A DNA stretch of 54,789 nucleotides from Oscillatoriales cyanobacterium PMM_0019 (GTDB taxonomy: Bacteria; Cyanobacteriota; Cyanobacteriia; Cyanobacteriales; CASBRB01). Position 1 is the stretch's first letter; each line of letters begins with the position of its first letter. The stretch is from the NCBI GenBank assembly GCA_949127975.1, contig CASBRB010000089.1, forward strand, positions 1-54,789. The letters are read 5' to 3'. The notes beneath the pieces were generated by a model. That model was not told the origin of the DNA. It worked only from the letters and a program-made list of their open reading frames with translations, and ran no database searches. Made by a program: the position numbers and the translations under genes. This document shows, piece after piece, positions 1 to 54,789 of this stretch.

Positions 1-118
1 CAATCTCGCCAATCACCAATGGTTGATTGATGAATCGGCATCCTAAACCTGTAAGTCGAGACAATCCAATTACAATTAAGACTTCAATGAGAATTAAAAC
101 TACTGTATCTAGATGCAT
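1..118 (-). CDS. Cation:proton antiporter (CPA2/Kef/NapA-like), N-terminal fragment running off the left edge
   Basis: My own reverse-strand translation from the ATG at 118 gives MHLDTVVLILIEVLIVIGLSRLTGLGCRFINQPLVIGEI. This is a hydrophobic TM1 followed by the QPxVIGEI signature of Na+/H+-K+/H+ exchangers. It is too short to appear in the ORF track. Confidence 0.6.
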   Translation of the reverse strand, partial: MHLDTVVLILIEVLIVIGLSRLTGLGCRFINQPLVIGEI

Positions 119-415
119 ACTTACCTCAATGGTTCTCTCAGTTGGTGAAAGCGTTCTTTTGGGGCGTCAGGCGATAAGGTCAGCAAGGATTTTTTCCCTA
201 AATGAATCTAGCTCCCAGCTTAAACTGTTGTGTTTTAGACACCATTAAGTCGCGGGGGTGGATGGGGATATATTAGAACATTTTTACTATAATTACAAGT
301 AGGGAAGAATATTTATTTGGTTGGGGAGGCAACTTGTAAAATAAAGCTGACTTTGCCATAATGACAAAGCCTGCCTTTTCCCTAAATTGCATGAAATTGC
401 TGCCATTGTGATTTC

Positions 416-595
416 TTAACCCATACGTCTCTTGCGTCTAGCTGCGATCGCCTTGCGTTTACGCTTTTCTAGGGGAGTTTCAAAGTGACGATTTTTCTTG
501 ACATCTGCTAAAATACCGTCTTTAGAAACTTGGCGTTTAAATCGACGTAAAGCCGAATCAATTCCTTCATTTGCTCCTAATACCACTTGGGTCAT
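416..595 (-). CDS. rpsU: 30S ribosomal protein S21
   Basis: My own translation gives 59 aa: [59 protein letters not shown]. This is the canonical S21 sequence. An AAGGAG Shine-Dalgarno lies 5 nt upstream of the ATG. It falls below the 60-aa cutoff of the ORF track. Confidence 0.9.
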
Positions 596-1137
596 GTTTA
601 CTCCTTTTTTGCTACAAGTGATTCAGATGTCAGGCTGTATAAATTTATACTGAACCGTACAGCTATTTACTAAATTAGCCTGTTCCAGTTTGTAAGAGTA
701 GCCTATTTAAGATTTACATTCCGTGCGAATGCACAGTTTAATACTGAACCACCCCACGGCTTTAGCTGTGGGGTTCTAAAATCACCAACCAGGTTTCGCA
801 TATCACTGATTTCGACTTCTTGGCTGTTATTTAGATTCCGCAGCGCCTAACTCTAACCCCATTGCTGAGGCGGCATTGAACGAGTCTCCGCTCTTGCTAG
901 TTGATTTAGGACACCATTACCACACCTCGATAGCAGGGATGGTTCCATACCCAACCAACCATTTCTGGCTGATTCGAGGCATAGGTTTTCATCACTTTAA
1001 CACACATCGCCGCCAACGCAAACTGATGCGTGGAGGAATTTTTGCGCCTGCTCTCTAGGGTTAGGCTGACAGGCTGGGACTTGTGATCTAGATCACTTTT
1101 AGCAGGATTCGTGAGCCTTTGCTCCTTCAAGTGAGCT

Positions 1138-1557
1138 TCAGTCCTCCGGATCTTCTGGGAAACGGATAATGTCATCGTCTCCTAGGTATTCTCCATTTTG
1201 GACTTCAATCATGACGAGTGGAATGAACCCTGGATTTTCGACGCGGTGATGTGTACACGTTGGCACGTAGGTTGATTGCTTTTGCGTTAAGATAGTCTCT
1301 TGCCCACCACAGATAACTTTAGCAGTGCCAGAGACGACAATCCAGTGTTCGCTGCGGTGATAGTGCATTTGGGTACTGATGTGATGTCCAGGCTTAACCT
1401 CAATCCGATTAATCCTGTAGCGCGGAGCTTCTTCTAAAACCGTAACCGTACCCCAAGATCGTATCCGGGTAGTGCTAATATTTGCAGGTAACAGTTCGAG
1501 AGATTCTGGTGGTTCGTTGTAATTTTGAGTCATAGCGTGCTTCCCAATTGCCCTCAT
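1138..1557 (-). CDS. Cupin-domain protein (phosphomannose isomerase type II C-terminal cupin-like)
   Basis: Contains HYHRSEHWIVVSGTAKV...TYVPTCTHHRVENPG, i.e. cupin motifs 1 and 2 as in ManC-type PMI domains. The start may instead be the internal ATG at 1533 (MTQNYNEPP). Confidence 0.75.
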   Translation of the reverse strand: MRAIGKHAMTQNYNEPPESLELLPANISTTRIRSWGTVTVLEEAPRYRINRIEVKPGHHISTQMHYHRSEHWIVVSGTAKVICGGQETILTQKQSTYVPTCTHHRVENPGFIPLVMIEVQNGEYLGDDDIIRFPEDPED

Positions 1558-1562
1558 TCTAG

Positions 1563-1653
1563 CAGGACTTACGCAACTACACTACATATAGCGGTTCGTA
1601 GGGGCAATCCCCCTGTGGTTGCCCCTATATATGCCCAGCCTGCGTAAGTCCTG
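1563..1653 (+). repeat. ~91-bp small dispersed repeat (SDR/MITE-like), copy 1
   Basis: Terminal inverted repeats CAGGACTTACGCA...TGCGTAAGTCCTG surround an inner palindrome GTAGGGGCAATCCCCCTGTGGTTGCCCCTA. The same element recurs at about 9 other loci in the window. Confidence 0.85.
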
Positions 1654-1747
1654 TCCTTTCACCAAGCGCTAGGAGTGATGTGGCGGCAGCAACTAGCCAG
1701 GAGGAAGACGTTGGGAGAAATTGACGCCCACGCCGACAGTTAGGAGT

Positions 1748-2611
1748 TTAAGCGAATGTCTCTAGGAATTCGATAGCTTCAGCCTTACGGTGAAAGATGG
1801 CATGTATTATGTCCCCATTGTTATAGCGAATATCAATTTCGTACTTGGATGCGGGCGCTATGCTAGGTTGAGTTTCTAGGTAATTGTGAAAGTATTCAAT
1901 AGCCTCTTTAATAGTGGCTTTCGGCTCAGGCAGTCCGTGTAGTACAGTAACTGTTACCCCCTGAACCAGGCGTGAAAATGAATGTTCCAAGATATTGATA
2001 AAGTCGTCTAAATGGGCTTTTTCAAGACTGATAAGTTGATTTTTTATGTGGGTAATATCCTGCACTGATAAATTATTATACTGAGATATTTTATTTTGAA
2101 ACTCGGCTTCTGGTGTAGTTTCGTCAAAAGATGCATTTATTCCAACACCTGCAAATGCCCTAATTATACTGTCATACTTAAGATAAAGTATCTTAAAACC
2201 TTTAGACTGTAATTGAGCGATCGAACCTTGAGTAAACACACCTGCTAGAATAGCGCCTAGGAAGGGATGCAGGTGATTATAAGTGTCTGCCAGAGGGACA
2301 AGTGCCCCTTCAATTTCTTGAGCCTTGTTTCTAGAATGCTTAGTATAGCGTCGCCATGCAGTCTCAATAAATGCTGCTGGAAGTCCACGAGTAGCTTCTG
2401 TGCCACCACGTTCTAGTACATAATCAAGATCGTGAGAGTTACCGTAGCGATCCTGCCACGTTACTTTTTTGCTGGTTCGCGCCTCTCGCTTCCTCTGATA
2501 GTCTAAGTAAAGACCATGCTGAGCGGAGATTTCTTGAAGTCGATCGCGAATAAATTCTTGGATCAGATTTCCGATAATCTGCCCCCACTTATGTGAAAAT
2601 GATTCCGCCAT
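1748..2611 (-). CDS. Putative type II restriction endonuclease (partner of the adjacent methyltransferase)
   Basis: A 287-aa ORF 23 bp downstream of, and co-oriented with, the MTase gene. I recognise no family. The call rests on the operon context of R-M systems. Confidence 0.45.
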   Translation of the reverse strand: MAESFSHKWGQIIGNLIQEFIRDRLQEISAQHGLYLDYQRKREARTSKKVTWQDRYGNSHDLDYVLERGGTEATRGLPAAFIETAWRRYTKHSRNKAQEIEGALVPLADTYNHLHPFLGAILAGVFTQGSIAQLQSKGFKILYLKYDSIIRAFAGVGINASFDETTPEAEFQNKISQYNNLSVQDITHIKNQLISLEKAHLDDFINILEHSFSRLVQGVTVTVLHGLPEPKATIKEAIEYFHNYLETQPSIAPASKYEIDIRYNNGDIIHAIFHRKAEAIEFLETFA

Positions 2612-2634
2612 TGAATGTCATTAAACAACTAAAC

Positions 2635-3930
2635 TTATCCTCGAACCCACAAACAGCCTTCGCAGAGCGGAACTCTATGCTTCCGATTTTTCCACTTCAC
2701 GTTTCGATCGCGATTCTTGTCAAACTCGAAAGATTCAAACCCAGCTGATTGTGCTAGTATACCCATCCACTCAATCACTGGAACATACACGCCGTATGGA
2801 GCAGAATCGCCAATAACAAAACACACTGTTGAAGGATGTTGGCATACTCGACGCAGTGCTATCCAAACTCTAGCAATGTCCAAAAAGTAGCAGGCAATCA
2901 TCAGATGGTAATTTTTTTTTCCACCATGCAGAAGTCGCTCTTGGGATAGCCTCGAGCAGACTTCAATGATACCAGATTGAATCGGTCTAAGTTCAGGCGC
3001 AGCAATAACTTCATCAAAATTAACATTCTTTTTGGTTACGTGTTGCGAACATGAGCGAATTAAGTATTGCCGTACTGCACTTTGAAGATCTCCCCAACCT
3101 TTAATTTCTCCCAGAAAGCACATTTCCAGGCGTGTAGCATCTGCATAATCATAGTTGTTCGCGTAAGGTGGCGAGGTAATTACCCAGTTAGCAAAGTCAT
3201 CAGGAATACCAGCGCACGTCCGAGCATCAGACTGAATGAGTATAGCCTGAGAAGTTGGTATTTTCCTCATCAAGAGCATATCTGTGGCAATGGTTTCTGC
3301 CATCAGTTGAAAAGCTGGTATCGGCTCTAGGGTCGATTTTTTCTTTTGGCTAGGCAAAATATACTGCCACGGTGCAGTGCCGACGTGGGAAACCTGGCGG
3401 AGAATACCTACAAGTGTTAACCAGGCTAACTGAGATGGTGAGGAATTATCAGCAAGTCTCTCCCAAGCTTGTCGCAATCTATCCAGGCATTCAAGGGAAC
3501 TTGCACTGAAGCATTCACGAATCAGAGTCGGATAATCATCCACGCAGCCATGTAGGTTTTCGGCACATTTTGTGATTTTTCTTATATGCTCAAGATATGC
3601 ATCAGGATCGGTCCGATATAGTAGTTTAGCTCTCGCTATACGAACCATAAAGGGATGAGCCTCAACACCATAACATTCAACCCCCATCTTCTCGGCAGCA
3701 AGCAAAGTTGTACCTGCACCAGCAAAAGGATCGAGGACTGTGACGTTTCCCAACTCTTTGGCTTTAGCAATCACAGTTTCAACCCATTGAGCAGAGAAAC
3801 CTGCACTGTACCTAAACCAACGATGAACTGGCAACTTTATGTTATCAGCGAAGGTTGAGAAGGTAGGAGTGAGAGAGGGTGGCACGAGTGAGAGAACTTC
3901 CCCTAGTGGCAATTCTAGTTGTTTTGTCAT
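2635..3930 (-). CDS. Site-specific DNA amino-methyltransferase (N4-C or N6-A)
   Basis: The AdoMet motif I VLDPFAGAGTTLLAAEKMG lies near the N-terminus and the catalytic motif IV ITSPPYANNYDY about 190 aa later. SPPY is more typical of m4C enzymes. Confidence 0.85.
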   Translation of the reverse strand: MTKQLELPLGEVLSLVPPSLTPTFSTFADNIKLPVHRWFRYSAGFSAQWVETVIAKAKELGNVTVLDPFAGAGTTLLAAEKMGVECYGVEAHPFMVRIARAKLLYRTDPDAYLEHIRKITKCAENLHGCVDDYPTLIRECFSASSLECLDRLRQAWERLADNSSPSQLAWLTLVGILRQVSHVGTAPWQYILPSQKKKSTLEPIPAFQLMAETIATDMLLMRKIPTSQAILIQSDARTCAGIPDDFANWVITSPPYANNYDYADATRLEMCFLGEIKGWGDLQSAVRQYLIRSCSQHVTKKNVNFDEVIAAPELRPIQSGIIEVCSRLSQERLLHGGKKNYHLMIACYFLDIARVWIALRRVCQHPSTVCFVIGDSAPYGVYVPVIEWMGILAQSAGFESFEFDKNRDRNVKWKNRKHRVPLCEGCLWVRG

Positions 3931-3934
3931 GCTG

Positions 3935-4111
3935 TTAAGACATTTGATTAAACTCTTCTTGAATCATCTCAAAGACATAGACAAGTTCAGCTCTCGCTTC
4001 ATCTGCTGTTTGTCCCCAAGCGTGACAACCTGGAATCGCTGGAACATACGCCACAAAGGTACCATTGTCATCAGGAAGGATAACAACGGTGTAATCCTGT
4101 AGAAACTTCAT
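3935..4111 (-). CDS. HicB-like / UPF0150 small protein (58 aa)
   Basis: My own translation gives MKFLQDYTVVILPDDNGTFVAYVPAIPGCHAWGQTADEARAELVYVFEMIQEEFNQMS. This is the classic HicB N-terminal domain signature (YxAxxPxxPGCxxxGxTxEEA). It ends 4 nt before the MTase start codon. No hicA partner was seen. Confidence 0.6.
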   Translation of the reverse strand: MKFLQDYTVVILPDDNGTFVAYVPAIPGCHAWGQTADEARAELVYVFEMIQEEFNQMS

Positions 4112-4181
4112 AGGTACAGGCTTTCAATAATTCTTACAGATTGATTACGGTTAATTACCGATTATATCATTTTTTAAAGCA

Positions 4182-4209
4182 AATGAAGCCTGCATAAGCA
4201 GGCTTCATT
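4182..4209 (-). terminator. Stem-loop terminator downstream of acnB
   Basis: AATGAAGCCTGC-ATAA-GCAGGCTTCATT is a perfect 12-bp stem. On the minus strand it is followed by TTTGCTTT, and it lies 30 nt after the acnB stop. Confidence 0.6.
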
Positions 4210-4238
4210 CGTGCAGCCGCGACTTTAGTCGTCAGGCT

Positions 4239-6872
4239 CTATCGAGCTAAACCCGCAGGCATCCCCAAAATATCCTCAATCCTGGGCATATCTTCCAGCG
4301 GAATTACCCGCCCTTCATCCTCAAAACCAGTAATCCGATCGAAATTCAAATACCGATACAAATCATCAGCAAAAGGATGAATCTTGTGCGCCACAATATC
4401 CATATATTCCTGCACAGTAGGAATCCTTCCTAGCAGGGCACAAACCGCAGCTAATTCAGCAGAACCGAGATACACTCGCGCATCTTTCCCCATCCGGTTA
4501 TTAAAGTTGCGAGTAGAGGTAGAAAATACCGTTGTACCATCATTCACTCGCGCCTGATTACCCATACATAAACTGCAACCAGGCATTTCTGTACGGGCAC
4601 CAGCAGCACCAAAAATCCCATAAACACCCTCTTCCTTGAGTTGATATTCATCCATTCTGGTGGGTGGGCAAATCCACAAACGCACCTTGACAGGTGGTTC
4701 ACCTTCTAGTACCTTGGCAGTAGCGCGGTAGTGACCGATATTTGTCATGCAGGAACCGACGAACACTTCCTGCACGGGGTCATTTTCAACCTCAGACAAC
4801 AACTTGACGTTATCGGGATCGTTGGGCGCGGCAACTATCGGCTCTTTGATTTCATTCAAGTCAATCTCGATAATTTCCACATACTCCGCATCCGCATCGG
4901 CTGCCATCAGCACCGGATTGGCTAACCATTCCTCCATCTTGGCAACCCTGCGCATTATAGTCCGCCCATCCTGATAGCCCCGCGCTGCCATATTCTTTAA
5001 TAGTGCTACATTCGATCGCAGATACTCGGAAACTGTCTCCACACTCAGCTTAATCGTGCAACCCGCACAAGAACGCTCTGCTGTAGCATCGGTAAGTTCA
5101 AAAGCTTGCTCTACCTTTAAATCTGGCAAGCCTTCAATTTCCATAATCCGCCCGGAGAAGATATTCAACTTGTTTTTCTTCTCCACCGTCAGCAAACCTT
5201 TTTGCATTGCCACGTAGGGAATCGCATTCACTATATCCCGCAGGGTGACACCTGGTTGCAACTCACCTTTAAACCGCACTAACACCGATTCCGGCATATC
5301 CAGAGGCATCACGCCCAAGGCAGCGGCAAATGCTACCAACCCGGAACCAGCAGGGAAGGAAATCCCCAACGGGAAACGGGTATGGGAGTCGCCGCCAGTT
5401 CCTACTGTATCTGGTAGTAGCATCCGGTTCAGCCAAGAGTGTATTATACCATCGCCTGGGCGTAGGGCGACTCCAGCGCGAGAGGCAAAAAAGTCGGGCA
5501 AATCGTGGTGAGTTTTGATATCAACTGGCTTGGGATAAGCTGCTGTGTGGCAGAAGCTTTGCATCACCAAGTCAGCACTAAATCCCAGACAAGCGAGTTC
5601 TTTTAGTTCGTCGCGAGTCATCGGTCCTGTGGTATCCTGGGAACCAACACTGGTCATCATCGGTTCGCAAGAAGTCCCGGGGCGAACTCCGGGTAAACCG
5701 CAGGCTTTGCCTACCATTTTCTGAGCTAGGGTGTAACCTTTGCCAGTATCTACAGGGGGGCGAGGGCGGATAAAAATCGGGCTGGTTTCTAAGCCGATAG
5801 CATGACGGCTTTTATCGGTGAGTCCTCGCCCAATTAGTAATGGAATACGTCCACCAGCTCGCACTTCGTCGGTGATGGTGTCGGGTTGTAGTTTAAAGGT
5901 GGAAATTACTTCGCCAGCTTCGTTGGTGATTTCGCCTTTGTAGGGATGGATGGTAATCACCATTCCGGTTTCCATCTTGGTGACGTCGCACTGGATGGGT
6001 AATGCTCCGGAGTCTTCTGCGGTGTTGAAGAAAATCGGCGCGATCGCTCCTCCTAAAATATAACCTCCCGATCGCTTATTCGGCACGCAGGGAATATCTT
6101 CACCTATATGCCACAGCACCGAGTTAATCGCCGATTTCCGGGATGAACCCGTGCCAACCACATCCCCCACATAAGCGACGGGATGCCCTTTTTGCTTTAA
6201 CTGGGCAATAATTTCCAGTGCCCCAGGTATCCGGGATTCCAGCATTACCAATGCGTGTAAGGGAATATCTGGGCGGGTGGTAGCATGGGGAGCTGGTGAT
6301 AAATCGTCTGTATTCGTTTCTCCCGGCACTTTAAACACAGTGACGGTGATTTGTGGGGAGAGCGGGGGACGACTGGTAAACCATGTTGCCCCTGCCCAAG
6401 AATCGATTACCTGATGAGCATAGGAGTTAGTTTTGGACAACTCCAAGACATCGTTGAAAGCGTCGTAAACCAGGTTAATCTTACTTAAGGCAGTTGTAGC
6501 GGCGGTTGCTATCTGGTTATCGTTAGCCTGGAGTAGATCGATTAACGATTGTACGTTATATCCCCCGATCATCGTGCCTAGCAGTTCTATGGCAGTTATA
6601 GGGGAAATAAGGGGGCTGATTGTTTCGCCTTTGGCAATGCTGGTGAGAAACGAGGCTTTGACGTATGCTGCCGAGTCTACCCCTGGAGGGATGCGATCGC
6701 GCAACAGGTGTAATAAATTTTCCTCCTCACCTGCTGGAGGATTTTTTAGTAGTTCGCACAGTTGGGATGCCTGCTCGGCAGAAAGCGGCAGGGGTGGGAT
6801 GCCCAAAGTTGCGCGCGAGGCGACGTGTTGACGATAAGATTCCAGCATGGCAGCAATCTCCTCAGAGGACAT
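4239..6872 (-). CDS. acnB: Bifunctional aconitate hydratase 2 / 2-methylisocitrate dehydratase
   Basis: An 877-aa ORF that looks like AcnB along its full length, including the N-terminal HEAT-like region ([22 protein letters not shown]) and the Fe-S ligand regions ([17 protein letters not shown]). Confidence 0.95.
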
Positions 6873-6994
6873 TAGTTAATTTTTGCAGTATTTACATAAT
6901 TGTTAAGTCATTTTACAAGGGTAGCCAAAAATTGGAGTAAATCGGTATAAATCGGTATAAATCGGCGTCATGCTACTACTCAGACACCAAGGTG

Positions 6995-7027
6995 TTGACA
7001 TTCCCACGTAAACAGTTGTATTATAAT
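6995..7027 (+). promoter_or_regulatory. Near-consensus sigma70-type promoter-like motif in an ORF-free region
   Basis: TTGACA (6995-7000), an 18-nt spacer, then TATTAT (7019-7024), overlapping TATAAT (7022-7027). It points into about 400 bp with no ORF of 60 aa or more. Confidence 0.3.
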
Positions 7028-7454
7028 TGACAGATCGAGCCAGCAAGCGTGGGCTTCTTATGTCGCTGACAAATAACAGAAGTTATAAAGTTTAGGAAGT
7101 TGGCTTGAAATTTTCCCCAAAAAAGCCTAGATTGGTAACTTTATAGGTGTGCAATCTGGCTGGTTCAGGTTGTACTGGGATCGGGTAGCCACACCCATTG
7201 CGTTCCTACTCCACTACGCTCCAACTGGCTTAGTCTGCTCTCTCCCAAGACTGGTAGATGCGCTTACAGAGGAGCCGTTCGCGCAGCGTGCCGGAGGCAA
7301 AGAAAGTGAACGGTGATTTCGGATTTATTACGTTTTATTACGTTTTACGACCTTTTACCGACTACTCTACGGCTACTTCTAGGCTAGCAAGGTTTTTGCC
7401 TGGTAATAGTAAACAAAGCTAAAATTAGAGGGGTAACAACAGTTTGCTATAATT

Positions 7455-7528
7455 GGGTATTACTCTCAAAAGCGTTGAACTGCATCAGAGATGGCATCAG
7501 GAAAATCAATCATTGGCAACCGAGCAGG
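7455..7528 (+). repeat. Left copy of a 74-bp diverged direct repeat (3' fragment of the alphaCTD-like gene)
   Basis: By hand alignment it matches 12267-12340 at about 66 of 74 positions. In the cognate frame it reads GITLKSVELHQRWHQENQSLATEQ, versus GITLDSVELRQRWHQENQSLATEE in the intact gene. Confidence 0.85.
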
Positions 7529-9527
7529 TAACCACATGCAACAGTTGTCCCTGCCTTTGAATTTACCTGGGATCTACCCTAACAATCAGGTATGGTTTCA
7601 GGAGATGTTGCGCGAACTCGGCATCAGTTGCGTTCGCGCGTACCCCGATCGATTTGGTTTATCTGTGGGCAACTGGCTAGCTCAACAAAGTTATCCAACT
7701 ATTAGAACCCTAAGCTTGTTTTCTGGTGGTGGGGGACTGGATATTGCCTTTCATGATGCTGGCTTCGACATTGTTCAGATGGTTGAGCTTGAAGCCAAGT
7801 ATATAAAGACGCTAGAGATAAACTCAATGCCGGGGAAATGGCTAGAGAACGCCAAACCAATCTGTATCGACATCAGACAGTATTTTCCCAGTCCAGATCT
7901 AAATATTGACTTTATCATTGGCGGGCCACCTTGTCAAACCTTTTCTGCCGCAGGTCGTAGAGCCGCTGGGGTTGCGGGAACTAGCGATGCTCGTGGCATT
8001 CTGTTTCAAGAGTATGTACGCATACTCAAAACGCTTCAACCAAAAGGATTCCTGTTTGAAAATGTTTATGGCATGACGGGAGCCCAACAAGGGGAAGCTT
8101 GGCAAGAAATCCAAAATGCCTTTCAACAAGCGGGCTATACAATTCATTTTCGTGTTTTAGATGCTGCTGATTACGGCGTACCGCAGCATCGAGAACGTTT
8201 ATTTATTGTTGGACTTCGGGAAGGTAATTATATGTTTCCCTATCCAACACATGGTCCCGATTCTCCCGATGGAGAACCTTTCTATATAGCTGGAGAGGCA
8301 GTTGCAGGGGCTGATACATCTGATGTACAGGCAGGTATTGGCGGACGATACGGGCATCTGCTGACTGAGATTCCCCCAGGACTAAATTATAGCTTTTACA
8401 CCAAAGAAATGGGGCATCCTAATCCAATATTTAGCTGGAGATCGAAGTTTTCTGACTTTTTATACAAAGCAGATCTCCAGATGCCAGTGCGGACAATTAA
8501 AGCACAGGGAGGGCAATATACTGGTCCTTTTAGTTGGGAAAACCGCCGATTCTCAATTGCAGAATTGAAGCGACTGCAAACAATCCCTGACGACTATAAG
8601 CTTGTAGGAAACCGCCAAGTCTGTATTGAACAGATTGGAAATTCAGTACCGCCACAATTGGGGAGAATTTTGGCTCTTAGTATCTTGGATCTCATTATGG
8701 GCGTCAAACTGCCATTTCCTATGCATTACTTGCCAGCATCTAAGCAGTTGGGATTTAGACAGCGGAAGCGCCAACTGACAGAAATATATGCTCAAAAGGC
8801 TAAAGACGCAATAGCCAACTTACCGCTGACAAAACAACCACCCTCTCAGGTATTATCTGACTGTGTTATTCAAGGGCAGACTGTGCGATTCTTGTCTGCT
8901 GATTTTGCTTGGAATAAAAAACATTTTTCTAGCAGCTTCCAAATTAACCTGACATATGAACTAAATAATTCTTGCTGGACGATTACCGCGCTAACTGATG
9001 AGACAAGAAAAGATGAAAATCTCTATTTCATTGAAATATGTCCAACTTGGGGTTACGAAAATTGGGTTCTAGGCACAGGCAAAGTCAAACTATGTGCTAG
9101 GGATTTAGACAAACGTTTATTTACAGCACTTTGGAAAGCGTTTGAGGAAAAAGTGAGCGAGGTGACTGGGATGGCTGATTTGGTTCAGCTATCTGGCTAT
9201 TACCAATACAACCCTCGAATTAGTGGGGTTTTGACTGTTCAACACAACTTAAAAGTCGAGCCATTCTGGCGTGTCGTTCAATGTGTTGTCAGGGGAATAG
9301 GGGTTGCTACCCAACTATCCGCTCAAGGACTAGCATTGCTATGGGGTGTTAATGCCGATGAGGTTTTTTCTTACCTCCACTGCTTGCGCGGCATGGGTTA
9401 TGAAGTCAGAAACCATAACACTAACCCTCAAATTCCTAAAGGAGAGTATTTAATCCCCTATGGGTTTCCCACACTAACGTCGAAAAGCGTACAACTCCGC
9501 AAGCAGTTGGGAGAAGGTGATGAGTGA
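7491..9527 (+). CDS. dcm: DNA (cytosine-5)-methyltransferase with a ~270-aa C-terminal extension
   Basis: Motif I LSLFSGGGGLD, motif IV GGPPCQTFSAAG, motif VI ENV, motif VIII QHRERLFIVG and motif X IGNSVPPQL are all present. A TGCTATAAT extended -10 lies at 7444-7452. The real start may be the ATG at 7536 (MQQLSLPL), because the first 12 codons lie inside the repeat. Confidence 0.9.
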   Translation: MASGKSIIGNRAGNHMQQLSLPLNLPGIYPNNQVWFQEMLRELGISCVRAYPDRFGLSVGNWLAQQSYPTIRTLSLFSGGGGLDIAFHDAGFDIVQMVELEAKYIKTLEINSMPGKWLENAKPICIDIRQYFPSPDLNIDFIIGGPPCQTFSAAGRRAAGVAGTSDARGILFQEYVRILKTLQPKGFLFENVYGMTGAQQGEAWQEIQNAFQQAGYTIHFRVLDAADYGVPQHRERLFIVGLREGNYMFPYPTHGPDSPDGEPFYIAGEAVAGADTSDVQAGIGGRYGHLLTEIPPGLNYSFYTKEMGHPNPIFSWRSKFSDFLYKADLQMPVRTIKAQGGQYTGPFSWENRRFSIAELKRLQTIPDDYKLVGNRQVCIEQIGNSVPPQLGRILALSILDLIMGVKLPFPMHYLPASKQLGFRQRKRQLTEIYAQKAKDAIANLPLTKQPPSQVLSDCVIQGQTVRFLSADFAWNKKHFSSSFQINLTYELNNSCWTITALTDETRKDENLYFIEICPTWGYENWVLGTGKVKLCARDLDKRLFTALWKAFEEKVSEVTGMADLVQLSGYYQYNPRISGVLTVQHNLKVEPFWRVVQCVVRGIGVATQLSAQGLALLWGVNADEVFSYLHCLRGMGYEVRNHNTNPQIPKGEYLIPYGFPTLTSKSVQLRKQLGEGDE

Positions 9528-10833
9528 GTTGCACCTGCGCGTATTTAAAAAGCGAAGTGAGCTAGTGCTAACTGATGGTAGTACAGAAGTTTTTTTAGAG
9601 GGAGGAATGAGTCAATCAGCTAAACTAAAATCTCACAAAATAGCTAGAGAACTTGCTAATGGCTATCTAGAAGAACAAATTATTATTTGCAGAGATAAAG
9701 TAACGTATCTTGACTTTTCACAACTTAGCCAGATTCATCTAGATACCCTCAATAGACTTGTGGAATCAGTAACTAGCGAAGTGGGCAGGGCACTGGTAGG
9801 GTTAACAGTTCTGCAATTATGTGTAAAAGCAATTGAGCCTAGCCAAAATATTAGGCTACATAAAGGTAGTGCAAGTGCCAGAGATTTTTCATGGCAAGAT
9901 GGTATTTCAATGCGCTCCTTAGATAGGCAACATATAACCCCAGTTTTACGTAAATATAATTTGCTGAAGCTGAACGCCGATGGATTTATGATGACCCGCA
10001 GCCTAGCAGAAAATTATCCTTACTCACCAGTGTATAAAGCTAATCTCAGAGGCGCACGCCAAGAATGGCTTAATATTGTAGAGGGGATTGAAGCTAACGA
10101 ATTAGCTCCCAAACCAGCACTGCATTATTTACTGTCACAACTTTTAAATCAAGCGAGTGCTTTTAAACAATTAGCTACACAAACAATAGCAGCTCTCGAA
10201 CAATTTTTAGAAGAAGCCGAATATGTCAATCGGGAATATATAACCAAACTGATAGTTAGACATATCAATGAGTCTGATTATGCGGCACGGATTATGGAAA
10301 TCGCTATTCACAGTATGTTCCAAGCAATGGAAGAACTTCAATTTTTCCCTGATGGCTCGTTGAAGCCTCTTTCACAAATGCGATCGGCTAATAAAAAGCA
10401 TGGCAATATAGGCGATATTGAAATATTAGAAGCCAGACAGATTATTGAAGCATGGGATGCTAAGTATGGTAAAGCATACTTGCGAGATGAACTGGAAGAA
10501 CTAGCAGATAAGCTGGAAGCACACCCGACTGTTGTATGGGCTGGATTTATAACAAGTGTTGAACCCGATCGACAAGAAGAATTACTATCTCGATGTGAGG
10601 AAATAGAAGATGAGTTTGGTCTTTCTATAGAGATAGTATCGCTTAGAGATTGGATTACAAAGCAATTTAGTCGGGCAATGGCAGGGGGAATGCTAACAGA
10701 GCAAGAATTAGCAAGCGCTTGGATTACAGCTTATGCTGAGTCTCTAGCTCAAAAACGCCGAGAGATTGCTCCTATTGACGAACCTTGTCATCAGTGGCTT
10801 ACAACTCTGAAGGCTATTTTGGAAAACTCTTGA
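9520..10833 (+). CDS. Putative restriction endonuclease partner of the m5C MTase
   Basis: Its start overlaps the dcm stop (GTGATGAGTGA). A candidate PD-(D/E)xK signature is present: GDIEILEARQIIEAWDAKYGK, i.e. D...x13...DAK. I recognise no family. Confidence 0.5.
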   Translation: MSELHLRVFKKRSELVLTDGSTEVFLEGGMSQSAKLKSHKIARELANGYLEEQIIICRDKVTYLDFSQLSQIHLDTLNRLVESVTSEVGRALVGLTVLQLCVKAIEPSQNIRLHKGSASARDFSWQDGISMRSLDRQHITPVLRKYNLLKLNADGFMMTRSLAENYPYSPVYKANLRGARQEWLNIVEGIEANELAPKPALHYLLSQLLNQASAFKQLATQTIAALEQFLEEAEYVNREYITKLIVRHINESDYAARIMEIAIHSMFQAMEELQFFPDGSLKPLSQMRSANKKHGNIGDIEILEARQIIEAWDAKYGKAYLRDELEELADKLEAHPTVVWAGFITSVEPDRQEELLSRCEEIEDEFGLSIEIVSLRDWITKQFSRAMAGGMLTEQELASAWITAYAESLAQKRREIAPIDEPCHQWLTTLKAILENS

Positions 10834-10919
10834 ATCACTTTACCAAGGTTATCTACCAGTGAATCTTACACAATATTACTAGACACCTCTCCCCTCTATC
10901 CATTCTCATCAACAAGCTA

Positions 10920-11393
10920 CTAAGCAGAAAAGCTCATCTGCTTTAACTCAGCCTCCAACAGGCGGAGCAAATTTAGATCGCCCTTGGTTTGTGCCACCCG
11001 TAGCCGATGATCCAAGGTGCGGCGGATATTCGCCTGGTGATTGAGCGTCACCTCATCTATAACTTTCTTACTGTTTTGACGGACTGCCCAGGTTTTTGTC
11101 AGTGCTTGAGTTGCCACTTCCCTCGTCTCCACGGGCATAAAAGTTTCTACTTTTGGGCTCTGAGTACGGGGGAAATTCGAGGATGAAGGTTGATGTTTCA
11201 TTTCCATCACAGGAGATGGAGCAGTGTGTTTAGCAACGCGACGCTCCATCAGCACTAAAGGGGGCACAGGTATGTGTCTGACATAGGATGAACCGGAATT
11301 CTGAGTCGGGTATTTGCCGCAAATTTCGGCTTCCGTGACTTCGAGGGTGGGTATATTGGATGAGTAGCGGGTACCGCGCTCAGAGATTCTCAT
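10920..11393 (-). CDS. Hypothetical protein, DUF4278-like
   Basis: The N-terminus MRISERGTRYSSNIPTLEVTEAEICGKY and the C-terminus RRTLDHRLRVAQTKGDLNLLRLLEAE resemble the cyanobacterial DUF4278 pattern as I remember it. The middle of the protein is low-complexity. Confidence 0.4.
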   Translation of the reverse strand: MRISERGTRYSSNIPTLEVTEAEICGKYPTQNSGSSYVRHIPVPPLVLMERRVAKHTAPSPVMEMKHQPSSSNFPRTQSPKVETFMPVETREVATQALTKTWAVRQNSKKVIDEVTLNHQANIRRTLDHRLRVAQTKGDLNLLRLLEAELKQMSFSA

Positions 11394-11904
11394 ATGCCTG
11401 CCTATAGTTATATTTACTCAGTGTTGTTTACGACTTGAGAAACACTCCTCCCGGATTGCTTTCTCTTTTTTCCCCCAGTAACTCTCATCCGTGAGATGAT
11501 CCCCAGGGGGAAAAAGATCTTGTCTATATTTATTTTTACCATTTTATTTTAAAGTGTCAAGTATTAAGTAAAATTAAGTATTCCGGTATACATCATCAGA
11601 TAGACAAGTCGCGTCCAATACCTTTTTATCTGATCCCAGATAAGTTTAGTTTTATAATAGATACTTTTGTCACGATCCCTAATTTATATATATATTGTTA
11701 AAGGCTGGAATATCTGCAGATGTAAGTCACCGAAGAGGGAGAGGGAGCAAATATACCCTCACCCTAGAAAGGTGGGGCTACACGGGATGGGAGCCTGCCT
11801 AACGCTACGCTAACGCCTGCGGCTGACGCAGGCTATAATTTAGGTAGCCTTAGTACGCGCGAGCCCGCACCGACCTGTAGCTGTCCTAGGTGAGGCAGAG
11901 CAAT

Positions 11905-12423
11905 ATGACTGATTTCGAGCAATTAATTCGAGTTGTTGGCACCGAAAGAATTCTCAAACTCCTTCAAGAGGTAGCCAAGCAAGCGATTGATGGGGGGGAT
12001 TGGTTCAAAGTCCGGCAGATTACTGATTTAGTGCTTCAAATCACTGAGCATCCTGTCACTCGGCATACAGAGCTTGAGCCAAATACGGAAAGCCCCCTAG
12101 TACCGTTGACAACCCTCAACATTTCCACTCGATGCCTAGAGTTACTTACAAAAGTTGGTATCAACACCGTAACAGCCCTACAACGCTACAGTTTGGAAGA
12201 CTTACTTCAAATCAATGGCATTGGGGAAGTGGCGGCGAAGCAGATAGACAGGGGTTTGCAGGAAAAGGGCATTACTCTAGACAGCGTTGAACTGCGCCAG
12301 AGATGGCATCAGGAAAATCAATCCTTGGCAACCGAGGAGGTCTTCGCAGATGCAGCGGTGAGTCAGACTTTAGGTGAGGAGGGGGAGTTTGAGCAAGCAA
12401 CTCCGGAAAACTTTTTGGGATAG
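11905..12423 (+). CDS. RNA polymerase alpha-subunit C-terminal-domain-like (helix-hairpin-helix) protein
   Basis: LNISTRCLELLTKVGINTVTALQRYSLEDLLQINGIGEVAAKQI matches the RpoA alphaCTD HhH pattern. I prefer the ATG at 11905 over the GTG at 11890 used in the ORF track. Confidence 0.6.
   Translation: MTDFEQLIRVVGTERILKLLQEVAKQAIDGGDWFKVRQITDLVLQITEHPVTRHTELEPNTESPLVPLTTLNISTRCLELLTKVGINTVTALQRYSLEDLLQINGIGEVAAKQIDRGLQEKGITLDSVELRQRWHQENQSLATEEVFADAAVSQTLGEEGEFEQATPENFLG
12267..12340 (+). repeat. Right copy of the 74-bp direct repeat (inside the intact alphaCTD-like gene)
   Basis: See 7455-7528. The two copies lie 4812 bp apart in direct orientation. Confidence 0.85.
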
Positions 12424-12478
12424 CTAACTATTCTGGAACGCCCTAGATTCCCTATTTTTTTAGCCGTGCAATTAAAAC

Positions 12479-12557
12479 AGTACTGTAGCACTGCCTCTAT
12501 ATATAGCGGGTTCGTAGGGGCAAACCCCCTGTGTGTGCCCAGTGTCCGTAAGTTCTG
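12479..12557 (+). repeat. Degenerate SDR copy (CAGTACTGTAGCA-type end)
   Basis: Reads cagtactgtagcactgcctctatatatagcgggttcgtaggggcaaaccccctgtgtgtgcccagtgtccgtaagttctg. It has the same architecture as the other copies but with an internal deletion. Confidence 0.6.
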
Positions 12558-12612
12558 TAAAATATAGTAATATGGCAAATATTGCAGTTATTAGCAACTG
12601 GAGGTGAGAGCG

Positions 12613-12969
12613 ATGAAAGAAGATCCCATCAAGATTACTGGTTTTCACGCTCATATTTACTTCGATCCCGCAAGTCGCGATGCAGCAGCGCGTGTACGGG
12701 AGGGGCTAGGTGCTAGTTTTGACGTGCAACTTGGGCGCTGGCACGAAAAACCGATCGGGCCGCACCCAAAAGCGATGTATCAAGTTGCCTTCTCACCGGA
12801 TCTATTTGGCAAGGTCGTCCCGTGGTTAATGCTCAATCGTGAAGGGTTAGATATTCTCATTCACCCTGAAACGGGCGATGATTTGGGAGATCATATAGAT
12901 CGTTCTCTGTGGTTAGGAGAGAAGCTAGAACTTGATATCGGACCTCTGAAACGTACTAGAACAAGCTAA
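12613..12969 (+). CDS. DOPA 4,5-dioxygenase family protein
   Basis: ITGFHAHIYFD...RWHEKPIGPHPKAMYQVAF...VPWLMLNREGLDILIHPETGD matches my memory of this small family. A GGAGG lies 7 nt upstream of the ATG at 12613. Confidence 0.7.
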   Translation: MKEDPIKITGFHAHIYFDPASRDAAARVREGLGASFDVQLGRWHEKPIGPHPKAMYQVAFSPDLFGKVVPWLMLNREGLDILIHPETGDDLGDHIDRSLWLGEKLELDIGPLKRTRTS

Positions 12970-13554
12970 TCAAGTTGCCCTCCTATCTTTCCCAAAAACT
13001 TCAGAAGCTTTTAAATTAAGTTCCCTAAATCCGGGAGATGGCAGTAAATCATCATTGCTAAAACTACCAACTTCTGTATAAGTATCGCCTGTAAGTTCTA
13101 GGATGAGAATGGTTTGAGTTTGGGGATCGACAATCCAATATTCGGGAATCCGACAATCTTGATATTGCGTTCTTTTGGCGATGTAGTCTCTATCTTTTTG
13201 TATATTTCCGGGACTAACTATTTCAATAACTAATAGAGGGGGTAACATTGAAAGGCGAATAGTGTTGCGCTTTGATAGTTGTTGAATATGTTCTTCTCGG
13301 ATGATGGTTAGATCGGGATAGCGGTTTTTGGGTTCGCCTCTGACTTCTAATTCTAGTCCTTGCGCCCTAACTCGATCGGTTCCTATAATTAAGGCAAAAA
13401 ATAAAAAAATTCGATTGGCAATTTGGATATTTAATCCTGATTCTGGAGGCATTTCGATCAATTCTCCGTTAAATAGTTCATAAAATTTTTCGGAATAGTC
13501 GTCGTATAGTAGATACTCTTCAAAAGTTTCAAATCGAGGTTTAACGGTTAACAT
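12970..13554 (-). CDS. Uma2 family (DUF820) endonuclease
   Basis: YELFNGELIEMPPES...PDLTII...PPLLVIEIVSPGN...RIPEYWIVDP is the typical Uma2 PD-(D/E)xK layout. I start it at the internal ATG (MLTVKPRF) so that it does not overlap the upstream gene. Confidence 0.85.
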   Translation of the reverse strand: MLTVKPRFETFEEYLLYDDYSEKFYELFNGELIEMPPESGLNIQIANRIFLFFALIIGTDRVRAQGLELEVRGEPKNRYPDLTIIREEHIQQLSKRNTIRLSMLPPLLVIEIVSPGNIQKDRDYIAKRTQYQDCRIPEYWIVDPQTQTILILELTGDTYTEVGSFSNDDLLPSPGFRELNLKASEVFGKDRRAT

Positions 13555-13585
13555 CAGATTTACTCCATGCAATGGGTTAGCTGTG

Positions 13586-15022
13586 CTATTTGATAAGTGG
13601 CAAGTCGCGGAGAAAATAAAATCGATCGTTCTGCCAATCAACCCCCTTGTTTCGTCCTAGGTAGCCAGTCAAGGGCGAGGAAAGCTCGATCAGAATTTCG
13701 TACAGTTCTTGAGGCTGTAACGGAGTCGGCGGATTTGAGTGGGCATAAGCTCCATGCAATCCTTCAACCCCAGCTTGCTCAAATTTGGTGTTTTCTAAAT
13801 GTTTTTTAACCAGCTCGACGAGGTGCGATCGTAACTTAATCTCATTGTAAACTTTATTAATATATTTCCCAACCTCATCATCAGACTGACCTGGCTTCAA
13901 GTAATCCTTTAGCTTAAACAAGTCTACTGAGTGAGGATACAGGCTTTCTAGTTTTACCAGCTTTTCAAGCGTCTCAGGGTTAATAATCGCCATACCATGT
14001 ACCTTTGCAGCGTCTTCAAGTTGCTCAGTAGGCTTGCCAGGGCCAATAATTAGCTTAGCTGTTTTCTTTAACAATTCTAGGTTTTTGAGGCGTAGCGTTC
14101 CCAAGTTCAACAGCTGCACTGCGGTATCGTTGGGAATCTTTTTGCCAGCTTTGCACTCCCCAACCAGAGGATAAGGTTTTGAGCAGAATAAATCTAAGCC
14201 ACCAGCACCGCCTTTGTGGGCATAGTCAACCGTGAATCCGAGAAACTCTAGGCTATCACGGACTATGTTTTCAAAATCTGTTCCAGCTTGATAGTTACTT
14301 TTGTCCGTATCTTGTTCTGTGCTGCGATTTCCTAAGTCGGCAATTGTGTTTACCCAGGATAAATCTGGTTTAGGTTGGTGAGTGGGGGTACTAGCCCAAC
14401 CCAAGAATTGTTTAATTTTGTAATTTAGCTGTTGGGTAGCTGGGTTATCTAGTTGAGCTAAAGCACCCTGCAATTCTTCCAATTCCGGGTGCGGTGGCGG
14501 CAGTCGATTTTCTAGCTGGTGTCGGCGCTGGGCGAAAATGCGATCCCTCAACACTGGCTCCGAAGCCTCAAAAGTCTGGGGATTCGATAAAGGAATAAAG
14601 TTCTTTTTGGAATACACCGACATCGGCACAGGCACAGGCAATTGATAAACGCGCAAGTAAGTCAGGAATATATTACCCCGCTGTGCGAGTATTTCCTGTA
14701 AGCCTTTAGTTGTCCATAATGTTAGTTGCGACAAGGCAGCTAAAGACTCGGCATCATTCAAAACTTGGCATAGTTCGCACTTTGCCCAGGCTTTAATCTT
14801 AACCGCCTCATAACTCAGTTGAGCGAGAGCTGTTTTGGCGATGGGCAAAAAATCCGAGCGGTAGTGTTGCTCCGCTGGCAGTGGGTTAATTGAAGCATCA
14901 CAGGGATAAAGAGCGAATTGCCGCCCCGGCTCGATAAATATCCGAGGTATAACTGCAATCGTTCGCCCTTCCAGTAAAGCTTCTATGTCTGGAGCCGATA
15001 GACGCAAGGCAGTGTCAATCAA
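13586..15022 (-). CDS. DUF1802-like N-terminal domain fused to an Mrr-like (PD-(D/E)xK) restriction endonuclease domain
   Basis: The N-terminal ~130 aa (IEALLEGRTIAVIPR...FALYP...KAWAKCE) resemble cyanobacterial DUF1802. The C-terminal part is FENIVRDSLEFLGFTVDYAHKGGAGGLDLFCSKPYPLVGECKAGKK, i.e. D...ExK as in Mrr_cat. The apparent start codon is TTG. Confidence 0.6.
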   Translation of the reverse strand: MIDTALRLSAPDIEALLEGRTIAVIPRIFIEPGRQFALYPCDASINPLPAEQHYRSDFLPIAKTALAQLSYEAVKIKAWAKCELCQVLNDAESLAALSQLTLWTTKGLQEILAQRGNIFLTYLRVYQLPVPVPMSVYSKKNFIPLSNPQTFEASEPVLRDRIFAQRRHQLENRLPPPHPELEELQGALAQLDNPATQQLNYKIKQFLGWASTPTHQPKPDLSWVNTIADLGNRSTEQDTDKSNYQAGTDFENIVRDSLEFLGFTVDYAHKGGAGGLDLFCSKPYPLVGECKAGKKIPNDTAVQLLNLGTLRLKNLELLKKTAKLIIGPGKPTEQLEDAAKVHGMAIINPETLEKLVKLESLYPHSVDLFKLKDYLKPGQSDDEVGKYINKVYNEIKLRSHLVELVKKHLENTKFEQAGVEGLHGAYAHSNPPTPLQPQELYEILIELSSPLTGYLGRNKGVDWQNDRFYFLRDLPLIK

Positions 15023-15152
15023 ACCTAATTCCTCATTTGATATACTAATTATAGTGTAGTACTTCTGTAAAATACTAATTTACAAAACCAAGCTGAAAGG
15101 AACATCAAGCCCAGTACCACATTCTCCGCTGCAATGACGATGCCAGAAATAT

Positions 15153-15184
15153 TGTAGGTTGGGTTGAGGAACGAAACCCAACAT
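15153..15184 (+). repeat. ~33-bp dispersed repeat TGTAGGTTGGGTTGAGGAACGAAACCCAACAT
   Basis: Identical cores occur at 39438-39470, 42692-42724 and 42746-42778. The element is a hairpin: GTTGGGTT...AACCCAAC. Confidence 0.85.
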
Positions 15185-15265
15185 TAAGATTTGAAAACAT
15201 TGGATTGTACTTTTAAAATTCAGCCCATCGATTAGTATAATTTATCAGACTAAGTCAGAACTTAG

Positions 15266-15466
15266 TCTGACTGGGCATATATAGCAACCGCCAAGGCGGT
15301 TAAGTGCGTGATCCGCTCTTGTAGGGTGCGTTAATGAAATGTAACGCACCATCTATATGCTAATTTTCGGTGCGTTACGAGTCAAGCTAACACACCCTAC
15401 TCAAGGGCAACCACAGAGGGATTGCCCCTACAAACCGCTATATGTAGAGGCAGGACTACAGTACTG
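15266..15466 (-). repeat. Reverse-oriented SDR copy split by a nested ~120-bp insertion of a second repeat family
   Basis: ctgactgggcatatata ... gggcaaccacagagggattgcccctacaaaccgctatatgtagaggcag is interrupted by an element with GTAGGGTGCGTTA...TAACACACCCTAC inverted ends. Confidence 0.7.
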
Positions 15467-15493
15467 TAAGTATGAGAAAGCCGGTTTACCCGC

Positions 15494-17290
15494 CTATTCG
15501 ACTAAACCGCTAGGAATCTCACCAGTAGGTTCACTCAGAATCTCGCGGATAACAGCATTTTCAACTGCTAACTTTTTCTGAGCAATAAAATCAAGGACTT
15601 CCTTCTCACTCAAATTGTAACCTTCACGACTAACATATACAGCGTGGATAGCTAAAATATTTTTGATATCCTCAGTTGTAGGATTCACCCATTTACCGAA
15701 TTTTGAAGACAAAAATTGACTTAAAATCTCTTGAGATTGAGTTGCCTTGGAACTAATTTTTTTAGAACGAACTAAGCAGCCACGGCTTAAACCAAAAATT
15801 TTGTATGCAGTTAATCGCTTCAATCCAGCTAGAACACCCCTAGCATGAGAATATTGCAGAACAGATACTCCAATTTTGACTGTTTTACCGTTGGCTTTAC
15901 CCTTAAGTTTGAAGTCAATATAATCTTGGTTTTGGTTTTTAGGTTCAACTTCTTCGATGCCCTCGACTTTTACTGTTTCTATGGTTTCTCCAATTAGGCT
16001 AGAGAAGCTGAAGCGAAGAGCATCTGCAAGTGGCTGCTTATCGTCTAGCAATTTTTTTATAGACTTTTCAACAACTGTAAGCTCCTTAGTGAAAGCAGCT
16101 TCAACAGTATCAAGCGGTGGTGGCGGTGATGGCGGTGTAACTGTGAAATGCTCTGCACACCATTGCAGAACTTGTCTTACAGTCGGTTTTTCTTTATTCA
16201 GTTCTCTAAGCTTGTTTTCGTCAAAGGGATAGATACGATGATGTGGAACTAAATTTTTGGCTTTGTAAAACTCTTTGAGCCATAGGGCGACTAGCTCAAC
16301 AATAGTTTCACCCTCCATATGTTTCAAAGCAATTGGCTCTCTTGTTGCGGTGGAAAGTCGATAAAGAATGCCACCAGGAAGCGACTTAATTTTTCGACTC
16401 CATGTGTCCGGTAACATCATTGTTAACAAAACAACACCGCGACTGTTACTAGCTACATTAATACTGTTGAACAGATCTTTAACTAATTCAGCCACCACCT
16501 GTGCTTGCGTAAAACCAGCTTCGTTAAGGCTAGTTCCCTCTAGCTCATCAAAACATATCAGTACCGCTTTAATTTCATTCAGCAAACTCAATGTTTGCAG
16601 GAGAATTTCAAAGGCTTTTGCTTCTGTAAAATGTGGTTCGGGATTGGGCAAACCCAGTTCAGCAGCTTTGGCTTCAGATAGAGCATTTGCAGATAACCAT
16701 TTAATTGCATAGGGTGCATGCTCTTCGGAGAGTGTCCATAAAATAGCTCTGATAATATCCGGATCGATGTTGCCGTTATTTTTCAGAACTGTTGTTGTTA
16801 AGTTATCGATTAACTTGGGATTTTTACTCAAGGCAAAGGGAAATTTATTGGCAACCATCTCCCGAGGAGAAGCCTGGTTTTTTGAAAACCTATTTACCAG
16901 AGCTGTAGCTAGTTCTTGCCAATGATTTACCCCTTCTGCCCCATGCTGGTTAAGACTTTTTGACCAATTTTGTAAAAACTCGTGCTTAATCCGGTCTAAG
17001 TTACTCAACTTACTAGCGCTGGCATAAACAACTATAGTGTTGCCCTCAGTTTGCAGATGGTGGTACAGGCGGCGAATGATGTGGGTTTTGCCAACTCCTT
17101 GTTCTGCTGTTATAGTAATCGAGGTAACTTTGGCTTCACCAGAACCAACTTGTTTAATTGCCTGAATAATCTTGTCAGAAGCATGAGCATTTAATGTCGG
17201 CAAATCGAGATTTTTTTTTATTCCAAATGTCTGGAATTCTGACAGCGGCACCTCGATCAACAAAAGGGTTGTGACTTTTAATAGCAGCAT
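15494..17290 (-). CDS. P-loop NTPase, paralog B of the 18138-19991 gene (5' end displaced by an A9 frameshift; the true start is probably the ATG at 17327)
   Basis: Walker A AEQGVGKTH and Walker B LICFDELEG are present. I estimate about 55-60% identity to paralog A along the whole length. The upstream frame from 17327 encodes MTSKNASPIEELNAAIKSHNPFVDRGAAVRIPDIWNKK, which matches the N-terminus of paralog A. Confidence 0.75.
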   Translation of the reverse strand: MLLLKVTTLLLIEVPLSEFQTFGIKKNLDLPTLNAHASDKIIQAIKQVGSGEAKVTSITITAEQGVGKTHIIRRLYHHLQTEGNTIVVYASASKLSNLDRIKHEFLQNWSKSLNQHGAEGVNHWQELATALVNRFSKNQASPREMVANKFPFALSKNPKLIDNLTTTVLKNNGNIDPDIIRAILWTLSEEHAPYAIKWLSANALSEAKAAELGLPNPEPHFTEAKAFEILLQTLSLLNEIKAVLICFDELEGTSLNEAGFTQAQVVAELVKDLFNSINVASNSRGVVLLTMMLPDTWSRKIKSLPGGILYRLSTATREPIALKHMEGETIVELVALWLKEFYKAKNLVPHHRIYPFDENKLRELNKEKPTVRQVLQWCAEHFTVTPPSPPPPLDTVEAAFTKELTVVEKSIKKLLDDKQPLADALRFSFSSLIGETIETVKVEGIEEVEPKNQNQDYIDFKLKGKANGKTVKIGVSVLQYSHARGVLAGLKRLTAYKIFGLSRGCLVRSKKISSKATQSQEILSQFLSSKFGKWVNPTTEDIKNILAIHAVYVSREGYNLSEKEVLDFIAQKKLAVENAVIREILSEPTGEIPSGLVE

Positions 17291-17370
17291 TAAGTTCTTC
17301 GATTGGAGATGCGTTTTTGCTAGTCATGGTAGATATTTATGAGGTAGAAAAGTAGACAAAATTAAGTTTA

Positions 17371-17461
17371 CAGGATTTACGCACTGCCTCTACATATAGC
17401 GGTTTGTAGGGGCAATCCCCCTGTGGTTGCCCCTACATATGCCCAGTCTGCGTAAGTCCTG
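17371..17461 (+). repeat. SDR copy
   Basis: caggatttacgcactgcctctacatatagcggtttgtaggggcaatccccctgtggttgcccctacatatgcccagtctgcgtaagtcctg. Confidence 0.85.
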
Positions 17462-17462
17462 T

Positions 17463-18131
17463 TTAGGATAAACCCTGGGCATAGTAGCGCAAGCCACTTA
17501 GTTCTGTTTCGATTGAGTCTTCAGCTTTATCAGGGGTGATATCTGGCATCTCTCCTCCCATAAACTGAAAAATATCGTTTGCCTGCATCTCCAGCATCCA
17601 CTTATCAAACTGGGCGCGAGTGACGCGGGAACCTATTTCCCGCCGAATCCGATATATCGGCACTAGGTTATCTAGGTTGTAGTCGCGGTTAAGTTGGTTG
17701 TAGACATCTACTGCCACTTGCTTAAACTCTTCGTAGGATGAAATCTTACTTGCCTCATGCGCCGCCACCCCATTACCTAGCGTTCCCATCTGCCTCATCC
17801 ACTTCAACAACGCATTGGCTGTTTTAGCTCCTATTTGGCTGTCAAACTCAAATTCAGGGCTATTCAGTGTCTCGCCCAGCATCTGGACACCTGTGGCAGA
17901 GAGAGTTATTTTATTTTTAGAGAGTGCGATCGCTCCTACTTTCTCCAATTGTTCAAATATGCCCTGATAATCTCCAGCTTTCTCGTGCTTCCGTTTAACT
18001 CGTTTAGTTAATTCACCTTTCTTAACTTCTGACTCAGTTCCTCCTATATCCCACATGGCAAGCAGCACGCGAGTTTTGGTTTGGGCTTCATTAGCCCCTG
18101 GCTGTTTATCTGTTGCTGGCATCTTAATCAC
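17463..18131 (-). CDS. Uncharacterised 222-aa protein, probably two winged-helix-like halves, co-transcribed with NTPase paralog A
   Basis: It starts 6 nt after the stop of the 617-aa gene. I recognise no family. The pattern GELTKRVKRK...IFEQLEKVGAIAL and LVPIYRIRREIG...FDKWMLEMQ suggests wHTH-type modules. Confidence 0.6.
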   Translation of the reverse strand: MIKMPATDKQPGANEAQTKTRVLLAMWDIGGTESEVKKGELTKRVKRKHEKAGDYQGIFEQLEKVGAIALSKNKITLSATGVQMLGETLNSPEFEFDSQIGAKTANALLKWMRQMGTLGNGVAAHEASKISSYEEFKQVAVDVYNQLNRDYNLDNLVPIYRIRREIGSRVTRAQFDKWMLEMQANDIFQFMGGEMPDITPDKAEDSIETELSGLRYYAQGLS

Positions 18132-18137
18132 ACCTAA

Positions 18138-19991
18138 CTAACTAACTAAATCATCAGGAATCTTTCCAGACGGTTCACTGAGAATTTCCCGGATCACATC
18201 ATTCTCAACCACCAGCTTATTTTGCTCAATAAAATCACTAATTTGCTCTTTGCTTAACTCGTAATCTTCCCTCGCCCTCGAAACAAACAACATAGCTAAA
18301 AGCGGCTTTATGGCATCGGCTTTCAGTGGTACCCATTTACCGCCCAACTCAGGAGACAAAAGTTTCCTCAAACAGTTTTGGGCTTCAGTAGCATTAGCAC
18401 TAATTTCTTTAGAGCGCACTAAGCAACTACGAGTAATATCAAACTTCTTATACTCAATAATTCGCTTTAATCCAGCTAGCACACTATTGCCATTATCTTG
18501 CTGAATAATAGCCACCCCAATCTTGACTGTTTCCCCGTTTTGGTTACCGATGATTTTGAAATCAAAGTAACCTTTGTTTAAACTTTGAGGTTCTACTTTT
18601 TCCAGCTTCTCAATTTTTACCGTTTCTATGGTGTGTCCAATAGCATTAGAGAAGCCTAGCAACAGGGCAGCAGCAATTTTAGGCTTATCCTCTAATAAAG
18701 TTTCTATAGATTCTTCCACAGCTACCAGCTCTTTATTGAAAGCAGCTTCAACAGGATGAGTGGTTGCTGTTTGAGGTGCAAAATGATGGGCACACCAACT
18801 TAAAACTTGTCTTACAGTTGGCTTTTGTTTAGCCAGTTCTCTCAGCTTGCTTTCGGTAAAGGGATAGACAGGATCGTTACTCAGTAAGTTTCTTGATTCA
18901 TAAAACTCTTTCAGCCAGAGGGTGACTAACTTAACAATAGAGTCACCATCCATATATTTCAACTCAATCGGCTCTGGTGTTGCGGATGAAACCCGATATG
19001 GTATCCCACCAGGCAGCGACTTAATTTTAAGTTCCCATGTGTCTGGTAGCATTGCTGTTAAAATAACAACCCCTCTACTGCTACTTTCTAAATCAAGCCT
19101 GTCAAATATATTTTTAACTAAGACAGCCACAACCTGTGCTTTCGTAAACCCAGAATCACTGAGATTAACTCCCTCTAGTTCGTCCAAACATATCAGCAGC
19201 GTTTTATAGTCACTAATCAAACTCAAGATTTGCAGGATAAAATCAAAAGCTTTAGCTTCTCGATATTCTGGTACGTGATTTGGTAGCCCAAGTTCGGCTG
19301 CCTTTGATTCAGATAAATCGTTGCCCGATAACCACTTAATTGCGTAAGGCGCGTGAGATAAAGAAAGTGTCCAAAAAATAGCTCTGATAATATCGGGATC
19401 TGTCTTGGGTTTTATATTGACAGCTACTGCCGTCAGGCTGTCAATATAATTAGGATTTTTTTCTAGAGCAGATGGAAAGTTCTTCTCTACTAAATCATGG
19501 GGGTGCTTACTTATTTTTTCGGCTTGGCTAATTTTATCGACATGTTTGTAATTTCCTATTAAGATATCGATCGCTAGTTCTTGCCACTGTTTTAATCCTT
19601 TGCTACCAACCTGGTTAAGGCCCTGGGACAAAGTTTGTAAAAATTGGTAGTTAATCAGTTTTAAATCAGTAAAGTTACTGGCGCTGGCATAAACAAATAA
19701 AGCATCGCTCTCATTTAGCAGCCTATGGCGAATCCGACTAATCGTGTGAGTTTTGCCAACTCCTTGTTCTGCTGTTATAACTAAAGATGTAACTTTGCCT
19801 TGACCAGAGCTAACCTGTTTAATCGCTTGCAGAACGGCGTCAGAAGCATGAGCATTGAGACTGGGAACATCAGGGAATCCTTGAACCCAAACATCTTGAA
19901 CCCGAACGGCAGCACCTCTATCAACAAAGGGGTTGTAACTTTGGATAGCAACGTTAAGCTCCGAGATGGTGGTAGTCATAGTACTGGTCAT
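18138..19991 (-). CDS. P-loop NTPase, paralog A (AAA/STAND-like, uncharacterised)
   Basis: Walker A AEQGVGKTH and Walker B LLICLDELEG. The N-terminal NPFVDRG motif and the C-terminal ~150 aa (VENDVIREILSEPSGKIP) are shared with paralog B. Confidence 0.8.
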   Translation of the reverse strand: MTSTMTTTISELNVAIQSYNPFVDRGAAVRVQDVWVQGFPDVPSLNAHASDAVLQAIKQVSSGQGKVTSLVITAEQGVGKTHTISRIRHRLLNESDALFVYASASNFTDLKLINYQFLQTLSQGLNQVGSKGLKQWQELAIDILIGNYKHVDKISQAEKISKHPHDLVEKNFPSALEKNPNYIDSLTAVAVNIKPKTDPDIIRAIFWTLSLSHAPYAIKWLSGNDLSESKAAELGLPNHVPEYREAKAFDFILQILSLISDYKTLLICLDELEGVNLSDSGFTKAQVVAVLVKNIFDRLDLESSSRGVVILTAMLPDTWELKIKSLPGGIPYRVSSATPEPIELKYMDGDSIVKLVTLWLKEFYESRNLLSNDPVYPFTESKLRELAKQKPTVRQVLSWCAHHFAPQTATTHPVEAAFNKELVAVEESIETLLEDKPKIAAALLLGFSNAIGHTIETVKIEKLEKVEPQSLNKGYFDFKIIGNQNGETVKIGVAIIQQDNGNSVLAGLKRIIEYKKFDITRSCLVRSKEISANATEAQNCLRKLLSPELGGKWVPLKADAIKPLLAMLFVSRAREDYELSKEQISDFIEQNKLVVENDVIREILSEPSGKIPDDLVS

Positions 19992-20036
19992 AGTAATTTA
20001 TATCGAGTCGTGGAAAAAGATAATATCCGGTTGCTT

Positions 20037-21353
<1,317 letters not shown>

Positions 21354-21438
21354 TGGGGGACTTAAACCCCTACACGTCATCCGCCAGTCGCACAGAATTT
21401 CCCAGATGGCTCCTGACTTCTGACTCCTGTTAAAAAAA

Positions 21439-22710
21439 TTATTTTTTGTTCCATTCGGTGGCGGCGTCTGCAACTGCTTGTTCTACGGTTTTTTTCCCTA
21501 AGATTGCGTCTTGGAGATTTTCATATATAGCTTTTTCTAGCAGGTTGATATTTTTCATTGCTGGGATTAAGACTTCTGCTTGTGATAGTTGGCTGGCACT
21601 GATTTTTCTACCCTGTTCTACTGTTGATGCTTTGGGATCTTTTGATATATCACGTTGGTACTGTTGTATTCCCTCAACCGTGGATGGGAGAACGTTTGCT
21701 GCCTTGGCAAATGCTAACTGATTTGGTGTATTGGTGACAAACAAAGCAAACTTTAGGGCGATATCCGGCATATGTGTGTCCCGGGGGATGACTAGATTCA
21801 TCACTGCTACATTTTTCTTGCCAGTGCTACCAGTAATCTGCGGGGCGATCGCTGAAATTTTAGCAATTTCTGGTGCATTTTTGGCGATGGTATCTATAAA
21901 TTCTGCCCCAGCTGACACCATTGCCGTCTCACCCGCTTCGTAAAGTTCGATCCCGTGCTGCTGTCCTTGAGTAAGGACTTCTTTTGGTAGGAGTCCCTTT
22001 TTGTAAAGATCTACCCAATATTGAAATACTGCTTTGCCTGCGGGTGTGTTAAAAGCCGCCTGCCCCTGAGCATCCACCAAGGGGACTCCCATTTCTACGA
22101 AAGATTCTAGCACATCAGATGCATCTTTGGGTACCATCGTCAAAAATAAGGCATATTTGCCGGTTTTGTCCTTAATAAGCTGTGCTGCTTGCGCCACTTC
22201 CTCGTAAGTACCTGGGGGTTTGCTGATACCTGCTTTTTTTAACAAGTCTGTGTTATAAATCGTAACGTTAGTGGTGAGATACCAGGGAATGCCAAAGCTT
22301 TTGCCGTTGAGGGTGCTAGCCTTCCATACGTTAGGTAAATACTGCTGTTTCACCTCTTGGGGCACTTTCCCATCCAAATCTAACCAGGCATGGCGTGATG
22401 CCAGCAGGGAGGCAAAATTAGGGTTGAGGTTGACGACATCCGGTGCTGTTCTGGCTGAAACCGCTGCCAGGATTTTACTCTCCATTGCCGTCCAAGGAAC
22501 ATCCACCCAGCGTACCTTAACACTGGGGTTTTGTGCCTCAAAGTTGGTAATCAGATTGTTGAAATAGGTGGTAAACTCTGGTTTTAGCTGCATCGTCCAG
22601 AATTCTATTTCTTTGCTCTTTGATGGAGCGGGGGAGGTACTACAGCTCATCACCCAACTCAGAAGCAAGCCTAACAGGGCAAATATACTTATACGTTTCC
22701 AGTTTCTCAT
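21439..22710 (-). CDS. ABC transporter substrate-binding lipoprotein (sugar/family 1 type)
   Basis: Has a signal peptide with lipobox (LLSWVMSCSTS) and the length and pattern of family-1 extracellular solute-binding proteins. Confidence 0.8.
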   Translation of the reverse strand: MRNWKRISIFALLGLLLSWVMSCSTSPAPSKSKEIEFWTMQLKPEFTTYFNNLITNFEAQNPSVKVRWVDVPWTAMESKILAAVSARTAPDVVNLNPNFASLLASRHAWLDLDGKVPQEVKQQYLPNVWKASTLNGKSFGIPWYLTTNVTIYNTDLLKKAGISKPPGTYEEVAQAAQLIKDKTGKYALFLTMVPKDASDVLESFVEMGVPLVDAQGQAAFNTPAGKAVFQYWVDLYKKGLLPKEVLTQGQQHGIELYEAGETAMVSAGAEFIDTIAKNAPEIAKISAIAPQITGSTGKKNVAVMNLVIPRDTHMPDIALKFALFVTNTPNQLAFAKAANVLPSTVEGIQQYQRDISKDPKASTVEQGRKISASQLSQAEVLIPAMKNINLLEKAIYENLQDAILGKKTVEQAVADAATEWNKK

Positions 22711-23005
22711 CTGTCTTCCTTCCTAGATAGCCCGTCCATATAAATTCAGTGCGTCGCGTTTCTTCCTATGTCTTTAGACATAGACGCCCCCACGCTTCCG
22801 GACTTCTTTAGGTGGCGCTAGCAGTAACCTATCGTACAATGTCAACCCCCCTTTCCTGGAATGGCTTAAGTCGTGTATCTTTAATAATGCAACTAGGGGA
22901 ATAATAAGCTAGATTGATACCATGTCGGTAGCCGTGCGATCGGCATCAGAATTCTTTCCAGCCTTAGCCAAATTCTAAATTTCCACGTATCAGCCCAAGA
23001 AAAAT

Positions 23006-24112
23006 ATGTTTAGCCGTTTAAAAGATTTCATTCCAAGACGTACCAAAGGTGTCGGGATAGAACTGGCTCCGGAACGAATTAATATAGCACAACTACGCAA
23101 GCAAGGTAATACATTTAAACTAACTACCTTGTCTTCTTTAGAAGTTCCGGAAGGGGTATTTCAAGAAGGGAAGATTGCCGATGCCCCCACTCTAGCACAA
23201 CTGATCCAAACAGCAATGGCAGAAAGTAAGATTAAAGCCAAACGTGTTGCTACATCAGTGCCGATGCGGGAAGCTGTCATCCGGATCATTCCAGTTCCCG
23301 CAGAACTAGATGATAAAGAACTTCGAGATATGGTTCTTAATCATGAAGCTGGTCTTTATTTGCCTTACCCGCGCGAAGAAGTCGATGTCGATTATCAGAA
23401 ACTGGACATAATAGTAGATGAAGATGGTATCGAAAAGGTGCAAGTTCTGCTGGTAGCGACAAAAAAAGAAGTAACAGATACTTATCTCGATACGTTTCAG
23501 CAAGCTGGGTTACAGGTAGATGTGCTAGAAATTAATAGCTTTGCTCTAATAAGGACGCTTAGAGAGCAGTTGCGACAATTTGCACCCCAAGAGGCTGCCG
23601 TACTGGTGGATATTGAGTTCGATAGCACTGAAATTGCCATTATTGTTAATGGTGTTCCCCAATTTAACCGCACCGTTCCCATCGGGACGTTCCAGCTTCA
23701 GAGCTCTCTTAGCCGGGCGATGAATTTACCCACATCCAGGAACACCGAACTGCTGCAAGGGATGACGATTCCTGTCAACACGAGCGTTGATACGGCACGC
23801 CCTGGGGCTACTGCCATCAATCCTGGCATGGCTGCACTACTAAGAGTTTTAGGAGAGCTAGCTGATGAGTTGCGCCGCTCTATAGATTTTTATCTCAATC
23901 AGAGCGAAAATTTGGAAGTGGCTCAGCTTTTACTGGCAGGTCCTGGCGCTGGCATAGGAAAACTTGATGAGTTTTTCACCCAAAGGTTAAGCTTGCCTGC
24001 TACTCAAATCGATCCCGTGGGGGCTCTTGCCTTACAGGTGGATCAGGAAATACCCGAAGTGCAAAGACCAGCATTAGGAACTGTATTGGGATTAGGACTG
24101 CGCGAGGTTTGA
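23006..24112 (+). CDS. pilM: Type IV pilus assembly protein PilM
   Basis: Actin-like ATPase-fold pattern (GIELAPERINIAQL...). It is the first gene of a pilMNOQ-ordered operon. Confidence 0.9.
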   Translation: MFSRLKDFIPRRTKGVGIELAPERINIAQLRKQGNTFKLTTLSSLEVPEGVFQEGKIADAPTLAQLIQTAMAESKIKAKRVATSVPMREAVIRIIPVPAELDDKELRDMVLNHEAGLYLPYPREEVDVDYQKLDIIVDEDGIEKVQVLLVATKKEVTDTYLDTFQQAGLQVDVLEINSFALIRTLREQLRQFAPQEAAVLVDIEFDSTEIAIIVNGVPQFNRTVPIGTFQLQSSLSRAMNLPTSRNTELLQGMTIPVNTSVDTARPGATAINPGMAALLRVLGELADELRRSIDFYLNQSENLEVAQLLLAGPGAGIGKLDEFFTQRLSLPATQIDPVGALALQVDQEIPEVQRPALGTVLGLGLREV

Positions 24113-24116
24113 AGCT

Positions 24117-25049
24117 ATGTATAGTTTGGATATTAATTTTCTCAAAGACCGCCCTGATTATGCCCCCAAGGTGGCTGCTCGATCAACCACGGGAGCTATT
24201 CCCATAGAAGGAATGCTTCCCTTGTATATAGGGGTGGGAGTTGGCTTGTTATTGCCAGCGGTAATAGGTGGCATGGCGTTGTTACTACAACACCAAGCTG
24301 ATGACTTGCTTTCTCGGCAAGCTGAACTGGACAGGAGACTCGAAGACCTCAGCAGAATAGAGCAGCAAGTTGGCAGGATCAATTCCGAAGCCACCCAACT
24401 CACTACAGAAACCAAAGACCTAGCTAGCATTTTTAATCAAATCAAGCCGTGGTCAGCGATGCTGGAGGACATTCGGGAACGCACTCCCCCTGGCGTGCAA
24501 ATTAATACTATCAAAGAAACTGAAGGACCTCCGCCACCTACACCCCCCCCATTAGCCACACCCGCACCAGCCGCTGCACCTAGTGGCAGCCCCAGCCCTG
24601 TAGCCGCTGCCATTCCCACACCGATCTTCAGCCCAGGTTTCGACCTCCCTGTAACCAAAGTGGAGATTATAGGCTACTCTAATTCTTTCAACGAAGTGAA
24701 CGACTTCCTGCTGACGCTTCAAAAGTCTCCTTTCTTGAAACCAAACAAAACTCAGCTAGTGACTGCAACTCTGGTCGAAAACCCTACTATAATACAACCT
24801 TATAAACCTAATGGTAGTGTAGGACAAGCACAAGATAAACTGCCAGCAGTGAAACTGCCAAAAGTTGTGTCATTCACAATTGTAACTAACCTTAATACTG
24901 TCCCAGCTTCGGAATTAATTAGAGAGTTAGACCGCCGGGGTTCCGTGGGGCTGGTAACTCGAATCAAAACCCTTCAGGACAAAGGAGTTATTACACCAAA
25001 TATACCAAATACACCAAACACACCAAACAAAGGGGGGACTAAACTATGA
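24117..25049 (+). CDS. pilN: Type IV pilus assembly protein PilN (Pro-rich insert)
   Basis: LDINFLKDRP start, a single TM segment and a coiled coil. Its position in the operon fits PilN. Confidence 0.8.
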   Translation: MYSLDINFLKDRPDYAPKVAARSTTGAIPIEGMLPLYIGVGVGLLLPAVIGGMALLLQHQADDLLSRQAELDRRLEDLSRIEQQVGRINSEATQLTTETKDLASIFNQIKPWSAMLEDIRERTPPGVQINTIKETEGPPPPTPPPLATPAPAAAPSGSPSPVAAAIPTPIFSPGFDLPVTKVEIIGYSNSFNEVNDFLLTLQKSPFLKPNKTQLVTATLVENPTIIQPYKPNGSVGQAQDKLPAVKLPKVVSFTIVTNLNTVPASELIRELDRRGSVGLVTRIKTLQDKGVITPNIPNTPNTPNKGGTKL

Positions 25050-25819
25050 CATATACTGAAGAATTTCCCGGTGGTGAACCAAACCAGGAGGTACCTGAAA
25101 GCTCTGGTTATCCCACTATGTTTGGAATTACTTTTACTCCACTGATCGGTGGTGTTATAGTCGCGGTTTTAGGTTTGGCGGGAGCAATTTACCTGGTAAT
25201 GAATATGGTAATGCCTGCCTTAGACAAAAATAAAGAACTACAAAACAAGCTCGACACCACACAGTCTCAAATTGACCAAAAGAAAAGCAATAGTAATAAA
25301 ATTCAGCTAGCGCAGAAAAAACTAGATGAGGCGAAACAAAAAAAAATAGATGTGTTGGCCCTATTCCCAAATGAAAGAACACTAGATACGTTGTTGCTGG
25401 ACATCAACCGCTTCACCAATGCTAGAAATGGTCAATTGGAAAGCTTTGTGCCGGATATACCGCAGCAACAGAATGTTAACCCCTATATTCCCACAGTGGC
25501 TAATGTGGTTAATGATAATAGTTTGGGACTGAACCTGAACAATAAACTCAAGCGCCAAACTATCAAAGTGATACTAGAAGGCGACTTCGATCAAACTGTG
25601 TCTATTGTTCGTAGTATAGAACGACTACAACAGTTGTTGCTAATTAAAGACTTACAAGCAGAATTGGATAAGTCAGGTCAGAAGATTGAAGTTGATGAAC
25701 AAGGCAAAATTGTGCCCAAAGTCAAGCGAACGAAGATAAAAACTACTTTTAAGTTACAGGCGCTGATCCCATTGACACCAGAGGAAGCAGCGATAATTGC
25801 CTCCCAACCTAAAAAGTAG
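25046..25819 (+). CDS. pilO: Type IV pilus assembly protein PilO
   Basis: Overlaps the pilN stop by 4 nt. Has a TM segment plus coiled coil (KNKELQNKLDTTQSQIDQKK). Operon position fits PilO. Confidence 0.75.
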   Translation: MTYTEEFPGGEPNQEVPESSGYPTMFGITFTPLIGGVIVAVLGLAGAIYLVMNMVMPALDKNKELQNKLDTTQSQIDQKKSNSNKIQLAQKKLDEAKQKKIDVLALFPNERTLDTLLLDINRFTNARNGQLESFVPDIPQQQNVNPYIPTVANVVNDNSLGLNLNNKLKRQTIKVILEGDFDQTVSIVRSIERLQQLLLIKDLQAELDKSGQKIEVDEQGKIVPKVKRTKIKTTFKLQALIPLTPEEAAIIASQPKK

Positions 25820-25882
25820 AGTTAGGTGATTTTAGATTTTGGATTTTAGATTGACCTTGGTCTTTGTTGTGAGGGAAAAAAC

Positions 25883-28054
25883 GTGAAACAGTCTCAAAAA
25901 ATAACTGGAATTTGTATTGGCGGAGCAGTGGCGGTACTGTCTGTAAGCCCTGGGTGGGCGGAGATCGCTCCTACGACAGCAGCGTCCCCAAATTCATCTG
26001 CCTTTAAAGCAGATAGCACTACCGAACTGGCTCAAACATCCCCAACCCAAACTACTCCATCTCCCGCACCGGGGAATCAACCTCCGCGCAATCAACCCGT
26101 AGCGCTACCGAACCCGAATGTTCTGGTTCCCAATCCTCAAATCAGAATAGAGCCAATTGCAGCTCCGGCTGCGGGTGTCCTGCAACCAGTAGCGCCAGCT
26201 CCTCCCCTATTGCCAAGAGCGATCGCACCGCCCGTTGGTGATATTTCTGTCTCCAATCTTAATGTCCCGTCCGACAACATCGATTTAAGTACAACTCTCC
26301 GCATACCCAGACTGGTGTTAAAAGATTCTCCAGCTCGCGAAGTGTTGCAATTGCTAGCGAGGTCGGCTGGTCTTAATATTGTCTTTATCGGAAGCCCAGC
26401 AACTACTCCTGGTGCAGCCCCGGCTCCAGGAGGTGCAACTACTTCCACAGGACCGCTAATTTCTCTGGATATCGACAACGAACCCGTTCAAAATGTCTTT
26501 AACTATGTGCTTCAGATTTCAGGGCTACAGGCAAACCGAATTGGACGCACCATTTTTATTGCTTCTCAACTGCCCCAAGGCGTGCGCACTATTGCCGTGC
26601 GGAGCTTGCGTCTCAATCAAATTGCAGTAGGGCAGGCAGTTGGTTACTTGATTTCTCAGGGAGCAGAGGAACAGCAGGTTACAACCTCGACTACAATCAC
26701 GGCAGTAACTGACCCGGAAACTTCCATATCTGCAAGTGGTGGAGGTAGCACAACTACTTCCATACCTCTACCCCCAGTCAATAAAGTTATAAACACCAAC
26801 AATTCGGTTACCAGAATCGGACCACAGCCGGATGTTTCAGCAGCAGTACCAGGACAGTTACCAGGAGTGCCAGCACCGTTATTACTCCGGGGTTTAGCTG
26901 TGGTGCCTGATGAGCGCCTCAACACCATCACGTTAATTGGCGAACCCCGCAAGATTGAGCTTGCCACAGCTTTATTGACTCAGTTAGACCTGCGCCGCCG
27001 TCAAGTGGCAGTGAATGTCAAGGTTGTTGATGTCAACTTGTCGGGCACTGATGCGGCTAATGCTAGTTTCTCGTTTGGAGTGGGTAAAAGTTTCTTTAGC
27101 GTTGACAACGGCGCAGCAACCTATAACTTTGGCGGTGTCAGACCACCCACTAATGGACAAGTACAAGCCAGTACGATATTTCCCACAATTACCGCCGCTC
27201 CATTCCCGTCGGGTTCTACTGGGCAACCATTCCTTGATGTTCAAGGTAATGCTCCATTTGGCACTACAACTGGCTCCAACGGTCTTACTACTGGCGATCC
27301 TAGCCAGCTGTATGCCCGACCCAGCTTTGGGACTAACTCAAATCCCTTCCAGCCTGGGGTGACATCATATACTCCTCCTACTATTACTAGTACTTCTGTG
27401 ACTCCTGCTAAAGTCACCTATAGCCTCCCTAGCTATTTCCAATACCCCAGCAGGTTCCTCGCTTTTTTGAACACTCAGATTACCAATAGCAATGCCAAAG
27501 TTTTAACTGACCCGACTTTAGTCATCCAAGAGGGTGAAAAAGCCATTATCAACCTAACGCAGGAGGTGTTTGCAGGATTCACTACAACATATACTCAAAT
27601 TGGCACTACGGTGCAACCGATTCAAACACCGATCATCAAAAACGCAGGCGTAGTCCTAGAAGTCCAGGTATCGCGGATTGACGACAACGGCTTTATCACA
27701 CTGGCTGTTAATCCTACTGTTTCTTCAATTGGGGGCAGTCAAGCAACTACCCAAGGTACTATCACCCTTTTGCAAGTACGGCAAGCGCAATCTGGTCAAA
27801 TTCGCCTCCGAGATGGTCAAACGCTAATTATCTCAGGCATCATCCAACAATCAGACACCACAACAGTAACCAAGGTTCCTGTTTTGGGTGATATTCCTCT
27901 ACTGGGTGCGCTATTTAGAACCACTAGCCGAGGCAACCAGCGCAACGAAGTGATTGTGTTACTGACGCCTAACGTTCTAGATGACTCATCTCGCGCCTCG
28001 TTTGGCTACAACTATTCGCCCGGATCGGATGCGCGTCAAATGTTACAACGGTAG
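25883..28054 (+). CDS. pilQ: Type IV pilus secretin PilQ
   Basis: The C-terminal secretin domain reads KVPVLGDIPLLGALFRTTSRGNQRNEVIVLLTPNVL. GTG start and an N-terminal signal sequence. Confidence 0.9.
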   Translation: MKQSQKITGICIGGAVAVLSVSPGWAEIAPTTAASPNSSAFKADSTTELAQTSPTQTTPSPAPGNQPPRNQPVALPNPNVLVPNPQIRIEPIAAPAAGVLQPVAPAPPLLPRAIAPPVGDISVSNLNVPSDNIDLSTTLRIPRLVLKDSPAREVLQLLARSAGLNIVFIGSPATTPGAAPAPGGATTSTGPLISLDIDNEPVQNVFNYVLQISGLQANRIGRTIFIASQLPQGVRTIAVRSLRLNQIAVGQAVGYLISQGAEEQQVTTSTTITAVTDPETSISASGGGSTTTSIPLPPVNKVINTNNSVTRIGPQPDVSAAVPGQLPGVPAPLLLRGLAVVPDERLNTITLIGEPRKIELATALLTQLDLRRRQVAVNVKVVDVNLSGTDAANASFSFGVGKSFFSVDNGAATYNFGGVRPPTNGQVQASTIFPTITAAPFPSGSTGQPFLDVQGNAPFGTTTGSNGLTTGDPSQLYARPSFGTNSNPFQPGVTSYTPPTITSTSVTPAKVTYSLPSYFQYPSRFLAFLNTQITNSNAKVLTDPTLVIQEGEKAIINLTQEVFAGFTTTYTQIGTTVQPIQTPIIKNAGVVLEVQVSRIDDNGFITLAVNPTVSSIGGSQATTQGTITLLQVRQAQSGQIRLRDGQTLIISGIIQQSDTTTVTKVPVLGDIPLLGALFRTTSRGNQRNEVIVLLTPNVLDDSSRASFGYNYSPGSDARQMLQR

Positions 28055-28055
28055 C

Positions 28056-28320
28056 AGTACTAGGGTGGGATTGCTAGCCCTGCCAACTCTAAAAAGCCCT
28101 CACCAAGGGCCCCTCTCCCAAATTGGGAGAGGGGAGTAAGAGTCGGATTTTTTTCTCTTTCTCCCCTTCTCCCTTGATGGGAGAAGGGGTTGGGGGATGA
28201 GGGTGATATTGAGAGAGTACTAGGGTGAGATTGCCCATATCCAGTGGGGCAACCACGGGGGGATTGCCCCTACAAAACCATTTCTAGGCATCATTCGATC
28301 GCCCAATCCTACCCTAGTAC
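28056..28320. repeat. Composite block of nested short repeats
   Basis: AGTACTAGGGTGGGATTGC (28056-28074) and its inverted copy (28302-28320), with a third copy at 28216-28234. These enclose the hairpin CCCCTCTCCCAAATTGGGAGAGGGG, the motif GGGAGAAGGGGTTGGGGGATGAGGGTGA, and an SDR core (GGGGCAACCACGGGGGGATTGCCCCTAC). Confidence 0.75.
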
Positions 28321-28544
28321 CTTGGCATAAATACTCAAAAAGACTGAAATCTACACAAATTAAAGCTTTCAGCGATCTATATAATGCAAACAGACATTAG
28401 AATAATCGAGTGAAAGCTCGATCCCGCGAGAGTTTCAGGGATTAAGAGTTAAAATGACGCTCACCGGGTAACATCTGGATCTCTATTGCGCTCGATCGAG
28501 CAGTTAATGCTTAACCTGTTTTGCAAAGGAAAAGGTGATTTTTA

Positions 28545-28877
28545 ATGAACAAAGGCGAATTAGTCGATAAGGTGGCTGAAAAGGCTAGCGTGACGAAAAA
28601 GCAGGCTGATGCGGTGTTGACTGCGGCTTTGGAAACCATCATGGAAGCTGTTTCCAACAACGACAAAGTCACCCTGGTAGGCTTCGGCTCGTTTGAATCG
28701 CGCGATCGCAAAGCTCGTGAAGGTCGCAATCCTAAAACTGGTGACAAGATGGAAATTCCAGCAACCAAAGTTCCTGCCTTCTCTGCTGGTAAATTGTTCA
28801 AAGATAAAGTCGCACCTGCTGACGAAGTAGTCGCACCTGCTGACGAATTAGAAGAACCAGAAGACTCAGACGAATAA
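28545..28877 (+). CDS. hup: HU family DNA-binding protein with an acidic C-terminal tail
   Basis: MNKGELVDKVAEKASVTKKQADAVL...RNPKTGDKMEIPATKVPAFSAGK is the canonical HU sequence. It has about 20 extra C-terminal residues. Confidence 0.95.
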   Translation: MNKGELVDKVAEKASVTKKQADAVLTAALETIMEAVSNNDKVTLVGFGSFESRDRKAREGRNPKTGDKMEIPATKVPAFSAGKLFKDKVAPADEVVAPADELEEPEDSDE

Positions 28878-28906
28878 TAAGGTTGTAGTTTGGGCATAGC
28901 CAATCG

Positions 28907-29968
28907 TTGAGACCTTTACACGGGGGGAATTTAGCCTGGGCCGCAGCCCAAGTAGGCTGTCCCCCTTCCCTTATCCTCGACTTTTCTGCGAGTATCAACC
29001 CGTTGGGACCTCCCCCATCGGCACTCGCCGCTATTGAGGCTAATCTAGGGGCTCTTGCCGCCTACCCCAACCCAGATTATTACCCGCTACGGGCAGCACT
29101 CAGTCAGGCACACCAAATCCCGCCTGATTGGATTCTGCCCGGAAACGGCTCTGCCGAGTTACTAACTTGGGCTGGGCGCGAGTTGTCGCAACTAGAGGTG
29201 ACGCTCTTAGTTACCCCAGCCTTTGGTGACTACTTGAGGGCACTCAGGACTTTTAACACCTGCGTCTTGGAGTGCCCTCTTAATTTAGAACCCAATAGGG
29301 AAGAGTCTTTGGTAATTGACAAAAAACCCAGGATAAAAAACCAGGGCCTACTAATCAATAATCCTCACAATCCCAGCGGTCGTATATTCCGGCGGGAGGA
29401 GATTATACCTTACCTGGACCAATTTGCTCTGGTAGTCGTAGATGAAGCTTTTATGGATTTTCTGCCCCCATCCAGGCAGCAAAGTCTCATCCCAGTGATA
29501 CAAAGTTATGAAAATTTAGTCATACTGCGATCGCTCACCAAATTCTACAGCTTACCAGGGCTGCGACTAGGTTATGCCATCTCTCACCCAGACAGACTGC
29601 GACGCTGGCAAATGTGGCGCGATCCTTGGCCGGTAAACATCTTAGCCGCTGCCTGTGGGATTGCCGCCGTGCAAGATACCAACTTTCAACAACTTTCTTG
29701 GAATTGGTTAGAACCGACTCGCAAACGGCTGTTTGAGCAGTTGGCGCTTCTTCCAGGCTTACAACCTTACCCTAGTGCAGCTAACTTTTTATTGGTGCAG
29801 TCGGAACCAGCTAGTTCAAAACTGCAACTCGAACTACTCAAACATAGTAAAATTTTGATCCGGGACTGCCTGAGCTTTCCAGAGTTGGGCGATCGTTATT
29901 TCCGGGTTGCTGTACGTACTCAAGCAGATAACCAGCGCTTATGGGAAGCTTTAGCTGAAATACTATAA
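28907..29968 (+). CDS. cobD: Threonine-phosphate decarboxylase (class I/II aminotransferase family)
   Basis: HGGNL...DFSASINPLGPP is the characteristic CobD start. The PLP-lysine region reads ILRSLTKFYSLPGLRLGY. TTG start. Confidence 0.75.
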   Translation: MRPLHGGNLAWAAAQVGCPPSLILDFSASINPLGPPPSALAAIEANLGALAAYPNPDYYPLRAALSQAHQIPPDWILPGNGSAELLTWAGRELSQLEVTLLVTPAFGDYLRALRTFNTCVLECPLNLEPNREESLVIDKKPRIKNQGLLINNPHNPSGRIFRREEIIPYLDQFALVVVDEAFMDFLPPSRQQSLIPVIQSYENLVILRSLTKFYSLPGLRLGYAISHPDRLRRWQMWRDPWPVNILAAACGIAAVQDTNFQQLSWNWLEPTRKRLFEQLALLPGLQPYPSAANFLLVQSEPASSKLQLELLKHSKILIRDCLSFPELGDRYFRVAVRTQADNQRLWEALAEIL

Positions 29969-29974
29969 TTTTAT

Positions 29975-30065
29975 CAGGACTTACGCACTGACTCTAAATA
30001 TAGCGGTCTGTAGGGGCAATCCCCCTGTGGTTGCCCCTATATATGCCCAGTCTGCGTAAGTCCTG
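29975..30065 (+). repeat. SDR copy
   Basis: caggacttacgcactgactctaaatatagcggtctgtaggggcaatccccctgtggttgcccctatatatgcccagtctgcgtaagtcctg. It begins 6 nt after the cobD stop. Confidence 0.85.
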
Positions 30066-30086
30066 TTTATAATAAACTAAAGAATC

Positions 30087-31541
30087 ATGGCAGTTGAATA
30101 CGATCTCGTCGTCATCGGAGGCAGCACTGCTGCTGTGTATGCCGCAGTTGCCGCCGCTCACCTCCAAGCCCGTGTCGCCCTAGTAGAACCCCACCAAGTC
30201 ATGAAAAATTGGTTGGGGACTGGGTTTATCCACAGCAAAGCTTTAAATCAGGTAGCGCGAGTTGCCCACCACCTGGGTGAAGCACATCAATTTGGAGTTT
30301 TCTGGGAAACAGAGTCAGATGCTCAGCCGCGATTTACCCAAGCTTGCGAGTGGGCTAATAGCGTTGTCTCTACCCTAGAAGATGTGCATTCCCCAGCTAT
30401 TTTGGCATCTTTGGGCATTGATTTCATTGCTGGGAACGGTGAATTTTGCCGCTTACCACACTTTGCCTTTGTTGTCAATAGCCGACATCTCAGAGCGCGT
30501 GCCTACCTGATAGCCACTGGCTCACGTTTAGTTATTCCAGAGATAGAAGGGCTGGCAGATATAGGTTATTTGGAACCAGCAGATATTTGGCAGCAGCCTG
30601 TAAGTCTAGAGTATTCCCACCCTTCCTGGGTAATAATTGGCGGTGGTTGTGTTGGTATTGAACTAGCTCAGACATTAGTGCGGCTGGGTGTCAATGTGAC
30701 GCTGGTAGTGAGCGATTCCCATATCCTACCTAAAGAAGATCCAGATGTGTCTCTTTTGCTACAAGCACAACTGGAAGCTGAGGGCGTCCGCGTGTGTACT
30801 CAAGCTGAGGTGAAGCAAGTAAAACGAATTGAGAACAAAAAGTGGGTTTTAGTTGGCAATAAAGCCATCGAAGCCGATGAAGTAATCTTAGCAACTTTCG
30901 GGCAGCCGAACATCGAAAATTTAAACTTAGAAGCAGTCGGGGTGAAGTTGAACCGAGCAGGCATTCAGCTAAACGAAAAACTGCAAACCACTAACCCCCG
31001 TATCTATGCCTGTGGAGATGTTTTCGGTGGTTATCAGTTTGCCCATATTGCCGATTATGAAGCTAGAATTGCTCTAAAGAATGCTTTGTTTTTACCGATA
31101 TTTAAAGTAGATTATCGCAGCATTCCTTGGGCGATATTTTCCGATCCGATGCTGGCACGGGTGGGACTGACGGAAGCTGAAGCCATGCGCCGTTATGGTA
31201 AAGAAGTTTTGGTGTTGCGGCAATATTTCAAGACGGTTAACAGAGCTGTGTTGATGGGGGAAACAACTGGTTTATGTAAAATTGTGGTGCGTCGTAACGG
31301 GGAAATTTTAGGAGCTTCTATAGTGGGACCGGAAGGTGGAGAGTTAATTCACATTCTAGCTCTAGCCATGCACCAGAGGTTGAAGGTGAGTGCGATCGCG
31401 CAACCTACCATCTCTCCCAGTTTATCAGAAATTATCTACCAAACCGCTGCCGAGTGGCATCGGCAACGCCTCAGCAGCAATACCCTACTCAAAGATTTAC
31501 TGGAAAGCTTTTTCAACCTGCGCCGCTCGTGGCGTTCTTAA
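30087..31541 (+). CDS. FAD/NAD(P)-dependent pyridine nucleotide-disulfide oxidoreductase family protein lacking the redox-active CxxxxC
   Basis: YDLVVIGGSTAAVYAA is the FAD dinucleotide fold and a second GGGxxG is present (IIGGGCVGIELA). The expected GTCxxxGCxPSK position reads GTGFIHSKAL. Confidence 0.8.
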   Translation: MAVEYDLVVIGGSTAAVYAAVAAAHLQARVALVEPHQVMKNWLGTGFIHSKALNQVARVAHHLGEAHQFGVFWETESDAQPRFTQACEWANSVVSTLEDVHSPAILASLGIDFIAGNGEFCRLPHFAFVVNSRHLRARAYLIATGSRLVIPEIEGLADIGYLEPADIWQQPVSLEYSHPSWVIIGGGCVGIELAQTLVRLGVNVTLVVSDSHILPKEDPDVSLLLQAQLEAEGVRVCTQAEVKQVKRIENKKWVLVGNKAIEADEVILATFGQPNIENLNLEAVGVKLNRAGIQLNEKLQTTNPRIYACGDVFGGYQFAHIADYEARIALKNALFLPIFKVDYRSIPWAIFSDPMLARVGLTEAEAMRRYGKEVLVLRQYFKTVNRAVLMGETTGLCKIVVRRNGEILGASIVGPEGGELIHILALAMHQRLKVSAIAQPTISPSLSEIIYQTAAEWHRQRLSSNTLLKDLLESFFNLRRSWRS

Positions 31542-31566
31542 GTTCATCCCTCATATATTCTCACCT

Positions 31567-33282
31567 ATGGAATTAAGGCAAGAAATATTTGATACTTATT
31601 GGAAATTTGCCGCTCGTCGCCAAGAGGTATTTTTTAACAGAATTAAAAACTTACCCCCGCCCTGGACAAGTGACCCGATTCTCAACGAGTATAAATTCTG
31701 CAATGCTTATCGAGCGAGCGATCGCGTTTCCCAATACCTAATAAAACATATCATCTACGACGCTAGACGCAGCCAGAATGAAGAAGAAGTTATTTTCAGA
31801 ATCTTACTATTTAAGATTTTTAACAAAATAGAGACTTGGGCATACTTAGAAAGTCGGCTAGGAGCGCCGATCGAACTGTCTAATTTTGATTTGGAGCTTT
31901 ATTCCAGCTTTTTGCAAGAGGCAATGGACAATGAGCAGGTAATTTATACCAGCGCCTATATGATGACTGGGGTAACAAAAGAATTTGGCTATAACAAGAA
32001 ACACCAGAATCATCTAGCTTTGATTAGCAAAATGGTATTAAAAGACCGGATATTAAATAAACTAAGCGCAGCCAAGAGTCTACAAGAAGTTTTTGTAATT
32101 CTGGTATCTTATCCCTTAATAGGCAATTTTCTAGCATATCAGTTAGCCACTGATATCAACTACAGTGAAGTAATAGACTTTGATGAAAATAGTTTTACTA
32201 TGGCGGGGCCTGGTGCGGAACGCGGTATCGGTAAATGTTTCCTAGATACAGGCGCTAAAAGTAACGCCGAAATTATATATTGGATGACGGAAAACCAAGA
32301 GCAAGAGTTTCAGCGTTTAGGGATAAATTTTCAATCCCTGTGGGGGCATCCACTTAAAGCTATAGACTGTCAAAATCTATTTTGTGAAGTAGATAAATAC
32401 TGCCGCGTGGCGGTGCCAGAATTAAAAAGTAATCGCAAGAGATTAAGATCGAGATTTAGTGCCACTACTCAACCAATTGAATATTTTTATCCGCCCAAAT
32501 GGAATATAAACGATAAAGTTAGGGAAACTTTAGCTGAACGATTGTCAACACAGGTACTCCCTCAACAGCAACCTATAGAGATACAAAGTAAAAAGAAAAT
32601 AGGGCATGAAACCATTCAGGAGTTGGAGTTGTTTGCTCAACTAACTGACTTTTCTTTTGCTCCACAAGTGGAAAGAAAAAATAAGGTTAAGAAAACTTCA
32701 ACGCCAAGATTGCCAATTGTGGATAAAACTCTTGAGGAGCCAGAAATAGAAATGAAAAAAGATGCCAAGACAGACTCAAATAAACTTTACCGCTATTGGC
32801 TCTTGCGGGAATGGAACCCTAATGCTCCACGAGTGGTTTTTGTGATGCTCAACCCAAGTGTCGCCGATGCCGATATAGACGATCCCACATTACGCAAATG
32901 TATTGGTTTTGCCAAGTCTTGGGGTTACGGTTCCCTAGAGTTGGTTAATTTGTTTGCCTACATTGCCACCGAACCTGATAACCTGCGTCAAGTAGAAGAT
33001 CCTGTAGGTTCAGATAATGACTCCTATCTTTTAAAGACGATAGAAAATGCCGAGAAAGTTATTCTCGCATGGGGCGATGAGGGCAGTAAGCGCCCCTGGC
33101 GCTATCGAAATCGATCCAAACATGTGCTAAAATTGATTGGTGAGAAATCATCTCTCTACTGCTTGGGGCTGACAGAGCATGGGCACCCACGCCACCCTCT
33201 GTATGTTGACTATAAAACAACCCCAGTTTCTTTTGAATTACCGCCCCTACAGCTAGAATTAAATTTTGGGATATTAGGTTAA
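31567..33282 (+). CDS. Fusion of a putative DNA base hypermodification protein (aGPT-pyrophosphorylase-like) N-domain with a C-terminal DUF1643 domain
   Basis: The N-domain IFDTYWKFAARRQEVFFNRIKNLPPPWTSDPILNEYKFCNAYRASDRVSQYLI is the family signature as I recall it. The C-domain is YRYWLLREW...VVFVMLNPSVADADIDDPTLRKCIGFAKSWGYGSLELVNLFAY...GHPRHPLY, the DUF1643 signature. I start it at the ATG at 31567, because the ORF-track start at 31390 overlaps the previous gene. Confidence 0.55.
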   Translation: MELRQEIFDTYWKFAARRQEVFFNRIKNLPPPWTSDPILNEYKFCNAYRASDRVSQYLIKHIIYDARRSQNEEEVIFRILLFKIFNKIETWAYLESRLGAPIELSNFDLELYSSFLQEAMDNEQVIYTSAYMMTGVTKEFGYNKKHQNHLALISKMVLKDRILNKLSAAKSLQEVFVILVSYPLIGNFLAYQLATDINYSEVIDFDENSFTMAGPGAERGIGKCFLDTGAKSNAEIIYWMTENQEQEFQRLGINFQSLWGHPLKAIDCQNLFCEVDKYCRVAVPELKSNRKRLRSRFSATTQPIEYFYPPKWNINDKVRETLAERLSTQVLPQQQPIEIQSKKKIGHETIQELELFAQLTDFSFAPQVERKNKVKKTSTPRLPIVDKTLEEPEIEMKKDAKTDSNKLYRYWLLREWNPNAPRVVFVMLNPSVADADIDDPTLRKCIGFAKSWGYGSLELVNLFAYIATEPDNLRQVEDPVGSDNDSYLLKTIENAEKVILAWGDEGSKRPWRYRNRSKHVLKLIGEKSSLYCLGLTEHGHPRHPLYVDYKTTPVSFELPPLQLELNFGILG

Positions 33283-33319
33283 TATAGCGATCGTAGTTCT
33301 TTTAGTACTTGCTGAAGTT

Positions 33320-34300
33320 ATGCAGCCGCGAGAGGAAATTTTTGACACATACTGGAAATTTGCCGCACAACGGCAAGAAATATTTTTTAACAGAATTAAA
33401 AATGAGCCTCAGCCTTGGAGTATCGATCCGATTATCGATAAATATAAGTTTTGTAACGCTTATCGAGCGAGCGATCGCGTTTCCCAGTATCTCATAAAAA
33501 ACGTCATTTATCAAGGTAGCCAGAATAAAGAGGAAGTTCTTTTTAGGATATTGCTATTTAAGATATTTAACAAAATAGAAACCTGGCAATATTTAGAAAG
33601 CAAGCTGGGAACAGTAGAACTAAAAAGCTTCAATTTTGATGAATACTCCGCTTTATTGGCATCTGCGACTGATTCTGGGCTGGCTATATACACCAGTGCA
33701 TATACCTCATGTCCCACTAGAGCCTTTGGCTATCCAAGAAAGCACCAGAATCATCTAGCGTTGATCCGCAAAATGGTACAATCAGATGAGCTAATTCAAA
33801 AGATAGATAACGCTACCAGTCTGAGAAAAGTTTTTCTAGCTCTGCTTGATTATCCCCTAATAGGCAAATTTATGGCTTATCAGCTAGCCACAGATATCAA
33901 CTATAGTGAGATTATCGAGTGTGAAGAAAATGATTTTACTGCGGCGGGACCTGGTGCTGAACGTGGCATTAGCAAATGTTTCACTAATACCAAAGGTAAA
34001 AGTGATGAGTATGTTATCAAGTGGATGGTAGATAAACAACAAGAAGAGTTTCACCGTTTAGGAATAAATTTTCAATCTCTTTGGGGACGTCCCTTAAAAG
34101 CTATAGACTGTCAAAATTTATTTTGTGAAGTAGATAAATACTGCCGCGTAGCGTTTCCCGGCTTGAAAAGTAATCGCACTAGAATCAAAGCGAGGTTTAA
34201 GGCAAATCTGCAACCGATCGAATATTTCTATCCTCCGAAATGGGGGATAAATGATAAAGTTAAAGAAACTTTAGCTCAAAATACTTACTCCCAAAATTAG
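33320..34300 (+). CDS. Putative DNA base hypermodification protein (aGPT-pyrophosphorylase-like), stand-alone paralog
   Basis: 326 aa, about 65% identical to residues 1-320 of the preceding gene. Stretches are near-identical at the DNA level, for example ttttgtgaagtagataaatactgccgcgt. Confidence 0.55.
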   Translation: MQPREEIFDTYWKFAAQRQEIFFNRIKNEPQPWSIDPIIDKYKFCNAYRASDRVSQYLIKNVIYQGSQNKEEVLFRILLFKIFNKIETWQYLESKLGTVELKSFNFDEYSALLASATDSGLAIYTSAYTSCPTRAFGYPRKHQNHLALIRKMVQSDELIQKIDNATSLRKVFLALLDYPLIGKFMAYQLATDINYSEIIECEENDFTAAGPGAERGISKCFTNTKGKSDEYVIKWMVDKQQEEFHRLGINFQSLWGRPLKAIDCQNLFCEVDKYCRVAFPGLKSNRTRIKARFKANLQPIEYFYPPKWGINDKVKETLAQNTYSQN

Positions 34301-34509
34301 GGTGGAGATCGCGTTAAAGATACGTACCAAGGGAATGGGAATCTTATACCTTTGAAAAGGATTGAAGATGCAAACTCTTTTCCACTCTACCATCCGACTT
34401 ATCACAAAACCAGCAGAATACCCACCTCATTTATTAATAATAAGCTTGGTTCAAAAATGTTGATAAATTTACACTCGTAGTAGTTGACGTAAATAATCAC
34501 TTTTTTCCA

Positions 34510-34887
34510 TTAACCTAATGTCAGTACTCCTGCTGGTAAATCAACTACTAAACGATTTGTTTTTAGCCATTGGACACCTATAATAATTTCATGAATTTCC
34601 TCTCCTCCTAAAGCATAAATATTTACTTCTTGACCATCAAAGATTACTTTTCCTGCATATACATTGAAGTCAGTTGTGCCATTTGCTGTTATCATCGCGA
34701 AGGTATTCTCAGTAAATGACCAATCTAAGCTTTCTGCATCTTGCTTATCTATTGCTAACCATCCAGTAAATCCAGTATCTAAGAGTGCATTAACACAGAT
34801 AATATCTCCATCAGCACCAATTAAGCCAATCTCAAAATAAAGCTGTGCTTTATCATCAACCTCTCCTACTATCATATTCTTCCACAA
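34510..34887 (-). CDS. Retropepsin-like (clan AA) aspartic protease
   Basis: ALLDTGFTGWLAI carries the DTG active-site motif, and the size (~120 aa) fits. An alternative start at 34875 overlaps the upstream stop in an ATGA arrangement. Confidence 0.7.
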   Translation of the reverse strand: MWKNMIVGEVDDKAQLYFEIGLIGADGDIICVNALLDTGFTGWLAIDKQDAESLDWSFTENTFAMITANGTTDFNVYAGKVIFDGQEVNIYALGGEEIHEIIIGVQWLKTNRLVVDLPAGVLTLG

Positions 34888-35192
34888 GCTCCAGTTTCAT
34901 TAAGTCGTAAGATGAGCCTTCGTCTATCTGGATATTTTTCTTTAGCCTTTACGATCGCTATTTCTTGATTTTTATCGATGAAATATTCACCACTTACTGG
35001 CTCAATCGCAATAAACCAGTTATAATGTTCTTCAATTAGCTCTGGCTTAATTAGATCGAATATTACTCGACATCGCTTACTGAAATTTTCATCTTCTAAT
35101 CTCCGTCTTTCTTTTTCTTCAGGACTTATCTGACGTTCTGGAAATAGTCTACCTCGACGACGTGGCGTTTGATTATCCGATAAACGTGTCAT
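34872..35192 (-). CDS. Small protein, DUF5678-like partner of the aspartic protease
   Basis: HYNWFIAIEPVSGEYFIDKNQEIAIVKAKEKYPDRR resembles the DUF5678 pattern as I remember it. I chose the ATG at 35192, which has GAGGGAG upstream. Confidence 0.45.
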   Translation of the reverse strand: MTRLSDNQTPRRRGRLFPERQISPEEKERRRLEDENFSKRCRVIFDLIKPELIEEHYNWFIAIEPVSGEYFIDKNQEIAIVKAKEKYPDRRRLILRLNETGACGRI

Positions 35193-35251
35193 CCAATTGC
35201 TCCCTCTCAAAAATTTGCGACAGTTAAATTAATTATAGCACATAGAGTTCT

Positions 35252-35827
35252 TCAAGATAAATTAACCCCTGCTAGTTTCAAAATATATGCTGGCTGACAT
35301 TCCGCAGCAGAATTAAGTACAGTTATCTCGGTGTAGCGTTCAAACCATTCTTTCATTATAGCTTGCATTGACAAACACTGTTCCAGGGTTTCATATCTGC
35401 CCTCCGGTTGGTAACGAGTGCGATATTCAGCTTCGGTGAGTTGGATAAAAAAGTTGTATATTTTGATATTGTGGGTTTTGGCTAAGTAGTCTTCCCATTC
35501 TGCGATCGCTGCTATCATGTGGGGAAATGCATTGTTAGAATAGTAGTTAGCGTAAAATCCACATAAAAGAGGAGAGGTGTCTGATATAGCTAACTCGTAT
35601 CTATTGGTAAGTAAAGCTGTGATATAGTGGCTTTGATTTCCCAAAACTGCCAATTGATGGATAGCTGATATCGGAATTTTTCGCATTGCCCAGTCTTTGA
35701 TAAACTCAGTAATGAGATGAGATCTGATACCCAGGCGAGAAGTGAGAGCATAAATCTCTGCCGCCAGAGTAGATTTGCCCACACCGGGAACACCAACAAT
35801 ATTAATCAGTTTAAGCCTGAAGGTCAT
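35252..35827 (-). CDS. Small P-loop kinase/NTPase (AAA_28/NadR-like or nucleotide-kinase-like)
   Basis: The Walker A INIVGVPGVGKSTLAAE sits at the extreme N-terminus and the protein is 191 aa. It diverges from the TS-like gene across a 111-bp spacer. Confidence 0.6.
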   Translation of the reverse strand: MTFRLKLINIVGVPGVGKSTLAAEIYALTSRLGIRSHLITEFIKDWAMRKIPISAIHQLAVLGNQSHYITALLTNRYELAISDTSPLLCGFYANYYSNNAFPHMIAAIAEWEDYLAKTHNIKIYNFFIQLTEAEYRTRYQPEGRYETLEQCLSMQAIMKEWFERYTEITVLNSAAECQPAYILKLAGVNLS

Positions 35828-35938
35828 ATAATAAGTTAATAGGGGGAGTTGTCAGAAACAATGAATATTAGTATAATCCAAAATAACGACTTTTTGGCAG
35901 ATGGAAAATGTTCAATATCGAATCCTTAGATTTTTACC

Positions 35939-37465
35939 ATGACTGAAACCTTGTTTAGACCTATCCCAAGAAGAAACCTGCAATATGTTTATGCGCCCAA
36001 GTGTAAACCAAATCAATTAATTTGCGGGCAAGGACAAACAGCGCTCGTTACTGGCTGGACTTTAAAAGAGGCAGTATCTAAACACCTCCAGCCAGAAGAA
36101 TTTGCAGCGATCGGGCATCTCTATAGCCCAACCAGAGGAATTAGTTTTTTAATTAGGAATTTAATCGCTAACCCTCACGTTCGCTTTCTAGTGGCTTTAA
36201 TCGCTACTAAAGAAGATCGCAATGCTGGTGGGTGTAAATGTTTATTGGATTTTTTTCGCTATGGATTCAAAGAGGGAACAACGGATTCTGGGCGAAAATG
36301 CTGGATAATCCTGTCGGAAGTCCCAGGCTATATAGACTTGGAAATTCCAATAGACGTATTAGAAACCTTGAGGACTCATATCCTATGTGAAGAAACTACA
36401 TCAGTTGCTGAGGCAGTAAAGATAACAAAACTTTTTGCTCGAGGAGAAGCAATGCCACCTTGGGGGGAACCGCTTGAATTTGCCATCCCTGAAATAACTC
36501 CAACAATCTTACCAGGAACTAGATATGGGCATAGAATAGAAGGTAAAACGATCGCGGAGACTTGGGTAAAAATCATTCATCGCATTAAAACGACTGGCAC
36601 AATTAGACCGACTACCTATGATGGGCGGTGGCAAGAGCTAATTGACCTTATGGCGGTAGTCACGGATGAACCAGATGGTTTCTTTTTCCCACAACCTAAT
36701 TATTTGCCGATCGAGCGCTCATTCATCGAGCAGTATCTCGATCAGATCTTGGTAGATACTCCCTATAAAGAAGGGGTCAAGTATACTTACGCCCAGCGTT
36801 TGCGATCGTGGTTTGGGTGCGATCAAATAGAACAGGTTATTAAAAAATTGACTGGTGACATTGATTCAGCTAGTGCAGTTATGTCACTCTGGGATGCCAA
36901 AGACCATGATTGGGATGGGGGCAGCCCCTGTCTGAACCATATTTGGATCAGAATAGTCGATGGCGAAATGTCATTAACCGCCACTTTTCGCAGTAACGAT
37001 ATGTTCTCGGCTTGGCCAGCTAACGCAATGGGGCTCCGAGCTTTGCAGCAGCACATCCGGGACGAGATCTCTAATCGTTCCAATCGCGCCCTGCGGTTAG
37101 GACCGATGATTACCATAAGCCAGTCGGCGCATATTTATGATGATACATGGGAAAGTGCCGATCGGATTATCGAGCAGCAGTATTTTAAAAATTGCAAAAG
37201 TAAAGACTATAACGATCCTTGTGGAAATTTTTTAATTGAGGTTGACGGGGAAAATATTGTAGTTAAACAGACTACCTCTGGTAGCGGCGAGGTTGTAGCG
37301 TCTTATGCTGGGAAAGATCCACTGAAATTACTTAAGAAAATTTGTGATACTTCTCCAGCATTACAGGCGGAACACGCTGGCTACTTAGGCATTGAGCTAC
37401 AGACGGCTGTAGCTTGCATACAAAATGGGGGTACATATATCCAAGATAGAGGTTGTTGTTTTTAA
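35939..37465 (+). CDS. Thymidylate synthase-family protein with an MtrA-like N-domain and a DUF4346-like C-domain
   Basis: TS core: YAQRLRSW...DQIEQVIKKL...AVMSLWDAKDH...SPCLNHIWIRIVDGEMSLTATFRSNDMFSAWPANAMGL. The Cys nucleophile and the RSND motif are present. N-terminus: GISFLIRNLIANPHVRFLV. C-terminus: DPCGNFLIEVD...HAGYLGIELQTA...YIQD. Confidence 0.7.
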   Translation: MTETLFRPIPRRNLQYVYAPKCKPNQLICGQGQTALVTGWTLKEAVSKHLQPEEFAAIGHLYSPTRGISFLIRNLIANPHVRFLVALIATKEDRNAGGCKCLLDFFRYGFKEGTTDSGRKCWIILSEVPGYIDLEIPIDVLETLRTHILCEETTSVAEAVKITKLFARGEAMPPWGEPLEFAIPEITPTILPGTRYGHRIEGKTIAETWVKIIHRIKTTGTIRPTTYDGRWQELIDLMAVVTDEPDGFFFPQPNYLPIERSFIEQYLDQILVDTPYKEGVKYTYAQRLRSWFGCDQIEQVIKKLTGDIDSASAVMSLWDAKDHDWDGGSPCLNHIWIRIVDGEMSLTATFRSNDMFSAWPANAMGLRALQQHIRDEISNRSNRALRLGPMITISQSAHIYDDTWESADRIIEQQYFKNCKSKDYNDPCGNFLIEVDGENIVVKQTTSGSGEVVASYAGKDPLKLLKKICDTSPALQAEHAGYLGIELQTAVACIQNGGTYIQDRGCCF

Positions 37466-37532
37466 TAGTATTTGCTATTCTGAAACATACCGTTAACAGG
37501 GGAGTTGTCAGAAACACCTAATGTTAGTATAA

Positions 37533-37621
37533 CAGGACTTACGCACTGCCTCCATATATAGGGTTCGTAGGGCAATCCCCCTGCGGTTGCCTCTATATGT
37601 GCCCAGCGTGCGTAAGTCCTG
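37533..37621 (+). repeat. SDR copy between the two TS-like genes
   Basis: caggacttacgcactgcctccatatatagggttcgtagggcaatccccctgcggttgcctctatatgtgcccagcgtgcgtaagtcctg. Confidence 0.85.
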
Positions 37622-37632
37622 TATAATATAAA

Positions 37633-39339
37633 ATGACTAGCTTTAGGCAGGGTAAAATGTTTAAAAATGTTACTTATGCGTTTAGAGAAGGGCTAAGAAA
37701 AATCTTGCAAGAAGGAGAGGTAATTGCAGTGCGATCGCATGAAACCAAGGAAGTGCGATCACATCTAATTAAAATTTCCTCTCCCCTAGAGCGGGTTTAT
37801 CTTATTCCTCACCGAAATAACAACATTTTCGCTCAAATTGCCGAAACGCTGTGGATGATTGCCGGACGCAGTGACATGGCTTTTTTATCACATTACCTGC
37901 CCCGTGCCGTTGATTTTTCCGATGATGGCAAAGTGTGGAGAGGTGCTTATGGTAGTAGGCTGAGAAACTGGCAAGGTATAGATCAAATTGAAGAAGTAGC
38001 GCGGCTTCTCCGTCAAGATCCTAACAGCCGTCGTGCTGTAATGGTGATTTTCGATCCGGCACAAGATTATCTAGACAGTAAAGACATCCCTTGCAACAAT
38101 TGGCTACATTTTCTGATTCGCGATGGGCGCTTGCACCTGAATGTATCTATTCGCTCTAACGATATCTGGTGGGGATTTTCAGGGATTAATACTTTTGAAT
38201 GGAGCGTGCTGCATGAGATGATGGCTTATTGGACGCGATCTAAAGTAGGAGAGTATAGTCACTTTGCTAGTTCTTTCCACTTATACGAACGCCATTACCA
38301 GCCTGCTGAAAAAATAATTGCTACCTCTCAGGATAAAACCTTATATGACTTCGGATTTACTAACCCGCCATTTAGCATCCCATTTGAAGAGTTTGACGAA
38401 GCAATGGTGCGATGGTTTGCCATAGAAGATAAAATGCGTCAGGGTGAGACAAACCTGAGGCAGGAAATCAATAATTTTGATGATAGCTTTCTCAGAAACA
38501 GCCTAGAGATGTTGTATATCTATAATCGCTATCTGCTGGGAGCTGAGGGGGAAGAGATTGCCCAGCTTATAGAAGAGTTGCCGCCTAATGATTTTAAGAT
38601 TGGGGCGATCGAGTATTTTTCTCGTAAGTTAAAAAATAGAGAGTTGGTAAAACTCCAGGATAAAGAGAGAGAATATTTCCAGTATTTCTGGGGAGCGGAT
38701 GTAGCTGATAATTTATCTGTTACAGTACCCGGTAAATCCGTCGTCACCTTTTCATTTATTTTTGCTAAATTAAGCATACTCCACTATAAGAAAAGCCTCG
38801 TCTATAAAGACAGTTGGAAGAAGCACGGCGAGTTGCTGGGAGTTTTTGGCAATATTGCACGAAAGTACGATCGGATAGAAGTAATCATGAAGGATAAAGT
38901 TAAGCCAACTTCTGATGAATCTCTACTGGATACTGTAGCAGATATGGCTGTTTATTTAACTAAGTATATGACCTATCTAGCAGAACATTACCAAACTATC
39001 TTTAAGGAGTTTATCGGGCAATATCCTTCAGTGGAGCCAATTGAACATTACTGGGATAATCAAGGATTTGAGTCTGTAGTGAAAATCCTGATTAGGAGAT
39101 ATGACAATTCTGGGGAGTGGGAGCAGATTTCTAACTACGGCGATTGCTTTGCTGCCCTGAGCAAGAATTATAAAGTACTTGAAGATATCCTGATTAATGG
39201 TGACTGGCGCAGCAGCGATCCGCGAAAATGTTCATTTGCCGCTGATTTAGCTATTAGTGCAATGCATTTTCTGGTGCTGGCGTCACAAAAAGAACCGGAG
39301 AAGTTCCAGAAACTCTTAAGGTATATAGAAATGCTTTAG
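37633..39339 (+). CDS. Thymidylate synthase-family protein fused to a C-terminal all-alpha MazG/DUF1599-like domain
   Basis: TS core: ETLWMIAGRSD...YGSRLRNWQGIDQIEEVARLLRQDPNSRRAVMVIFDPAQD...IPCNNWLHFLIRDGRLHLNVSIRSNDIWWGFSGINTFEW. C-terminus: YKDSWKKHGELLGVFGNIARKYDRIEVI...ESLLDTVADMAVYLTKY. Confidence 0.7.
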   Translation: MTSFRQGKMFKNVTYAFREGLRKILQEGEVIAVRSHETKEVRSHLIKISSPLERVYLIPHRNNNIFAQIAETLWMIAGRSDMAFLSHYLPRAVDFSDDGKVWRGAYGSRLRNWQGIDQIEEVARLLRQDPNSRRAVMVIFDPAQDYLDSKDIPCNNWLHFLIRDGRLHLNVSIRSNDIWWGFSGINTFEWSVLHEMMAYWTRSKVGEYSHFASSFHLYERHYQPAEKIIATSQDKTLYDFGFTNPPFSIPFEEFDEAMVRWFAIEDKMRQGETNLRQEINNFDDSFLRNSLEMLYIYNRYLLGAEGEEIAQLIEELPPNDFKIGAIEYFSRKLKNRELVKLQDKEREYFQYFWGADVADNLSVTVPGKSVVTFSFIFAKLSILHYKKSLVYKDSWKKHGELLGVFGNIARKYDRIEVIMKDKVKPTSDESLLDTVADMAVYLTKYMTYLAEHYQTIFKEFIGQYPSVEPIEHYWDNQGFESVVKILIRRYDNSGEWEQISNYGDCFAALSKNYKVLEDILINGDWRSSDPRKCSFAADLAISAMHFLVLASQKEPEKFQKLLRYIEML

Positions 39340-39348
39340 ATTACTCAG

Positions 39349-39420
39349 GTAGAGACAGCGGTTGGTAGGGGCAATCCCCCCGTGGTTGCCCCTATATATG
39401 CCCAGTCTGCTACAGTACTG
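39349..39420 (+). repeat. SDR variant copy
   Basis: gtagagacagcggttggtaggggcaatccccccgtggttgcccctatatatgcccagtctgctacagtactg. Confidence 0.7.
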
Positions 39421-39437
39421 AAGGACTAAAGTTGTAG

Positions 39438-39470
39438 TTGTAGGTTGGGTTGAGGAACGAAACCCAACAT
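39438..39470 (+). repeat. 33-bp GTAGGTTGGGTTGAGGAACGAAACCCAACAT element, nested
   Basis: It is flanked on both sides by a duplicated ctgctacagtactgaaggactaaagt (about 39407-39432 and 39518-39543). Confidence 0.8.
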
Positions 39471-39531
39471 CTTCAGTACTTTAGCACCTTGACAGGGCTA
39501 CCTTATATATGCGCAGTCTGCTACAGTACTG

Positions 39532-39747
39532 AAGGACTAAAGTCCTCACTACGAACCTGTAAGGACTTTAGTCCTCACTACGAACCTGTAAGGACTTTAG
39601 TCCTCACTACGAGCCTGTAAGGACTTTAGTCCTCACTACGAACCTGTAAGGACTAAAGTCCTCACTACGAACCTGTAAGGACTTTAGTCCTCACTACGAG
39701 CCTGTAAGGACTAAAGTCCTCACTACGAGCCTGTAAGGACTAAAGTT
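39532..39747. repeat. Tandem array of 7.4 copies of a 29-bp unit (AAGGACTWWAGTCCTCACTACGARCCTGT)
   Basis: Units start at 39532, 39561, 39590, 39619, 39648, 39677, 39706 and 39735. There are no spacers. The last partial unit overlaps the desB stop codon (39740-39742). Confidence 0.9.
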
Positions 39748-40810
39748 CTTTTTTCGATTTGTAGTAAACTTTTCCTCCTGCATCCGGAACAAAATGGCAA
39801 CTGATGTAAGCATTCCAAAAGCCTTGCCAAATTGGCTGGCTAGATATTCGGTAGTAGTCTCCCAAAATGGGTTTTATTGCCTCATTAGCCGCTAACAAAT
39901 GATAGTGAGGAATGCTCAGGAAGATGTGGTGAACTACATGAGTACCAATATTGTGGTGAATGCGATTCAGCAACCCATAATCTTGGTCTATAGTAGAAAG
40001 GGCACCCTTTAGAAAATACCAATCTTTGCCTCGATACCAGGGAATCTCAGGGGTTGTGTGATGCAGAAATGTTACTAAATCGAGCAATACCACAAAAACT
40101 ACATAGGGGCCGAGATAATACTTCAGGAGAAATATCCAGCCATATTCATAGGTGAGCCAGCTTAATAACCCAACCATCAAAATGCAGCACGTTGTGCTGG
40201 TGATGATATCCCATTTCTCTGAAGGCTTAAAAAGTGGACTCTCTGGCATAAAGTGAGAGCCTTTCTTACCGGGCGAACGTTTAAACAAATACAAGGGATA
40301 GGCAATCAGCAAAAGATGGAACCGAAACAGCTTTTCATACCAGGGCATACTCCGATACTTGCTTTCTGTAACGGGATACCAACTTTCATCAGTGTCGATA
40401 TTTGCGGTGTTTTGGTGATGAGTTCTGTGGCTGATGCGCCAGCCATGAAAGGGAACAAGTATGGGAGTATGAGCTAGATGACCAATCAAATTATTCAGCC
40501 ATTTCTGGCGGGAAAAGGAACCGTGCCCGCAATCATGCCCCACGACAAACAGTGCCCAAAACATGGTACCCTGCATCAGCCAAAATATTGGCCATAACCA
40601 CCAGTAATCTAGGAAGTAAGCCCCTCCATAGAGGATACCGATTACAGTTATATCCAGGAAAAAGTAAAAAAGTGATTTCCTATTTTGTGGGTTAAAGCAA
40701 TAGGAAGGAATGGCGGATTTTAATTGAGCAAGAGTGAAGGGAAGTTCTGCCCCAACATCAGAAACTTCTTCTTGTGGAGGAGCAGTTAAATTGTCACACG
40801 TAGATTGCAT
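39740..40810 (-). CDS. desB: Acyl-lipid omega-3 (delta-15-type) fatty acid desaturase
   Basis: The three His boxes are HDCGHGSF, HRTHHQN and HVVHH. LPFTLAQLKSAIPSYCF and HDCGHGSFS resemble the omega-3 (DesB/FAD7) class rather than the DesA class. Confidence 0.7.
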   Translation of the reverse strand: MQSTCDNLTAPPQEEVSDVGAELPFTLAQLKSAIPSYCFNPQNRKSLFYFFLDITVIGILYGGAYFLDYWWLWPIFWLMQGTMFWALFVVGHDCGHGSFSRQKWLNNLIGHLAHTPILVPFHGWRISHRTHHQNTANIDTDESWYPVTESKYRSMPWYEKLFRFHLLLIAYPLYLFKRSPGKKGSHFMPESPLFKPSEKWDIITSTTCCILMVGLLSWLTYEYGWIFLLKYYLGPYVVFVVLLDLVTFLHHTTPEIPWYRGKDWYFLKGALSTIDQDYGLLNRIHHNIGTHVVHHIFLSIPHYHLLAANEAIKPILGDYYRISSQPIWQGFWNAYISCHFVPDAGGKVYYKSKKEL

Positions 40811-40877
40811 TCGGTTCGCGATTTAAACTGACAGCATAGATTATACGCCAATCATAGTCGCTAAATCTAGAGACAGG

Positions 40878-41936
40878 CTAAATTTTTGGCAAAATAACTT
40901 TTTCCGCTTGATCTTGATACTTGCCCTTTCGTTGCTCGTAAGTAGTCTGACAAGATTCTCCTTCTAAGAAAAGCAATTGACAAACTCCCTCCGAAGCGTA
41001 TATTCTAGCATCAGCAGGAGAAGAATTAGAAAATTCTAGCGTTAAGTGTCCCCGCCATCCCGCTTCGGCAGGAGTTATGTTAGCAATAATGCCGCAATTG
41101 TGGACAAAAACTCCGGCAGCGATCGCAAAATTTCCCGCTTCAGGAACCGTTAAGCAATAAACATCATGAATGCCAGGAATATCCTGGACTGACGCAACTT
41201 TATGGTTTTTGACCCCTGTTAGCGGCTGATATACTGTTTCATAACCCCGTGTATTTTCCCGATATAGCGGCATCAAAGAATCATTTGGTCTTAAATCATC
41301 CGCAGGTACCATGCTACCATGCCTTTTCATAAAAAGATGGTCTGGGGTACAAAAAATCGATTCCTCATTATCCAAAGTCACTTTCACCAAGGAATCTCGA
41401 CCAATATAACGAGGGTTTGACAAAAGTGTTATAATTACCAGTCCATTTTTATCTATGCTGTATCCCCAAAAATTCTCCCCTTGCTGGGCCCGCTGGGCCA
41501 TCTCCTCTAAGGTGGGAGAACTGCCATCAACTAAGGCTACACGAGTATCCCCTCGAAAGCAGCGAGCATAAGTAGATTTACCCAGACAAATTACAGTAAT
41601 ATTCTCCGGTATATTTAGATGCTCTAGCGCCACCCCAAGCCCGTAGGATCTTCCCGGCAAGATAAAAAATTCTCCATCGCGATCGCGCTGAAGTTCTCCA
41701 ACCTCCAAATTTTCTGGATTAAACCGCTTGGGATTAACAATTGTACCTGGGATATGTCTAAAAATCCTAAATTCTTTTGGTGAAAGTCTGATATCGTACC
41801 CGTAACTCGAGCATCCAAATGACAACACGGGTATGATATTTGCCTCAAATTCCATACTCCTAACAAGTTTCGGATCGAATGGCTGAATCATTCCTGATTC
41901 AGCCATCTTAGCAATCCAAATATCATTTTTTATCAT
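40878..41936 (-). CDS. dcd: dCTP deaminase interrupted by a mini-intein
   Basis: The exteins are MIKNDIWI...SYGYDIRL...GKSTYAR | CGIIANITPAEAGWRGHLTLEFSNSS. These align with E. coli Dcd GRSSLARLGLMVH...DPGWSGCIVLEFYN. The intein lies between them. Confidence 0.9.
   Translation of the reverse strand: MIKNDIWIAKMAESGMIQPFDPKLVRSMEFEANIIPVLSFGCSSYGYDIRLSPKEFRIFRHIPGTIVNPKRFNPENLEVGELQRDRDGEFFILPGRSYGLGVALEHLNIPENITVICLGKSTYARCFRGDTRVALVDGSSPTLEEMAQRAQQGENFWGYSIDKNGLVIITLLSNPRYIGRDSLVKVTLDNEESIFCTPDHLFMKRHGSMVPADDLRPNDSLMPLYRENTRGYETVYQPLTGVKNHKVASVQDIPGIHDVYCLTVPEAGNFAIAAGVFVHNCGIIANITPAEAGWRGHLTLEFSNSSPADARIYASEGVCQLLFLEGESCQTTYEQRKGKYQDQAEKVILPKI
41097..41561 (-). other. Mini-intein (155 aa, no homing-endonuclease domain) in dcd
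   Basis: Begins CFRGDTRVALVDG (block A, Cys1). Block B is IFCTPDHLF (TxxH). Ends GVFVHN, followed by the +1 Cys (CGII). Confidence 0.85.
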
Positions 41937-41944
41937 GTTCTATT

Positions 41945-42481
41945 CTAAGTACGGTGACTCCGACGAATCTGGGTAATTTGATCCGCTACTTCCAAAATTG
42001 CTGGCGGCATTTCTGGCCCTGTCAAAATAATATCTACATGATGGGGGCGTTCTTCTAGAAAAGCTAGCACTTCCTTTTCTGGAATCAAACCAAAATTAAT
42101 CGCTAAACTGAGTTCATCCAAAACCACTAGGGAATATCTACCCTCAAAAACCACCTTTTGAGTATGTTGCCACAACTGTAGCAAAGATTCAGCCTCAGCT
42201 TGGTCGAGATGGGGAGTATCAATACAGCGGGGCAAGTCGCAGCGTATCCAATCTAAGTGCTGCCCTAGTTTAACGGGATGCTCGCGCCCTTGGTTGATTC
42301 CTCCTTTAAGGAACTGTACCACTAGGACTGGTGTCCCCTGTGCTGCAATTCTCAGCGCTTGCGCCATCACGCTAGTAAAAAAGCTGCGGCAAGAGGAGGT
42401 GAAAACCTGTACTAGCCCTTCAACCTTGTAGGGTAGGGGTGAAGAAGAATTGACAGTGGGGGTTTCTAGCTGGGCAATCAT
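41945..42481 (-). CDS. CobA/CobO/BtuR-family protein with a degenerate P-loop
   Basis: VVQFLKGG...YSLVVLDELSLAINFGLI...VDIILTGPEMPP matches the corrinoid adenosyltransferase family. The GxGKGKTT position reads SSCRSFFT. It ends 8 nt before the dcd start. Confidence 0.7.
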   Translation of the reverse strand: MIAQLETPTVNSSSPLPYKVEGLVQVFTSSCRSFFTSVMAQALRIAAQGTPVLVVQFLKGGINQGREHPVKLGQHLDWIRCDLPRCIDTPHLDQAEAESLLQLWQHTQKVVFEGRYSLVVLDELSLAINFGLIPEKEVLAFLEERPHHVDIILTGPEMPPAILEVADQITQIRRSHRT

Positions 42482-42649
42482 AGGGCAATATCCAGTGAGC
42501 GACTAAGAAAAAAATGTAGAACTGCTGCTGCCACATTTCGAGCCAGCAATCAATATCTAGTGTGTTTCTCTAATATTTCTCCCATTAAAACACTATATAT
42601 GTACTCGCGTCAAGATCCAAACGGCATAAGTCGGTGCTCTAAGATTATT

Positions 42650-42823
42650 AGGACTTACGCACTGCCCCTATATATATGCCAGTTGCTATAATTGTAGGTT
42701 GGGTTGAGGAACGAAACCCAACATCACCAATGTGGGTTCAGGCAGTTGTAGGTTGGGTTGAGGAACGAAACCCAACATCACCAGTTTGGGCTACACTACA
42801 GTTGAGGCAGTGCTACAGTACTG
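42650..42823. repeat. Split SDR carrying two nested copies of the 33-bp GTAGGTTGGG... element
   Basis: aggacttacgcactgcccctatatatatgccag ... (42692-42724, 42746-42778) ... gaggcagtgctacagtactg. Confidence 0.75.
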
Positions 42824-42827
42824 AGTA

Positions 42828-43047
42828 ATACCAAATCCGGGTTAAATACCCCCCTTATCCTTTGCTCGTTTTTGCTCGTTCCCAGGCAGAGCCTGGGAAC
42901 GGACTATTGTCGGCTCTGCCGACAGTCAGAGGTATGTACTCACTACCGAGGTTAGTGCTTTGAATCGGGAGGCAGAGCCTCGTGAAGGCGTTACCAGGCA
43001 GGAGCCTGGTAACGAGAAAAAGGGGCTAACCAATCCGGATTTGGTAT
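42828..43047. mobile_element. 220-bp MITE-like element
   Basis: Perfect 13-bp terminal inverted repeats: ATACCAAATCCGG (42828-42840) and CCGGATTTGGTAT (43035-43047). Internal hairpins are GTTCCCAGGCAGAGCCTGGGAAC and GTTACCAGGCAGGAGCCTGGTAAC. It has no coding capacity. Confidence 0.7.
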
Positions 43048-43050
43048 AAA

Positions 43051-43629
43051 TCACCTTGGTTCGTCCGCCAGCGCTTTTCGAGATTTTGGGCTGCGCTTCA
43101 TTACACTGATAGTGCCATCACTTTCCATAAATGCCACCTTCACCTCATCAAGCTTTTGCACACCTTGTTTGCGCAGCAAGCTCATCAACTCCTCCTGGGT
43201 AAGCAATTCTTGTTCCATGCTCTCGCGAACTATGCGCCCATTACGCACCAGTGCCTTCGGAGGTGGGTTGAGGAAGCGCCCTAAGCGTGGAAATTTATAG
43301 CCTAACCAGTTGACAATGTAGCTCCAGAAGATAATCGTGCTAACGAGAACAAATCCCTCAGTAAGAGATGTATAATTGCTTGCCAGAGCATTTTGAGCTG
43401 CGTTGACAAACAGTACCACTACCAGAATATCGGCAATTCCAACAGCTCCTATGTGGCGATTAGGGAGAAATCGCATAATAGTAAAAAGCATCAAGTAAAC
43501 CAATGAGCCACGGATTAATACTTCTGCTAGCGAGGTACTAGGAACAAACAACTTATACCAATTAACCTTAAAAAGTATATCCAGCCAGTTCTGTGTTTGT
43601 TCAAATTCAAGCAAAAAATCGGTATGCAT
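43051..43629 (-). CDS. DUF421 (YetF-like) membrane protein
   Basis: Three N-terminal TM segments plus a C-terminal soluble domain (RNGRIVRESMEQELLTQEELMSLLRKQGV), which is the pattern of the YetF/DUF421 family. Confidence 0.7.
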   Translation of the reverse strand: MHTDFLLEFEQTQNWLDILFKVNWYKLFVPSTSLAEVLIRGSLVYLMLFTIMRFLPNRHIGAVGIADILVVVLFVNAAQNALASNYTSLTEGFVLVSTIIFWSYIVNWLGYKFPRLGRFLNPPPKALVRNGRIVRESMEQELLTQEELMSLLRKQGVQKLDEVKVAFMESDGTISVMKRSPKSRKALADEPR

Positions 43630-43695
43630 AATAATAATGTTTAATAACGTCTTGATCGTTGCCTTTTTTCTCTACGCGCAGTCAGGCTTCAGGCA

Positions 43696-45663
43696 TCATG
43701 CTATCGTCTCAACTTTTTGTGTTCTTTCAGCCAGACTCGCCAGCAACTTTATCAACTCAGCTAGTTGTATTGGCTTGGGCATATGCTCCTGAAAACCTTC
43801 TGAAATAGCTCGGTTCCGATCCTCTAGCCTAGCATAGGCTGTCATTGCCACAGCAGGAATTTTTGTTCCATGCCCTGCCTCTAAAGCTCTCACTTTGCGG
43901 ATAAACTCGTAACCGTCTTCTTGCGGCATCCCGATGTCACTAATTAAAATATCTGGCTGCCACTGTTGGAGTACCTGCATCGCCTCGCTCACCGACTGCA
44001 CCGCCTTCACCACAACCCCATACTCTTCAAGTGCTAGGGCCATAAATTCCAGAGTGTCTTTATCGTCATCAACTATCAGTATCTGTAAACCAGTGAGTTG
44101 AGGCAGATTTTCCACAGCTACGCTATCTAAAATTGCCGGGGATACTAGCCCTAAATTGCTGATTGAGACAACAGGATTAACTACCAGTGGAAGCTTGACT
44201 GTAAACGTCGAGCCCAGCCCCTCTCCTGGACTTTCGGCATGAACGGTTCCACCATGTAATTCTACTAAATGGCGCACGATCGCTAATCCCAATCCTAACC
44301 CAGTATGTATTCTAGTAGTCGTACCATCTGCTTGACGGAACCGCTCGAAAACATAGGGTAAAAATTCCGGACTAATCCCAATACCCGTATCCCTCACCTG
44401 AATTTGAACACAAGAACCTATTTTCTCCATTCTGAGATCTACCAGTCCCCCATTATTGGTAAACTTAATTGCATTGGAGAGCAGATTCCATAAAACCTGT
44501 TGTAAGCGATCGGGATCGCCTAAAATTAAATTTTCTGAACAAGTAATTACCGTTTGCAGTTCCAACCCTTTAGCATCCGCCGCTGGGCGTACAGCATTAA
44601 GAACAGCATCTATAACTGTTGTTAGTTCCACCGAGCGGATATTCAAGCGATGCTTGCCCGTAATCATTCGAGACACATCTAGAATATCCTCAATCAGTTG
44701 TGACTGTGCCTTGGCGTTGCGCTCAATGGTTTCCAGGGCGCGAGCCGTAGTGTTTTTATCAAATGTTCGGGTACGCAGCAGCTTAGCCCACCCCAGCATA
44801 GAATTTAGAGGTGTACGCAATTCGTGAGAAAGTGTTGCTAAAAACTCATCCTTCATCCGATTAGCTTCTGCTAACTCCTCTGCCCTTTTCTGCAATGCTG
44901 ACTCCAGCCGCTTACGTTCAGTAATGTCAGCCAGTATATAGACTGTTCCTGTAACAACTTGGTGTTCATTGAAAACTGGATCTACCGTGAGGCGAAACCA
45001 GTAGTTATAGCTTTGAACTTCTAGAATCTGCCTGCTTTTAGATGAGTGCAAATTATCTATTTCACTGAAACCCAAACTTTTTTTTGCCATTTCGTGGAAA
45101 AATTGACCTTGAATCTGGGAGCACGGTTTATTGAAAAGCTCTGCCATAGCTTTGTTACATCGCCGAATCCTGCCTTCATTGTCAAGCAAGCCCACAGCGT
45201 CACTAATAGCATCAAACGTTGTCTGCCACTCCCGCGCTTTCGCCCGTGCCATCTCCTCAGCTTGCCCAATCCGCAGCAGCGCCCTGACGGTAGCGATCAA
45301 CTCTAGAGACTCTACAGGCTGAATCAGGTAGGCATCTGCGCCACTATCTAACCCATGTACCCTATCCTCGCTGCTGATGTACTTTCCCGATAGGTGAAGT
45401 ATCGGAATAGATGAGGTTTCAGGATTTGCCTTAATTTTGTGGCACACCTCGAACCCACTCATATCCGGAAGCTTGACATCGAGAATAATCAAGTCGGGCT
45501 GTTCCTTGGCGAATCGCAAAGCGTCCGCACCTGTAGCAGCCTCCTTCACGGCAAACCCTGCCTGCTGTAGTGTCCGGCTGATGGCGTAGCGACCTACTGT
45601 GCTATCGTCCACATTCAAGATGGTGATTGACCGCTGTTCCGCCATGCTGTTTCTCCCTAACAT
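43696..45663 (-). CDS. Hybrid sensor histidine kinase (REC-PAS-HisKA-HATPase-REC)
   Basis: N-terminal REC (ILNVDD...LDVKLPDMSGFE), H-box LATLSHELRTPLN, G-boxes DTGIGI/GLGLGLAIV, and C-terminal REC (ILIVDDD...SDIGMPQEDG). Confidence 0.9.
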   Translation of the reverse strand: MLGRNSMAEQRSITILNVDDSTVGRYAISRTLQQAGFAVKEAATGADALRFAKEQPDLIILDVKLPDMSGFEVCHKIKANPETSSIPILHLSGKYISSEDRVHGLDSGADAYLIQPVESLELIATVRALLRIGQAEEMARAKAREWQTTFDAISDAVGLLDNEGRIRRCNKAMAELFNKPCSQIQGQFFHEMAKKSLGFSEIDNLHSSKSRQILEVQSYNYWFRLTVDPVFNEHQVVTGTVYILADITERKRLESALQKRAEELAEANRMKDEFLATLSHELRTPLNSMLGWAKLLRTRTFDKNTTARALETIERNAKAQSQLIEDILDVSRMITGKHRLNIRSVELTTVIDAVLNAVRPAADAKGLELQTVITCSENLILGDPDRLQQVLWNLLSNAIKFTNNGGLVDLRMEKIGSCVQIQVRDTGIGISPEFLPYVFERFRQADGTTTRIHTGLGLGLAIVRHLVELHGGTVHAESPGEGLGSTFTVKLPLVVNPVVSISNLGLVSPAILDSVAVENLPQLTGLQILIVDDDKDTLEFMALALEEYGVVVKAVQSVSEAMQVLQQWQPDILISDIGMPQEDGYEFIRKVRALEAGHGTKIPAVAMTAYARLEDRNRAISEGFQEHMPKPIQLAELIKLLASLAERTQKVETIA

Positions 45664-45708
45664 CTGAGAAAACGCAAAAAAACAGTTATAATAGAAGATT
45701 AACCTTTA

Positions 45709-47838
45709 TTAACTTTTGATTTTTGCTAGTGCTTCTTGGATTAAACTTAGCATTATTTCCCTAGAGGGACTTTCTTTGGGAATAATTGCTACCGTAAGTT
45801 GTTCGAGATACCTGCGTTCCTCTAAATCTAAGTCTTTCGATGTATTGACAATCACGGGTATCTCTCGCATGGCAGGATCTGATTTTAGCTCCTGTAAAAC
45901 TTCAAATCCGCTTTTATCGGGCATTCCCAAGTCCAAAAAGATTAGCTGCGGATTTTCCTCACGCGCTTTGCGGCAGCCTTCTTGCCCAGTTACAGCTTCA
46001 ATAATTGTATAATTCCTATCAGTGAGCAGTCCCTTAAGTAGATACCGGGCTGCTGCGTCGTCATCTATCAGCAAAATCTTCTCTAGGGGTTCCTGCTTGA
46101 TGAGGGTTGTCAGTGTGTTCAGCAGCCAGTCTTTGTCCACTGGCTTGATGTAGAATTCGTCTGCCCCTAATGCGATCGCCTTTTGTCGATTGTCAATTAC
46201 GGTTACCACAATAATCGGAATATGTCTAGTAAATTTATTTTCCTTCATTTCGGTGATAAAACCCCATGTACTTTCACCGTCCAATAACAAATCTAAAACC
46301 ACAGCCCTCGGTCTTACCTCCCATAATGCCCGTCGTGCTTCTTCAAGGATACGTGCGGGAATCACCTGGAAAGCTGACTTTTCTAAATATTTTTCATAAA
46401 TAAAAAGAGTTTGCAGATTATCCTCCACCACAAGTATAGGAGTGCGGTTAGAATCGACAATCCAACCAACTTCCGGTAAAACTACCTTCTCCACGGGTGG
46501 CTTATAATGTAGTGGAATAGTCGCAAAAAACGTCGAGCCAAATCCTAGCTCACTTTTTACAAAAACATTTCCCCCGAGCAACTGACTTAGTTTCCGGCAG
46601 AGTGGCAGTCCCAACCCCGTACCTTTAACCCGCTTTTGTGCTAGTCCCTCTATCTGAATATATTCCTCAAAAATGCGTTCCCGATCCTCGGCAGCAATTC
46701 CAATTCCTGTATCAGTTACCGAAAACATCACTGTATTTCCAGATCCTAGCTCGGCAGAAACACAAACCTCCCCATTTGTGGTAAATTTTAAGGCATTAGA
46801 AATTAAGTTTCTCAAAATTTGGGAAACTTTGCCTTCATCAGTATTCAGAATTATAGTTTCAATTGGTTCTTCAAAAATTAAAGCTACATCATTCCTACTG
46901 GCAAGGGGTCTGAACATTCCTCTCAAAGTGCTGAAAATATCAGCAATAGTAAACTCGGTCACTTGAACAATAATTTTTCCAGCTTCAATTTTAGCCAAAT
47001 CCAACAAGTTATTAACCAATTCCGAGAGAACTTCGGCTGACTTATGAATAAAATTTACCTGCTTTTCCTGCTCTGGATTTAACTCACCGTCGGTTTTTTC
47101 TAAAAGCAGTCGAGAAAGGCTGAGAATAGAGTTGAGGGGAGTGCGGAATTCGTGGCTCATATCTACCAAAAAGTGAGATTTCAGCTTGGAAGCCCGCTGC
47201 AAATACTCTGCCTTATCGTCCAATTCAGCATAAAGAGCTACCACCCCGCGATTAGTGTCTTCTAACTCTCGATTTAGTTGTTCTATCTCTGCTTGTCGCG
47301 CTCGTAATTCTTCCAGAGTACGCAGAAGTTCCTGATTTTGACGCTGCACCTCCTCGTAGAAATTTTCAGGTTTTCGCTGGACTAACTCTTCGGTAATCTT
47401 CGCTAAATAATTCCCTGTAACTTTCGGTGTCTGCTTCGGCAGCCGTTTTCCTAACAAAACTAAGGTGCCTGTTTCTTTTGAAGATTCAATATGGAACTTG
47501 TCTACTAGCCGCTTCGCGCCAATGATACCCAAACCTATTCCGGTTGAAGATGTGTAGCGCCCATCTAGGATTGCTTCTAAATTAGCAATTCCCGATCCCT
47601 TATCTCGAATGCGAATCAGGAAAATCGACTTGATGGCTGTTTCTTCTTCTACTAGAAATTCTGCTTTTCCTCCCCCGGCGTATTGAATGGCGTTACGAGC
47701 AATTTCAGAGACAGCAGTAGCAAGGCTTGTCTGCTCGTAAGACTTCAACCCCAACAGTTCTGCAAGTTGGCGCGTCCGTTGGCGTGTTAGCACAACATCT
47801 GATTCCAAGCGCAACTCTAGTGTGAGAATATTTGCCAT
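45709..47838 (-). CDS. Multidomain kinase: RsbT/SpoIIAB-like HATPase N-domain, coiled coil, HisKA-HATPase, and two REC domains
   Basis: N-terminus: ATAVSEIARNAIQYAGGG...RDKGSGI...GLGIIGAKRL. H-box: DMSHEFRTPLN. Also DTGIGI and two receiver domains. Confidence 0.85.
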   Translation of the reverse strand: MANILTLELRLESDVVLTRQRTRQLAELLGLKSYEQTSLATAVSEIARNAIQYAGGGKAEFLVEEETAIKSIFLIRIRDKGSGIANLEAILDGRYTSSTGIGLGIIGAKRLVDKFHIESSKETGTLVLLGKRLPKQTPKVTGNYLAKITEELVQRKPENFYEEVQRQNQELLRTLEELRARQAEIEQLNRELEDTNRGVVALYAELDDKAEYLQRASKLKSHFLVDMSHEFRTPLNSILSLSRLLLEKTDGELNPEQEKQVNFIHKSAEVLSELVNNLLDLAKIEAGKIIVQVTEFTIADIFSTLRGMFRPLASRNDVALIFEEPIETIILNTDEGKVSQILRNLISNALKFTTNGEVCVSAELGSGNTVMFSVTDTGIGIAAEDRERIFEEYIQIEGLAQKRVKGTGLGLPLCRKLSQLLGGNVFVKSELGFGSTFFATIPLHYKPPVEKVVLPEVGWIVDSNRTPILVVEDNLQTLFIYEKYLEKSAFQVIPARILEEARRALWEVRPRAVVLDLLLDGESTWGFITEMKENKFTRHIPIIVVTVIDNRQKAIALGADEFYIKPVDKDWLLNTLTTLIKQEPLEKILLIDDDAAARYLLKGLLTDRNYTIIEAVTGQEGCRKAREENPQLIFLDLGMPDKSGFEVLQELKSDPAMREIPVIVNTSKDLDLEERRYLEQLTVAIIPKESPSREIMLSLIQEALAKIKS

Positions 47839-47840
47839 TT

Positions 47841-48857
47841 TTAGGAATTAAGGAAATTTTGTCTGGCGACTAGCACTGTCACATCATCACGCCCTCGTTG
47901 GAAATCGCGGTATAAAACTCCGGCAATCAGACTAGGATGTCTAGATCTAAGACCAATATAGCGATCGAGCCCCCATTGTGTTGCTAACCCGTCAGAGTGC
48001 ATCACCAAAAGAGCTTCTTCGCACCAGGGATAGGTAAATTCCTGGATTTTGAAAATTTGATGACCAACAATACCATTGTAGGAAACCATACTCCGGCTTT
48101 CATTAGCTGTAACAACAACACCAGAAATGTTGCCTATCCCAGCAAAACGAACAATTTGCTGCTCAAAGTCTATCTCAGCTACAGCCATCGCCGCCCCCCG
48201 CGTACCGCGCAAGGCAGCGTGAGCAGCTTCAATAATTTCCTTTGGGCTGAGCCTAGGATTTTCTTGAAAAATTCTCACCGAACTCAAGGATGCCTCGGCG
48301 GCGGCAGGCCCGTGCCCTAGTCCATCTGCTACTAAAACCAGGCTCCTACCAGCATTCTGGTATACCCACCAAGCATCGCCGCAAACTTCCTCTCCCATTA
48401 TAGGCAGACACACTAACCCCCAATCTAACTTACCTGCTGATGGTTCTACAGACAAAGGTTCAGACCAAAGTTGAGCTAATAATGCTGTGCCTAGATTGGG
48501 AGTAGAATAAATATCGAAAAAACTAGAGAGACGCTCGATCGCACCCAAGCCATTTCCAGGCGATCCGGCGGTGGAAAAGCCATCTTGGAGACACTGTTGG
48601 ACGTTAGCCATACCTGGGCTTTTGTCCAAGGCTAAAATTTCCATCCCCCAATTATCCCTAGATTTCAAAGAGCGCAGCAGCAATTTCCCTTCTTTGGCGT
48701 GCTTAACTAGGTTTTTTGCCGCCTCGGTAACAACAATTGCCACCTTGCCGCACTCCGTCTCGTTGAAGCCAAGTTGGGTAGCGAGGGTAGTAGCAATTCG
48801 CCGTGCTTCCCCAACTTGGCTCTCTTCGCTTATGGCAAGAGAAATGGGATCTTTCAT
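47841..48857 (-). CDS. SpoIIE/PP2C-family protein phosphatase with an N-terminal RsbT-like HATPase segment
   Basis: VVTEAAKNLVKHAKEG... followed by GDAWWV...LVADGLGHGPAAA...GNISGVV...LLVMHSDGL...RDDVTVLV, which are the PP2C motifs. The start is set at the ATG at 48857, 5 nt after the upstream stop. Confidence 0.8.
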   Translation of the reverse strand: MKDPISLAISEESQVGEARRIATTLATQLGFNETECGKVAIVVTEAAKNLVKHAKEGKLLLRSLKSRDNWGMEILALDKSPGMANVQQCLQDGFSTAGSPGNGLGAIERLSSFFDIYSTPNLGTALLAQLWSEPLSVEPSAGKLDWGLVCLPIMGEEVCGDAWWVYQNAGRSLVLVADGLGHGPAAAEASLSSVRIFQENPRLSPKEIIEAAHAALRGTRGAAMAVAEIDFEQQIVRFAGIGNISGVVVTANESRSMVSYNGIVGHQIFKIQEFTYPWCEEALLVMHSDGLATQWGLDRYIGLRSRHPSLIAGVLYRDFQRGRDDVTVLVARQNFLNS

Positions 48858-48864
48858 GATAAAA

Positions 48865-49269
48865 TCACCTCCATTTTGTAATTGCGATCCGCGTGCCCTC
48901 GCCCACGCGGGAATAAATCTCAAATTCATTCATGAGGCGCTTGCTACCACTGAGTCCTAGTCCCAGTCCGTTTCCTGTAGTGTAGCCGTCCTTTAGTGCC
49001 AGATCGATGTCAGGAATACCTGGGCCAGTGTCTTCAAACGTCAGCCGTAAGCCCCGCCGGATGCCCTCGCTCAAAGCTTCCAGGCGTAACTTGCCACCCC
49101 CACCATAGTCCACCATATTACGTGCCAACTCACTAGCTGCCGTTACGATCTTAGTTTGGTCTATCAAGCTGAAGCCGAGTTCTACTGACCATTTCCGCAC
49201 AATCTGCCGTACTAATACAATATCGGCTGAAGAGGTAACGGACATAACTTCATCTTTTTGCACGGCCAT
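48865..49269 (-). CDS. Anti-sigma regulatory factor-type Ser/Thr kinase (RsbT-like)
   Basis: 134 aa, with ASELARNMVDYGGGG...DTGPGI...GLGLGLSGSKRL. An AAGGAG lies 7 nt before the ATG. Confidence 0.85.
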   Translation of the reverse strand: MAVQKDEVMSVTSSADIVLVRQIVRKWSVELGFSLIDQTKIVTAASELARNMVDYGGGGKLRLEALSEGIRRGLRLTFEDTGPGIPDIDLALKDGYTTGNGLGLGLSGSKRLMNEFEIYSRVGEGTRIAITKWR

Positions 49270-49645
49270 TGCCGCTCTCCTTGGAACGCCGCCCTACTGA
49301 TGCCCGGAGCAACTCCATGCCCTTTTCCACATTCAATGCTGTGCGAATTTTTGGCAGGGATAGACCTAACTCTACTAAAGTTATGGCTACCGCTGGCTGC
49401 ATTCCCACAACAACGGTTTGGGCATCAAGTATCTGTGACATCGTGGCAATAGTTCCCAAAATTCGCCCAATGAAGGAGTCTACAATTTCAAGTGAAGAGA
49501 TATCAATCAGAACACCGCGAGCGCTGGTTTTGGAAATCCGGTTTGTCAGATCGTCCTGCAATGCCATCGCTAGGCGATCGTGCATATCTACTTGGATAGT
49601 TACCAACAGGAATTCACCCATTTGAAGGATTGGAATTCGTTCCAT
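49250..49645 (-). CDS. STAS-domain protein (RsbS-like)
   Basis: IPILQMGEFLLVTIQ...VLIDISSLEIVDSFIGRILG is a single STAS domain in the RsbS position. Confidence 0.85.
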   Translation of the reverse strand: MERIPILQMGEFLLVTIQVDMHDRLAMALQDDLTNRISKTSARGVLIDISSLEIVDSFIGRILGTIATMSQILDAQTVVVGMQPAVAITLVELGLSLPKIRTALNVEKGMELLRASVGRRSKESGNGRAKR

Positions 49646-49653
49646 ATAGCTTA

Positions 49654-50523
49654 CTAAAATTCACCTTCTGAGCGGCTAATTTTGAACCCGCTGCGAGACA
49701 GCGCTACTAGAAAAGCATCACCTAACTTAGCTTTGGTGGTAACATCACTGAGATCTACACCTAAGTGAACTATAGTTTGAGCAATCTGCGGACGAATGCC
49801 ACTGATAATGCAGTCGGTGCCCATGAGTCGGGCTGCGGCAACTGTCTTGAGCAGGTGTTGAGCTACCAGAGTATCCACCGTTGGCACTCCTGTAATGTCG
49901 ATGATGACAACTTGGGAACTGGTTTCTACAATCATCTGCAATAGGCTTTCCATGACAATTTGAGTGCGAGCGCTATCCAGTGTGCCGATGAGTGGTAGTG
50001 CGAGAATGCCTTCCCAAAGTTTGACAACCGGGGTGGAAAGTTCTAGCATTTCCTCCTGTTGGCGAGCAATCAGTTCCTCGCGGTTTTTTTGATAAATCTC
50101 GGTAGTCAATAGCCCTAGCTTGTCTAAAAGGTCGGTGGCTGACCAAATTTCATCAGCAAGCACTTCCCCATTGTGAGCAAATTCCTTGCGCAAGTGGTCA
50201 AAAAGCGGTCGTTTGAAAGAAAAGACAAACAGGGCAATATCTCGCGGTGTGAAACCCTGCCGCGTCCGAGAGTTGGAAATGCTAGTGAGCATTTCCCGCA
50301 CCTGACTCCACTCAGGTGCAAAAATGTCACTGAGGTTCCCACTCTGGGTAGCATTAGTGAGCAAGCTGAGGAATTCTGAACACTGTTGGCGAAGTTCTGT
50401 CTCTTTAATGAAGTTGTCTCGTCGGATGCCAGCGGCAGCTTGCTCTTTGAGCCAGTCTGTTAACAGCTCTGCTTGGTACTTTTTCAGAATCTCTGGGATG
50501 GTAGTTTTCCCGTTCAGGCTCAT
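49654..50523 (-). CDS. RsbR-like stressosome sensor (N-terminal helical/globin-like domain plus C-terminal STAS)
   Basis: The C-terminus STPVVKLWEGILALPLIGTLDSARTQ...VIIDITGVPTVDT is typical of the RsbR STAS domain. Confidence 0.8.
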   Translation of the reverse strand: MSLNGKTTIPEILKKYQAELLTDWLKEQAAAGIRRDNFIKETELRQQCSEFLSLLTNATQSGNLSDIFAPEWSQVREMLTSISNSRTRQGFTPRDIALFVFSFKRPLFDHLRKEFAHNGEVLADEIWSATDLLDKLGLLTTEIYQKNREELIARQQEEMLELSTPVVKLWEGILALPLIGTLDSARTQIVMESLLQMIVETSSQVVIIDITGVPTVDTLVAQHLLKTVAAARLMGTDCIISGIRPQIAQTIVHLGVDLSDVTTKAKLGDAFLVALSRSGFKISRSEGEF

Positions 50524-50638
50524 TTTGCGGTTCCTTTATTACTTGTTTCACATTTTCCCACACCAACCCTGACGGGTATAGTGTGGATCTCTTACCTGCG
50601 GGTTAATATAAGATATATCTGCCGTAGGAGCAAATTTA

Positions 50639-50758
50639 GTGAGACTGGTGATATTAGGAGGTGCAGGCGCAGGTAAGGGAACACAAGCTCAACGCCTATG
50701 CAGTAAGCTAGGTATCCCTGGGATTGCCACAGGTGATATATTGCTACAAGCGATCGCA
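50639..50758 (+). pseudogene. adk: Adenylate kinase 5' fragment (~40 codons)
   Basis: My own translation from the GTG at 50639 gives (M)[39 protein letters not shown]. This is the Adk P-loop and the NMP-binding start. Homology stops at a GCGATCGC site and is followed by (CATCACC)n and the rph start. Confidence 0.65.
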
Positions 50759-50789
50759 CGCCATCACCCATCACCCATCACCAATTACC

Positions 50790-51524
50790 ATGTCTTGGCA
50801 ACGTCCTGACTCTCGGCAACTAAACCAACTGCGCCCCATTCGTTTTGAACGAGAATTCACGCGATTTGCCGCTGGCTCAGTTCTCACTCACTGTGGCGAA
50901 ACCAAAGTTCTCTGTAATGTGACAATTAATGATAGCGTACCTAAATTTTTAGAAGGCACGGGCAAAGGATGGCTAACCGCTGAATACCGAATGTTACCAG
51001 GGGCAACCCCACAGCGTCAAGAACGGGAATTACTAAAACTTAGTGGGCGTACCCAGGAAATTCAAAGACTAATTGGGCGGAGTTTGCGAGCAGCCCTAGA
51101 TATGCAGGCATTGGGAGAACGTACCATAGTTGTAGATGCGGATGTACTACAAGCGGATGCTGGCACCCGAACTACGGCAATTACTGGCTCCTTTGTGGCG
51201 CTTGCCGACGCGATAGAAAAACTGGTGCGGCAGGGAGCGTTAGATCGATCGCCTATTATACACCAAATAGCTGCTGTTTCGGTAGGAATATTACAGGGTG
51301 AGCCAGTTTTAGATTTGAACTACCTTGAGGACGTCGAGGCTGAAGCGGATGTCAACGTGGTGATGAACGAAAATATGGGGATAATCGAAATCCAGGGAAC
51401 CGCTGAGAAAGGCAGTTTTACCAACAGCCAGTTAAATCAGATCCTGGATTTGGCCCGAATTGGGATTCAGGATTTATTACAAGCACAGCGCCAAGTGCTT
51501 GGGAGTGCGATTAGCGATAACTAG
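50790..51524 (+). CDS. rph: Ribonuclease PH
   Basis: [32 protein letters not shown]...[16 protein letters not shown]...[14 protein letters not shown] is canonical RNase PH. I start it at the internal ATG at 50790. Confidence 0.9.
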
Positions 51525-51544
51525 CCACTAAATTTAAAAAAAAC

Positions 51545-51784
51545 ATGCAAACAGCCTTACATTTCAAAGCCCAAGTCTTGCCCGGAAACAAAGTGGAAAT
51601 CCATTCACCAGAACTTTCAGAAGGTGAGCCTGTGGATGTATTTGTCATTTTACCAGAGCAAAAGCGATCGAACCGGGATTCTGTTCTAGATTTAATAGAA
51701 AGTATCCGTAGTAAGCACCCCTTTAGAACCCCTGAAGATATCGATAAACAACTTCAAGGGGAAAGAGAGGCATGGGACAGCTAA
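51545..51784 (+). CDS. Small antitoxin-like protein (79 aa)
   Basis: Its size, its acidic C-terminus and its 13-nt overlap with a PIN-like reading frame suggest a VapB-type partner. I recognise no firm family. Confidence 0.45.
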   Translation: MQTALHFKAQVLPGNKVEIHSPELSEGEPVDVFVILPEQKRSNRDSVLDLIESIRSKHPFRTPEDIDKQLQGEREAWDS

Positions 51785-51852
51785 TACTACCCTCACCTGG
51801 TATTATCTATGTAGATACATCAGTCGTGATTTATACCGACGCTACAAGGTAA
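51772..51852 (+). pseudogene. Truncated PIN-domain (VapC-like) toxin remnant, 26 codons
   Basis: My own translation gives MGQLILPSPGIIYVDTSVVIYTDATR*. The IYVDTSVVI motif is the first acidic motif of PIN domains. A stop follows after 26 codons, and then a palindromic repeat (GGTGGGCAGTGCCCACC). Confidence 0.5.
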
Positions 51853-51931
51853 GTAGGGTGGATAGTCGCCAGAATGGTGGGCAGTGCCCACCCTAAAAAG
51901 TAAAAATCGGTAGAAAATAAAGGAGAAATTT

Positions 51932-53458
51932 ATGAAATTGGCTTACTGGATGTATGCAGGTCCCGCCCACATTGGCACATTGCGGGTTTCGAGTTCCTTC
52001 AAGAATGTCCAGGCAATCATGCACGCTCCCCTGGGGGATGACTACTTTAACGTCATGCGATCGATGTTAGAGCGCGATCGGAACTTCACGCCAGTTACGA
52101 TTAGTGTAGTTGACCGTAACGTTTTAGCCCGTGGTTCCCAGGAAAAAGTGGTGGACAACATCACCCGCAAAGATGCAGAAGAACATCCAGATCTCATTGT
52201 TCTGACACCCACCTGTACTTCCAGTATTCTTCAAGAAGACCTACAAAACTTTGTAGAGCGGGCATCAATCGATGCCAAAGCAGACGTAATGTTAGCCGAT
52301 GTCAACCACTATCGGGTAAACGAACTACAAGCCGCCGACAGCACCCTCAAGCAAATCGTCCAGTTTTACCTGGAAAAAGCGCGTAAAAAAGGTGAAATCC
52401 CTTTATCTAAGACTGAAAAGCCCTCGGTGAATATTTTAGGGATTTCCAGCCTAGGATTCCACAATCACCACGACTGCACCGAGTTGAAGCGCCTGATGGC
52501 TGACTTGGGCATCGAAGTCAACGAAGTAATCCCAGAAGGAGCCTCGGTTCAGAATCTTAAGACTCTGCCCCGCGCTTGGTTTAACTTAGTGCCTTATCGA
52601 GAAATCGGGGTAATGGCGGCTAAGTACCTGGCTGAAGAATTCGGAATGCCATACATAGACATCACCCCGATGGGCGTGGTGGAAACGGCTCGTTGTATCC
52701 GCAAGATTCAACAGCTCCTTAATCAGCAGGGTGCCAATGTTGACTATGAAGACTATATCAACAACCAAACCCTGTACGTTTCTCAGGCTGCGTGGTTTTC
52801 CCGCTCAATTGACTGTCAGAACTTGACGGGCAAGAAGGCAGTGGTGTTTGGTGATAATACCCATGCTGCTGCCATGACTAAGGTTTTGGCGCGGGAAATG
52901 GGGATTCACGTTTGTTTTGCTGGAACTTACTGTAAATATGATGCTGAGTGGTTCCGGGAGCAGGTGAGTGAATACTGTGATGAAGTGATTATCACAGAAG
53001 ATCATGCTCAGATTGGGGATGCGATCGCTCGCGTCGAGCCATCTGCCATCTTTGGCACCCAAATGGAGCGGCACGTCGGCAAGCGGTTAAATATCCCCTG
53101 CGGCGTGATTGCAGCACCAGTTCACATCCAGAATTTCCCGATTGGTTATAAGCCTTTCTTGGGTTATGAAGGCACAAATCAGGTTGCAGATTTGGTCTAT
53201 AATTCCTTTACTTTGGGAATGGAAGACCACCTGTTAGAAATCTTTGGTGGACACGATACTAAGGAAGTGATTACTAAGGGGATTTCGGCTGATTCTGACC
53301 TGGGCTGGAACAAAGAAGCTCAGGCAGAACTTAATAAGGTTCCTGGTTTTGTCAGAGGCAAAGTAAAGCGTAATACCGAGAAATTTGCTCGCGATCGCGG
53401 CTTCAGCGAAATTACCGTTGAGGTAATGTACGCAGCTAAGGAAGCTGTCGGCGCGTAA
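51932..53458 (+). CDS. chlB: Light-independent protochlorophyllide reductase subunit B
   Basis: [56 protein letters not shown] is unmistakably ChlB. 508 aa. Confidence 0.95.
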
Positions 53459-53464
53459 TTAGTG

Positions 53465-53563
53465 CAGGACTTACGCAGACTGGGCATATATAGGGGCAAC
53501 CCACCCCTAGGGGGTGGATTGCCCCTACGAACCGCTATATGTAGAGACAGTGCGTAAGTCCTG
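53465..53563 (-). repeat. SDR copy in reverse orientation with an extra internal palindrome
   Basis: caggacttacgcagactgggcatatataggggcaacccacccctagggggtggattgcccctacgaaccgctatatgtagagacagtgcgtaagtcctg. Confidence 0.85.
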
Positions 53564-53629
53564 CTAAAGTTAATGCTTCATTCTTCTTTAGGCAAAGGAG
53601 ATTTCCCCCTGACCGGAAATTGTGTGATT

Positions 53630-53690
53630 TTGAGGGGGTGGTACGCAAGCCCCTGTAATTTATTCATGGGGATAAGTACCACCCTCTCAA
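53630..53690 (+). repeat. Imperfect 15-bp inverted repeat / hairpin, candidate left-end structure of the IS605-family element
   Basis: TTGAGGGGGTGGTAC (53630-53644) pairs with GTACCACCCTCTCAA (53676-53690), with one mismatch. It lies about 70 bp upstream of tnpB. Confidence 0.4.
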
Positions 53691-53761
53691 ATAAACAACG
53701 GCGCAGCACATTACAAAAAAAGTTTTTTGTGCTACCATTATATTAGTTAAATTTAAAACTT

Positions 53762-54789
53762 ATGGCAGCATCTGATAGCACGAACCCCAAAAAGACTCCT
53801 AGCTTCGTAGTTGAGATATCCCTGAAGGTACGATCTCAACAGTCTTCTGTTCTCGATGCTCGTCTTCAGGCTGCTAGACAACTCTATAACGCAGTTTTAG
53901 GGGAAGCTTTAACTCGCTTAACAGTCATGCGGGATTCAGAATTATACCAAGCTGCCAGAAAAATACCAAAAGAAAATAAATCAGCAAGAACAGAAGCTTT
54001 TAATCAAGCCAGATCGCATTATCGCTATACTGAATATGCACTCCACACCTACGCTAATAATGTAGCCATTTCCAGCATTTGGATAAAGCAGCATTTGGAC
54101 GTTCACGTTATCCAGAAGATTGCTACAAGAGCATTTAAAGCAACCGAGAGGATAATCTTTGGAAAGGCGAAGAAAGTAAGGTTTAAAGGGAAGGGGCAGT
54201 TTAAGAGTGTAGAAGGAAAATCAAATGCCACTGGGATTAGGTGGAGACACGATAGAGTTGAGTGGAATAGCGAACTACATAAACTGAAGCTACCAGCCAT
54301 TATAAATAAACACGATCCAGTTATTTTATATGGATTGAATAGCCGGATTAAGTATGTGAGATTAATCAAGCGGGAATTAAATAAAAAAACTTACTGGTTT
54401 GCTCAGTTAGTATGTGTTAGCGAAGCGGGACGTAGTCCAGGAAAGCCATATCAAAAACCCAAGAATCAAATAGGGCAAGGAGTTTTAGGGTTGGATCTAG
54501 GAGTTAGCACAGTTGCCATAGTAGGAGACTCAGAAACTTTATGGGAACCCTTTGCAGAGGAACTTAATAACCAACAGCAAGAAATACGTCGCCTACAACG
54601 TAGGATGGAACGCTCTCGCAGAGCCAATAATCCTAATAATTATAATCCCAACTTCAAAGATGCCAAGAGAAAGAAGAAGAAAGGCACTATCAAAAAAGGT
54701 AAGAAGTTTTGGAATAATTCTAACCACTACAGACGGGTTGCTGCTAAAAAACGTGAAATGGAGCGAAAACAGGCAGCACATCGTAAATC
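53762..54789 (+). mobile_element. tnpB: IS200/IS605-family TnpB (OrfB, RNA-guided nuclease-type), 5'-partial, running off the right edge
   Basis: My own translation is MAASDSTNPKKTPSFVVEISLKV...ARLQAARQLYNAVLGEAL...VLGLDLGVSTVAIVG (RuvC-I Asp)...RRLQRRMERSRRANNP. The frame stays open to the end of the window. No tnpA lies upstream. Confidence 0.8.

What the first reader, a model, noticed from the sequence alone, without database searches (positions are those of the whole stretch)
15494..19991. Uncharacterised cassette: two paralogous ~600-aa P-loop NTPases flanking a 222-aa winged-helix-like protein, inside a defence-island context
Seen in the sequence:
- The genes at 18138-19991 and 15494-17327 are full-length paralogs. 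They share the N-terminal NPFVDRGAAVR motif, Walker A AEQGVGKTH, Walker B L(I/L)C(F/L)DELEG and a conserved C-terminal ~150 aa ending VENxVIREILSEPxGxIP. Some DNA stretches are identical, for example tttgccaactccttgttctgctgttata at about 17090 and about 19750.
- A 222-aa ORF starts 6 nt after paralog A.

I cannot place any of the three proteins in a named family. The NTPase looks AAA/STAND-like, with no recognisable effector domain.

Context: the neighbours are an Mrr-like nuclease fusion, a Uma2 nuclease and two R-M systems, and the cassette is bounded by dispersed repeats.

Inference: this is a candidate novel NTPase-based conflict or defence system, or possibly a plasmid- or phage-derived partition or packaging module.
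Basis: partly seen in the sequence, partly recalled or inferred. Interest (0 to 1): 0.7.

Follow-up and report, generated by a model that had tools for sequence, protein, structure and literature searches.

The report
Cyanobacterial winged-helix, ATPase and nuclease operon
The two look-alike ATPase genes are real, but the conserved unit is an uncharacterised three-gene cyanobacterial operon (DNA-binding protein, ATPase, Mrr-type nuclease), probably a new DNA-cutting defence system, plus one leftover ATPase gene.

Summary
The paralogy, shared motifs and 222-aa ORF are real. Paralog B (15494-17327) is not intact: one extra A in an A9 run (17211-17219) breaks its frame, and the frameshifted copy is found in three assemblies.

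Across about 95 cyanobacterial loci the invariant order is S (tandem winged helix, ~225 aa), N (AAA_16/Orc1-like ATPase, ~620 aa), M (DUF1802 + Mrr-like PD-(D/E)xK nuclease + winged helix, ~480 aa). 72 of 77 N genes have S upstream, and 72 of 77 have M downstream. In one clade N is fused to the Mrr half of M.

In the window the operon is S (17463-18131), B, and the "neighbouring" nuclease gene (13586-15022). Paralog A belongs to a clade of orphan ATPases beside folC, left from an older decayed triplet.

PADLOC, NCBIfam, PHROGs, PDB and a literature search name neither the system nor DUF1802. No relatives were found on phages. The only plasmid hit was a remote archaeal ATPase.

Best reading: an ATP-dependent, DNA-targeting nuclease defence system, new in composition and untested. 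Outside the folC-acnB hotspot there is little defence-island enrichment.

The parts
18138..19991 (-). N_A: intact orphan AAA_16/Orc1-like P-loop ATPase (617 aa; public aa). It sits directly beside the divergently transcribed folC.
   Evidence: ORF. AAA_16 scores 34.8 bits against a gathering cut-off of 32.6. It clusters with P0002, P0003 and P0004, a clade whose members lack their own S and M and lie in the folC-acnB gap, most directly beside folC. S pseudogene remnants lie upstream of orthologs in L019 and L020.
17463..18131 (-). S: 222-aa tandem winged-helix protein, the first gene of the conserved S-N-M operon.
   Evidence: 1460 homologs; every source name among the best 120 listed is cyanobacterial. 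The model has pLDDT 83 with two winged-helix domains, residues about 11-90 and 133-220. Foldseek gives only generic MarR-type winged-helix hits. S lies directly upstream of N for 72 of 77 N genes.
17328..17462 (.). Spacer between S and N_B holding a dispersed hairpin repeat (MITE/REP-like). The core GTAGGGGCAATCCCCCTGTGGTTGCCCCTAC is at 17406-17436.
   Evidence: Further copies at 1598, 30010 and 39365, against 0 expected by chance. It forms an inverted pair with 15405-15469. The median tblastn gap between S and N elsewhere is 65 nt.
15494..17327 (-). N_B: the canonical-position ATPase of the operon, disrupted by a +1 frameshift in an A9 run (17211-17219). Otherwise intact (610 aa after removing one A).
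   Evidence: The identical A9 run is in assembly GCA_038226575.1, which differs by 31 SNPs over 11 kb. The 598-aa truncated product is present in three assemblies. Walker A and B are intact.
15023..15493 (.). Spacer between N_B and M filled with repeat elements (15256-15284 and 15405-15469). It holds weak promoter-like sites just upstream of M.
   Evidence: The median N-M gap elsewhere is 120 nt.
13586..15022 (-). M: 478-aa predicted effector. It has an N-terminal DUF1802 beta-rich domain (possibly ASCH/PUA-like), a Mrr-like PD-(D/E)xK nuclease core (invariant E251, D277, E289, K291) and a C-terminal winged helix.
   Evidence: DUF1802 E = 2.7e-32 and Mrr_cat E = 7e-3. Mrr_cat matches 9 of 25 homologs. 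The model has pLDDT 79. Foldseek gives weak restriction-endonuclease (EndoMS, Cap4), ASCH and ORC/Cdt1 winged-helix hits. M lies directly downstream of N for 72 of 77 N genes. It is fused to N in P0008-11, P0013, P0016, P0017, P0376 and P0389.
12970..13641 (-). Uma2-family putative nuclease immediately after M. It may be a hitch-hiker rather than a component.
   Evidence: Uma2 E = 6e-31. PADLOC candidate PDC-S03 E = 4.5e-69. In L018 a Uma2 gene lies between N and M. Uma2 also occurs near several other loci.

Best explanation
The window holds a decayed copy of a widespread, unnamed, three-gene operon whose named homologs are all cyanobacterial.

Components:
- S, a tandem winged-helix DNA-binding protein.
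- N, an AAA_16/Orc1-like P-loop ATPase with a conserved C-terminal alpha/beta domain.
- M, a DUF1802 - Mrr-like PD-(D/E)xK nuclease - winged-helix protein.

In the window the operon is S (17463-18131), N_B (15494-17327, frameshifted in an A9 run) and M (13586-15022). MITE-like repeats have been inserted into both spacers.

N_A (18138-19991) is an older paralog. It is the surviving ATPase of a second, earlier triplet beside folC that lost its own S and M. One intact copy of each component therefore remains: N_A, S and M.

Proposed mechanism (inferred):
- The ATPase acts as an ATP-driven switch or oligomeriser on DNA, together with S, which is either a DNA-recognition subunit or the operon's regulator.
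- The ATPase licenses the Mrr-type nuclease to cut DNA.
- DUF1802 either docks M onto N or reads the state of the DNA, for example modified bases.
- The role is defence against phage or other incoming DNA, either restriction-like or abortive.

Shown: gene order, the N-nuclease fusions, intact catalytic motifs, predicted folds and the decay history. Inferred: DNA cleavage, ATP control and the defence role.
For: Synteny:
- S, N, M in that order in 12 of 12 genome loci with enough flank.
- Over all loci, 72 of 77 N genes have S upstream and 72 of 77 have M downstream.
- Tandem triplets occur in L011 and L047.

Fusions:
- N is fused to the Mrr and winged-helix half of M, without DUF1802, in one clade. 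L005 shows the two-gene form S + N-Mrr.
- Other N fusions carry DNA-binding modules: SeqA_C-like (E = 3e-5, just under the cut-off) and HTH_40.

Motifs and folds:
- Invariant G77, G79, K80 and D270 in N.
- Invariant E251, D277, E289 and K291 in M, whose nuclease core is its most conserved part.
- S is two winged helices.
- M gives restriction-endonuclease, ASCH and winged-helix hits in two structure libraries.

Accessory, decaying behaviour:
- The folC-acnB gap differs between related genomes and also holds R-M, HicAB and Uma2.
- L020 has a clean deletion of N and M relative to L022, at 91% nucleotide identity.
- S pseudogenes lie upstream of orphan N genes.
- N_B carries a frameshift.
- The two ATPase genes have about 40% GC, against 45-51% in the flanks.

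No hit reaches significance or a curated cut-off for S, N or M in PADLOC, NCBIfam or PHROGs. No paper mentions DUF1802 in this sense.
Against: - There is no experimental evidence.
- Neighbours of the operon in 13 other genomes are mostly housekeeping genes. Few have PADLOC hits: Uma2 x4, one TnpB, one Csx1 and one or two restriction enzymes among 94 ORFs. The guilt-by-association test is therefore only weakly passed.
- The Mrr_cat match is below Pfam's cut-off (16.9 against 21 bits).
- The ASCH-like assignment rests on Foldseek E-values of 0.03-0.35.
- The ATPase was not modelled, so its subclass and C-terminal domain are unresolved.
- The operon has no methyltransferase, so self/non-self discrimination is unexplained.
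- Orphan N_A orthologs persist intact without adjacent S or M (L019, L091). This may mean the ATPase has a role of its own.
Confidence: 0.6

Rival explanations
1. Abortive-infection sensor of the STAND/Avs type. N recognises a phage protein or another infection cue through its variable insert or C-terminal domain, oligomerises with ATP, and switches on the Mrr nuclease to destroy all DNA in the cell. S only represses the operon.
For: - N matches NACHT/NPHP3_N/KAP-type P-loop models in many members (NPHP3_N 24 of 41, KAP 33 of 41).
- One distant member passes the NB-ARC cut-off.
- Mrr-like effectors on STAND ATPases are known from Avs4 (own knowledge). There are weak Avs4 P-loop hits.
- The most variable part of N is the insert at residues 141-200.
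- An AGTATTTT motif, and in some loci a palindrome, lies upstream of S, as expected for an autoregulated operon.
Against: - No repeat-type sensor domain (TPR, LRR or WD40) is present.
- Avs4 models score far below cut-off (11 against 1500 bits).
- Alternative fusions are DNA-binding modules, not protein-binding ones.
- The closest annotated ATPase is BREX-type, ORC/Cdc6-like.
Confidence: 0.2
2. A lineage-specific housekeeping DNA-transaction module, for example repair, replication restart or chromosome maintenance, rather than immunity.
For: - It is found across many cyanobacterial orders.
- Its neighbours are mostly housekeeping genes.
- N_A orthologs at the folC locus diverge about as much as FolC itself (61-71% against 67-76%), consistent with long vertical inheritance.
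- There are weak DnaA/Hda/DnaC-type P-loop hits.
Against: - Genomic location varies between genera.
- Tandem divergent copies, presence/absence polymorphism between 91%-identical genomes, pseudogenes and frameshifts all occur.
- Effector and DNA-binding modules are swapped by fusion.
- GC content is lower than in the flanks.
Confidence: 0.13
3. A self-contained cassette of two cooperating paralogous NTPases plus a winged-helix protein, or a plasmid- or phage-derived partition or packaging module. The nuclease is an unrelated neighbour.
For: - An N_A-S-N-M layout recurs in L022. N_A plus S alone occurs in L020. Two ATPases also occur in Aphanothece (L016).
- N_A stops 6 nt before S.
Against: - Only the folC-locus lineage has two ATPases, and their order differs: S-N-M-N2 in L016.
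- 72 of 77 N genes have exactly one S and one M.
- S pseudogenes upstream of N_A orthologs show the layout arose by decay.
- N_B is frameshifted.
- N-nuclease fusions tie the nuclease to the system.
- There are no phage relatives, and the only plasmid hit is a remote archaeal ATPase.
Confidence: 0.05

Closest known systems
AVAST type 4 (Avs4): STAND ATPase with a Mrr-like nuclease effector
   Same: A P-loop ATPase is coupled to a Mrr-family PD-(D/E)xK nuclease, fused in some members here. The likely logic is NTP-dependent activation of a DNA-degrading effector.
   Different: - There is no TPR or other repeat sensor.
- The nuclease is C-terminal or a separate protein, not N-terminal.
- There is an obligatory separate winged-helix partner.
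- Avs4 profiles score only 11-13 bits on the P-loop.
BREX ATPases BrxC/BrxD (ORC-Cdc6-type AAA+; PF10923)
   Same: - This is the closest annotated sequence relative of the ATPase module. An archaeal "BREX system ATP-binding domain" protein shows 23.5% identity over residues 65-401, E = 3e-6.
- The Walker A to Walker B spacing is similar.
- BrxC and BrxD are classed as ORC-Cdc6 AAA+ proteins that oligomerise and, for BrxC, bind DNA (PMC12839542).
   Different: - PF10923 scores below its cut-off (14 against 22.2 bits) and matches 1 of 41 members.
- The operon has no PglX, PglZ, BrxA, BrxB or BrxL.
- The effector here is a nuclease.
McrBC and other type IV (modification-dependent) restriction systems, including Mrr and PUA/ASCH-nuclease fusions (PMC6765204)
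   Same: - An NTPase subunit is paired with a separate PD-(D/E)xK nuclease subunit.
- The catalytic core is Mrr-family.
- There is a possible PUA/ASCH-like reader domain N-terminal to the nuclease.
- No cognate methyltransferase is present.
   Different: - N is not a McrB-type AAA_5 GTPase, and no McrB or McrC profile matches.
- A third winged-helix subunit is present.
DS-41 ("AAA2"), a single-gene E. coli defence ATPase validated in the DefensePredictor study (PMC13092281)
   Same: Paralog B gives a weak ATPase-domain match to NCBIfam DS41_1: E = 6.5e-4, residues 54-275 against model positions 38-247.
   Different: The score is 18.8 bits against a cut-off of 370. DS-41 is a single gene with no S or M partner.

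Membership tests
Pfam AAA_16 (Orc1-like AAA ATPase domain) / P-loop NTPase | The profile match reaches the gathering score, and Walker A GxxGxGK[ST] and Walker B hhhhDE are present. | tested here: met
   A scores 34.8 bits against a cut-off of 32.6. B scores 32.3, just under. 41 of 41 family members match at E <= 0.01. G77, G79, K80 and D270 are invariant.
KAP family P-loop NTPase | A full-length KAP profile match, with transmembrane helices inserted in the P-loop domain. | tested here: inconclusive
   B scores 25.1 bits, above the cut-off of 20, and A scores 19.2, below it. Only the first ~85 of 293 model positions align. 33 of 41 members match. Transmembrane insertion was not tested formally, and no hydrophobic segment is evident by eye.
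STAND ATPases (NACHT / NB-ARC / Avs) | A NOD module (P-loop, helical domain and winged helix) plus a repeat-type sensor, with family profiles above cut-off. | tested here: not met
   For Avs4, PADLOC gives E = 3e-3 (12.6 bits) and NCBIfam gives 11 bits against 1500. NACHT matches 2 of 41 members and NPHP3_N 24 of 41, on the P-loop only. No repeat domain was found. The ATPase fold was not modelled.
BREX (BrxC/BrxD ATPase as part of a BREX system) | PF10923 above cut-off, plus PglX methyltransferase and PglZ in the locus. | tested here: not met
   PF10923 scores 14 bits against 22.2 and matches 1 of 41 members. No PglX or PglZ was found around the cassette.
McrBC type IV restriction | A McrB AAA+ (AAA_5) GTPase and a McrC nuclease. 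| tested here: not met
   There are no AAA_5, McrB or McrC hits for N or M in Pfam, PADLOC or NCBIfam.
Mrr-like PD-(D/E)xK nuclease (Pfam Mrr_cat) | A profile match above cut-off, a conserved D...(D/E)xK catalytic motif and a restriction-endonuclease fold. | tested here: inconclusive
   The profile scores 16.9-17.9 bits against a cut-off of 21. 9 of 25 homologs match at E <= 0.01, best 4.5e-4. The motif is present and invariant: E251, D277, E289, K291. Foldseek gives EndoMS (prob 0.98), Cap4, and viral "restriction endonuclease" and Mrr hits, all at E > 1e-3.
Pfam DUF1802 | A profile match above the gathering score. | tested here: met
   112.4 bits against a cut-off of 25, covering residues 5-169 and the whole 174-position model. 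25 of 25 homologs match.
ASCH / PUA-like reader domains | A beta-barrel ASCH fold, with a significant profile or structure match. | tested here: inconclusive
   hhalign against E. coli YqfB, whose sequence was recalled from memory, gave probability 0.1%. Pfam gives no ASCH hit. Foldseek gives several ASCH structures (TRIP4 8yfi and 9kyl, ZmASCH 5y6b/5y6c/5guq/5gus) and TTHA0113 (2dp9, taken as ASCH-like from memory) at E = 0.2-0.35 and TMt 0.42-0.59. A phage ASCH protein scores E = 0.03, prob 0.99, TMt 0.51.
Winged helix-turn-helix (protein S) | The H-H-H-beta-beta winged-helix fold. | tested here: met
   The AlphaFold model (pLDDT 83) shows two such units. MarR-family structures match with prob 1.00 but E of about 8e-3. 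There is no specific family assignment.
Known or candidate defence systems in PADLOC-DB 2.0 / NCBIfam antiphage models | Any component matches a system model significantly. | tested here: not met
   S and M match 0 families. N has its best hit at E = 2.7e-3, on the P-loop only. NCBIfam gives nothing near a cut-off. Only the neighbouring Uma2 gene matches candidate PDC-S03.

The most novel reading that the evidence does not exclude
S-N-M is a previously undescribed, cyanobacteria-wide immune system. An ORC/Cdc6-like ATPase, guided by a tandem winged-helix partner, licenses an ASCH-like-Mrr nuclease to cut foreign DNA, possibly DNA in an unusual modification state. Orphan ATPase paralogs kept beside folC serve as interchangeable or back-up ATPase subunits. 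The window would then be a natural case of subunit replacement: N_B is inactivated by an A-run slip while N_A, S and M stay intact.
Probability: 0.35. Interest if true: 0.75.

Novelty: new variant of a known kind. Interest (0 to 1): 0.6.

Why it matters
Cyanobacteria are under-sampled for experimentally validated phage defence, and most discovery pipelines depend on defence-island association. This operon mostly lacks that association.

A three-gene ATPase-nuclease system with thousands of homologous proteins and no name would add a new architecture to the ATPase-plus-nuclease class. The named homologs come from Nostocales, Oscillatoriales-type filaments, Leptolyngbya-like and unicellular lineages.

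It would also give first functional leads for Pfam DUF1802 and for a new winged-helix family. It could explain barriers to genetic transformation in filamentous cyanobacteria.

The locus is also a clear natural series of system decay: tandem triplets, an orphan ATPase, a frameshift and a clean deletion.

Tried and rejected
- Sequence-profile searches of S, N and M against PDB chains found nothing significant. A weak YTH-domain match to N residues 196-269 (E = 3e-3) is treated as chance.
- hhalign of M against E. coli YqfB (ASCH) gave no similarity. hhalign of N against M and of S against M showed no internal homology.
- I considered whether the window order A-S-B-M is a circular permutation of the Aphanothece order S-N-M-N2. 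This was rejected. B is not the ortholog of the Aphanothece N (47% identity). S pseudogenes upstream of A-type genes point instead to decay of tandem triplets.
- Gene conversion between A and B is not supported. The longest identical run is 30 nt, reached in 1.5% of codon shuffles, and it lies at Walker A.
- Phage or plasmid origin is not supported. There was no match in IMG/VR or the phage database. The plasmid database gave one remote archaeal hit.
- Defence-island enrichment around 13 other loci is weak.
- Literature searches for DUF1802 and PF08819 found nothing relevant.
- Cluster look-ups for distant N relatives returned no organism names.

Full report
**1. What is in the window**

On the minus strand, reading 5' to 3', lie the following:
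- N_A, 18138-19991, 617 aa.
- S, 17463-18131, 222 aa. It starts 6 nt after N_A. Public annotation uses an ATG 9 nt further on, giving 219 aa.
- A 135-nt spacer.
- N_B, 15494-17327.
- A 471-nt spacer.
- A 478-aa gene, 13586-15022, with DUF1802 and a weak Mrr_cat match. I call this gene M.
- A Uma2 gene.

N_A and N_B are clear paralogs: 56% amino-acid identity over 580 residues and 69% nucleotide identity. The identical 28-mer is real. It sits in the Walker A region and is only mildly longer than expected, being reached in 1.5% of codon shuffles.

**2. Paralog B is broken**

The ATG at 17327 opens a frame that reads ...NPFVDRGAAVRIPDIWNKKK and then runs into stops. The long ORF (15494-17290) is in another frame.

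The break is an A9 run at 17211-17219. Removing one A gives a 610-aa protein with no other defect. It is colinear with N_A: DIWNKKNLDLPTLNAHASD against DVWVQGFPDVPSLNAHASD.

Assembly GCA_038226575.1 is 99.72% identical over 11 kb (31 substitutions, no gaps) and has the same A9. The truncated 598-aa product is on contigs from three assemblies. The frameshift is therefore unlikely to be a one-off read error.

From general knowledge, RNA polymerase slips on A runs of this length, so some in-frame product is possible. I did not test this.

**3. The true conserved unit**

Using S as the query, 14 cyanobacterial genome loci were retrieved. In every one, S is followed on the same strand by an N homolog. 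In 12 of 12 loci with enough flank, N is followed by a homolog of M.

Using an N alignment, 80 metagenome loci were added. Over all loci, 72 of 77 N genes with at least 800 nt upstream have S directly upstream (median tblastn gap 65 nt). 72 of 77 with at least 900 nt downstream have M directly downstream (median gap 120 nt).

Two loci (L011, L047) carry two divergent S-N-M triplets in tandem.

In one clade the ATPase is fused through a linker to the Mrr and winged-helix half of M, without DUF1802. These are P0008-11, P0013, P0016, P0017, P0376 and P0389, about 895-930 aa. L005 shows that this form is a two-gene system, S + N-Mrr.

The window's operon is S, N_B, M.

**4. What paralog A is**

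In an NJ tree N_A groups with P0002, P0003 and P0004. N_B is sister to the N-Mrr fusion clade.

All five N genes that lack their own S and M lie in the same chromosomal gap, downstream of PilM-SBP-folC. Four sit directly next to folC. The fifth, L016's N2, lies beyond that locus's S-N-M triplet. Four of the five belong to the N_A clade, with 61-71% identity to N_A.

The gap between folC and DUF4278-acnB differs among related genomes:

| Locus | Content of the folC-acnB gap |
|---|---|
| Window | N_A, S, N_B (frameshifted), M, Uma2, three small genes, an R-M pair |
| L022 | N_A, S, N, M |
| L020 | N_A, S, HicAB |
| L019 | N_A and the same R-M pair |
| L016 (Aphanothece) | S, N, M, N2 |
| L018 (Trichocoleus) | S, N, Uma2, M |

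Decayed S fragments lie upstream of the N_A orthologs in L019 (E = 3e-7) and L020 (with in-frame stops).

L020 and L022 are 91% identical. L020 has a clean 3.4-kb deletion that removes N and all but the last codons of M.

The simplest history is two tandem triplets, with loss of S and M from the first. The window then also lost N_B to an A-run slip. One intact copy of each component remains: N_A, S and M.

N_A orthologs remain intact at about the same divergence as FolC (61-71% against 67-76%), so they are probably still functional. One N_A-clade member is Cri9333_4649 of the cultured strain Crinalium epipsammum PCC 9333.

**5. The repeats**

A hairpin repeat (core GTAGGGGCAATCCCCCTGTGGTTGCCCCTAC) occurs four times in the window. 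Inverted 65-nt copies at 15405-15469 and 17368-17432 bracket N_B. These are small dispersed elements sitting in the two intergenic spacers of the operon. They do not mark the borders of the cassette.

**6. Component identities**

*N (ATPase)*
- AAA_16 matches 41 of 41 members, and N_A is above the gathering score. AAA_22 matches 39 of 41, KAP 33 of 41 and NPHP3_N 24 of 41. All of these matches are on the P-loop region.
- The closest annotated relative in the plasmid collection is an archaeal "BREX system ATP-binding domain" protein: 23.5% identity, residues 65-401, E = 3e-6.
- BrxC and BrxD are classed as ORC-Cdc6 AAA+ proteins (PMC12839542). Weak DnaA/Hda/DnaC hits agree with this.
- N has a variable insert at residues 141-200 between Walker A and B. 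It also has a conserved C-terminal domain of about 200 aa with no assignable family.

*S (winged helix)*
- The AlphaFold model (pLDDT 83) shows two winged-helix domains joined by a disordered linker.
- Foldseek gives only generic MarR-like hits.

*M (nuclease)*
- The model has pLDDT 79.
- The DUF1802 region is a beta-rich domain. In both structure libraries it draws ASCH-domain proteins at weak E-values (0.03-0.35, TMt up to 0.59).
- The middle domain has invariant E251, D277, E289 and K291. It gives weak Mrr_cat, EndoMS, Cap4 and restriction-endonuclease matches.
- The C-terminal domain resembles ORC/Cdc6/Cdt1 winged helices.

*Other fusions*
- Other C-terminal fusions of N are a SeqA_C-like domain (24.3-24.6 bits against a cut-off of 25.5), HTH_40 and an unknown domain.
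- The identifiable ones are DNA-binding modules, which argues that DNA is the target.

**7. Is it known?**

PADLOC-DB 2.0, NCBIfam 20 and PHROGs give no hit for S, N or M that reaches significance or a curated cut-off. The best are P-loop-only matches (PADLOC E = 2.7e-3). One of these is a sub-threshold match to the DS-41 ATPase family, a validated single-gene E. coli system.

No paper in the library mentions DUF1802 or PF08819 in this context.

The family is large:
- 1359 representatives of 50%-identity clusters match N at E <= 1e-3, and 141 at E <= 1e-30.
- 1460 clusters of S and more than 2176 of M were found.
- Every organism name returned among the listed hits is cyanobacterial.

**8. Function**

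Shown:
- A strictly conserved three-gene operon.
- ATPase-nuclease gene fusions.
- Intact ATPase and nuclease motifs.
- Winged-helix and other DNA-binding modules.
- Accessory, decaying and duplicating behaviour, and residence in a variable hotspot that also holds R-M and toxin-antitoxin genes.
- Lower GC (about 40%) than the flanks.

Inferred: an ATP-controlled, DNA-targeting nuclease complex used in defence.

DUF1802 is dispensable when N and the nuclease are fused. It may therefore be the docking domain onto N. Alternatively it may be an ASCH-like reader of DNA state.

Against a defence role:
- The neighbourhoods in 13 other genomes are mostly housekeeping genes.
- No relatives were found on phages. 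The only plasmid hit is remote.
- Nothing has been tested experimentally.

I put the structural re-interpretation at about 0.9 and the defence mechanism at about 0.5-0.55. The overall confidence is 0.6.

**9. Verdict**

A defence-like NTPase system is plausible, but the unit was wrongly delimited, the effector was missed, and the partition or packaging alternative is unsupported.
- Novelty: a new variant of the known ATPase-plus-nuclease kind of conflict system.
- Interest: 0.6.

Noticed in passing
L016, L020, L022, L006, L074, L098, L079, L055, L073 and others, 28-125 nt upstream of S; absent from the window: A motif AGTATTTT(TAC) lies upstream of S in 18 of 79 loci. In L020 and L022 it is part of a perfect palindrome, GGTAAAAATA-AG-TATTTTTACC. 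Microseira-type loci instead carry the palindrome TCTAAATTTAGA at about -106. These are candidate promoter or operator sites for S. The window has no copy, because S follows N_A directly.
   Followed up: partly
L002 9308-9565, L003 8013-8270, L004 5383-5652, L011 4377-4700, L047 1922-2305, L063 4294-4629, L093 1331-1660: An extra gene or fragment encoding only the N-terminal winged helix of S lies 0.4-1.7 kb upstream of S in several loci. In L002 and L004 it has a near-copy of S's own upstream region. It may be a partial duplicate or an extra regulator.
   Followed up: no
L020 8848-8897 against L022 8743-12122: Two genomes that are 91% identical differ by a clean 3.4-kb deletion. It removes N and M but keeps N_A, S and the last codons of M. 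The C-terminal tail of S also switches between two widespread sequence types (…EMPDITPDKAEDSI…RYY and …SVEDSAPDKIEDSI…RCY).
   Followed up: partly
window 7491-10833, and L019 10264-13504: A C5 cytosine methyltransferase (678 aa) and an adjacent unassigned 438-aa ORF are conserved as a pair (77-79% identity) in the same folC-acnB gap of another genome. This is probably an R-M pair with an unrecognised restriction enzyme.
   Followed up: partly
window 1598-1628, 17406-17436, 30010-30040, 39365-39395; degenerate copy at 15405-15432: A dispersed, perfectly palindromic hairpin repeat (GTAGGGGCAATCCCCCTGTGGTTGCCCCTA[CT]) occurs in intergenic DNA throughout the window. It looks like a small cyanobacterial MITE/REP-type element.
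   Followed up: partly
window 19992-20100: The starts of folC (plus strand) and N_A (minus strand) are only about 20-100 nt apart, depending on the true folC start. This leaves almost no room for two divergent promoters. In relatives the gap is 144-382 nt and can hold S pseudogene remnants.
   Followed up: partly
P0371, P0372, P0391 (N homologs of 803-806 aa): Some N-family ATPases end in a domain matching the SeqA C-terminal domain, the hemimethylated-GATC binding domain, just under Pfam's cut-off (E about 3e-5). Others (P0412, P0413, P0419) carry an unassigned ~180-aa domain after an acidic linker.
   Followed up: partly
L021 (Natronosalvus rutilus plasmid NZ_CP100356.1, 205206-218120): The nearest plasmid-borne relative of the ATPase domain is annotated as a BREX ATP-binding domain protein. 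It sits beside two tRNA-guanine transglycosylase-like genes, a neighbourhood reminiscent of the Dpd 7-deazaguanine DNA-modification systems.
   Followed up: no
window 11890-12423: A 177-aa ORF with an RNA polymerase alpha C-terminal-domain/helix-hairpin-helix fold lies inside the variable gap. It has a weak PADLOC match to a PglW segment (E = 3.8e-4).
   Followed up: no

Follow-up and report, generated by a model that had tools for sequence, protein, structure and literature searches.

Why would a cyanobacterial chromosome carry, side by side, the parts from which phages build hypermodified thymidine? The question was raised by a sequence-only reading of a 54,789-nt stretch of Oscillatoriales cyanobacterium PMM_0019 DNA (the window), which proposed that positions 31567-41936 could encode a cellular hypermodification pathway. 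Every part that it named lies where it had been placed: two tandem paralogs (A and B), both bearing the signature that it quoted; a DUF1643 domain fused to one of them; a 191-aa P-loop kinase (K) with a Walker A motif; two divergent thymidylate synthase (TS)-fold proteins with extra domains (TS1 and TS2); and a dCTP deaminase (dcd). Do these parts form one system? The locus is a composite of a housekeeping part and an accessory part: a cobO-like gene, dcd and TS1 are residents that supply dUMP and, most probably, dTMP, and A, B, K and TS2 are an accessory module set in beside them. This module, we argue, has about an even chance of being a cyanobacterial form of the DS-4 type of conflict system, known from E. 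coli and composed of TS, kinase and HMUDK_hel, combining 5-hydroxymethyldeoxyuridine (5-hmdU) synthesis with Cys-Glu enzymes that act on DNA.

The resident genes

The dcd product (40878..41936, minus strand) exceeds the TIGR02274 cutoff (97.5 versus 92.8 bits), and 8 nt separate the gene from the cobO-like gene upstream of it (41945-42481). In 48 related cyanobacterial loci lacking the HMUDK_hel module, a dcd with no intein comes immediately after the cobO-like gene 31 times; dcd is a housekeeping supplier of dUTP/dUMP. The copy in the window also encodes a 156-aa mini-intein (residues 126-281, nt 41094-41561, minus strand; Intein_splicing PF14890, E = 7e-18), a feature absent from the sequence-only description.

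TS1 (35939..37465, plus strand, 508 aa; PF00303, E = 3e-12) has three domains: MtrA-like at the N-terminus (about residues 49-147; NF002128, E = 1e-10), archaeal-type TS (residues 200-417; TIGR03283, E = 3.5e-38, under the cutoff) and PterinBD-DUF4346 at the C-terminus (residues 426-503; PF14251, E = 2e-19). Its catalytic residues (P330, C331, R351, S352, D354, N362, H398, Y400) are invariant or nearly so among 20 homologs, and its relatives fill 338 clusters (50% identity) at E <= 1e-30. In 13 of the 48 cyanobacterial loci anchored on cobO, TS1 has dcd, dCMP deaminase or dut as a neighbour and none of the module genes; in IMG/VR, TS1-type genes occur on 124 uncultivated phage contigs (identity up to 68%), where they stand alone, with no HMUDK_hel, K or TS2. 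TS1 is probably a resident dTMP-synthesis enzyme, not a module member. The membership of dcd and TS1 in the proposed pathway is therefore not borne out, because a conserved cobO-like/dcd/TS1 neighbourhood of housekeeping type exists without the other genes and TS1-type genes travel alone in phages. Universal synteny, which would have marked the cluster as ordinary, was found for dcd, widely syntenic with the cobO-like gene, and not for the HMUDK_hel/kinase/TS2 module.

This neighbourhood invites an alternative in which the locus serves ordinary pyrimidine metabolism and sanitation of DNA and the nucleotide pool: TS1, and perhaps TS2, would be plain thymidylate synthases beside dcd; HMUDK_hel and DUF1643 would clear 5-hmU or uracil, left by oxidation or deamination, from DNA; and, in Nostocales, MazG would clean the dNTP pool alongside. 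The cobO-like/dcd order and the adjacency of TS1 in loci without the module agree with this proposal, as do the intact catalytic residues of both TS proteins and the company that TS2 keeps elsewhere: dUMP-supply genes adjoin the TS2 module in three genera, among them Oscillatoria (dut and dCMP deaminase) and Aphanothece (dCMP deaminase), an arrangement that could reflect a metabolic role. We nevertheless consider it unlikely, for reasons that begin with TS2.

TS2 and the kinase

Is TS2 (37633..39339, plus strand, 568 aa; PF00303, E = 6e-26; phrog_5131, E = 6e-79) a second thymidylate synthase? Homologs and the public gene call indicate that its true start is likely 37657 (MFKN...). A TS domain plus a middle region of ~100 aa (residues 1-340, nt 37633-38652) is followed by a helical C-terminal domain of ~225 aa (nt 38653-39336), which is weakly Nmad1/DUF1599-like, with sub-threshold matches in three of five divergent homologs (E = 0.04-0.2). 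TS1 and TS2 are 32% identical over 130 aa only; both retain the catalytic Cys, RSND and the counterpart of ThyA Asn177 (DIPCNNW, RSND and N186 in TS2). The nearest relatives of TS2 are phage dUMP hydroxymethylases, not ThyA, in keeping with the hydroxymethylase role first suggested: identity is 39% to PaMx11 gp51 and 32-34% to SPO1 gp29 and the SP10 enzyme (a dUMP hydroxymethylase by annotation), compared with only 25% to E. coli ThyA. The alignment with gp29 (32%, E = 1e-46) spans residues 12-331 and includes the extension after the TS core. Brevibacterium phage LuckyBarnes gp41 shares both the sequence (40%) and the TS plus C-domain architecture, and the DS-4 TS is 33% identical (E = 2e-35). 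A protein so much nearer to hydroxymethylases than to ThyA speaks against plain dTMP synthesis, and making 5-hmdUMP at the same locus that repairs 5-hmU would make little sense.

Gene K (35252..35827, minus strand, 191 aa) is divergent from TS1 and resembles NMP kinases; its orthologs in two related loci (L005, L012) are divergent to the TS2 ortholog. Its matches are weak: AAA_28 (E = 2e-5, under the Pfam cutoff) and phrog_2107, "thymidylate kinase" (E = 1e-7); its tblastn matches in phages are annotated as thymidylate kinase or AAA. A 5-HMUDK-type assignment was considered and rejected, as likeness to the PaMx11 5-HMUDK gp49 is confined to the Walker A motif. No similarity to the DS-4 kinase was found either, making K analogous and not homologous to it. 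Across these systems, NMP-kinase-type proteins of three families unrelated to one another occupy the kinase position, namely AAA_28, adenylate-kinase-like dNMP kinase and Thymidylate_kin (the last at the equivalent position in 19 related loci of other phyla), which points to a nucleotide kinase, not a DNA kinase. Thymidylate synthesis needs no dedicated enzyme of this type, a further difficulty for the metabolic alternative.

The paralogs A and B

Gene A (31567..33282, plus strand, 571 aa) joins an HMUDK_hel domain (residues 6-287, nt 31582-32427; PF18723, E = 8e-110) through a linker of ~120 aa to DUF1643 (residues 409-545, nt 32791-33201; PF07799, E = 2e-48), and also matches phrog_2396 and phrog_3230. 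Gene B (33320..34300, plus strand, 326 aa; PF18723, E = 3e-108) is a stand-alone paralog, 67% identical to A over 329 aa (E = 4e-168). PF18723, HMUDK_hel in Pfam, carries the JGI label aGPT-Pplase clade 1, and homologs are publicly named "putative DNA base hypermodification protein" or "aGPT-Pplase clade 1"; the family assignment first made from the signature thus holds, at E values of about 1e-110. That these enzymes complete the modification does not follow from it: A and B belong to clade 1, and group transfer has been shown only for clade 2 (PMC5889632, PMC8989533).

Do A and B catalyse anything? A Cys-Glu dyad (CEvDKyCR) is invariant in 10 of 10 diverse HMUDK_hel proteins, cellular and phage, paralleling the Cys and Glu essential in clade-2 transferases and Cys247 of gp46; this invariance suggests real catalysis. 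The AlphaFold2 model of B is all-helical (pLDDT 75.9), and its best PDB fold match is the PaMx11 5-PmdU glycinyltransferase gp46, a weak one (E = 0.15, TM 0.40-0.44); the DUF1643 model (pLDDT 85.7) is an alpha/beta fold with no significant match in the PDB. B is 26% identical to the DS-4 HMUDK_hel (WP_087900470.1; E = 1e-29), to whose family A is linked through B, and 25% identical to PaMx11 gp50 (E = 1e-20).

These likenesses are the best case for modification of the cell's own DNA, the main idea of the sequence-only reading: 5-hmdU in the chromosome would give a modified thymidine acting as an epigenetic or self mark, with A and B as post-replicative modifiers. Each accessory part has a counterpart in the phage clusters compared here (M6, ViI, PaMx11, SP10 and PhiW-14; Lee et al., 2018, PNAS, PMC5889632; 2021, NAR, PMC8989533): in PaMx11 the kinase gp49, the HMUDK_hel protein gp50 and the TS gp51 are encoded consecutively, in LuckyBarnes and Montesquieu the TS plus C-domain gene adjoins HMUDK_hel, and paralogous aGPT-Pplase pairs are common in thymidine-hypermodifying phages (PMC5889632, PMC8989533). 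The parts list of a hypermodification pathway therefore stands, but the complete pathway does not: the phage pathways use a clade-2 transferase (amino-acid:DNA transferase) and PLP, radical-SAM, FAD or acetyltransferase tailoring enzymes, none of which was found anywhere in the window, nor was any 5-HMUDK-family kinase. Together with the lack of TIR and Nmad2 genes, this indicates that the window does not encode a complete pathway. The window also has no modification-dependent or modification-sensitive nuclease to read a mark, and the TIR, Nmad2 and SLOG genes of related cellular loci are of the kind usual in abortive or signalling immunity rather than in restriction-modification. Self-marking is, on balance, quite unlikely.

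Distribution and origin

What do the relatives say? In a pattern scan of contigs from about 185,000 species, each represented by a single genome, a TS2-family protein was confirmed in only 94 stretches, a sparse and patchy distribution. A comparison of 80 TS2-family loci, drawn from Cyanobacteria, Actinomycetota, Proteobacteria, Firmicutes, Chloroflexota and Acidobacteriota, placed HMUDK_hel within 10 kb in 60 of them, ThsB-type TIR in 39 and Nmad2 in 29; other recurrent neighbours are SLOG, TylF-like methyltransferase and thymidylate-kinase-like genes. Since the gene order is repeated in a second assembly (L007) and TS2-family genes and HMUDK_hel co-occur so often, the grouping is not due to chance. 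Such a rare family, tied across phyla to HMUDK_hel, TIR and Nmad2, is hard to reconcile with ordinary metabolism.

HMUDK_hel and DUF1643 homologs are, by contrast, very widespread, those of DUF1643 being comparably common in cyanobacteria. The two accompany each other there (L003, L005, L011), at least 10 contigs are apparently common to both match lists, and DUF1643 is also found on mobile elements and in phages. Nostocales genera supply most of the closest relatives of B (63-75% identity), and in them HMUDK_hel and DUF1643 pair with MazG::MazG_C and no TS (L003), an observation that favours sanitation; the wide occurrence of these proteins is as compatible with a conserved cellular function as with defence.

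The accessory region has a GC content of 0.38-0.41 (A, 0.40; B, 0.38), below the 0.475-0.50 of genes just outside (upstream flank, 0.48-0.50), and the genomic context of the module differs in another locus (L012); both are signs of foreign origin, and the lower GC is a further point against housekeeping. Between B and K lie two small overlapping ORFs (34510..35210, minus strand) of 125 aa, clan-AA aspartic-protease-like (TIGR03698, E = 3e-11, under the cutoff), and 112 aa, with no Pfam match. Their GC3 (0.21-0.23) is the lowest in the region and they are not at the equivalent position in L005, L011 or L013; they are probably a passenger insertion outside the system. Upstream of TS1, a putative promoter element (35843..35876, plus strand) holds the 5' part of TTGTCA-17-TATAAT (35849-35877), the best promoter-like site in a 9-kb scan (11 of 12 positions), and is repeated upstream of TS2 (37499-37532; 88% identity, direct repeat D8).

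Could the module be decaying or non-working cargo, left over from a phage cassette for nucleotide modification that was captured beside TS1? The phage relatives of TS1, HMUDK_hel in Nodularia cyanophages, the low GC and the inserted ORF pair would fit, and in Aphanothece the TS2 ortholog is catalytically dead and HMUDK_hel, DUF1643 and K are gone from the locus. Yet the five ORFs in the window are all intact with conserved catalytic motifs, the arrangement is kept in the second assembly, cells of many phyla carry the module and no phage structural or integration genes lie near it, making this explanation very improbable.

Comparison with known systems

In SPO1/SP8-type phages, 5-hmU DNA depends on the dUMP hydroxymethylase gp29 and a phage dNMP kinase. 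The pairing of TS2 with an NMP-type kinase matches this pre-replicative route to a modified dNTP; SPO1/SP8 phages, however, have no counterpart of the HMUDK_hel and DUF1643 proteins, and no dTTPase/dUTPase or other function excluding dTTP from DNA was found in the window (tblastn with cyanobacterial dut found nothing). The PaMx11-type pathways share with the window a dUMP-hydroxymethylase-type TS, a P-loop kinase and HMUDK_hel, but are viral, whereas this locus is chromosomal and K falls outside the 5-HMUDK family. The three-gene Nostocales module (e.g., Dolichospermum compactum AP018316) shares its HMUDK_hel subfamily with the window (67-70% identity), DUF1643 being separate there and fused here; it has MazG::MazG_C but lacks a TS or kinase within 10 kb, and in the window the reverse holds, no MazG::MazG_C protein being found. 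Our literature search found no characterisation of this module, and systems with aGPT-Pplase, MazG, MazG-C and UDG domains are unvalidated predictions (PMC13092281).

The closest parallel is DS-4 (working id NTTI): TS, dNMP kinase, HMUDK_hel, ThsB-type TIR and Nmad2, a validated and replicated anti-phage system of the DefensePredictor study (DeWeirdt, Mahoney and Laub, Science 2026; PMC13092281). The kind of cellular system proposed is therefore no longer uncharacterised, and the defence role listed among the original options accords with the likeness. Both have the same TS subfamily, a small P-loop protein of nucleotide-kinase type, a stand-alone HMUDK_hel and a patchy distribution in cells. 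What sets the window apart from DS-4 is a pair of HMUDK_hel paralogs, the fusion of one to DUF1643, a long-form TS bearing an Nmad1-like C-domain and a kinase of unrelated family.

How strong is the case for a conflict system? It is built on the homology of TS2 and B to DS-4 proteins, the co-occurrence with HMUDK_hel, ThsB-type TIR and Nmad2 across phyla, the patchy distribution and signs of foreign origin, the proximity of TS2 to phage hydroxymethylases, the NMP-type kinase slot, the invariant dyad, and DUF1643 travelling with HMUDK_hel. Against it, the window yielded neither TIR nor Nmad2, no nuclease and no further recognised effector, PADLOC returned 0 matches there and K is not homologous to its DS-4 analog; the DS-4 effect, in the one plaque-assay row available to us, is a ~0.9-log drop on lambda, and DS-4 has no published mechanism (PMC13092281); the catalytic Cys is lost in some TS2 orthologs (P0125, P0142), and dUMP-supply genes adjoin the module in the genera named above.

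A possible mechanism

How might a DS-4-type module work in this cyanobacterium? We infer the following route. Dcd and the cellular dUTPase would supply dUMP, which TS2 would convert with methylene-folate into 5-hydroxymethyl-dUMP, as SPO1 gp29 does; K would phosphorylate this non-canonical nucleotide and cellular NDP kinase would complete 5-hmdUTP. 5-hmdU would then enter replicating DNA, in an infected cell mainly that of the phage, where A and B, as glycosylase-like helical proteins, may flip 5-hmU from the helix and attack C6, their Cys-Glu dyad acting like the catalytic pair of clade-2 transferases. As effector, the DUF1643 domain of A would stand in for the TIR/Nmad2 pair of DS-4, turning modified sites into lesions or blocks and thereby stopping phage replication.

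The Neighborhood of TS1 and dcd

The sequence-only reading treated tandem paralogs with a shared signature, a P-loop kinase, two thymidylate synthase (TS)-fold proteins and a dCTP deaminase as parts of one hypermodification-like locus. The ORF list and profile scans bear out these observations item by item; the idea that the whole 10 kb, including dcd and TS1, is a single functional cluster is rejected by a metagenome comparison anchored on the cobO-like gene that adjoins dcd. The comparison covers 48 related cyanobacterial loci, each 9 kb or longer: an intein-less dcd immediately follows the cobO-like gene in 31, a dCMP deaminase takes its place in eight, and TS1 lies 1–3 kb beyond in 13, with the accessory genes (the two paralogs A and B, the kinase gene K and TS2) absent. 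These counts show that cobO-like/dcd/TS1 is a conserved housekeeping-type neighborhood, and the simplest view of TS1 is that it is a true, if unusual, thymidylate synthase. TS1-type genes adjoin dcd or dut in cyanobacteria (L176–L246).

The dCTP deaminase gene (dcd, 40878–41936, minus strand) matches TIGR02274 at 97.5 bits (cutoff 92.8) in two stretches around a 156-aa mini-intein (41094–41561, minus strand; CFRGDTRV...FVHN, then Cys) that the earlier reading did not mention; the intein is found in none of the 31 related cobO-adjacent dcd genes and is present in L007, a second assembly with the same gene order. TS1 (35939–37465, plus strand) combines, by profile searches, an MtrA-like N-terminal domain, an archaeal-type TS domain and a PterinBD-DUF4346 region, and keeps the catalytic set C331, R351, S352, D354 and N362; its best NCBIfam match, TIGR03283, scores 131 bits, under the cutoff of 174.55. 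The full three-domain form, with all catalytic TS residues kept, extends over 338 or more clusters defined at 50% identity, and 124 IMG/VR contigs carry the type, with identities as high as 68%. HMUDK_hel, K, TS2 and DUF1643 are absent beside TS1 in all 80 inspected IMG/VR loci (L092–L171), two of which (L092 and L098) encode proteins of phage type, among them a terminase, major head protein, helicase and replication initiator; TS1 was found in no cultured phage genome. TS1 represents a large uncharacterized three-domain family of thymidylate synthase type, common to cyanobacteria and uncultivated phages, that may make unusual use of a pterin cofactor.

Why, then, do the accessory genes lie here? 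The window arrangement recurs in GCA_038226575.1, and the TS2 module adjoins the cobO-like/dcd/TS1 neighborhood in three genera (the window organism, Oscillatoria princeps and an Aphanothece MAG); in a fourth genome it is located away from this neighborhood. Placement beside dUMP-supply genes may stem from insertion at a hot spot or from selection for proximity to the dUMP supply. The Aphanothece MAG (Aphanothece sp. CMT-3BRIN-NPC111; L013 10004–15363) has lost HMUDK_hel, DUF1643 and K, and its TS2 ortholog is catalytically dead, having neither the catalytic Cys (DISGNSW) nor the RSND Arg. After this ortholog come an undamaged TS1, a 283-aa ORF with a hydrophobic tail (dCTP-deaminase-like as judged by eye) and a fused Nuc_deoxyrib_tr::dCMP deaminase gene. 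The arrangement has the look of a locus that is decaying or has been rewired.

Base Composition, Repeats, and Passenger Genes

Base composition sets the cluster apart from its surroundings: GC is 0.38–0.41 in A, B and K, 0.41 in TS2, 0.42 in dcd and 0.44 in TS1, and 0.475–0.50 in the flanks. This composition is consistent with a foreign origin of the accessory genes. That they are decaying phage cargo is very improbable. The lowest values (GC 0.35–0.375, GC3 0.21–0.23) belong to an ORF pair inserted between B and K (34510–35210, minus strand), overlapping small ORFs for a 125-aa clan-AA aspartic-protease-like protein and a 112-aa protein without matches, possibly a toxin-antitoxin-like passenger.

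A 34-nt promoter-like element (TTGTCA-17-TATAAT) upstream of TS1 (35843–35876) is duplicated upstream of TS2 (37499–37532), and a 52-nt element (37570–37621, within a hairpin with 30-nt arms at 37532–37622) recurs just past TS2 (39369–39420); these duplications suggest that the surroundings of TS2 have undergone recombination or contain a small mobile repeat. By eye, the K-TS2 intergenic region of a compared locus (L005) has no obvious likeness to the 34-nt repeat. Between TS2 and the desaturase gene, overlapping the 3′ end of the latter, lies a tandem array of 29-nt period (39503–39778) whose unit contains the 20-nt palindrome GTAAGGACTTTAGTCCTCAC or GTAAGGACTAAAGTCCTCAC; the desaturase has 356 aa in the window and 381 aa in L007. 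Farther out, at distances above 10 kb from the cluster, the window encodes an N6/N4 DNA methylase (2635–3930), a C5 cytosine methylase and, after it, a 438-aa ORF without a family match (7491–10833), a Uma2 putative endonuclease (12970–13641) and two paralogous AAA_16 ATPases (15494–19991); all of these may be other defense-type genes.

The HMUDK_hel Paralogs

The tandem paralogs A (571 aa; 31567–33282, plus strand) and B (326 aa; 33320–34300, plus strand) both carry the quoted signature and are 67% identical across 329 residues. They had been placed among alpha-glutamyl/putrescinyl thymine pyrophosphorylases (aGPT-Pplases) and hypermodification proteins, a placement that holds at the family level: both match HMUDK_hel (PF18723, aGPT-Pplase clade 1) in Pfam profile searches, A with E 8e-110 over profile positions 2–280 of 281 and B with E 3e-108, and close homologs are named in public sources “putative DNA base hypermodification protein,” “nucleotide kinase domain-containing protein” or [quoted passage not shown]

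Is HMUDK_hel an enzyme? The attachment of a group to 5-phosphomethyl-dU in DNA is proven for the clade-2 aGPT-Pplases M6 gp51, ViI gp247 and PaMx11 gp46, which depend on an essential Cys (Cys247, the nucleophile, in PaMx11 gp46) and an adjacent Glu. The role of clade 1 is not given in either phage pathway paper: the 2018 paper lists under “aG/PT-PPlase1” SP10 gp186, fused to a kinase, and the stand-alone ViI gp160 (PMC5889632), and the 2021 paper, having first left the need for either ViI aGPT-Pplase to be established, then found gp247 necessary (PMC8989533). An alignment of 10 HMUDK_hel proteins, four of them phage-encoded and the others from cyanobacteria, E. coli and an actinobacterium, shows no variation at C269 and E270 (motif CExDKxxR), nor at N46, R49, D52, D192 and a GPGxxRG loop; the C269-E270 pair is the predicted active site of aGPT-Pplases, conserved in HMUDK_hel. 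PaMx11 gp50 (L091 19787–20674), annotated “hypothetical,” is a clade-1 homolog (E 1e-20), and its gene is flanked by those for the 5-hmdU DNA kinase gp49 and for gp51, a TS-like protein. The invariant residues and the placement of gp50 make HMUDK_hel look like an enzyme family rather than solely a helical DNA-binding module. The annotation of gp49 as “terminase small subunit” may explain why A and B match phrog_800, which bears the same name.

The AlphaFold2 model of HMUDK_hel is all-helical (pLDDT 75.9). Its best PDB matches, PaMx11 gp46 and then MutY, OGG and DUF2419, are all non-significant (E ≥ 0.15, TM ≤ 0.45); hhalign gives no significant alignment of the HMUDK_hel profile with gp46, and sequence and profile searches of the PDB return no meaningful match. 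The Cys-Glu dyad offers a directly testable prediction, that the clade-1 “helical domain” proteins act as enzymes; if true, this would clarify the presence of unexplained clade-1 genes, such as those of PaMx11 gp50 and ViI gp160, in hypermodifying phages.

DUF1643

The fusion of A to DUF1643 stands as described, with the domain at the C-terminus (E 2e-48). Its confident AlphaFold2 model (pLDDT 85.7) has an α/β fold without a significant Foldseek match in the PDB, where sequence and profile searches also return nothing meaningful; in BFVD, the significant Foldseek matches are other DUF1643 proteins only, with weak, scattered matches to phage uracil-DNA glycosylases (UDGs; E 0.037 and 0.10) and large phage DNA polymerases (E 0.003–0.09). 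The invariant motifs MLNPS, NLF and RHPLY resemble UDG motifs A and B, a resemblance at the level of motifs only. Membership in the UDG superfamily finds no significant support in PDB and BFVD fold searches or in hhalign comparisons with MUG and Thermus UDG (hand-entered sequences), and is kept as a motif-level lead. In other settings, DUF1643 genes neighbor a type I restriction-modification system and the gene for the UDG inhibitor SAUGI on SCC elements, or are carried as IS cargo or by Stenotrophomonas phages.

TS2 and the Kinase

The two TS-fold proteins, 32% identical over 130 residues, both retain the catalytic Cys and the Arg-Ser-Asn-Asp motif, as had been noted, and the uracil-reading Asn as well; in TS2 (37633–39339, plus strand) the set is DIPCNNW, RSND and N186. 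Residues 1–340 of TS2 are 40% identical to LuckyBarnes gp41, 41% to Montesquieu MONT_51, 39% to PaMx11 gp51, 32–34% to SPO1 gp29 and an SP10 enzyme annotated as a dUMP hydroxymethylase, and 33% to the TS of the E. coli anti-phage system DS-4 (E 2e-35), with which they align as one family; identity to E. coli ThyA (a hand-entered sequence) is only about 25%. Against NCBIfam equivalog cutoffs, TS2 reaches 106 bits, with every ThyA model far under its cutoff. TS2 is thus homologous to dUMP-hydroxymethylase-type proteins (SPO1 gp29, the SP10 enzyme and PaMx11 gp51), a kinship that does not distinguish a hydroxymethyl from a methyl product.

The C-terminal domain of TS2 has no significant family match and nothing meaningful in PDB sequence and profile searches; three of five divergent homologs show sub-threshold matches to DUF1599/Nmad1. 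A MazG_C identity is rejected, the domain being dissimilar to the Dolichospermum MazG::MazG_C protein. The same TS plus C-domain architecture is found in the actinophages LuckyBarnes and Montesquieu, whose TS genes adjoin genes for a stand-alone HMUDK_hel protein and DNA polymerase I. In other compared loci (L015–L017, L047, L048, L060–L064 and others), short-form TS2-family genes (about 360 aa), not accompanied by HMUDK_hel, come after a Nuc_deoxyrib_tr (DNPH1-like) gene, and one protein (P0186) fuses the two; the Nuc_deoxyrib_tr neighbor cluster spans 15 loci, some members of which (e.g., L011) are actually dCMP-deaminase matches. This pairing resembles hydroxymethylase and N-glycosidase pairs such as MilA/MilB.

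The 191-aa P-loop protein K (35252–35827, minus strand) is also present, with weak profile matches of the nucleoside monophosphate (NMP) kinase type only. Its identification as a 5-hmdU DNA kinase is rejected in favor of an NMP-type kinase: K has no match to Ploopntkinase1/2 even at E ≤ 10, matches Ploopntkinase3 at E 0.14 only, and resembles the 5-hmdU DNA kinase PaMx11 gp49 solely in the Walker A motif. K occupies the slot equivalent to that of the DS-4 kinase, to which BLASTP shows no similarity; this slot is filled by a Thymidylate_kin-family protein in loci of other phyla and by an adenylate-kinase-like dNMP kinase in DS-4. The use of three unrelated nucleotide-kinase families in one slot suggests a kinase for a modified dNMP, not a DNA kinase.

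Missing Parts of the Phage Pathway

The proposal of a phage-like hypermodification pathway thus survives in part: the family of A and B was correctly identified, and other parts of the pathway (clade-2 transferase, 5-hmdU DNA kinase and tailoring enzymes) were not found. Cluster ORFs match no aGPT-Pplase family other than PF18723 and include no PLP decarboxylase, radical-SAM isomerase, FAD oxidoreductase or acetyltransferase; tblastn of the whole window is negative with the clade-2 transferase PaMx11 gp46 and with gp47, and no 5-hmdU DNA kinase, FAD enzyme, MazG_C or dut was found in the window. Could the locus still mark self DNA with a modified thymidine? The missing transferase and the absence of a reader nuclease weaken this explanation, and we regard it as unlikely.

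Distribution and Relation to DS-4

The DefensePredictor study validated as anti-phage the E. coli system DS-4, which consists of TS, dNMP kinase, HMUDK_hel, TIR and Nmad2 proteins; protection of E. coli by TS + kinase + HMUDK_hel systems was shown as late as 2026, one row of the plaque assay gives about a 0.9-log drop on lambda, and no mechanism is offered (PMC13092281). Compared with the DS-4 sequences in the supplement of that study, the window locus shares a TS-like protein of the same subfamily and a stand-alone HMUDK_hel protein (E 1e-29). Unlike DS-4, it encodes two copies of HMUDK_hel, one of them fused to DUF1643, and tblastn of the whole window detects no ThsB-type TIR or Nmad2 at E < 0.01; a marginal Nmad2-like match at 13.5 kb (E 0.053) falls in the Uma2 gene and is rejected. 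A PADLOC scan of all cluster proteins gives no match, with a library from 2023 that is older than DS-4.

A genome_contigs scan with the TS2-family alignment, covering about 185,000 species at one genome per species, confirmed relatives in only 94 stretches. The best 80 of these are distinct loci from six phyla, in which HMUDK_hel lies within 10 kb of the TS2-family gene in 60, a ThsB-type TIR in 39 and Nmad2 in 29, with the TS2 C-domain at or near (≤10 kb) this gene in 42; TylF-like methyltransferase, thymidylate-kinase-like, SLOG and Nuc_deoxyrib_tr proteins are recurrent neighbors. Among these best 80 loci, DUF1643 accompanies TS2-family and HMUDK_hel genes in cyanobacteria only (L011 and L012).

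DUF1643 and HMUDK_hel also travel without a TS. In Nostocales, the two occur with MazG::MazG_C, as in Dolichospermum compactum AP018316 (L003 10001–12724; HMUDK_hel of 391 aa), where no TS is nearby; many Nostocales genera have HMUDK_hel homologs at 63–75% identity, and at least 10 HMUDK_hel and DUF1643 homologs come from contigs of equal length, which argues that the pairing is common. This wide distribution, together with the metabolic gene neighborhood, speaks for ordinary metabolism combined with sanitation of 5-hmU and uracil, an explanation that we consider rather unlikely. We favor, at roughly even odds, a reading of A, B, K and TS2 as a cyanobacterial variant of DS-4-type conflict systems, for which family membership, homology and co-occurrence are demonstrated.

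A Possible Mechanism and Its Implications

How might such a system work? We infer a defense role in the window organism, and every chemical step. TS2 would convert locally supplied dUMP to 5-hmdUMP; K would begin the conversion of the latter to the triphosphate; the modified base would be incorporated into replicating DNA; and the Cys-Glu HMUDK_hel proteins would then process it, with DUF1643 as a putative effector. The full scheme, in which the cell makes 5-hydroxymethyl-dUTP by means of TS2 and K, and a Cys-dependent HMUDK_hel together with a new DNA-acting effector, DUF1643, processes 5-hmU in DNA, is a tentative proposal, with the odds against it. If true, replicating phage DNA would be poisoned, or the cell’s own genome marked; HMUDK_hel would be a family of enzymes that catalyze DNA-base modification, not an accessory domain of helical fold; and one enzymatic toolkit would be common to phage thymidine hypermodification and cellular immunity.

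The computational prediction of the core of this locus type dates back years, as later papers cite it, and one relative, DS-4, is validated; new here is the form that lacks TIR and Nmad2 and bears DUF1643. As a natural variant, it helps to delimit the minimal core and hints at which part is the effector, making the window locus a useful handle on the mechanism of TS + kinase + HMUDK_hel systems.

Follow-up and report, generated by a model that had tools for sequence, protein, structure and literature searches.

Described systems built around HMUDK_hel

The helical domain HMUDK_hel (PF18723 in Pfam, earlier named aGPT-Pplase clade 1) occurs in the thymidine-hypermodification pathways of phages (Lee et al., 2021, PMC8989533), where gp186 of phage SP10, whose C-terminal half is this domain, is listed among the 5-hmdU DNA kinases, which phosphorylate hmU in polymeric DNA. 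An HhH DNA-glycosylase-like fold has been predicted for the domain (Iyer et al., 2013, as quoted in PMC8989533). M6-like phages have stand-alone clade 1 proteins. When the M6 pathway was reconstituted in lysates, gp55 could be left out (PMC8989533); judging from the gene order in the related phage Sonora, gp55 would be the stand-alone helical protein of M6. Bacterial relatives of the domain are mostly fused to a thymidylate-kinase-like domain or located beside MazG_C (a predicted kinase), and beside TS-like genes. DS-4 ('NTTI'), an E. coli anti-phage system composed of a TS, a kinase, HMUDK_hel, TIR and Nmad2, was validated in the DefensePredictor study, in which systems with aGPT-Pplase, MazG-C, dUTPase and UDG domains are predicted and not validated (PMC13092281).

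DUF1643 is a widespread uncharacterised family, found in 154 phage records (HMUDK_hel in 494), staphylococcal SCC elements, Bacillales and cyanobacteria. Here we describe a chromosomal locus of Oscillatoriales cyanobacterium PMM_0019 in which the two domains are joined in one gene; the window, that is, the whole stretch of DNA analysed, comprises 54,789 nt (contig CASBRB010000089.1, assembly GCA_949127975.1), and its relevant features are collected in Table 1. The fusion ties DUF1643 to the enzyme set by which phages make and decorate 5-hydroxymethyluracil in DNA and offers a first concrete lead to its substrate, a putative C5-substituted uracil in DNA; an earlier mention in Iyer et al. (2013) or Burroughs et al. 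(2015) is possible. The locus also places a phage-type hydroxymethyl-dUMP module at a conserved chromosomal position beside a housekeeping thymidylate synthase in cyanobacteria, and raises the question of whether cyanobacterial modified thymine serves defence or belongs to the cell's own DNA.

Table 1. Features of the HMUDK_hel–DUF1643 locus, in window coordinates
Feature	Position	Strand	Basis
Gene 1, 571-aa fusion of HMUDK_hel, linker and DUF1643	31567..33282	+	Pfam
HMUDK_hel of gene 1 (aa 6-287), 'A' ortholog group with Nostocales 391-aa proteins	31582..32427	+	
Linker of gene 1 (aa 323-408)	32533..32790	+	comparison with tails of stand-alone proteins
DUF1643 of gene 1 (aa 409-545)	32791..33201	+	PF07799
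Gene 2, 326-aa stand-alone HMUDK_hel, 'B' ortholog group with Oscillatoria princeps and an uncultured cyanobacterium	33320..34300	+	Pfam
Two overlapping small genes: clan-AA aspartic-protease-like protein (125 aa) and 112-aa protein without assigned family	34510..35210	-	TIGR03698 E 3e-11
P-loop kinase-like protein, 191 aa	35252..35827	-	AAA_28 E 2e-5; phrog_2107 'thymidylate kinase' E 1.4e-7
34-nt element upstream of TS1, the region's best promoter-like site	35843..35876	+	repeat family D9
TS1, housekeeping-type thymidylate synthase with C-terminal DUF4346 pterin-binding domain	35939..37465	+	Pfam
TS2, phage-type dUMP-hydroxymethylase homolog (aa 1-340) with ~230-aa C-terminal domain without family	37633..39339	+	

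A genuine fusion

Both domains of gene 1 are recognized far above the Pfam thresholds, HMUDK_hel with E 8e-110 and 367 bits (cut-off 25) and DUF1643 with E 2e-48 and 164 bits (gathering cut-off 22.5). The latter match spans profile positions 1-134 of 134 and is accompanied by one to phrog_3230 (E 5e-56), in agreement with a preliminary description of this DNA, which had read the gene as a helical domain joined to a complete DUF1643. The motifs quoted there, VFVMLNPSVADADIDDPTLRKC, LVNLFAY and GHPRHPLY, are present in the DUF1643 part, which also retains the invariants R16, Y17, W23, D46, T48, C52, N68, F70, W109, G110 and H150 of alignment A2 and 15 of the 15 invariant columns of a 50-sequence DUF1643 alignment. 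The family-invariant residues of HMUDK_hel are all retained in gene 1 and gene 2. The ATG at 31567 is the correct start of gene 1, because homolog alignments begin at residue 1.

An assembly or frameshift artefact does not account for the joint reading frame. Two contigs encode the exact 571-aa protein, and a third encodes a variant with 99.6% identity; the window differs from GCA_038226575.1 by 34 nt (SNPs) in 21.7 kb, with the fusion ORF intact in both, and the fusion is thus seen in two independent assemblies. Gene 1 is a genuine fusion of genes that are adjacent but separate in other filamentous cyanobacteria. A survey of domain architectures, which the preliminary description had proposed, found no other HMUDK_hel–DUF1643 fusion: none of the 150 top-scoring representatives from a set of 1.84 billion proteins had this architecture, nor did any of the 120 DUF1643 proteins closest to gene 1 or, by domain search, any of 80 genome loci, and a metagenome scan for other fusions returned two distant relatives only. 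The sole other trace of the fusion in this search is a truncated syntenic relic on the metagenome contig L088.

The linker, previously described as Lys/Glu-rich and about 85 aa long, indeed contains 26% Lys+Glu and 34% charged residues, and comparison with the tails of the L002 and L006 proteins shows it to be the one-time C-terminal tail of the stand-alone 391-aa helical protein. Met396 (ATG at 32752) matches the start codon of stand-alone DUF1643 genes (P0121 starts MKKDARIDS, and the window reads EMKKDAKTDS), and GAGGAG lies 12 nt upstream of this ATG. An internal start at Met396 may be used, judging from these signals.

DUF1643 was found within the fetched flanks of 12 of the 27 cyanobacterial HMUDK_hel loci versus 1 of 53 other loci, and in Nostoc PCC 7107, Heteroscytonema, Oscillatoria princeps and others the two are separate neighbouring genes. 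This adjacency, together with the fusion in two assemblies, supports a functional coupling of the two domains. The conserved neighbourhood, and the joining of DUF1643 in nature to a domain known from 5-hmdU DNA kinases, provide a testable lead on the DUF1643 substrate. The gene order is HMUDK_hel, DUF1643, MazG/MazG_C in Nostoc PCC 7107, and DUF1643, HMUDK_hel, TS2, dUTPase and dCMP deaminase in Oscillatoria princeps (L004), where DUF1643 is partial; in L005, TS2 and an ortholog of the kinase accompany DUF1643 and HMUDK_hel. In gene 1, the leading pair of the Nostocales-type cassette is united in one ORF, and the helical domain has the Nostocales proteins as its sister group. The window differs from that cassette in having no MazG or MazG_C anywhere along its length, and in having TS2, the kinase and a second, Oscillatoria-type helical paralog.

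Two old helical paralogs

Gene 2 carries HMUDK_hel as its only domain (E 3e-108, 362 bits, cut-off 25), the same helical domain alone, as noted before; profile positions 2-280 of 281 are covered in both genes. Its origin is a different matter. The preliminary description regarded it as a freshly duplicated copy and cited long near-identical DNA stretches as an argument for recent duplication or gene conversion. The two helical copies are 68% identical in protein, 72% in DNA and 55% at third codon positions, and the longest exact run common to them is 31 nt (32378 versus 34119). The pairwise Nei-Gojobori estimates (dS 1.40, dN 0.22, dN/dS 0.16) speak against a recent origin and place both paralogs under purifying selection. 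The two domains were sisters in 0 of 200 bootstraps; that of gene 1 grouped with the Nostocales orthologs in 189 of 200 (75% identity), and gene 2 with the L004 and L005 orthologs in 163 of 200 (71% and 70% identity, respectively). These sequence comparisons refute a fresh duplication; gene 2 is an old paralog, anciently diverged from the helical domain of gene 1.

We consider it very improbable that a recent tandem duplication or gene conversion gave the stand-alone copy and that DUF1643 is a UDG-fold base-excision module. The first half of that explanation can draw on the 31-nt run, on the 63 nt around KAIDCQNLFCEVDKYCRVA, which differ at 5 positions between the paralogs and at 9–17 between orthologs of other genera, and on a slightly higher synonymous-site identity of the paralogs (0.65 versus 0.50-0.62 for orthologs of different genera). 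It is opposed by the dS and bootstrap values above and by the site patterns along the gene, in which gene 1 agrees with gene 2 at 73 sites and with Nostocales at 105, and in which a gene-conversion test found no clear tract. The 31-nt run lies within KAIDCQNLFCEVDKYCRVA, the family's most conserved motif, and the similarity around it may reflect, at most, a short conversion patch.

DUF1643 and uracil-DNA glycosylases

The second half of the same explanation, a UDG-like fold of DUF1643, was not confirmed. The AlphaFold model of this domain is confident (pLDDT 86.7), and Foldseek listed no UDG among its 50 best PDB matches (top TM-score 0.41); in the viral library BFVD, one phage UDG ranked 49 (TM 0.36). 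Across the two libraries, the matches were DUF1643 phage proteins and, weakly, alpha/beta hydrolases and Toprim. Alignment by hhalign with Ung, Mug and an 8-sequence family-1 (viral) UDG alignment gave probabilities of 1% or less with shallow profiles (Neff 2.5-3.1), the best local matches at that level being motif A in Mug and the LWG motif in Ung. When 50 DUF1643 proteins were scanned against Pfam at relaxed thresholds, no UDG family was detected, and sequence searches of the PDB, run with each of the two domains and with the DUF1643 profile, turned up nothing of relevance.

What favours a UDG relationship is the resemblance of motifs. DUF1643 is similar in size to Mug and shares with the UDG superfamily (Ung, Mug/TDG, SMUG1) an alpha/beta layout whose four conserved motifs lie where successive strands end, and in which LNPS would correspond to GQDPY/GINPG, VNLF to LLLN, AWG to LWG and GHPRHPL to HPSPLS. 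It differs from the superfamily in the extra N-terminal beta hairpin with its invariant R-Y and W, and in the absence of a significant structural or profile match. The tie is therefore confined to a four-motif resemblance at topologically equivalent positions, which we take as a hint of a uracil-related role. Two further hints point in the same direction, namely that staphylococcal SCC elements have DUF1643 as a neighbour of the UDG inhibitor SAUGI, and that T-hypermodifying phages carry an active UDG fused to their DNA polymerase. Elsewhere, the DUF1643 loci of Paenibacillus and Pseudomonas phage Itty13 showed no helical-domain link, and in Lysinibacillus, genes for thymidylate kinase and thymidylate synthase lie near DUF1643, again with the helical domain absent.

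The cluster compared with phage hypermodification and DS-4

Like the phage pathways, the window combines the PF18723 domain with a P-loop kinase and a homolog of dUMP hydroxymethylase. Gene 2 shares 25% identity with SP10 gp186 (residues 311-596) and 23% with the Sonora clade 1 protein; for TS2, identity is 34% to the SP10 'dUMP hydroxymethylase' gp188 (E 3e-47) and 37% to the Sonora thymidylate synthase, and TS2 orthologs with 70% (L004) and 65% (L005) identity stand beside helical-domain genes. The window cluster differs in that it is chromosomal and cyanobacterial, its helical domain is fused to DUF1643, and it has no clade 2 amino-acid:DNA transferase, PLP or radical-SAM enzyme; neither clade 2 aGPT-Pplase nor tailoring enzymes occur among the Pfam-scanned proteins from 28.9 to 42.5 kb. 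Unlike in the 5-hmdU DNA kinases, no kinase is fused to either helical copy, and Pfam detected no kinase domain in gene 1 or gene 2.

The 191-aa P-loop protein may be a (hydroxymethyl-)dNMP kinase or may serve the helical domains as their kinase, and its ortholog adjoins the TS2 ortholog in L005. It did not match the Pfam 5-HMUDK kinases PF18748 and PF18747 (Ploopntkinase3 only at E 0.15), and no alignment was obtained between it and the SP10, Sonora or DS-4 kinases.

DS-4 likewise combines a TS-like protein, a small P-loop kinase and HMUDK_hel in one cluster. Its TS is 33% identical to TS2 (E 2e-35) and its HMUDK_hel 26% identical to gene 2 (E 1e-29), whereas its kinase has no detectable similarity to that of the window, leaving two of the five DS-4 component families (TS and HMUDK_hel) with homologs in the window cluster. 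DS-4 contains TIR and Nmad2 and lacks DUF1643; the window has two helical paralogs and adjoins housekeeping pyrimidine genes, with no TIR or Nmad2 among the Pfam-scanned proteins of the cluster and no match to PADLOC models.

The AlphaFold model of gene 2 (pLDDT 95.5) had as its best PDB matches HhH glycosylases (3-methyladenine glycosidase, MutYH, Ogg, AlkA) and QNG1, which with E of at least 0.34 and TM 0.3-0.5 were not statistically significant. An hhalign comparison of the helical-domain alignment with clade 2 aGPT-Pplase was not significant either; it placed the conserved Cys residues of the two families in one column, a coincidence to which we attach no weight.

Proposed function

The reading that we favour, tentatively, is a chromosomal 5-hydroxymethyl-dU nucleotide/DNA system, likeliest anti-phage, in which the helical domains present a base on which DUF1643 acts. 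The comparisons above establish the architecture, the conserved gene neighbourhood, the age of the paralogs, the homologies and purifying selection; from these we infer that DNA is the substrate, that the chemistry concerns hmU, what DUF1643 does and that the cluster serves defence. The cluster would reconstruct the early steps of thymidine hypermodification as found in phages: dUMP would be converted to hydroxymethyl-dUMP by TS2, the nucleotide or the base in DNA would then receive a phosphate from the 191-aa P-loop kinase, and the two anciently diverged helical paralogs would handle the product in DNA. In gene 1, the N-terminal helical domain may bind DNA and present a C5-substituted uracil (5-hydroxymethyl-dU or its phosphate), with DUF1643 as the effector on the same presented base, its action being likeliest hydrolytic and glycosylase-like or, alternatively, a phosphate displacement. 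By analogy with DS-4 of E. coli, the cluster would most likely be a nucleotide-centred conflict (anti-phage) system.

A role directed at the cell itself is, in our judgement, rather unlikely. Here the cluster and the Nostocales HMUDK_hel-DUF1643-MazG/MazG_C triad would make a thymine-derived modification of the cell's own DNA, or would sanitise or repair 5-hydroxymethyluracil and uracil, with MazG, in the repair version, cleaning the dNTP pool and DUF1643 and the helical domain removing or processing the base in DNA. The 391-aa helical protein is conserved in many Nostocales genera, and the Nostoc PCC 7107 locus lies amid housekeeping genes and not in a defence island. The clusters of the window, Oscillatoria princeps and L088 occupy the same chromosomal position (with an aminotransferase and a pyridine-nucleotide oxidoreductase upstream in the window and in O. 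princeps), adjoining housekeeping TS1 and dCTP deaminase, or dUTPase and dCMP deaminase in L004, and the promoter-like element of TS1 has been copied upstream of TS2 (37499-37532, 88% identity). The synteny in several cyanobacteria, the housekeeping pyrimidine neighbours and the element common to TS1 and TS2 also count against the favoured anti-phage reading, since they suggest a stable chromosomal function more than a mobile defence island. Against self-directed action, we found no report of hypermodified thymine in cyanobacterial DNA in the literature searched, the homologous DS-4 acts in anti-phage defence, the patchy occurrence across phyla and variable module make-up are typical of conflict systems, and the GC content of the cluster is below that of its flanks (0.38-0.41 versus 0.48-0.50).

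The low GC could also suit a decaying prophage or mobile-element remnant without current function, with the fusion as an accidental read-through, as could the truncated relic in L088, the partial DUF1643 in L004 and the abundance of both families in phages. The dN/dS value, the complete set of invariant residues in both domains, the intact ORF in two strains and the lack of phage structural genes, integrase or tRNA near the cluster leave this explanation with hardly any credibility.

A pathway acting on free nucleotides or small molecules, in which a free 5-hydroxymethylpyrimidine or modified nucleotide would be the joint product of a TS-like hydroxymethylase, a kinase and an enzyme of N-glycosidase type, and in which the helical domain and DUF1643 would work on mononucleotides, is an unlikely alternative reminiscent of bacimethrin and mildiomycin biosynthesis. 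QNG1/DUF2419, one of the top structural matches to the helical-domain model, has the same fold and is active on a free nucleotide; the partners are all of nucleotide-metabolism type, with no nuclease or polymerase in the cluster, and the 191-aa kinase is closer to dNMP kinases than to DNA kinases. However, polymeric DNA is the reported substrate of the sole characterised helical-domain proteins, the 5-hmdU DNA kinases (PMC8989533), and the domain's fusion partners include DNA methyltransferases (MT-A70, N6_N4_Mtase). The earlier suggestion that the fusion acts on DNA rather than on free nucleotides is supported by way of the helical domain, through its relation to SP10 gp186, and not by way of DUF1643.

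A broader form of the DNA-directed reading, which we regard as decidedly unlikely, would give filamentous cyanobacteria a chromosomal pathway, passed on by vertical descent and made up of the helical domain, DUF1643 and either TS2 with the kinase or MazG/MazG_C, that places 5-hydroxymethyluracil, or a phosphorylated or further derivatised form, in own or invading DNA, with DUF1643 as a new class of DNA-base-processing enzyme. If true, the same enzyme class would be at work in staphylococcal SCC elements and many phages.

Other observations in the region

TS1 was considered as a cluster member and rejected; its homologs are 65-71% identical across many cyanobacterial genera, and as a conserved cyanobacterial thymidylate synthase it is context rather than cluster-specific. 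Clustered strain differences at 32322-32333 were likewise rejected as conversion in the window, being a derived change in the other assembly. The two small overlapping genes between gene 2 and the kinase have no detected counterparts in the related clusters L004 and L005 and show the lowest GC of the region (0.35-0.375); they are probably an unrelated insertion.

Architecture and origin of the fusion

Gene 1 joins a helical domain, HMUDK_hel (residues 6-287, PF18723, E 8e-110), to a DUF1643 domain that covers all 134 profile positions (residues 409-545, PF07799, E 2e-48), and is followed on the same strand by gene 2, which encodes the helical domain only. This is the architecture given in the preliminary description, including a Lys/Glu-rich linker (26% Lys+Glu over residues 323-408), and its label 'aGPT-Pplase-like domain' was right because PF18723 still carries this older name in some sources.

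Features of the cluster and its surroundings in the window
Feature	Position	Strand	Description
Gene 1	31567-33282	+	571 aa; HMUDK_hel and DUF1643 (Pfam)
Gene 2	33320-34300	+	326 aa; HMUDK_hel only (Pfam, E 3e-108)
Overlapping small gene pair	34510-35210	-	Clan-AA aspartic-protease-like protein and 112-aa unknown protein
Kinase	35252-35827	-	191 aa; P-loop kinase-like
34-nt element, TS1 copy	35843-35876		Upstream of TS1
TS1	35939-37465	+	MtrA-like N-terminus, TS core, DUF4346 pterin-binding domain
34-nt element, TS2 copy	37499-37532		Upstream of TS2
TS2, C-terminal part	38653-39336	+	~230 aa; conserved in the L004 and L005 TS2 orthologs
Tandem array	39503-39778		29-nt period, ~9 copies of the 20-nt palindrome GTAAGGACTTTAGTCCTCAC; between TS2 and a fatty-acid desaturase gene
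dCTP deaminase gene	40878-41936	-	Split by an intein (Pfam Intein_splicing, aa 134-280; N- and C-terminal splicing motifs)
Dispersed palindromic repeat	28246-28285, 29961-30079, 37519-37622, 39350-39420		GGGGCAATCCCCC..GTGGTTGCCCC; small, intergenic

The fusion is genuine rather than an assembly or frameshift artefact: the 571-aa ORF is unbroken both in the window and in a second public assembly, GCA_038226575.1 (99.84% identity, 34 differences in 21.7 kb), and public records hold the exact fusion protein on two contigs and a variant on a third. As a separate observation, the differences between the two assemblies are strongly clustered (4-7 changes in 12-240 nt, at 29723-29963, 30934-30989 and 32322-32333), a pattern that points to patches of recombination or to multi-nucleotide events.

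In Nostoc sp. PCC 7107, separate adjoining genes encode HMUDK_hel (391 aa) and, after a 43-nt spacer, DUF1643 (179 aa), followed by a MazG/MazG_C protein. Such 391-aa proteins consist of the helical domain and a ~65-aa tail to which the window linker corresponds. In alignments, the start codon of stand-alone DUF1643 proteins falls on Met396 of the fusion (MKKDARIDS in P0121, EMKKDAKTDS in the window). With the linker as former tail and Met396 as former start, the fusion is, judged from these alignments, a read-through of two neighbouring genes. With a GAGGAG 12 nt ahead of this codon, a separate DUF1643 product may be made from Met396.

At the same chromosomal position in the metagenome contig L088, immediately downstream of the oxidoreductase gene, a 214-aa protein combines the last helical-domain residues with DUF1643, and a further helical-domain gene begins after it; the 214-aa protein is a relic of the fusion arrangement. 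Neither the 120 nearest DUF1643 proteins, nor the best 150 of 19,447 representative matches, nor a domain search of 80 genome loci yielded another full fusion, and a scan of metagenomes recovered no more than two distant relatives.

Age of the paralogs

Gene 2 is an old paralog of the gene 1 helical domain, and the 'freshly duplicated' copy of the preliminary description is excluded. The two helical domains share 68% protein identity, 72% DNA identity and 55% identity at third codon positions, and a dS of 1.40 (dN 0.22, dN/dS 0.16) argues against a recent copy. The window copies were sisters in 0 of 200 neighbour-joining bootstraps: gene 1 (its helical domain 75% identical to Nostocales orthologs) grouped with the Nostocales clade in 189, and gene 2 grouped in 163 with its closest relatives, from Oscillatoria princeps (L004, 71%) and an uncultured cyanobacterium (L005, 70%). 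The near-identical DNA reported earlier does include a 31-nt exact run (32378 versus 34119), but this is the longest exact match and sits in the family's best-conserved motif, where 63 nt contain 5 mismatches between the paralogs and 9-17 for orthologs of other genera, themselves unusually alike there. Of the proposed duplication or gene conversion, only a short conversion patch may be retained, site patterns along the gene giving no clear tract.

Conserved neighbourhood and thymidylate synthases

We searched the ORFs of 80 loci from species-representative genomes encoding gene 2 relatives with the cluster proteins. The helical domain is almost always accompanied by a kinase: a thymidylate-kinase-like domain fused on its N-terminal side, or MazG_C, which PMC13092281 describes as a predicted kinase. 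Its second companion is either TS-like or a MazG pyrophosphatase. The fetched flanks include DUF1643 at 12 of 27 cyanobacterial loci and at 1 of the 53 remaining ones. The two nearest loci resemble the window in layout. L004 reads aminotransferase, oxidoreductase, (partial DUF1643, P-type ATPase), DUF1643, helical domain, TS2 ortholog (70% identical), dUTPase and dCMP deaminase; L005 reads DUF1643, helical domain, two histidine kinases, 191-aa kinase ortholog and TS2 ortholog (65% identical), the histidine kinases (11221-16799) being paralogous hybrids with Cache sensor, HisKA, HATPase and receiver domains. In Nostocales an A-type helical gene precedes DUF1643, and in Oscillatoria-type clusters a B-type helical gene follows it; the window has both, the upstream one fused to DUF1643. 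In Lysinibacillus (L091/L092, 8001-14393), genes for a thymidylate kinase (0.5 kb away) and a thymidylate synthase (5 kb away) accompany a close DUF1643 homolog, and that interval has no helical-domain gene.

TS2 shares 34% identity with the SP10 dUMP hydroxymethylase, and its C-terminal part matches no Pfam family. TS1, which many cyanobacterial genera share at 65-71% identity, seems to be the phylum's housekeeping thymidylate synthase and was ruled out as a cluster-specific member. The 34-nt element upstream of both genes (88% identity between copies) contains the best promoter-like site of the region, TTGTCA-17-TATAAT, which suggests shared regulation of TS1 and TS2. This common element, the stable synteny and the adjoining housekeeping pyrimidine genes would fit a self-directed role of the cluster, in modification or repair, which we consider less likely than a role in conflict with phages.

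DUF1643 and uracil-DNA glycosylases

The earlier proposal of a uracil-DNA glycosylase (UDG)-like fold was not confirmed by structure comparison. The confident DUF1643 model (pLDDT 86.7) has an alpha/beta fold that includes a hairpin at the N-terminus; Foldseek matched it to phage DUF1643 proteins at TM 0.78, with no convincing PDB neighbour, no UDG among the best 50 PDB matches and a phage UDG at TM 0.36 only. Profile comparison (hhalign) with Ung, Mug and a small UDG alignment gave no significant similarity. Invariant DUF1643 residues include N36, D46 and H150 in the numbering of alignment A2. What remains is a likeness of motifs: LNPS, VNLF, AWG and GHPRHPL follow successive strands, like GQDPY/GINPG, LLLN, LWG and HPSPLS of UDGs, and the best local hhalign matches coincide with two of the four. 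In SCC elements DUF1643 adjoins the UDG inhibitor SAUGI, and T-hypermodifying phages carry an active UDG fused to polymerase, a context that hints at a role connected with uracil. 'UDG-like' is a lead, not a finding.

Relatives of the helical domain and possible function

In SP10 gp186 the helical domain makes up the C-terminal half. This protein appears among the 5-hmdU DNA kinases in the study in which M6 gp54 and its homologs were shown to phosphorylate 5-hydroxymethyl-dU in DNA (PMC8989533). In the M6-like phage Sonora the domain has its own gene, adjoining a kinase, an Nmad protein and a TS homolog. For the confident gene 2 model (pLDDT 95.5), the top PDB matches are all helix-hairpin-helix DNA glycosylases apart from QNG1, and their scores lack significance. 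Within FCE(V/T)DKY the Glu is invariant across the family and the Cys nearly so (E270 and C269 in gene 2 numbering), and clade 2 enzymes rely on a Cys and a nearby Glu for catalysis (PMC8989533); alignment did not demonstrate that the two pairs are equivalent in position.

The analysis demonstrates the architecture, the gene linkage and the age of the paralogs, and function is inferred throughout. The best-supported reading is that the cluster recreates on the chromosome the initial part of the phage hydroxymethyluracil pathway, in which the helical domains would present modified uracil in DNA and DUF1643 would act on it. A free-nucleotide pathway is improbable. The E. coli system DS-4, validated as anti-phage (PMC13092281), comprises TS, kinase, HMUDK_hel, TIR and Nmad2, of which the first and third are 33% and 26% identical to TS2 and gene 2. 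By this analogy the chromosomal hydroxymethyluracil system would most likely serve conflict with phages, a reading we hold tentatively. Nine Nodularia phage records in a phage collection contain a helical-domain relative, so cyanophages of hosts carrying the chromosomal cassette may modify thymidine themselves.

Around the cluster, the dispersed palindromic repeat flanks several of its genes, and the overlapping small gene pair, placed between gene 2 and the kinase, has the lowest GC of the region.

Follow-up and report, generated by a model that had tools for sequence, protein, structure and literature searches.

Why should a cyanobacterial genome carry, side by side, two thymidylate synthase (TS)-fold proteins that have little in common outside their catalytic core? 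The question is raised by a contig of Oscillatoriales cyanobacterium PMM_0019 (CASBRB010000089.1 of assembly GCA_949127975.1), analysed here from position 1 to 54,789 and hereafter called the window. A first-pass annotation had seen in this pair, designated A and B below, more than housekeeping dTMP synthesis, and had suggested either a hydroxymethylase beside a methylase or two enzymes with different pyrimidine substrates. We consider it probable that A and B both supply thymidylate, and that the window captures one TS in the course of displacing the other.

ORF A extends from 35939 to 37465 on the forward strand (508 amino acids (aa)); its coordinates and all quoted motifs were verified in the sequence. 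Its N-terminal domain (aa 1–196; 35939–36526, +) matches the NCBIfam MtrA model over aa 49–113 (E = 1e-10). An AF2 model of aa 1–196 (pLDDT 89) agrees with this assignment: all seven best Foldseek matches in the PDB are MtrA structures, among them 5l8x, 5laa, 9qts and 9qtr (E from 1e-6 to 1e-5, TM 0.5–0.69), and the next match has an E-value of 0.013. The MtrA-type segment proposed at first is thus borne out. The His of the NPHVR motif in this domain, a possible counterpart of the corrinoid-binding His of MtrA, is kept in at least 90% of the orthologs and is a Phe in some. The TS core follows (aa 200–417; 36536–37189, +), covered by the archaeal-type TS model TIGR03283 of NCBIfam (aa 200–405, E = 3.5e-38) and by Pfam Thymidylat_synt (PF00303; aa 282–417, E = 3e-12, 46.5 bits for a cut-off of 24.3). 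Its motifs SPCLNH and RSNDMFSAWP-AN hold the nucleophilic Cys and the equivalents of Arg166-Ser167-x-Asp169 and of the uracil-reading Asn177, whereas equivalents of R21, R126 and R127 of ThyA are absent (PTTYDG, DSASAV), as they are in all A orthologs examined. Finally, a PterinBD-DUF4346 domain closes the protein (aa 426–503 and stop codon; 37214–37465, +), and the DUF4346-like module suspected earlier is indeed matched by PF14251 over profile positions 2–86 of 86 (E = 2e-19, 70.5 bits for a cut-off of 29.6).

Orthologs of A, 65–71% identical to it, carry the name thymidylate synthase in Nostoc, Calothrix, Microcoleus, Rippkaea and others, and this annotation of the A type extends to more than 100 species. 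Neither ThyX nor any TS other than A and B was found in the window genome. Among 41 genomes of the same order, A occurs in 16 and ThyX in 22, with both in none and neither in three (Fisher p = 9e-9); among 251 genomes of the phylum, the A type occurs in 44 and ThyX in 201, and only one genome (G233) has both (p = 8e-40). A fragment of A adjoins ThyX in a further genome (G031), and the gene order pilMNOQ-aminotransferase-lpdA-…-A-…-CobO is found in two others (G024 and G009). Judging from this mutual exclusion with ThyX, from ortholog annotation and from synteny, A is the ordinary housekeeping TS of ThyX-less cyanobacteria. Its predicted products, dTMP and dihydrofolate, are indicated indirectly, by the exclusivity with ThyX. 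A type so widespread in cyanobacteria, with MtrA and pterin-binding domains and lacking three of the four phosphate-binding arginines, is apparently uncharacterised.

ORF B (37633–39339, +) encodes 568 aa, or 560 from the called gene start at 37657. Its TS core and helical extension (aa 1–362; 37633–38718, +) are covered by PF00303 over aa 17–234 (E = 6e-26, 91.6 bits for the same cut-off of 24.3) and by phrog_5131 over aa 11–338 (E = 6e-79). As first noted, the TS catalytic core is therefore kept in both proteins, with PF00303 above its cut-off and all quoted motifs present, and outside it they are barely alignable (about 29% identity over roughly 150–170 aa, confined to the core). The catalytic motifs of B, DIPCNN and RSNDIWWGFSGIN, have one additional residue ahead of the Asn, and the phosphate-binding equivalents R21, R126' and R127' are in place (AVR, SRRAV). 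The predicted dUMP site is complete, with Cys, Glu, the uracil-type Asn and four Arg; none of the catalytic motifs is damaged, and the frame is free of stops and frameshifts. That both enzymes keep the uracil-type Asn, and that B also keeps the deoxy-type RR/RS residues, lends no support to the suggestion of different pyrimidine substrates. The best characterised relatives of B are SPO1 gp29, SP10 gp188 and MilA, and ThyA enzymes score lower. Like gp29 and gp188, B has a PCN(N/L) motif, and FSDDG in place of the folate-shielding IWDEW of ThyA.

The remainder of B (aa 363–568; 38719–39339, +) is an all-alpha domain in the AF2 model of these 206 residues (pLDDT 94). Eleven of the 27 family members are matched by Pfam DUF1599 (PF07659, 'Nucleotide modification associated domain 1', Nmad1), with a best E-value of 0.0011, whereas the window copy is not. 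Matches among viral folds include a CP-51 protein as well as an 'Nmad1' protein and NTP-PPase-like proteins, with E = 0.05–0.3 for the latter two. No PDB structure resembling this domain was found. The first description as a MazG/DUF1599-type domain thus probably holds for an all-alpha, divergent member of the DUF1599, nucleotide-modification-associated type, whereas its MazG-like part is weakly based, given that no solved structure is similar. The invariant residues of the B family cluster in this Nmad1-like domain.

Upstream of A, a fused HMUDK_hel-DUF1643 protein (31567–33282, +; called product P0168, 571 aa; Pfam HMUDK_hel E = 1e-109, DUF1643 E = 2e-48) precedes a stand-alone HMUDK_hel paralog (33320–34300, +; Pfam E = 3e-108), which shares 68% identity with the fused copy and 71% with those lying immediately 5' of an intact B in O. 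princeps and MFD01689. On the opposite strand lies the gene for a 191-aa P-loop nucleotide kinase (35252–35827, −; AAA_28, E = 2e-5; phrog_2107 'thymidylate kinase', E = 1e-7), a candidate dTMP/dNMP kinase; no canonical Tmk was detected in the window genome. Kinase and A diverge from a region (35828–35938) that is promoter-like by sigma-70-like consensus matches only, the two best being at 35849–35877 on the forward strand (11/12) and at 35855–35828 on the reverse strand (10/12). The SDR element reported between the two ORFs is a 92-bp dispersed palindromic repeat (37531–37622; SDR/MITE-like) with 552 BLAST HSPs in 262 contigs; its core 12-mer AGGACTTACGCA occurs 551 times in the genome, and it folds as a hairpin of −55 kcal/mol (z = −8.4). 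To the right, a dCTP deaminase gene with an intein and a CobO-like gene (40878–42481, −; Pfam DCD, Intein_splicing, CobA_CobO_BtuR) form the conserved flank of the TS locus. Of 20 related loci inspected, 13 have CobO (73–82% identity) on the downstream side of B, A or ThyX, and most of the rest end within about 3.5 kb downstream of B.

B is rare: the search found it in none of the other 250 genomes sampled from the phylum and in one of 40 same-order relatives. The pair is not a fixed housekeeping feature, the contrary case named in the first-pass annotation: the window genome is the only one found with A and B both intact. In three genomes, all of them metagenome-assembled (O. princeps, G276; an assembly with a 7.63-Mb contig, G277; and G287), PF00303 matches nothing but an intact B, and ThyX is lacking. 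Beside A or ThyX, by contrast, 12 copies of B are full-length and stop-free and have lost the equivalents of Glu58, Arg166 and Arg127, most of them the Cys as well, and still keep every Nmad1 motif; at two further loci only remnants of B are left. These dead copies belong largely to one clade, so that independent inactivations number about three rather than 14. In Laspinema, ThyX adjoins a dead B at the same locus. The closest relative of B (79% identity) stands in the order lpdA-DUF1643-HMUDK_hel-Uma2-B-dcd-CobO, with no A at the locus, and on a Ktedonobacterales contig B is found beside genes for dCMP deaminase, DHFR, dcd and dUTPase. The distribution of FolA-type DHFR was uninformative.

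In the reading that we prefer, the region from lpdA to dcd/CobO would be the thymidylate-synthesis locus of this cyanobacterial lineage, at which ThyX, the A type and the B type, unrelated or only distantly related, would replace one another. HMUDK_hel, DUF1643 and the P-loop kinase are apparently older occupants of the locus, and the kinase may serve as a substitute for Tmk. B, whose TS fold belongs to the phage dUMP-hydroxymethylase/DS-4 clade and is joined to an Nmad1 domain, would also supply the cell with thymidylate by converting dUMP to dTMP. Its standing as sole TS-family gene elsewhere and the decay of its active site beside A or ThyX suggest that B most likely behaves as an interchangeable thymidylate supplier. 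The architectures, intact motifs, distributions and synteny are observed, whereas the product of B, the direction of displacement and the role of the kinase in place of Tmk are what we infer. A would have been inserted between the kinase gene and B, and the window would be a rare intermediate in which both are still intact.

The kinship of B with hydroxymethylases could, however, be taken at face value, with A as the only thymidylate synthase and B as a dUMP hydroxymethylase feeding a 5hmdU modification or defence cassette. B would then make 5-hm-dUMP, the 191-aa kinase and a cellular NDK would phosphorylate this product up to the triphosphate, and 5hmdU in DNA would be the target of the HMUDK_hel and DUF1643 proteins. 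Such a module would be the phage thymidine-hypermodification cassette in chromosomal form, used in DS-4-like anti-phage activity or for partial self-modification of the genome. This is compatible with the closest characterised homologs of B, with its FSDDG and PCN(N/L) motifs, with the rarity of B, with the intact state of both A and the whole module in the window, and with a cassette order like that of SP10, LuckyBarnes and Montesquieu. It also fits the homology of window proteins to DS-4, a validated accessory system that protected E. coli against phage (DeWeirdt, Mahoney and Laub, DefensePredictor; PMC13092281): in BLASTP, the DS-4 TS is 33% identical to B (E = 4e-34), and the DS-4 HMUDK_hel protein is 26–31% identical to the two window HMUDK_hel proteins (E = 3e-33 and 5e-28), with 31% for the fused one. 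HMUDK_hel was seen upstream of all intact copies of B, and no dead copy has it within 10 kb, which hints that HMUDK_hel needs a B-specific product. Against this reading, HMUDK_hel with DUF1643 is very common in Nostocales that have no B-type gene. B is the only TS-family gene in three genomes, one of which, O. princeps, has a well-conserved canonical Tmk, and the TS site of B degenerates in just those cases in which another TS is present, which fits redundancy and not a separate function. Neither a TIR nor an Nmad2 effector accompanies the module, nor do PADLOC models match. A hydroxymethylase beside a methylase, as first proposed, hence agrees with the relatives, motifs and cassette neighbours of B and is disfavoured on function by comparative genomics, and we regard it as rather unlikely.

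It is still more doubtful that the window B is a relic without function that has only begun to decay, A having taken over and cut B off, together with the repeat insertion, from its former promoter. Kinase and B are divergent neighbours at locus L036, where the kinase copy is 68% identical to that of the window; in the window A stands between them, only the hairpin-forming repeat precedes B, and all other copies of B found next to A are dead. Yet each catalytic and Nmad1 motif of the window B matches its counterpart in the sole-TS copies exactly or almost exactly, the frame of B is undamaged, and even copies with a dead TS site are kept elsewhere as full ORFs, which points to a selected role for the protein. 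Equally improbable, in our view, is that B-only cyanobacteria (O. princeps RMCB-10, MFD01689.bin.1.35) replace all or most of their chromosomal thymine with 5-hydroxymethyluracil or a derivative by means of B as dUMP hydroxymethylase, and we know of no free-living bacterium with a 5-hydroxymethyluracil-based genome; were it so, the base would be made by the resident phage-type cassette of HMUDK_hel, DUF1643, kinase and Nmad1, and in the window organism, which has both A and the cassette, the DNA would be mixed or modified conditionally.

The locus thereby raises a question of reaction specificity, as an enzyme grouping with phage dUMP hydroxymethylases and the DS-4 TS is the sole TS-like gene in some bacteria. 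Either the B clade includes genuine dTMP synthases, or the DNA of some cyanobacteria is based on hydroxymethyluracil. In the former case, the annotation of phage and defence proteins as 'TS' and the interpretation of DS-4 would change.

Compared with known systems, both ORFs keep the nucleophilic Cys, the Arg-Ser-x-Asp and the uracil-reading Asn of ThyA-type TS (EC 2.1.1.45, including the archaeal type of TIGR03283). Unlike ThyA, A adds an N-terminal MtrA fold and a C-terminal DUF4346 domain and is devoid of the R21, R126 and R127 equivalents, and B is without the IWDEW folate motif and carries a helical extension of about 100 aa and the Nmad1 domain. To the phage dUMP hydroxymethylases SPO1 gp29 (32%, E = 2e-44) and SP10 gp188 (E = 4e-49), B is 31–32% identical over aa 12–329/449 (tblastn), with FSDDG, the Asn and the post-core extension in common, a likeness that A does not have. 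In SP10, the gene after gp188 is homologous to the C-terminal domain of B and an HMUDK gene lies upstream. The order HMUDK_hel-TS-Nmad1 of the B cassette recurs in the cassettes for 5hmdU hypermodification found in SP10, LuckyBarnes and Montesquieu. However, B is chromosomal, is fused to Nmad1 and stands as the sole TS-family gene in three bacterial genomes; moreover, it degenerates beside another TS, which is unexpected for a dedicated hydroxymethylase.

Among solved structures, MilA is the best match of B (E = 2e-28). In a resemblance to pairs of the MilA/MilB type (CMP hydroxymethylase and N-glycosidase of nucleoside antibiotic clusters), short proteins 52–58% identical to the TS domain of B adjoin Nuc_deoxyrib_tr genes in NRPS or ATP-grasp clusters. 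These short forms have Lys/Ala at two sugar-reading positions, a pair that reportedly sets ribo preference in the structural work on MilA, whereas B has Arg/Ser; MilA has Asp for cytosine, and the Arg/Ser and Asn of B together would read as dUMP.

DS-4 includes a TS-like gene, an HMUDK_hel gene, a small P-loop nucleotide kinase, an Nmad2 protein and a TIR protein, and its description gives no mechanism (PMC13092281). The window resembles it in having TS-like and HMUDK_hel genes, a small P-loop kinase and a nucleotide-modification-associated domain. The DS-4 TIR and Nmad2 proteins had no BLASTP match in the window, nor was a Pfam TIR or Nmad2 domain present among the neighbours, and the window kinase is without detectable similarity to that of DS-4. 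Further differences are that Nmad1 is fused to the TS in the window and Nmad2 is separate in DS-4, that the window adds DUF1643, and that its module lies in a conserved nucleotide-metabolism locus rather than in a defence island.

The replacement of ThyA by ThyX is a textbook case of non-orthologous gene displacement, with a mutually exclusive distribution across genomes, as here. The present locus would add a third player and catch the process mid-course: three enzyme types are involved rather than two, the exchanges take place at one conserved locus, and the displaced type survives elsewhere as a pseudo-enzyme that retains its conserved accessory domain, Nmad1.

The two thymidylate synthase (TS)-fold proteins, ORF A (35939-37465, 508 aa) and ORF B (37633-39339, 568 aa, called start 37657), were retrieved at the positions and with the motifs reported in the first-pass annotation, and they can indeed be aligned over the TS core only, at approximately 29% identity. 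The repeat element described between them is also present, as a 92-bp palindromic dispersed repeat with a hairpin of -55 kcal/mol, the core of which occurs 551 times in the window genome. Including the one between A and B, copies of this palindrome were located in several intergenic spacers of the window (1564-1641, 17449, 29976-30053, 37534-37609, 42650 and 53466-53551).

With 2,471 HIP1 sites in the genome, and pilMNOQ genes and a fatty-acid desaturase gene in the window, this stretch is a segment of a cyanobacterial chromosome. A recent island insertion was rejected: despite the low GC content at 32-36 kb, Oscillatoria princeps, MFD01689 and the P0002 contig share this gene order. A prophage was rejected as well, tRNA genes being lacking and the flanks consisting of pil genes, lpdA, the desaturase, dcd and CobO. 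PADLOC matched no known defence model on the window. As side observations, the dCTP deaminase gene (40878-41936) is split by an intein (Pfam DCD and Intein_splicing), another intein-like match lying on contig C184, and two small overlapping minus-strand ORFs at 34510-35210 (125 aa, aspartyl-protease-like, and 112 aa), located between the HMUDK_hel genes and a P-loop kinase gene, have no counterpart in related loci.

In ORF A, the TS core (Pfam Thymidylat_synt, aa 282-417) is described better by the archaeal-type NCBIfam model TIGR03283 (aa 200-405, E 3.5e-38). The suggestion of an MtrA-type N-terminal segment was borne out by an MtrA profile match (aa 49-113) and by a model of aa 1-196 built on 21 orthologues (pLDDT 89), for which the best seven PDB matches are all MtrA (E 1e-6 to 1e-5, TM 0.5-0.69), the next one standing at E 0.013. 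Similarly, the proposed C-terminal DUF4346-like module corresponds to a full-length PterinBD-DUF4346 match (E 2e-19). Our literature searches on DUF4346, and on cyanobacterial thymidylate synthases with MtrA, returned nothing. Three of the four dUMP-phosphate arginines (equivalents of ThyA R21, R126 and R127) are missing in ORF A and in all orthologues examined.

ORF A is predicted to be the housekeeping thymidylate synthase. More than 100 cyanobacterial clusters share its architecture (65-71% identity, approx. 497 aa) and are named thymidylate synthase by their sources, and genomes G024 and G009 show the gene in the surroundings that it has in the window (pilMNOQ, aminotransferase, lpdA ... 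CobO). Its distribution is complementary to that of ThyX: among 41 same-order genomes, 16 encode an A orthologue (57-69% identity), 22 ThyX, three neither and none both (p = 9e-9), while in a phylum sample of 251 genomes the A type was detected in 44 and ThyX in 201, with both in one genome only (p = 8e-40). One genome (G031, contig C134, approx. 3923-4021) retains a 33-residue A-type fragment, 58% identical to aa 15-47, approximately 200 bp from ThyX, which is the scar of an in-place replacement. The window genome itself (96% complete) yielded no ThyX, A and B being its only TS-family genes. FolA-type DHFR is missing alike in A-only (several of them), B-only and ThyX genomes, and is thus uninformative as a marker of ThyA-like chemistry.

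ORF B is of a different kind. Its TS core (aa 17-234, E 6e-26) is followed by a helical extension falling within the phage family phrog_5131, which reaches aa 338 (E 6e-79), and the announced all-alpha C-terminal domain is recovered as ten helices in the model of the last 206 aa (pLDDT 94). The assignment of this domain to the DUF1599 type held in part: Pfam DUF1599 ('Nucleotide modification associated domain 1', Nmad1) matches 11 of 27 family members, but neither the C-terminal domain nor the linker of the window copy has a Pfam match, and no PDB structure resembles the model below E 0.1 (Foldseek). A profile search against PDB sequences returned designed helical proteins only; viral fold matches include one Nmad1 and one CP-51 protein. 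The literature retrieved on DUF1599 and DUF1643 consists of genome-annotation papers only.

Among solved structures, the closest relative of B is the CMP hydroxymethylase MilA (E 2e-28), ThyA enzymes coming at E 1e-16 or worse. Among phage proteins, SPO1 gp29 and SP10 gp188 come first, both annotated as dUMP hydroxymethylases, ahead of TS-Nmad1 fusion proteins from Brevibacterium phage LuckyBarnes and Glutamicibacter phage Montesquieu. Phages SPO1 and SP10 carry 5hmdU or a derivative. B, gp29, gp188 and MilA have an FSDDG motif in common where ThyA has IWDEW. At the base-reading position, B has Asn, which reads uracil, versus Asp in MilA; at the sugar positions, which we take to set ribo versus deoxy preference, B has Arg-Arg and Arg-Ser versus Lys-Arg and Arg-Ala. 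Judged on these residues, a cytosine or ribonucleotide substrate for B was rejected, leaving unsupported the earlier proposal that A and B act on different pyrimidines. MilA-like Lys/Ala residues do occur in short proteins 52-58% identical to the TS domain of B, whose genes adjoin nucleoside deoxyribosyltransferase-family genes within NRPS or ATP-grasp clusters that look like nucleoside natural-product pathways. In Rhizobium rhizogenes (L032) and Priestia megaterium (L033), the short gene is translationally coupled to Nuc_deoxyrib_tr within NRPS, glycosyltransferase or ATP-grasp clusters; these are probably uracil-nucleotide hydroxymethylase/glycosidase pairs of natural-product pathways.

B is rare: of 40 relatives from the same order one has it, and the 250 other genomes in the phylum sample all lack it. 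Scanning species representatives with a sequence pattern retrieved 17 B loci, nearly all cyanobacterial, for which the TS complement of the genome and the active-site motifs of each B copy were examined. From this analysis, contrasting situations emerged. In three genomes, all metagenome-assembled (O. princeps, G276; G277, an assembly with a 7.63-Mb contig; and G287), an intact B is the only TS-family gene and ThyX is absent. In 12 others, mostly of one clade and thus reflecting few independent inactivation events, B lies directly beside another TS, either A (three genomes) or ThyX (nine): L038-L046 and L049 in Laspinema, Oscillatoria and Phormidium, L037 in Aphanothece, and L048. These 12 copies are full-length and free of stops, but have lost the equivalents of Glu58, Arg166 and Arg127, most also lacking the Cys, whereas every Nmad1 motif is kept. 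In all but Aphanothece, where B was inactivated recently, identity to the window copy is 59-60% in the Nmad1 domain versus 40-50% in the TS domain; among intact copies, conservation of the TS domain equals or exceeds that of Nmad1. The 'dead' B is a conserved pseudo-enzyme that would retain some role. Only a remnant of B is left in two more genomes.

No genome other than that of the window was found to have A and B both intact; the pair is not a fixed feature. In the closest relative of the window B (79% identity), the order is lpdA-DUF1643-HMUDK_hel-Uma2-B-dcd-CobO-MFS-DUF421, A being absent from that locus. In the window, A sits exactly between B and the 191-aa kinase (35252-35827, minus strand), which are divergent neighbours in G277.

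The first-pass annotation had considered a hydroxymethylase paired with a methylase, a view which the sequence and cassette synteny of B favour, whereas its distribution favours a thymidylate supplier. Indeed, one would not expect a free-living bacterium to rely on a dedicated hydroxymethylase as its sole TS-family gene, nor the catalytic site of such an enzyme to decay precisely when another TS arrives. The well-conserved canonical thymidylate kinase of O. princeps, and a Ktedonobacterales contig in which B is flanked by dCMP deaminase, DHFR, dcd and dUTPase genes, agree with thymidylate supply. We thus consider it rather probable that B forms dTMP and that the window captures an intermediate of its displacement by A. 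That B instead acts as a hydroxymethylase for a modification or defence module seems distinctly less probable, even though HMUDK_hel lies just upstream of every intact B and within 10 kb of no dead B, a joint loss that simple redundancy does not explain. Were it true, thymine would be missing or scarce in the DNA of the sole-B species, a major finding but a very improbable one. An unexpressed relic, or something else, takes up what little likelihood is left.

Upstream of B, the window carries HMUDK_hel twice, once fused to DUF1643 and once as a second gene, together with the divergent kinase, none of which (HMUDK_hel, DUF1643, kinase) had matches in PDB sequence searches. Canonical Tmk (PF02223) was not found in the window genome by HMM search or by tblastn with three cyanobacterial Tmk sequences, nor was it found in G277, G278 and G281; the kinase, matched by a phrog 'thymidylate kinase' at E 1e-7, presents itself as the candidate substitute and may be a non-orthologous replacement. 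HMUDK_hel is very common and well conserved in Nostocales (66-70% identity), and in Dolichospermum compactum (L060) DUF1643 and a MazG_C predicted kinase come after it with no TS gene, so the HMUDK_hel-DUF1643 pair has a life of its own. A third HMUDK_hel copy in the window genome (64% identity) lies at 5235-6185 of a 6.5-kb contig (C48), which may be a small plasmid or a mobile element; the other ORFs of this contig, one of them large (728 aa), have no detected domains.

Similar cassettes are known from phages. SP10 displays the same HMUDK(hel)-TS-Nmad1 order as the window (gp186, gp188 and gp189), and in LuckyBarnes and Montesquieu the three are clustered beside glycosyltransferase or aGPT-Pplase genes. 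On the bacterial side, DS-4 is a validated Escherichia coli anti-phage system composed of TS, dNMP kinase, HMUDK_hel, TIR and Nmad2 proteins (PMC13092281). Identity to the window proteins is 33% for the DS-4 TS (with B) and 26-31% for the DS-4 HMUDK_hel (with both window copies). BLASTP detected no window counterpart of the kinase, TIR and Nmad2 proteins of DS-4.

Follow-up and report, generated by a model that had tools for sequence, protein, structure and literature searches.

The dCTP deaminase is split in its active-site loop

A 54,789-nucleotide contig of Oscillatoriales cyanobacterium PMM_0019, hereafter called the window, carries a gene for a putative dCTP deaminase (Dcd) with a reading frame that contains 155 extra residues. 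An earlier note, made from these letters alone, had proposed that the extra residues form a mini-intein. We therefore asked what the insert is, how it relates to inteins at the same position in other genomes, and what it would mean for the enzyme. The dcd precursor ORF occupies positions 40878..41936 of the minus strand and, according to the ORF list and its translation, encodes 352 amino acids followed by a stop codon, arranged as N-extein, mini-intein and C-extein. Its start ATG at 41934-41936 (MIKNDIWI...) agrees with the conserved N-terminus of the homologs; the gene call of a database copy of the protein (P0001) is 10 residues shorter than the 352-aa ORF. In profile searches, the whole ORF scored 97.5 bits against the NCBIfam family TIGR02274 dCTP_deam (cut-off 92.8), and the Pfam family PF22769 DCD also exceeded its cut-off. 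With these profile scores above cut-off and the equivalents of the catalytic residues in place, the host ORF is, as far as sequence can tell, a dCTP deaminase.

The two exteins were delimited by alignment. The N-extein (41562..41936, minus strand) comprises Dcd residues 1-125 and ends in GKSTYAR, as judged from alignments to E. coli Dcd and to the structures 4DHK and 3KM3. The C-extein (40881..41096, minus strand) is 72 aa long, starts at Cys+1 (CGIIANITP...) and contains the Glu of the TLEFSN motif, as seen in the translation and in alignments to 4DHK and E. coli Dcd. Both the translation and the raw codons showed that the placement of a 155-aa insert at 41097-41561, between GKSTYAR and CGIIANITP, was exact to the base. 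The conceptual spliced product has 197 aa and matches the intein-free Dcd of Burkholderia thailandensis (4DHK) from end to end (E 7.6e-51). No gap was found at the splice junction, where 4DHK has GKSTYARCGII, CLGKSTYARCGIIVNVTP. Since the intein-free protein is contiguous across the junction and has a Cys there, Cys+1 is a native Dcd residue.

A BLASTP comparison with the Dcd of E. coli K-12 MG1655 placed the intein junction between Arg115 and Leu116 (GRSSLAR|LGL), with R125 falling on Arg115, which bears out the E. coli equivalent named beforehand. Ser121 and Arg125 correspond to Ser111 and Arg115, and the Glu of TLEFSN corresponds to Glu138. The intein thus sits directly after the Arg115 equivalent and 22 residues ahead of the Glu138 equivalent. 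We take Ser111, Arg115 and Glu138 to be catalytic or substrate-binding residues, as in the published E. coli Dcd structures. Because the junction lies between the Arg115 and Glu138 equivalents, the active-site loop of the unspliced precursor is split by a 155-residue domain. The proposed insertion in the nucleotide-binding or catalytic loop is therefore upheld by the E. coli Dcd alignment, as it is by the uninterrupted match of the spliced product to 4DHK.

This dcd is the sole Dcd-family locus in the genome, a 96% complete draft of 512 contigs in which a second copy may be missed. A further dcd copy or a paralog would free the cell from the need for splicing; this possibility was rejected, as none was found in the 512-contig draft.

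The insert has the motifs and the predicted fold of a class 1 intein

The insert alone was recognized by three intein profiles. PF14890 Intein_splicing (Pfam) gave 68.7 bits (cut-off 35.8, E 6.5e-19), and the NCBIfam profiles of the intein N-terminal region (TIGR01445) and C-terminal region (TIGR01443) gave 35.0 bits (cut-off 24.5) and 23.8 bits (cut-off 15.6), respectively. The insert is thus confirmed as an intein, far beyond chance. Together with the predicted HINT fold and the junctions of its homologs, the profiles define a class 1 mini-intein of 155 aa, precursor residues 126-280, at 41097..41561 on the minus strand. In the translation, it begins with CFRGDTRVALVDG and ends with AAGVFVHN, flanked by GKSTYAR and CGIIANITP.

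We then placed the intein blocks, using as homolog set the best 120 matches of the window precursor in a large protein collection. Alignment to the blocks, as the earlier note had advised, recovered Cys1, TPDH, block F and the final His-Asn, and showed a Cys at block F position 4 (F:4). All four features lie on the minus strand. Cys1, the block A nucleophile (C126), is encoded at 41559..41561. The block B motif TPDH (T197-H200, with Thr B:7 and His B:10) lies at 41337..41348, and block G, with the penultimate His279 and the C-terminal Asn280, at 41097..41102. The raw sequence confirmed TPDH, the VFVHN end and the Cys that follows it, with codons for His279 at 41100-41102, Asn280 at 41097-41099 and Cys+1 at 41094-41096. 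The F:4 Cys is C261 (41154..41156), within DVYCLTV. Across the 120 homologs, Cys1, the Thr, Asp and His of block B (T197, D199 and H200), C261, the terminal Asn and Cys+1 are invariant; the penultimate residue varies (H/S/R/K/E/Q), being His in 85 of the 120. Of the 160 columns with at least 85% conservation among the other 119 sequences, the window precursor is off consensus at 9, five within the intein and four within the exteins; the deviations are mostly conservative, and none is catalytic. Judged by its residues, the insert has everything that a class 1 intein calls for, namely Cys1, the block B Thr-x-x-His, a C-terminal His-Asn and Cys+1.

An AlphaFold2 (AF2) model of the precursor, built from the 120-sequence alignment, had a mean pLDDT of 87.8. 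Foldseek searches of the PDB with this model returned Dcd matches spanning the insert (4dhk, TMt 0.84; 3km3, TMt 0.82) as well as mini-intein matches covering about 157-165 alignment columns, comprising NpuDnaE, the splicing domain of Mtu RecA, Ssp and Npu DnaB, and Spl DnaX. The match to the NpuDnaE intein (4kl5) reached a TMt of 0.86-0.87 with an rmsd of 2.3-2.4 Å, and the mini-inteins of NpuDnaE, SspDnaB and Mtu RecA were all matched at a TMt of 0.81-0.87 with a probability of 1.00. The insert is therefore predicted to form a HINT domain that buds from the Dcd fold. The assignment to class 1 made from sequence was thus borne out twice, by three profiles above their cut-offs and by the modelled HINT fold (TM 0.86-0.87 to NpuDnaE); the lineage-specific insertion lacking a Hint fold that the earlier note had allowed for is not what the AF2 model contains. 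By sequence, the closest solved intein is that of Pho RadA (E 3.2e-5). The solved cyanobacterial mini-inteins NpuDnaE (4KL5/2KEQ), Ssp DnaB (1MI8), Npu DnaB (4O1R) and Spl DnaX (7CFV) share with the Dcd intein a HINT fold of about 140-155 residues, at a TMt of 0.81-0.87, and the class 1 residues, whereas they sit in other host proteins and are only 17-22% identical to it in sequence.

The insertion site belongs to a published intein allele

The earlier note knew of no characterized intein at a dcd site. This part did not hold. Sulcius et al. (2018) described ORF069 of cyanophage vB_AphaS-CL131 as a Dcd in which residues 133-483 form an intein with HintN and HNH_3 domains, and reported that gp069 self-excised in E. 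coli, the purified protein of about 25 kDa having the size of the joined exteins (PMC6293099). Earlier reports of intein-containing dcd genes, in one proteobacterium and one member of the Chloroflexi, are cited in the same work. In our comparison, the junctions of CL131 gp069 (ATW59337.1) read ICIGKSTYAR|CFTGDTKV... and ...SSGVFVKN|CGIIANLTP, which is the same junction as in the window; alleles of this kind are common among cyanobacteria as well as in many other phyla.

The phage and window proteins share an identical insertion point (GKSTYAR|C ... N|CGIIAN) and a 72-aa C-extein, and their inteins share Cys1, the Thr and His of block B, the F:4 Cys, the terminal Asn, Cys+1 and homologous N- and C-terminal splicing lobes. 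The two precursors are 48% and 59% identical in two BLASTP segments. The CL131 intein is phage-borne, 351 aa long, equipped with an HNH_3 endonuclease, of the lineage B type (CFTGDTKVKLVNG...) and with a penultimate Lys, whereas the window intein is chromosomal, 155 aa long, free of an endonuclease, of lineage A (CFRGDTRVALVDG...) and with a penultimate His. In the splicing domain, the CL131-type lineage is about 45% identical to the window intein. The window intein is a strongly reduced mini form within the known family of Dcd R|C intein alleles, at a site already published. As a discovery it matters little, dcd R|C inteins being published and present in many public genomes, although the source records usually label such genes simply “dCTP deaminase”. 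In its annotation, the window gene should be given both the intein and a mature product of 197 aa.

The homing endonuclease was lost repeatedly at this site

All of the 120 best homologs carry both the Dcd and the intein Pfam domains, and all have the junction GKS[TS][YL]AR|C...N|CG[ILV]. Cyanobacterial sources among them are Nostoc, Aulosira, Geitlerinema, Sphaerospermopsis, Fischerella, Spirulina and Merismopedia; other named sources are Chromatium, Halochromatium and a Blastocatellia MAG. With the intein as sole query, a scan of genomes found relatives in MAGs labelled Caldilinea, Anaerolineae, Actinomycetota, Armatimonadota, Gemmatales, Blastocatellia, Omnitrophota and various Proteobacteria, and those relatives with sufficient flanking sequence also read GKSTYAR|C...N|CG. 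Hosts of the R|C Dcd intein thus belong to at least 8 phyla. One protein (P0153) has two inteins, at GK|S and at R|C.

Among the best 120 homologs, the R|C inteins form a continuum of lengths from 152 to 386 aa, with 19 below 200 aa, 33 of 200-330 aa and 68 of 330 aa or more; at 155 aa, the window intein is the second smallest. Full-length lineage A inteins were found at the same site in proteins of 576-582 aa from Nostoc sp. UHCC 0702, Aulosira sp. FACHB-615 and Geitlerinema sp. FC II. Over the 155 shared intein residues they are 74-77% identical to that of the window (exteins 69-72%); for full-length relatives with inteins of 383 aa, identity in the shared parts is 72-77%. The full-length inteins retain about 228 extra residues between YQPL(N/T)G and KNHKV, which are absent from the window intein. 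Full-length members have an HNH motif (THRHH..N..HIRLHN) and a helix-turn-helix-like tail (TGSIRGAARLL.CDRSVFRRFPE). A BLASTP alignment with one 582-aa homolog (P0002) matched precursor residues 1-241 to its residues 1-243 and precursor residues 237-352 to its residues 470-582. The HNH/DNA-binding region of about 228 aa, residues 244-471 of that homolog, is therefore deleted in the window intein. The deletion scar falls at residues ~239-243 (LTGVK; 41208..41222, minus strand), where the pLDDT of the AF2 model dips to 73-81. We found no Pfam match to an HNH family in the window intein; the earlier note was right that the intein is of mini size and cannot accommodate an endonuclease.

In a FastTree phylogeny computed from 155 shared intein columns, only the starred branches are trustworthy. 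The tree separated lineage A (109 rows, including the window) from lineage B (11 rows) with 100% support. The CL131 intein, which is not among the rows of the tree, has the lineage B N-terminal signature CFTGDTKV. In the splicing domain, the window intein shares 66-78% identity with lineage A inteins and about 40-48% with those of lineage B. On this tree, no fewer than 29 changes are needed to account for the reduced endonuclease regions, and starred, well-supported branches force at least 10 of them. The window intein clusters with other reduced inteins (support 90) and has a terminal branch of 0.22, against a median of 0.074. Other endonuclease-deleted mini-inteins at the same site are those of Merismopedia glauca CCAP 1448/3 (a 167-aa intein in a 362-aa protein) and of another homolog (P0042, 152-aa intein), with deletion end points unlike those of the window. 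The scatter of reduced inteins over the tree and their differing deletion ends point to independent, recurrent deletions, the decay phase of a homing cycle. With the window intein, one of the smallest natural copies joins a series of 152-386 aa that shows repeated independent decay of the homing endonuclease.

The intein appears to have spread between dcd genes and occupies few of them

The same series also shows spread across phyla, in which phages may be involved. Identity to the window in the intein core was uncorrelated with identity in the exteins (r = -0.02), the inteins staying at ~70% while the exteins ranged over 47-74%. In 64 hosts, exteins less than 55% identical to those of the window flank inteins that are ~70% identical, and several exteins of cyanobacterial type (67-72% identical) bear lineage B inteins that are only 40-48% identical. 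This uncoupling of intein from extein identity indicates horizontal transfer of the intein between dcd genes. A recent arrival of foreign DNA in the window was considered and rejected, as composition gave no signal (GC content of 43.9% in the intein, 40.5% and 42.0% in the exteins and 44.5% in the window).

To see how dcd alleles are occupied, as the earlier note had proposed for related strains, we sampled 201 genomes from the order of the window, in which the window genome is the only member of its family. A dcd gene was present in about 119 of the 201, and a lineage A intein in 12 of these ~119, the window included; a 547-aa frame in one genome (G067) may hold one further dcd intein. Occupancy is thus patchy, at about 11%, with more than 100 empty dcd alleles in the same order. 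The site is empty in the genome with the nearest exteins of the sample (G045; 82% identity in the N-extein and 86% in the C-extein).

A probable splicing-competent remnant of a homing intein

With a probability of about 0.9, we read the insert as a splicing-competent class 1 mini-intein, the remnant of a decayed HNH-type homing intein at the known Dcd R|C site. The 352-aa precursor would be translated with its catalytic loop split (GKSTYAR|CGII) and should be inactive. An N-S acyl shift at Cys1 would be followed by trans-thioesterification, passing the N-extein to Cys+1; cyclization of Asn280 would then free the intein, and an S-N shift would yield the native 197-aa Dcd and a free 155-aa intein. 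HNH-endonuclease homing would account for the original spread among bacteria of many phyla and through cyanophages. In the lineage of the window, the endonuclease/DNA-binding region of about 228 aa has been lost, after which homing would no longer be possible, and the present intein is presumably immobile. Its persistence could be explained because imprecise loss would destroy the single dcd of the genome. Likewise, with only one dcd present, selection on this gene would maintain splicing, and the window copy is very likely to be splicing-competent, given its intact catalytic positions and a single dcd under selection. The sole experimental precedent for splicing is CL131, which belongs to the other lineage at the R|C site, with a splicing domain ~45% identical to that of the window and a penultimate Lys instead of His.

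The F:4 Cys is the feature that departs from the usual pattern. In an alignment with the Pho RadA intein it stands opposite the Asp of VYDLVI, and the corresponding motif of the GyrB intein in the window genome is VYDIEV. The solved cyanobacterial DnaE, DnaB and DnaX mini-inteins have Asp at F:4, in contrast to the Cys of the Dcd intein. Standard inteins usually have Asp at F:4, whereas class 3 inteins have Cys there (Tori et al. 2010, PMC2807308; Mills et al. 2014, PMC4031507). A heuristic survey of ~230 block F/G motifs of related inteins, collected by exhaustive phmmer search and in part mis-registered, gave rough shares of ~74% Asp, ~10% Cys and ~7% Thr. The F:4 Cys was therefore rejected as a unique feature, being a minority state (~10%) that also occurs in inteins of unrelated host proteins. 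Mechanistic detail may nevertheless differ from that of a textbook class 1 intein, and a compact mini-intein with Cys1, Cys+1 and F:4 Cys could suit tests of the role of F:4 in a class 1 background.

One rival reading is regulatory. A disulfide among Cys1, the F:4 Cys and Cys+1 formed under oxidative or high-light stress might pause splicing and throttle dUTP/dTTP supply, making the Dcd intein a conditional redox switch. The three cysteines are invariant in the 120 Dcd inteins, and the host carries out oxygenic photosynthesis and has only one dcd and no dUTPase or ThyX that the searches could detect. Disulfides of active-site cysteines can make splicing sensitive to the cellular redox state (PMC4031507), and in the DnaBi1 intein of M. 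smegmatis a disulfide formed by the block F Cys mediates reversible inhibition by H2O2 (PMC6195587). However, the spliced product of the CL131 intein appeared in ordinary E. coli expression, about 89% of the dcd genes in the same order have no intein, so that Dcd function needs no such regulation, and the F:4 Cys also occurs, by the rough survey, in ~10% of related inteins of unrelated hosts. We consider such a switch unlikely. The wider proposal built on it, that redox-gated splicing controls the supply of dUTP and of thymidine (or 5-hmdU-type) precursors and that the immobile mini-intein is retained partly for this regulatory benefit, appears quite improbable.

A different route of splicing would have the F:4 Cys attack the N-terminal junction, or take the N-extein from Cys1 before it reaches Cys+1, in a class 3-like or hybrid reaction. 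Its basis is that the F:4 Cys, invariant in Dcd inteins, holds the position of the class 3 nucleophile (PMC2807308, PMC4031507). Class 3 inteins are defined by the lack of an N-terminal nucleophile and by a triplet of Trp (B:12), Cys (F:4) and Thr (penultimate) (PMC2807308, PMC7664689). In the Dcd inteins only the F:4 Cys fits: Cys1 is invariant, B:12 is Phe (Phe202 in the window) and not Trp, and the penultimate residue is His (H/S/R/K/E/Q among the homologs) and not Thr. Assignment to class 3 was therefore rejected. Moreover, a class 1 intein that was given the WCT motif did not splice by the class 3 route (PMC7664689), and even a hybrid route is very improbable. Lastly, a HINT-like insertion, dead or domesticated, that always stays in place, in a Dcd that works with the insert or in a pseudogene, might be suspected from the missing homing endonuclease and the long terminal branch, but is hardly credible for the genome's only dcd, with all catalytic residues of the intein intact, few and conservative deviations at conserved columns, an open reading frame, exteins 65-82% identical to intein-free relatives and an insert that interrupts the loop joining the equivalents of Arg115 and Glu138.

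Genomic neighbourhood and nucleotide metabolism

On the preferred reading of a splicing-competent mini-intein, Dcd activity should depend on splicing, because dcd is single-copy; the enzyme's dependence on splicing suggested in the earlier note gains support from the same observation. The dcd gene lies 8 nt downstream from an ORF of the CobA/CobO/BtuR family (41945-42481), and the two genes are also paired in three other families of the order, with or without the intein. About 1.5 kb from dcd, on the opposite strand, two ORFs of the thymidylate synthase (TS) fold were found at 35939-37465 and 37633-39339, and they account for all ThyA-fold genes of the genome. A homolog of one TS-like protein (TS508) adjoins dcd in one other genome (G016). 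Neither ThyX nor a PF00692 dUTPase was found in the 512-contig draft genome. Three genes of the cytidine/dCMP deaminase fold are located elsewhere in the genome; these genes and the draft state of the assembly leave room for alternative dUMP routes. A dependence of the TS-like cluster on Dcd, and hence on splicing, is plausible, and the neighbourhood in the other genome helps this view. For this cluster, it would mean that the only Dcd of the genome has to undergo protein splicing before it can work. Two other inteins are encoded in the genome, one a mini-intein in GyrB and one in DnaB that is truncated by a contig end. Inteins in these proteins are a usual set for a cyanobacterium.

Dcd inteins at the R|C site share a cysteine in block F

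The mini-intein of the dCTP deaminase (Dcd) precursor carries a cysteine, Cys261, at block F position 4 (window 41154-41156, minus strand). In an alignment of Dcd R|C intein homologs (A1), this position was occupied by Cys in 120/120 sequences; every other criterion fits a class 1 assignment. Among related inteins, position 4 was Asp in about 74%, Cys in about 10% and Thr in about 7%, frequencies that are rough because they come from a heuristic scan of about 230 block F/G motifs, some of them mis-registered. The best NCBIfam match of the Dcd intein was NF052663 (RtcB_rel_intein2; E 6.2e-34, residues 1-115), at the intein portion of a model for an RtcB-related protein, so that RtcB-like genes may also host this intein family.

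The genome of the window (G000) also encodes a GyrB mini-intein (locus L001; contig C184, 3772-4239) in an 812-aa ORF, with the junctions CISGDTLV...GVFVHN|S and 41% identity to the Dcd intein. Of a DnaB intein (L003; contig C236, 1312-1641), only the C-terminal end is present, the intein being cut by the contig edge.

Start codon and additional intein sites of dcd

The database copy of the precursor (P0001) has 342 aa and begins with MAESGM. Dcd homologs conserve the N-terminus MIKNDIWI... (window 41907-41936, minus strand), in support of the upstream ATG at 41934-41936 and of a precursor of 352 aa.

Judging from database proteins, dcd has further intein sites besides R|C. P0153 (792 aa) contains two inteins: GK|S is occupied by a large intein (CLTADTRV...FIVHN|STYAR), and the second sits at R|C. 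In P0246 (663 aa), a related intein of the HNH type is inserted four residues further downstream (ARTGMS|C...VFVKN|CLATPLE).

Genomic environment of dcd

Neither ThyX (PF02511) nor a trimeric dUTPase (PF00692) was found in a search of the whole G000 genome (96% complete). The only PF00303 matches in G000 were two odd thymidylate synthase (TS)-fold ORFs on the plus strand of the window, of 508 aa with PterinBD-DUF4346 (35939-37465) and of 568 aa (37633-39339). Either the housekeeping TS is one of these two ORFs, or the draft lacks the genes.

Directly upstream of dcd lies a CobA/CobO/BtuR-family ORF (41945-42481, minus strand), with 8 nt between its end and the start of dcd. Three genomes from other families of the order keep this cobO-like/dcd pair, with an empty dcd site in G012 and G016 and a mini-intein in G014. 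In G016, dcd also has as a neighbour a gene whose product is homologous to the 508-aa TS-like protein.
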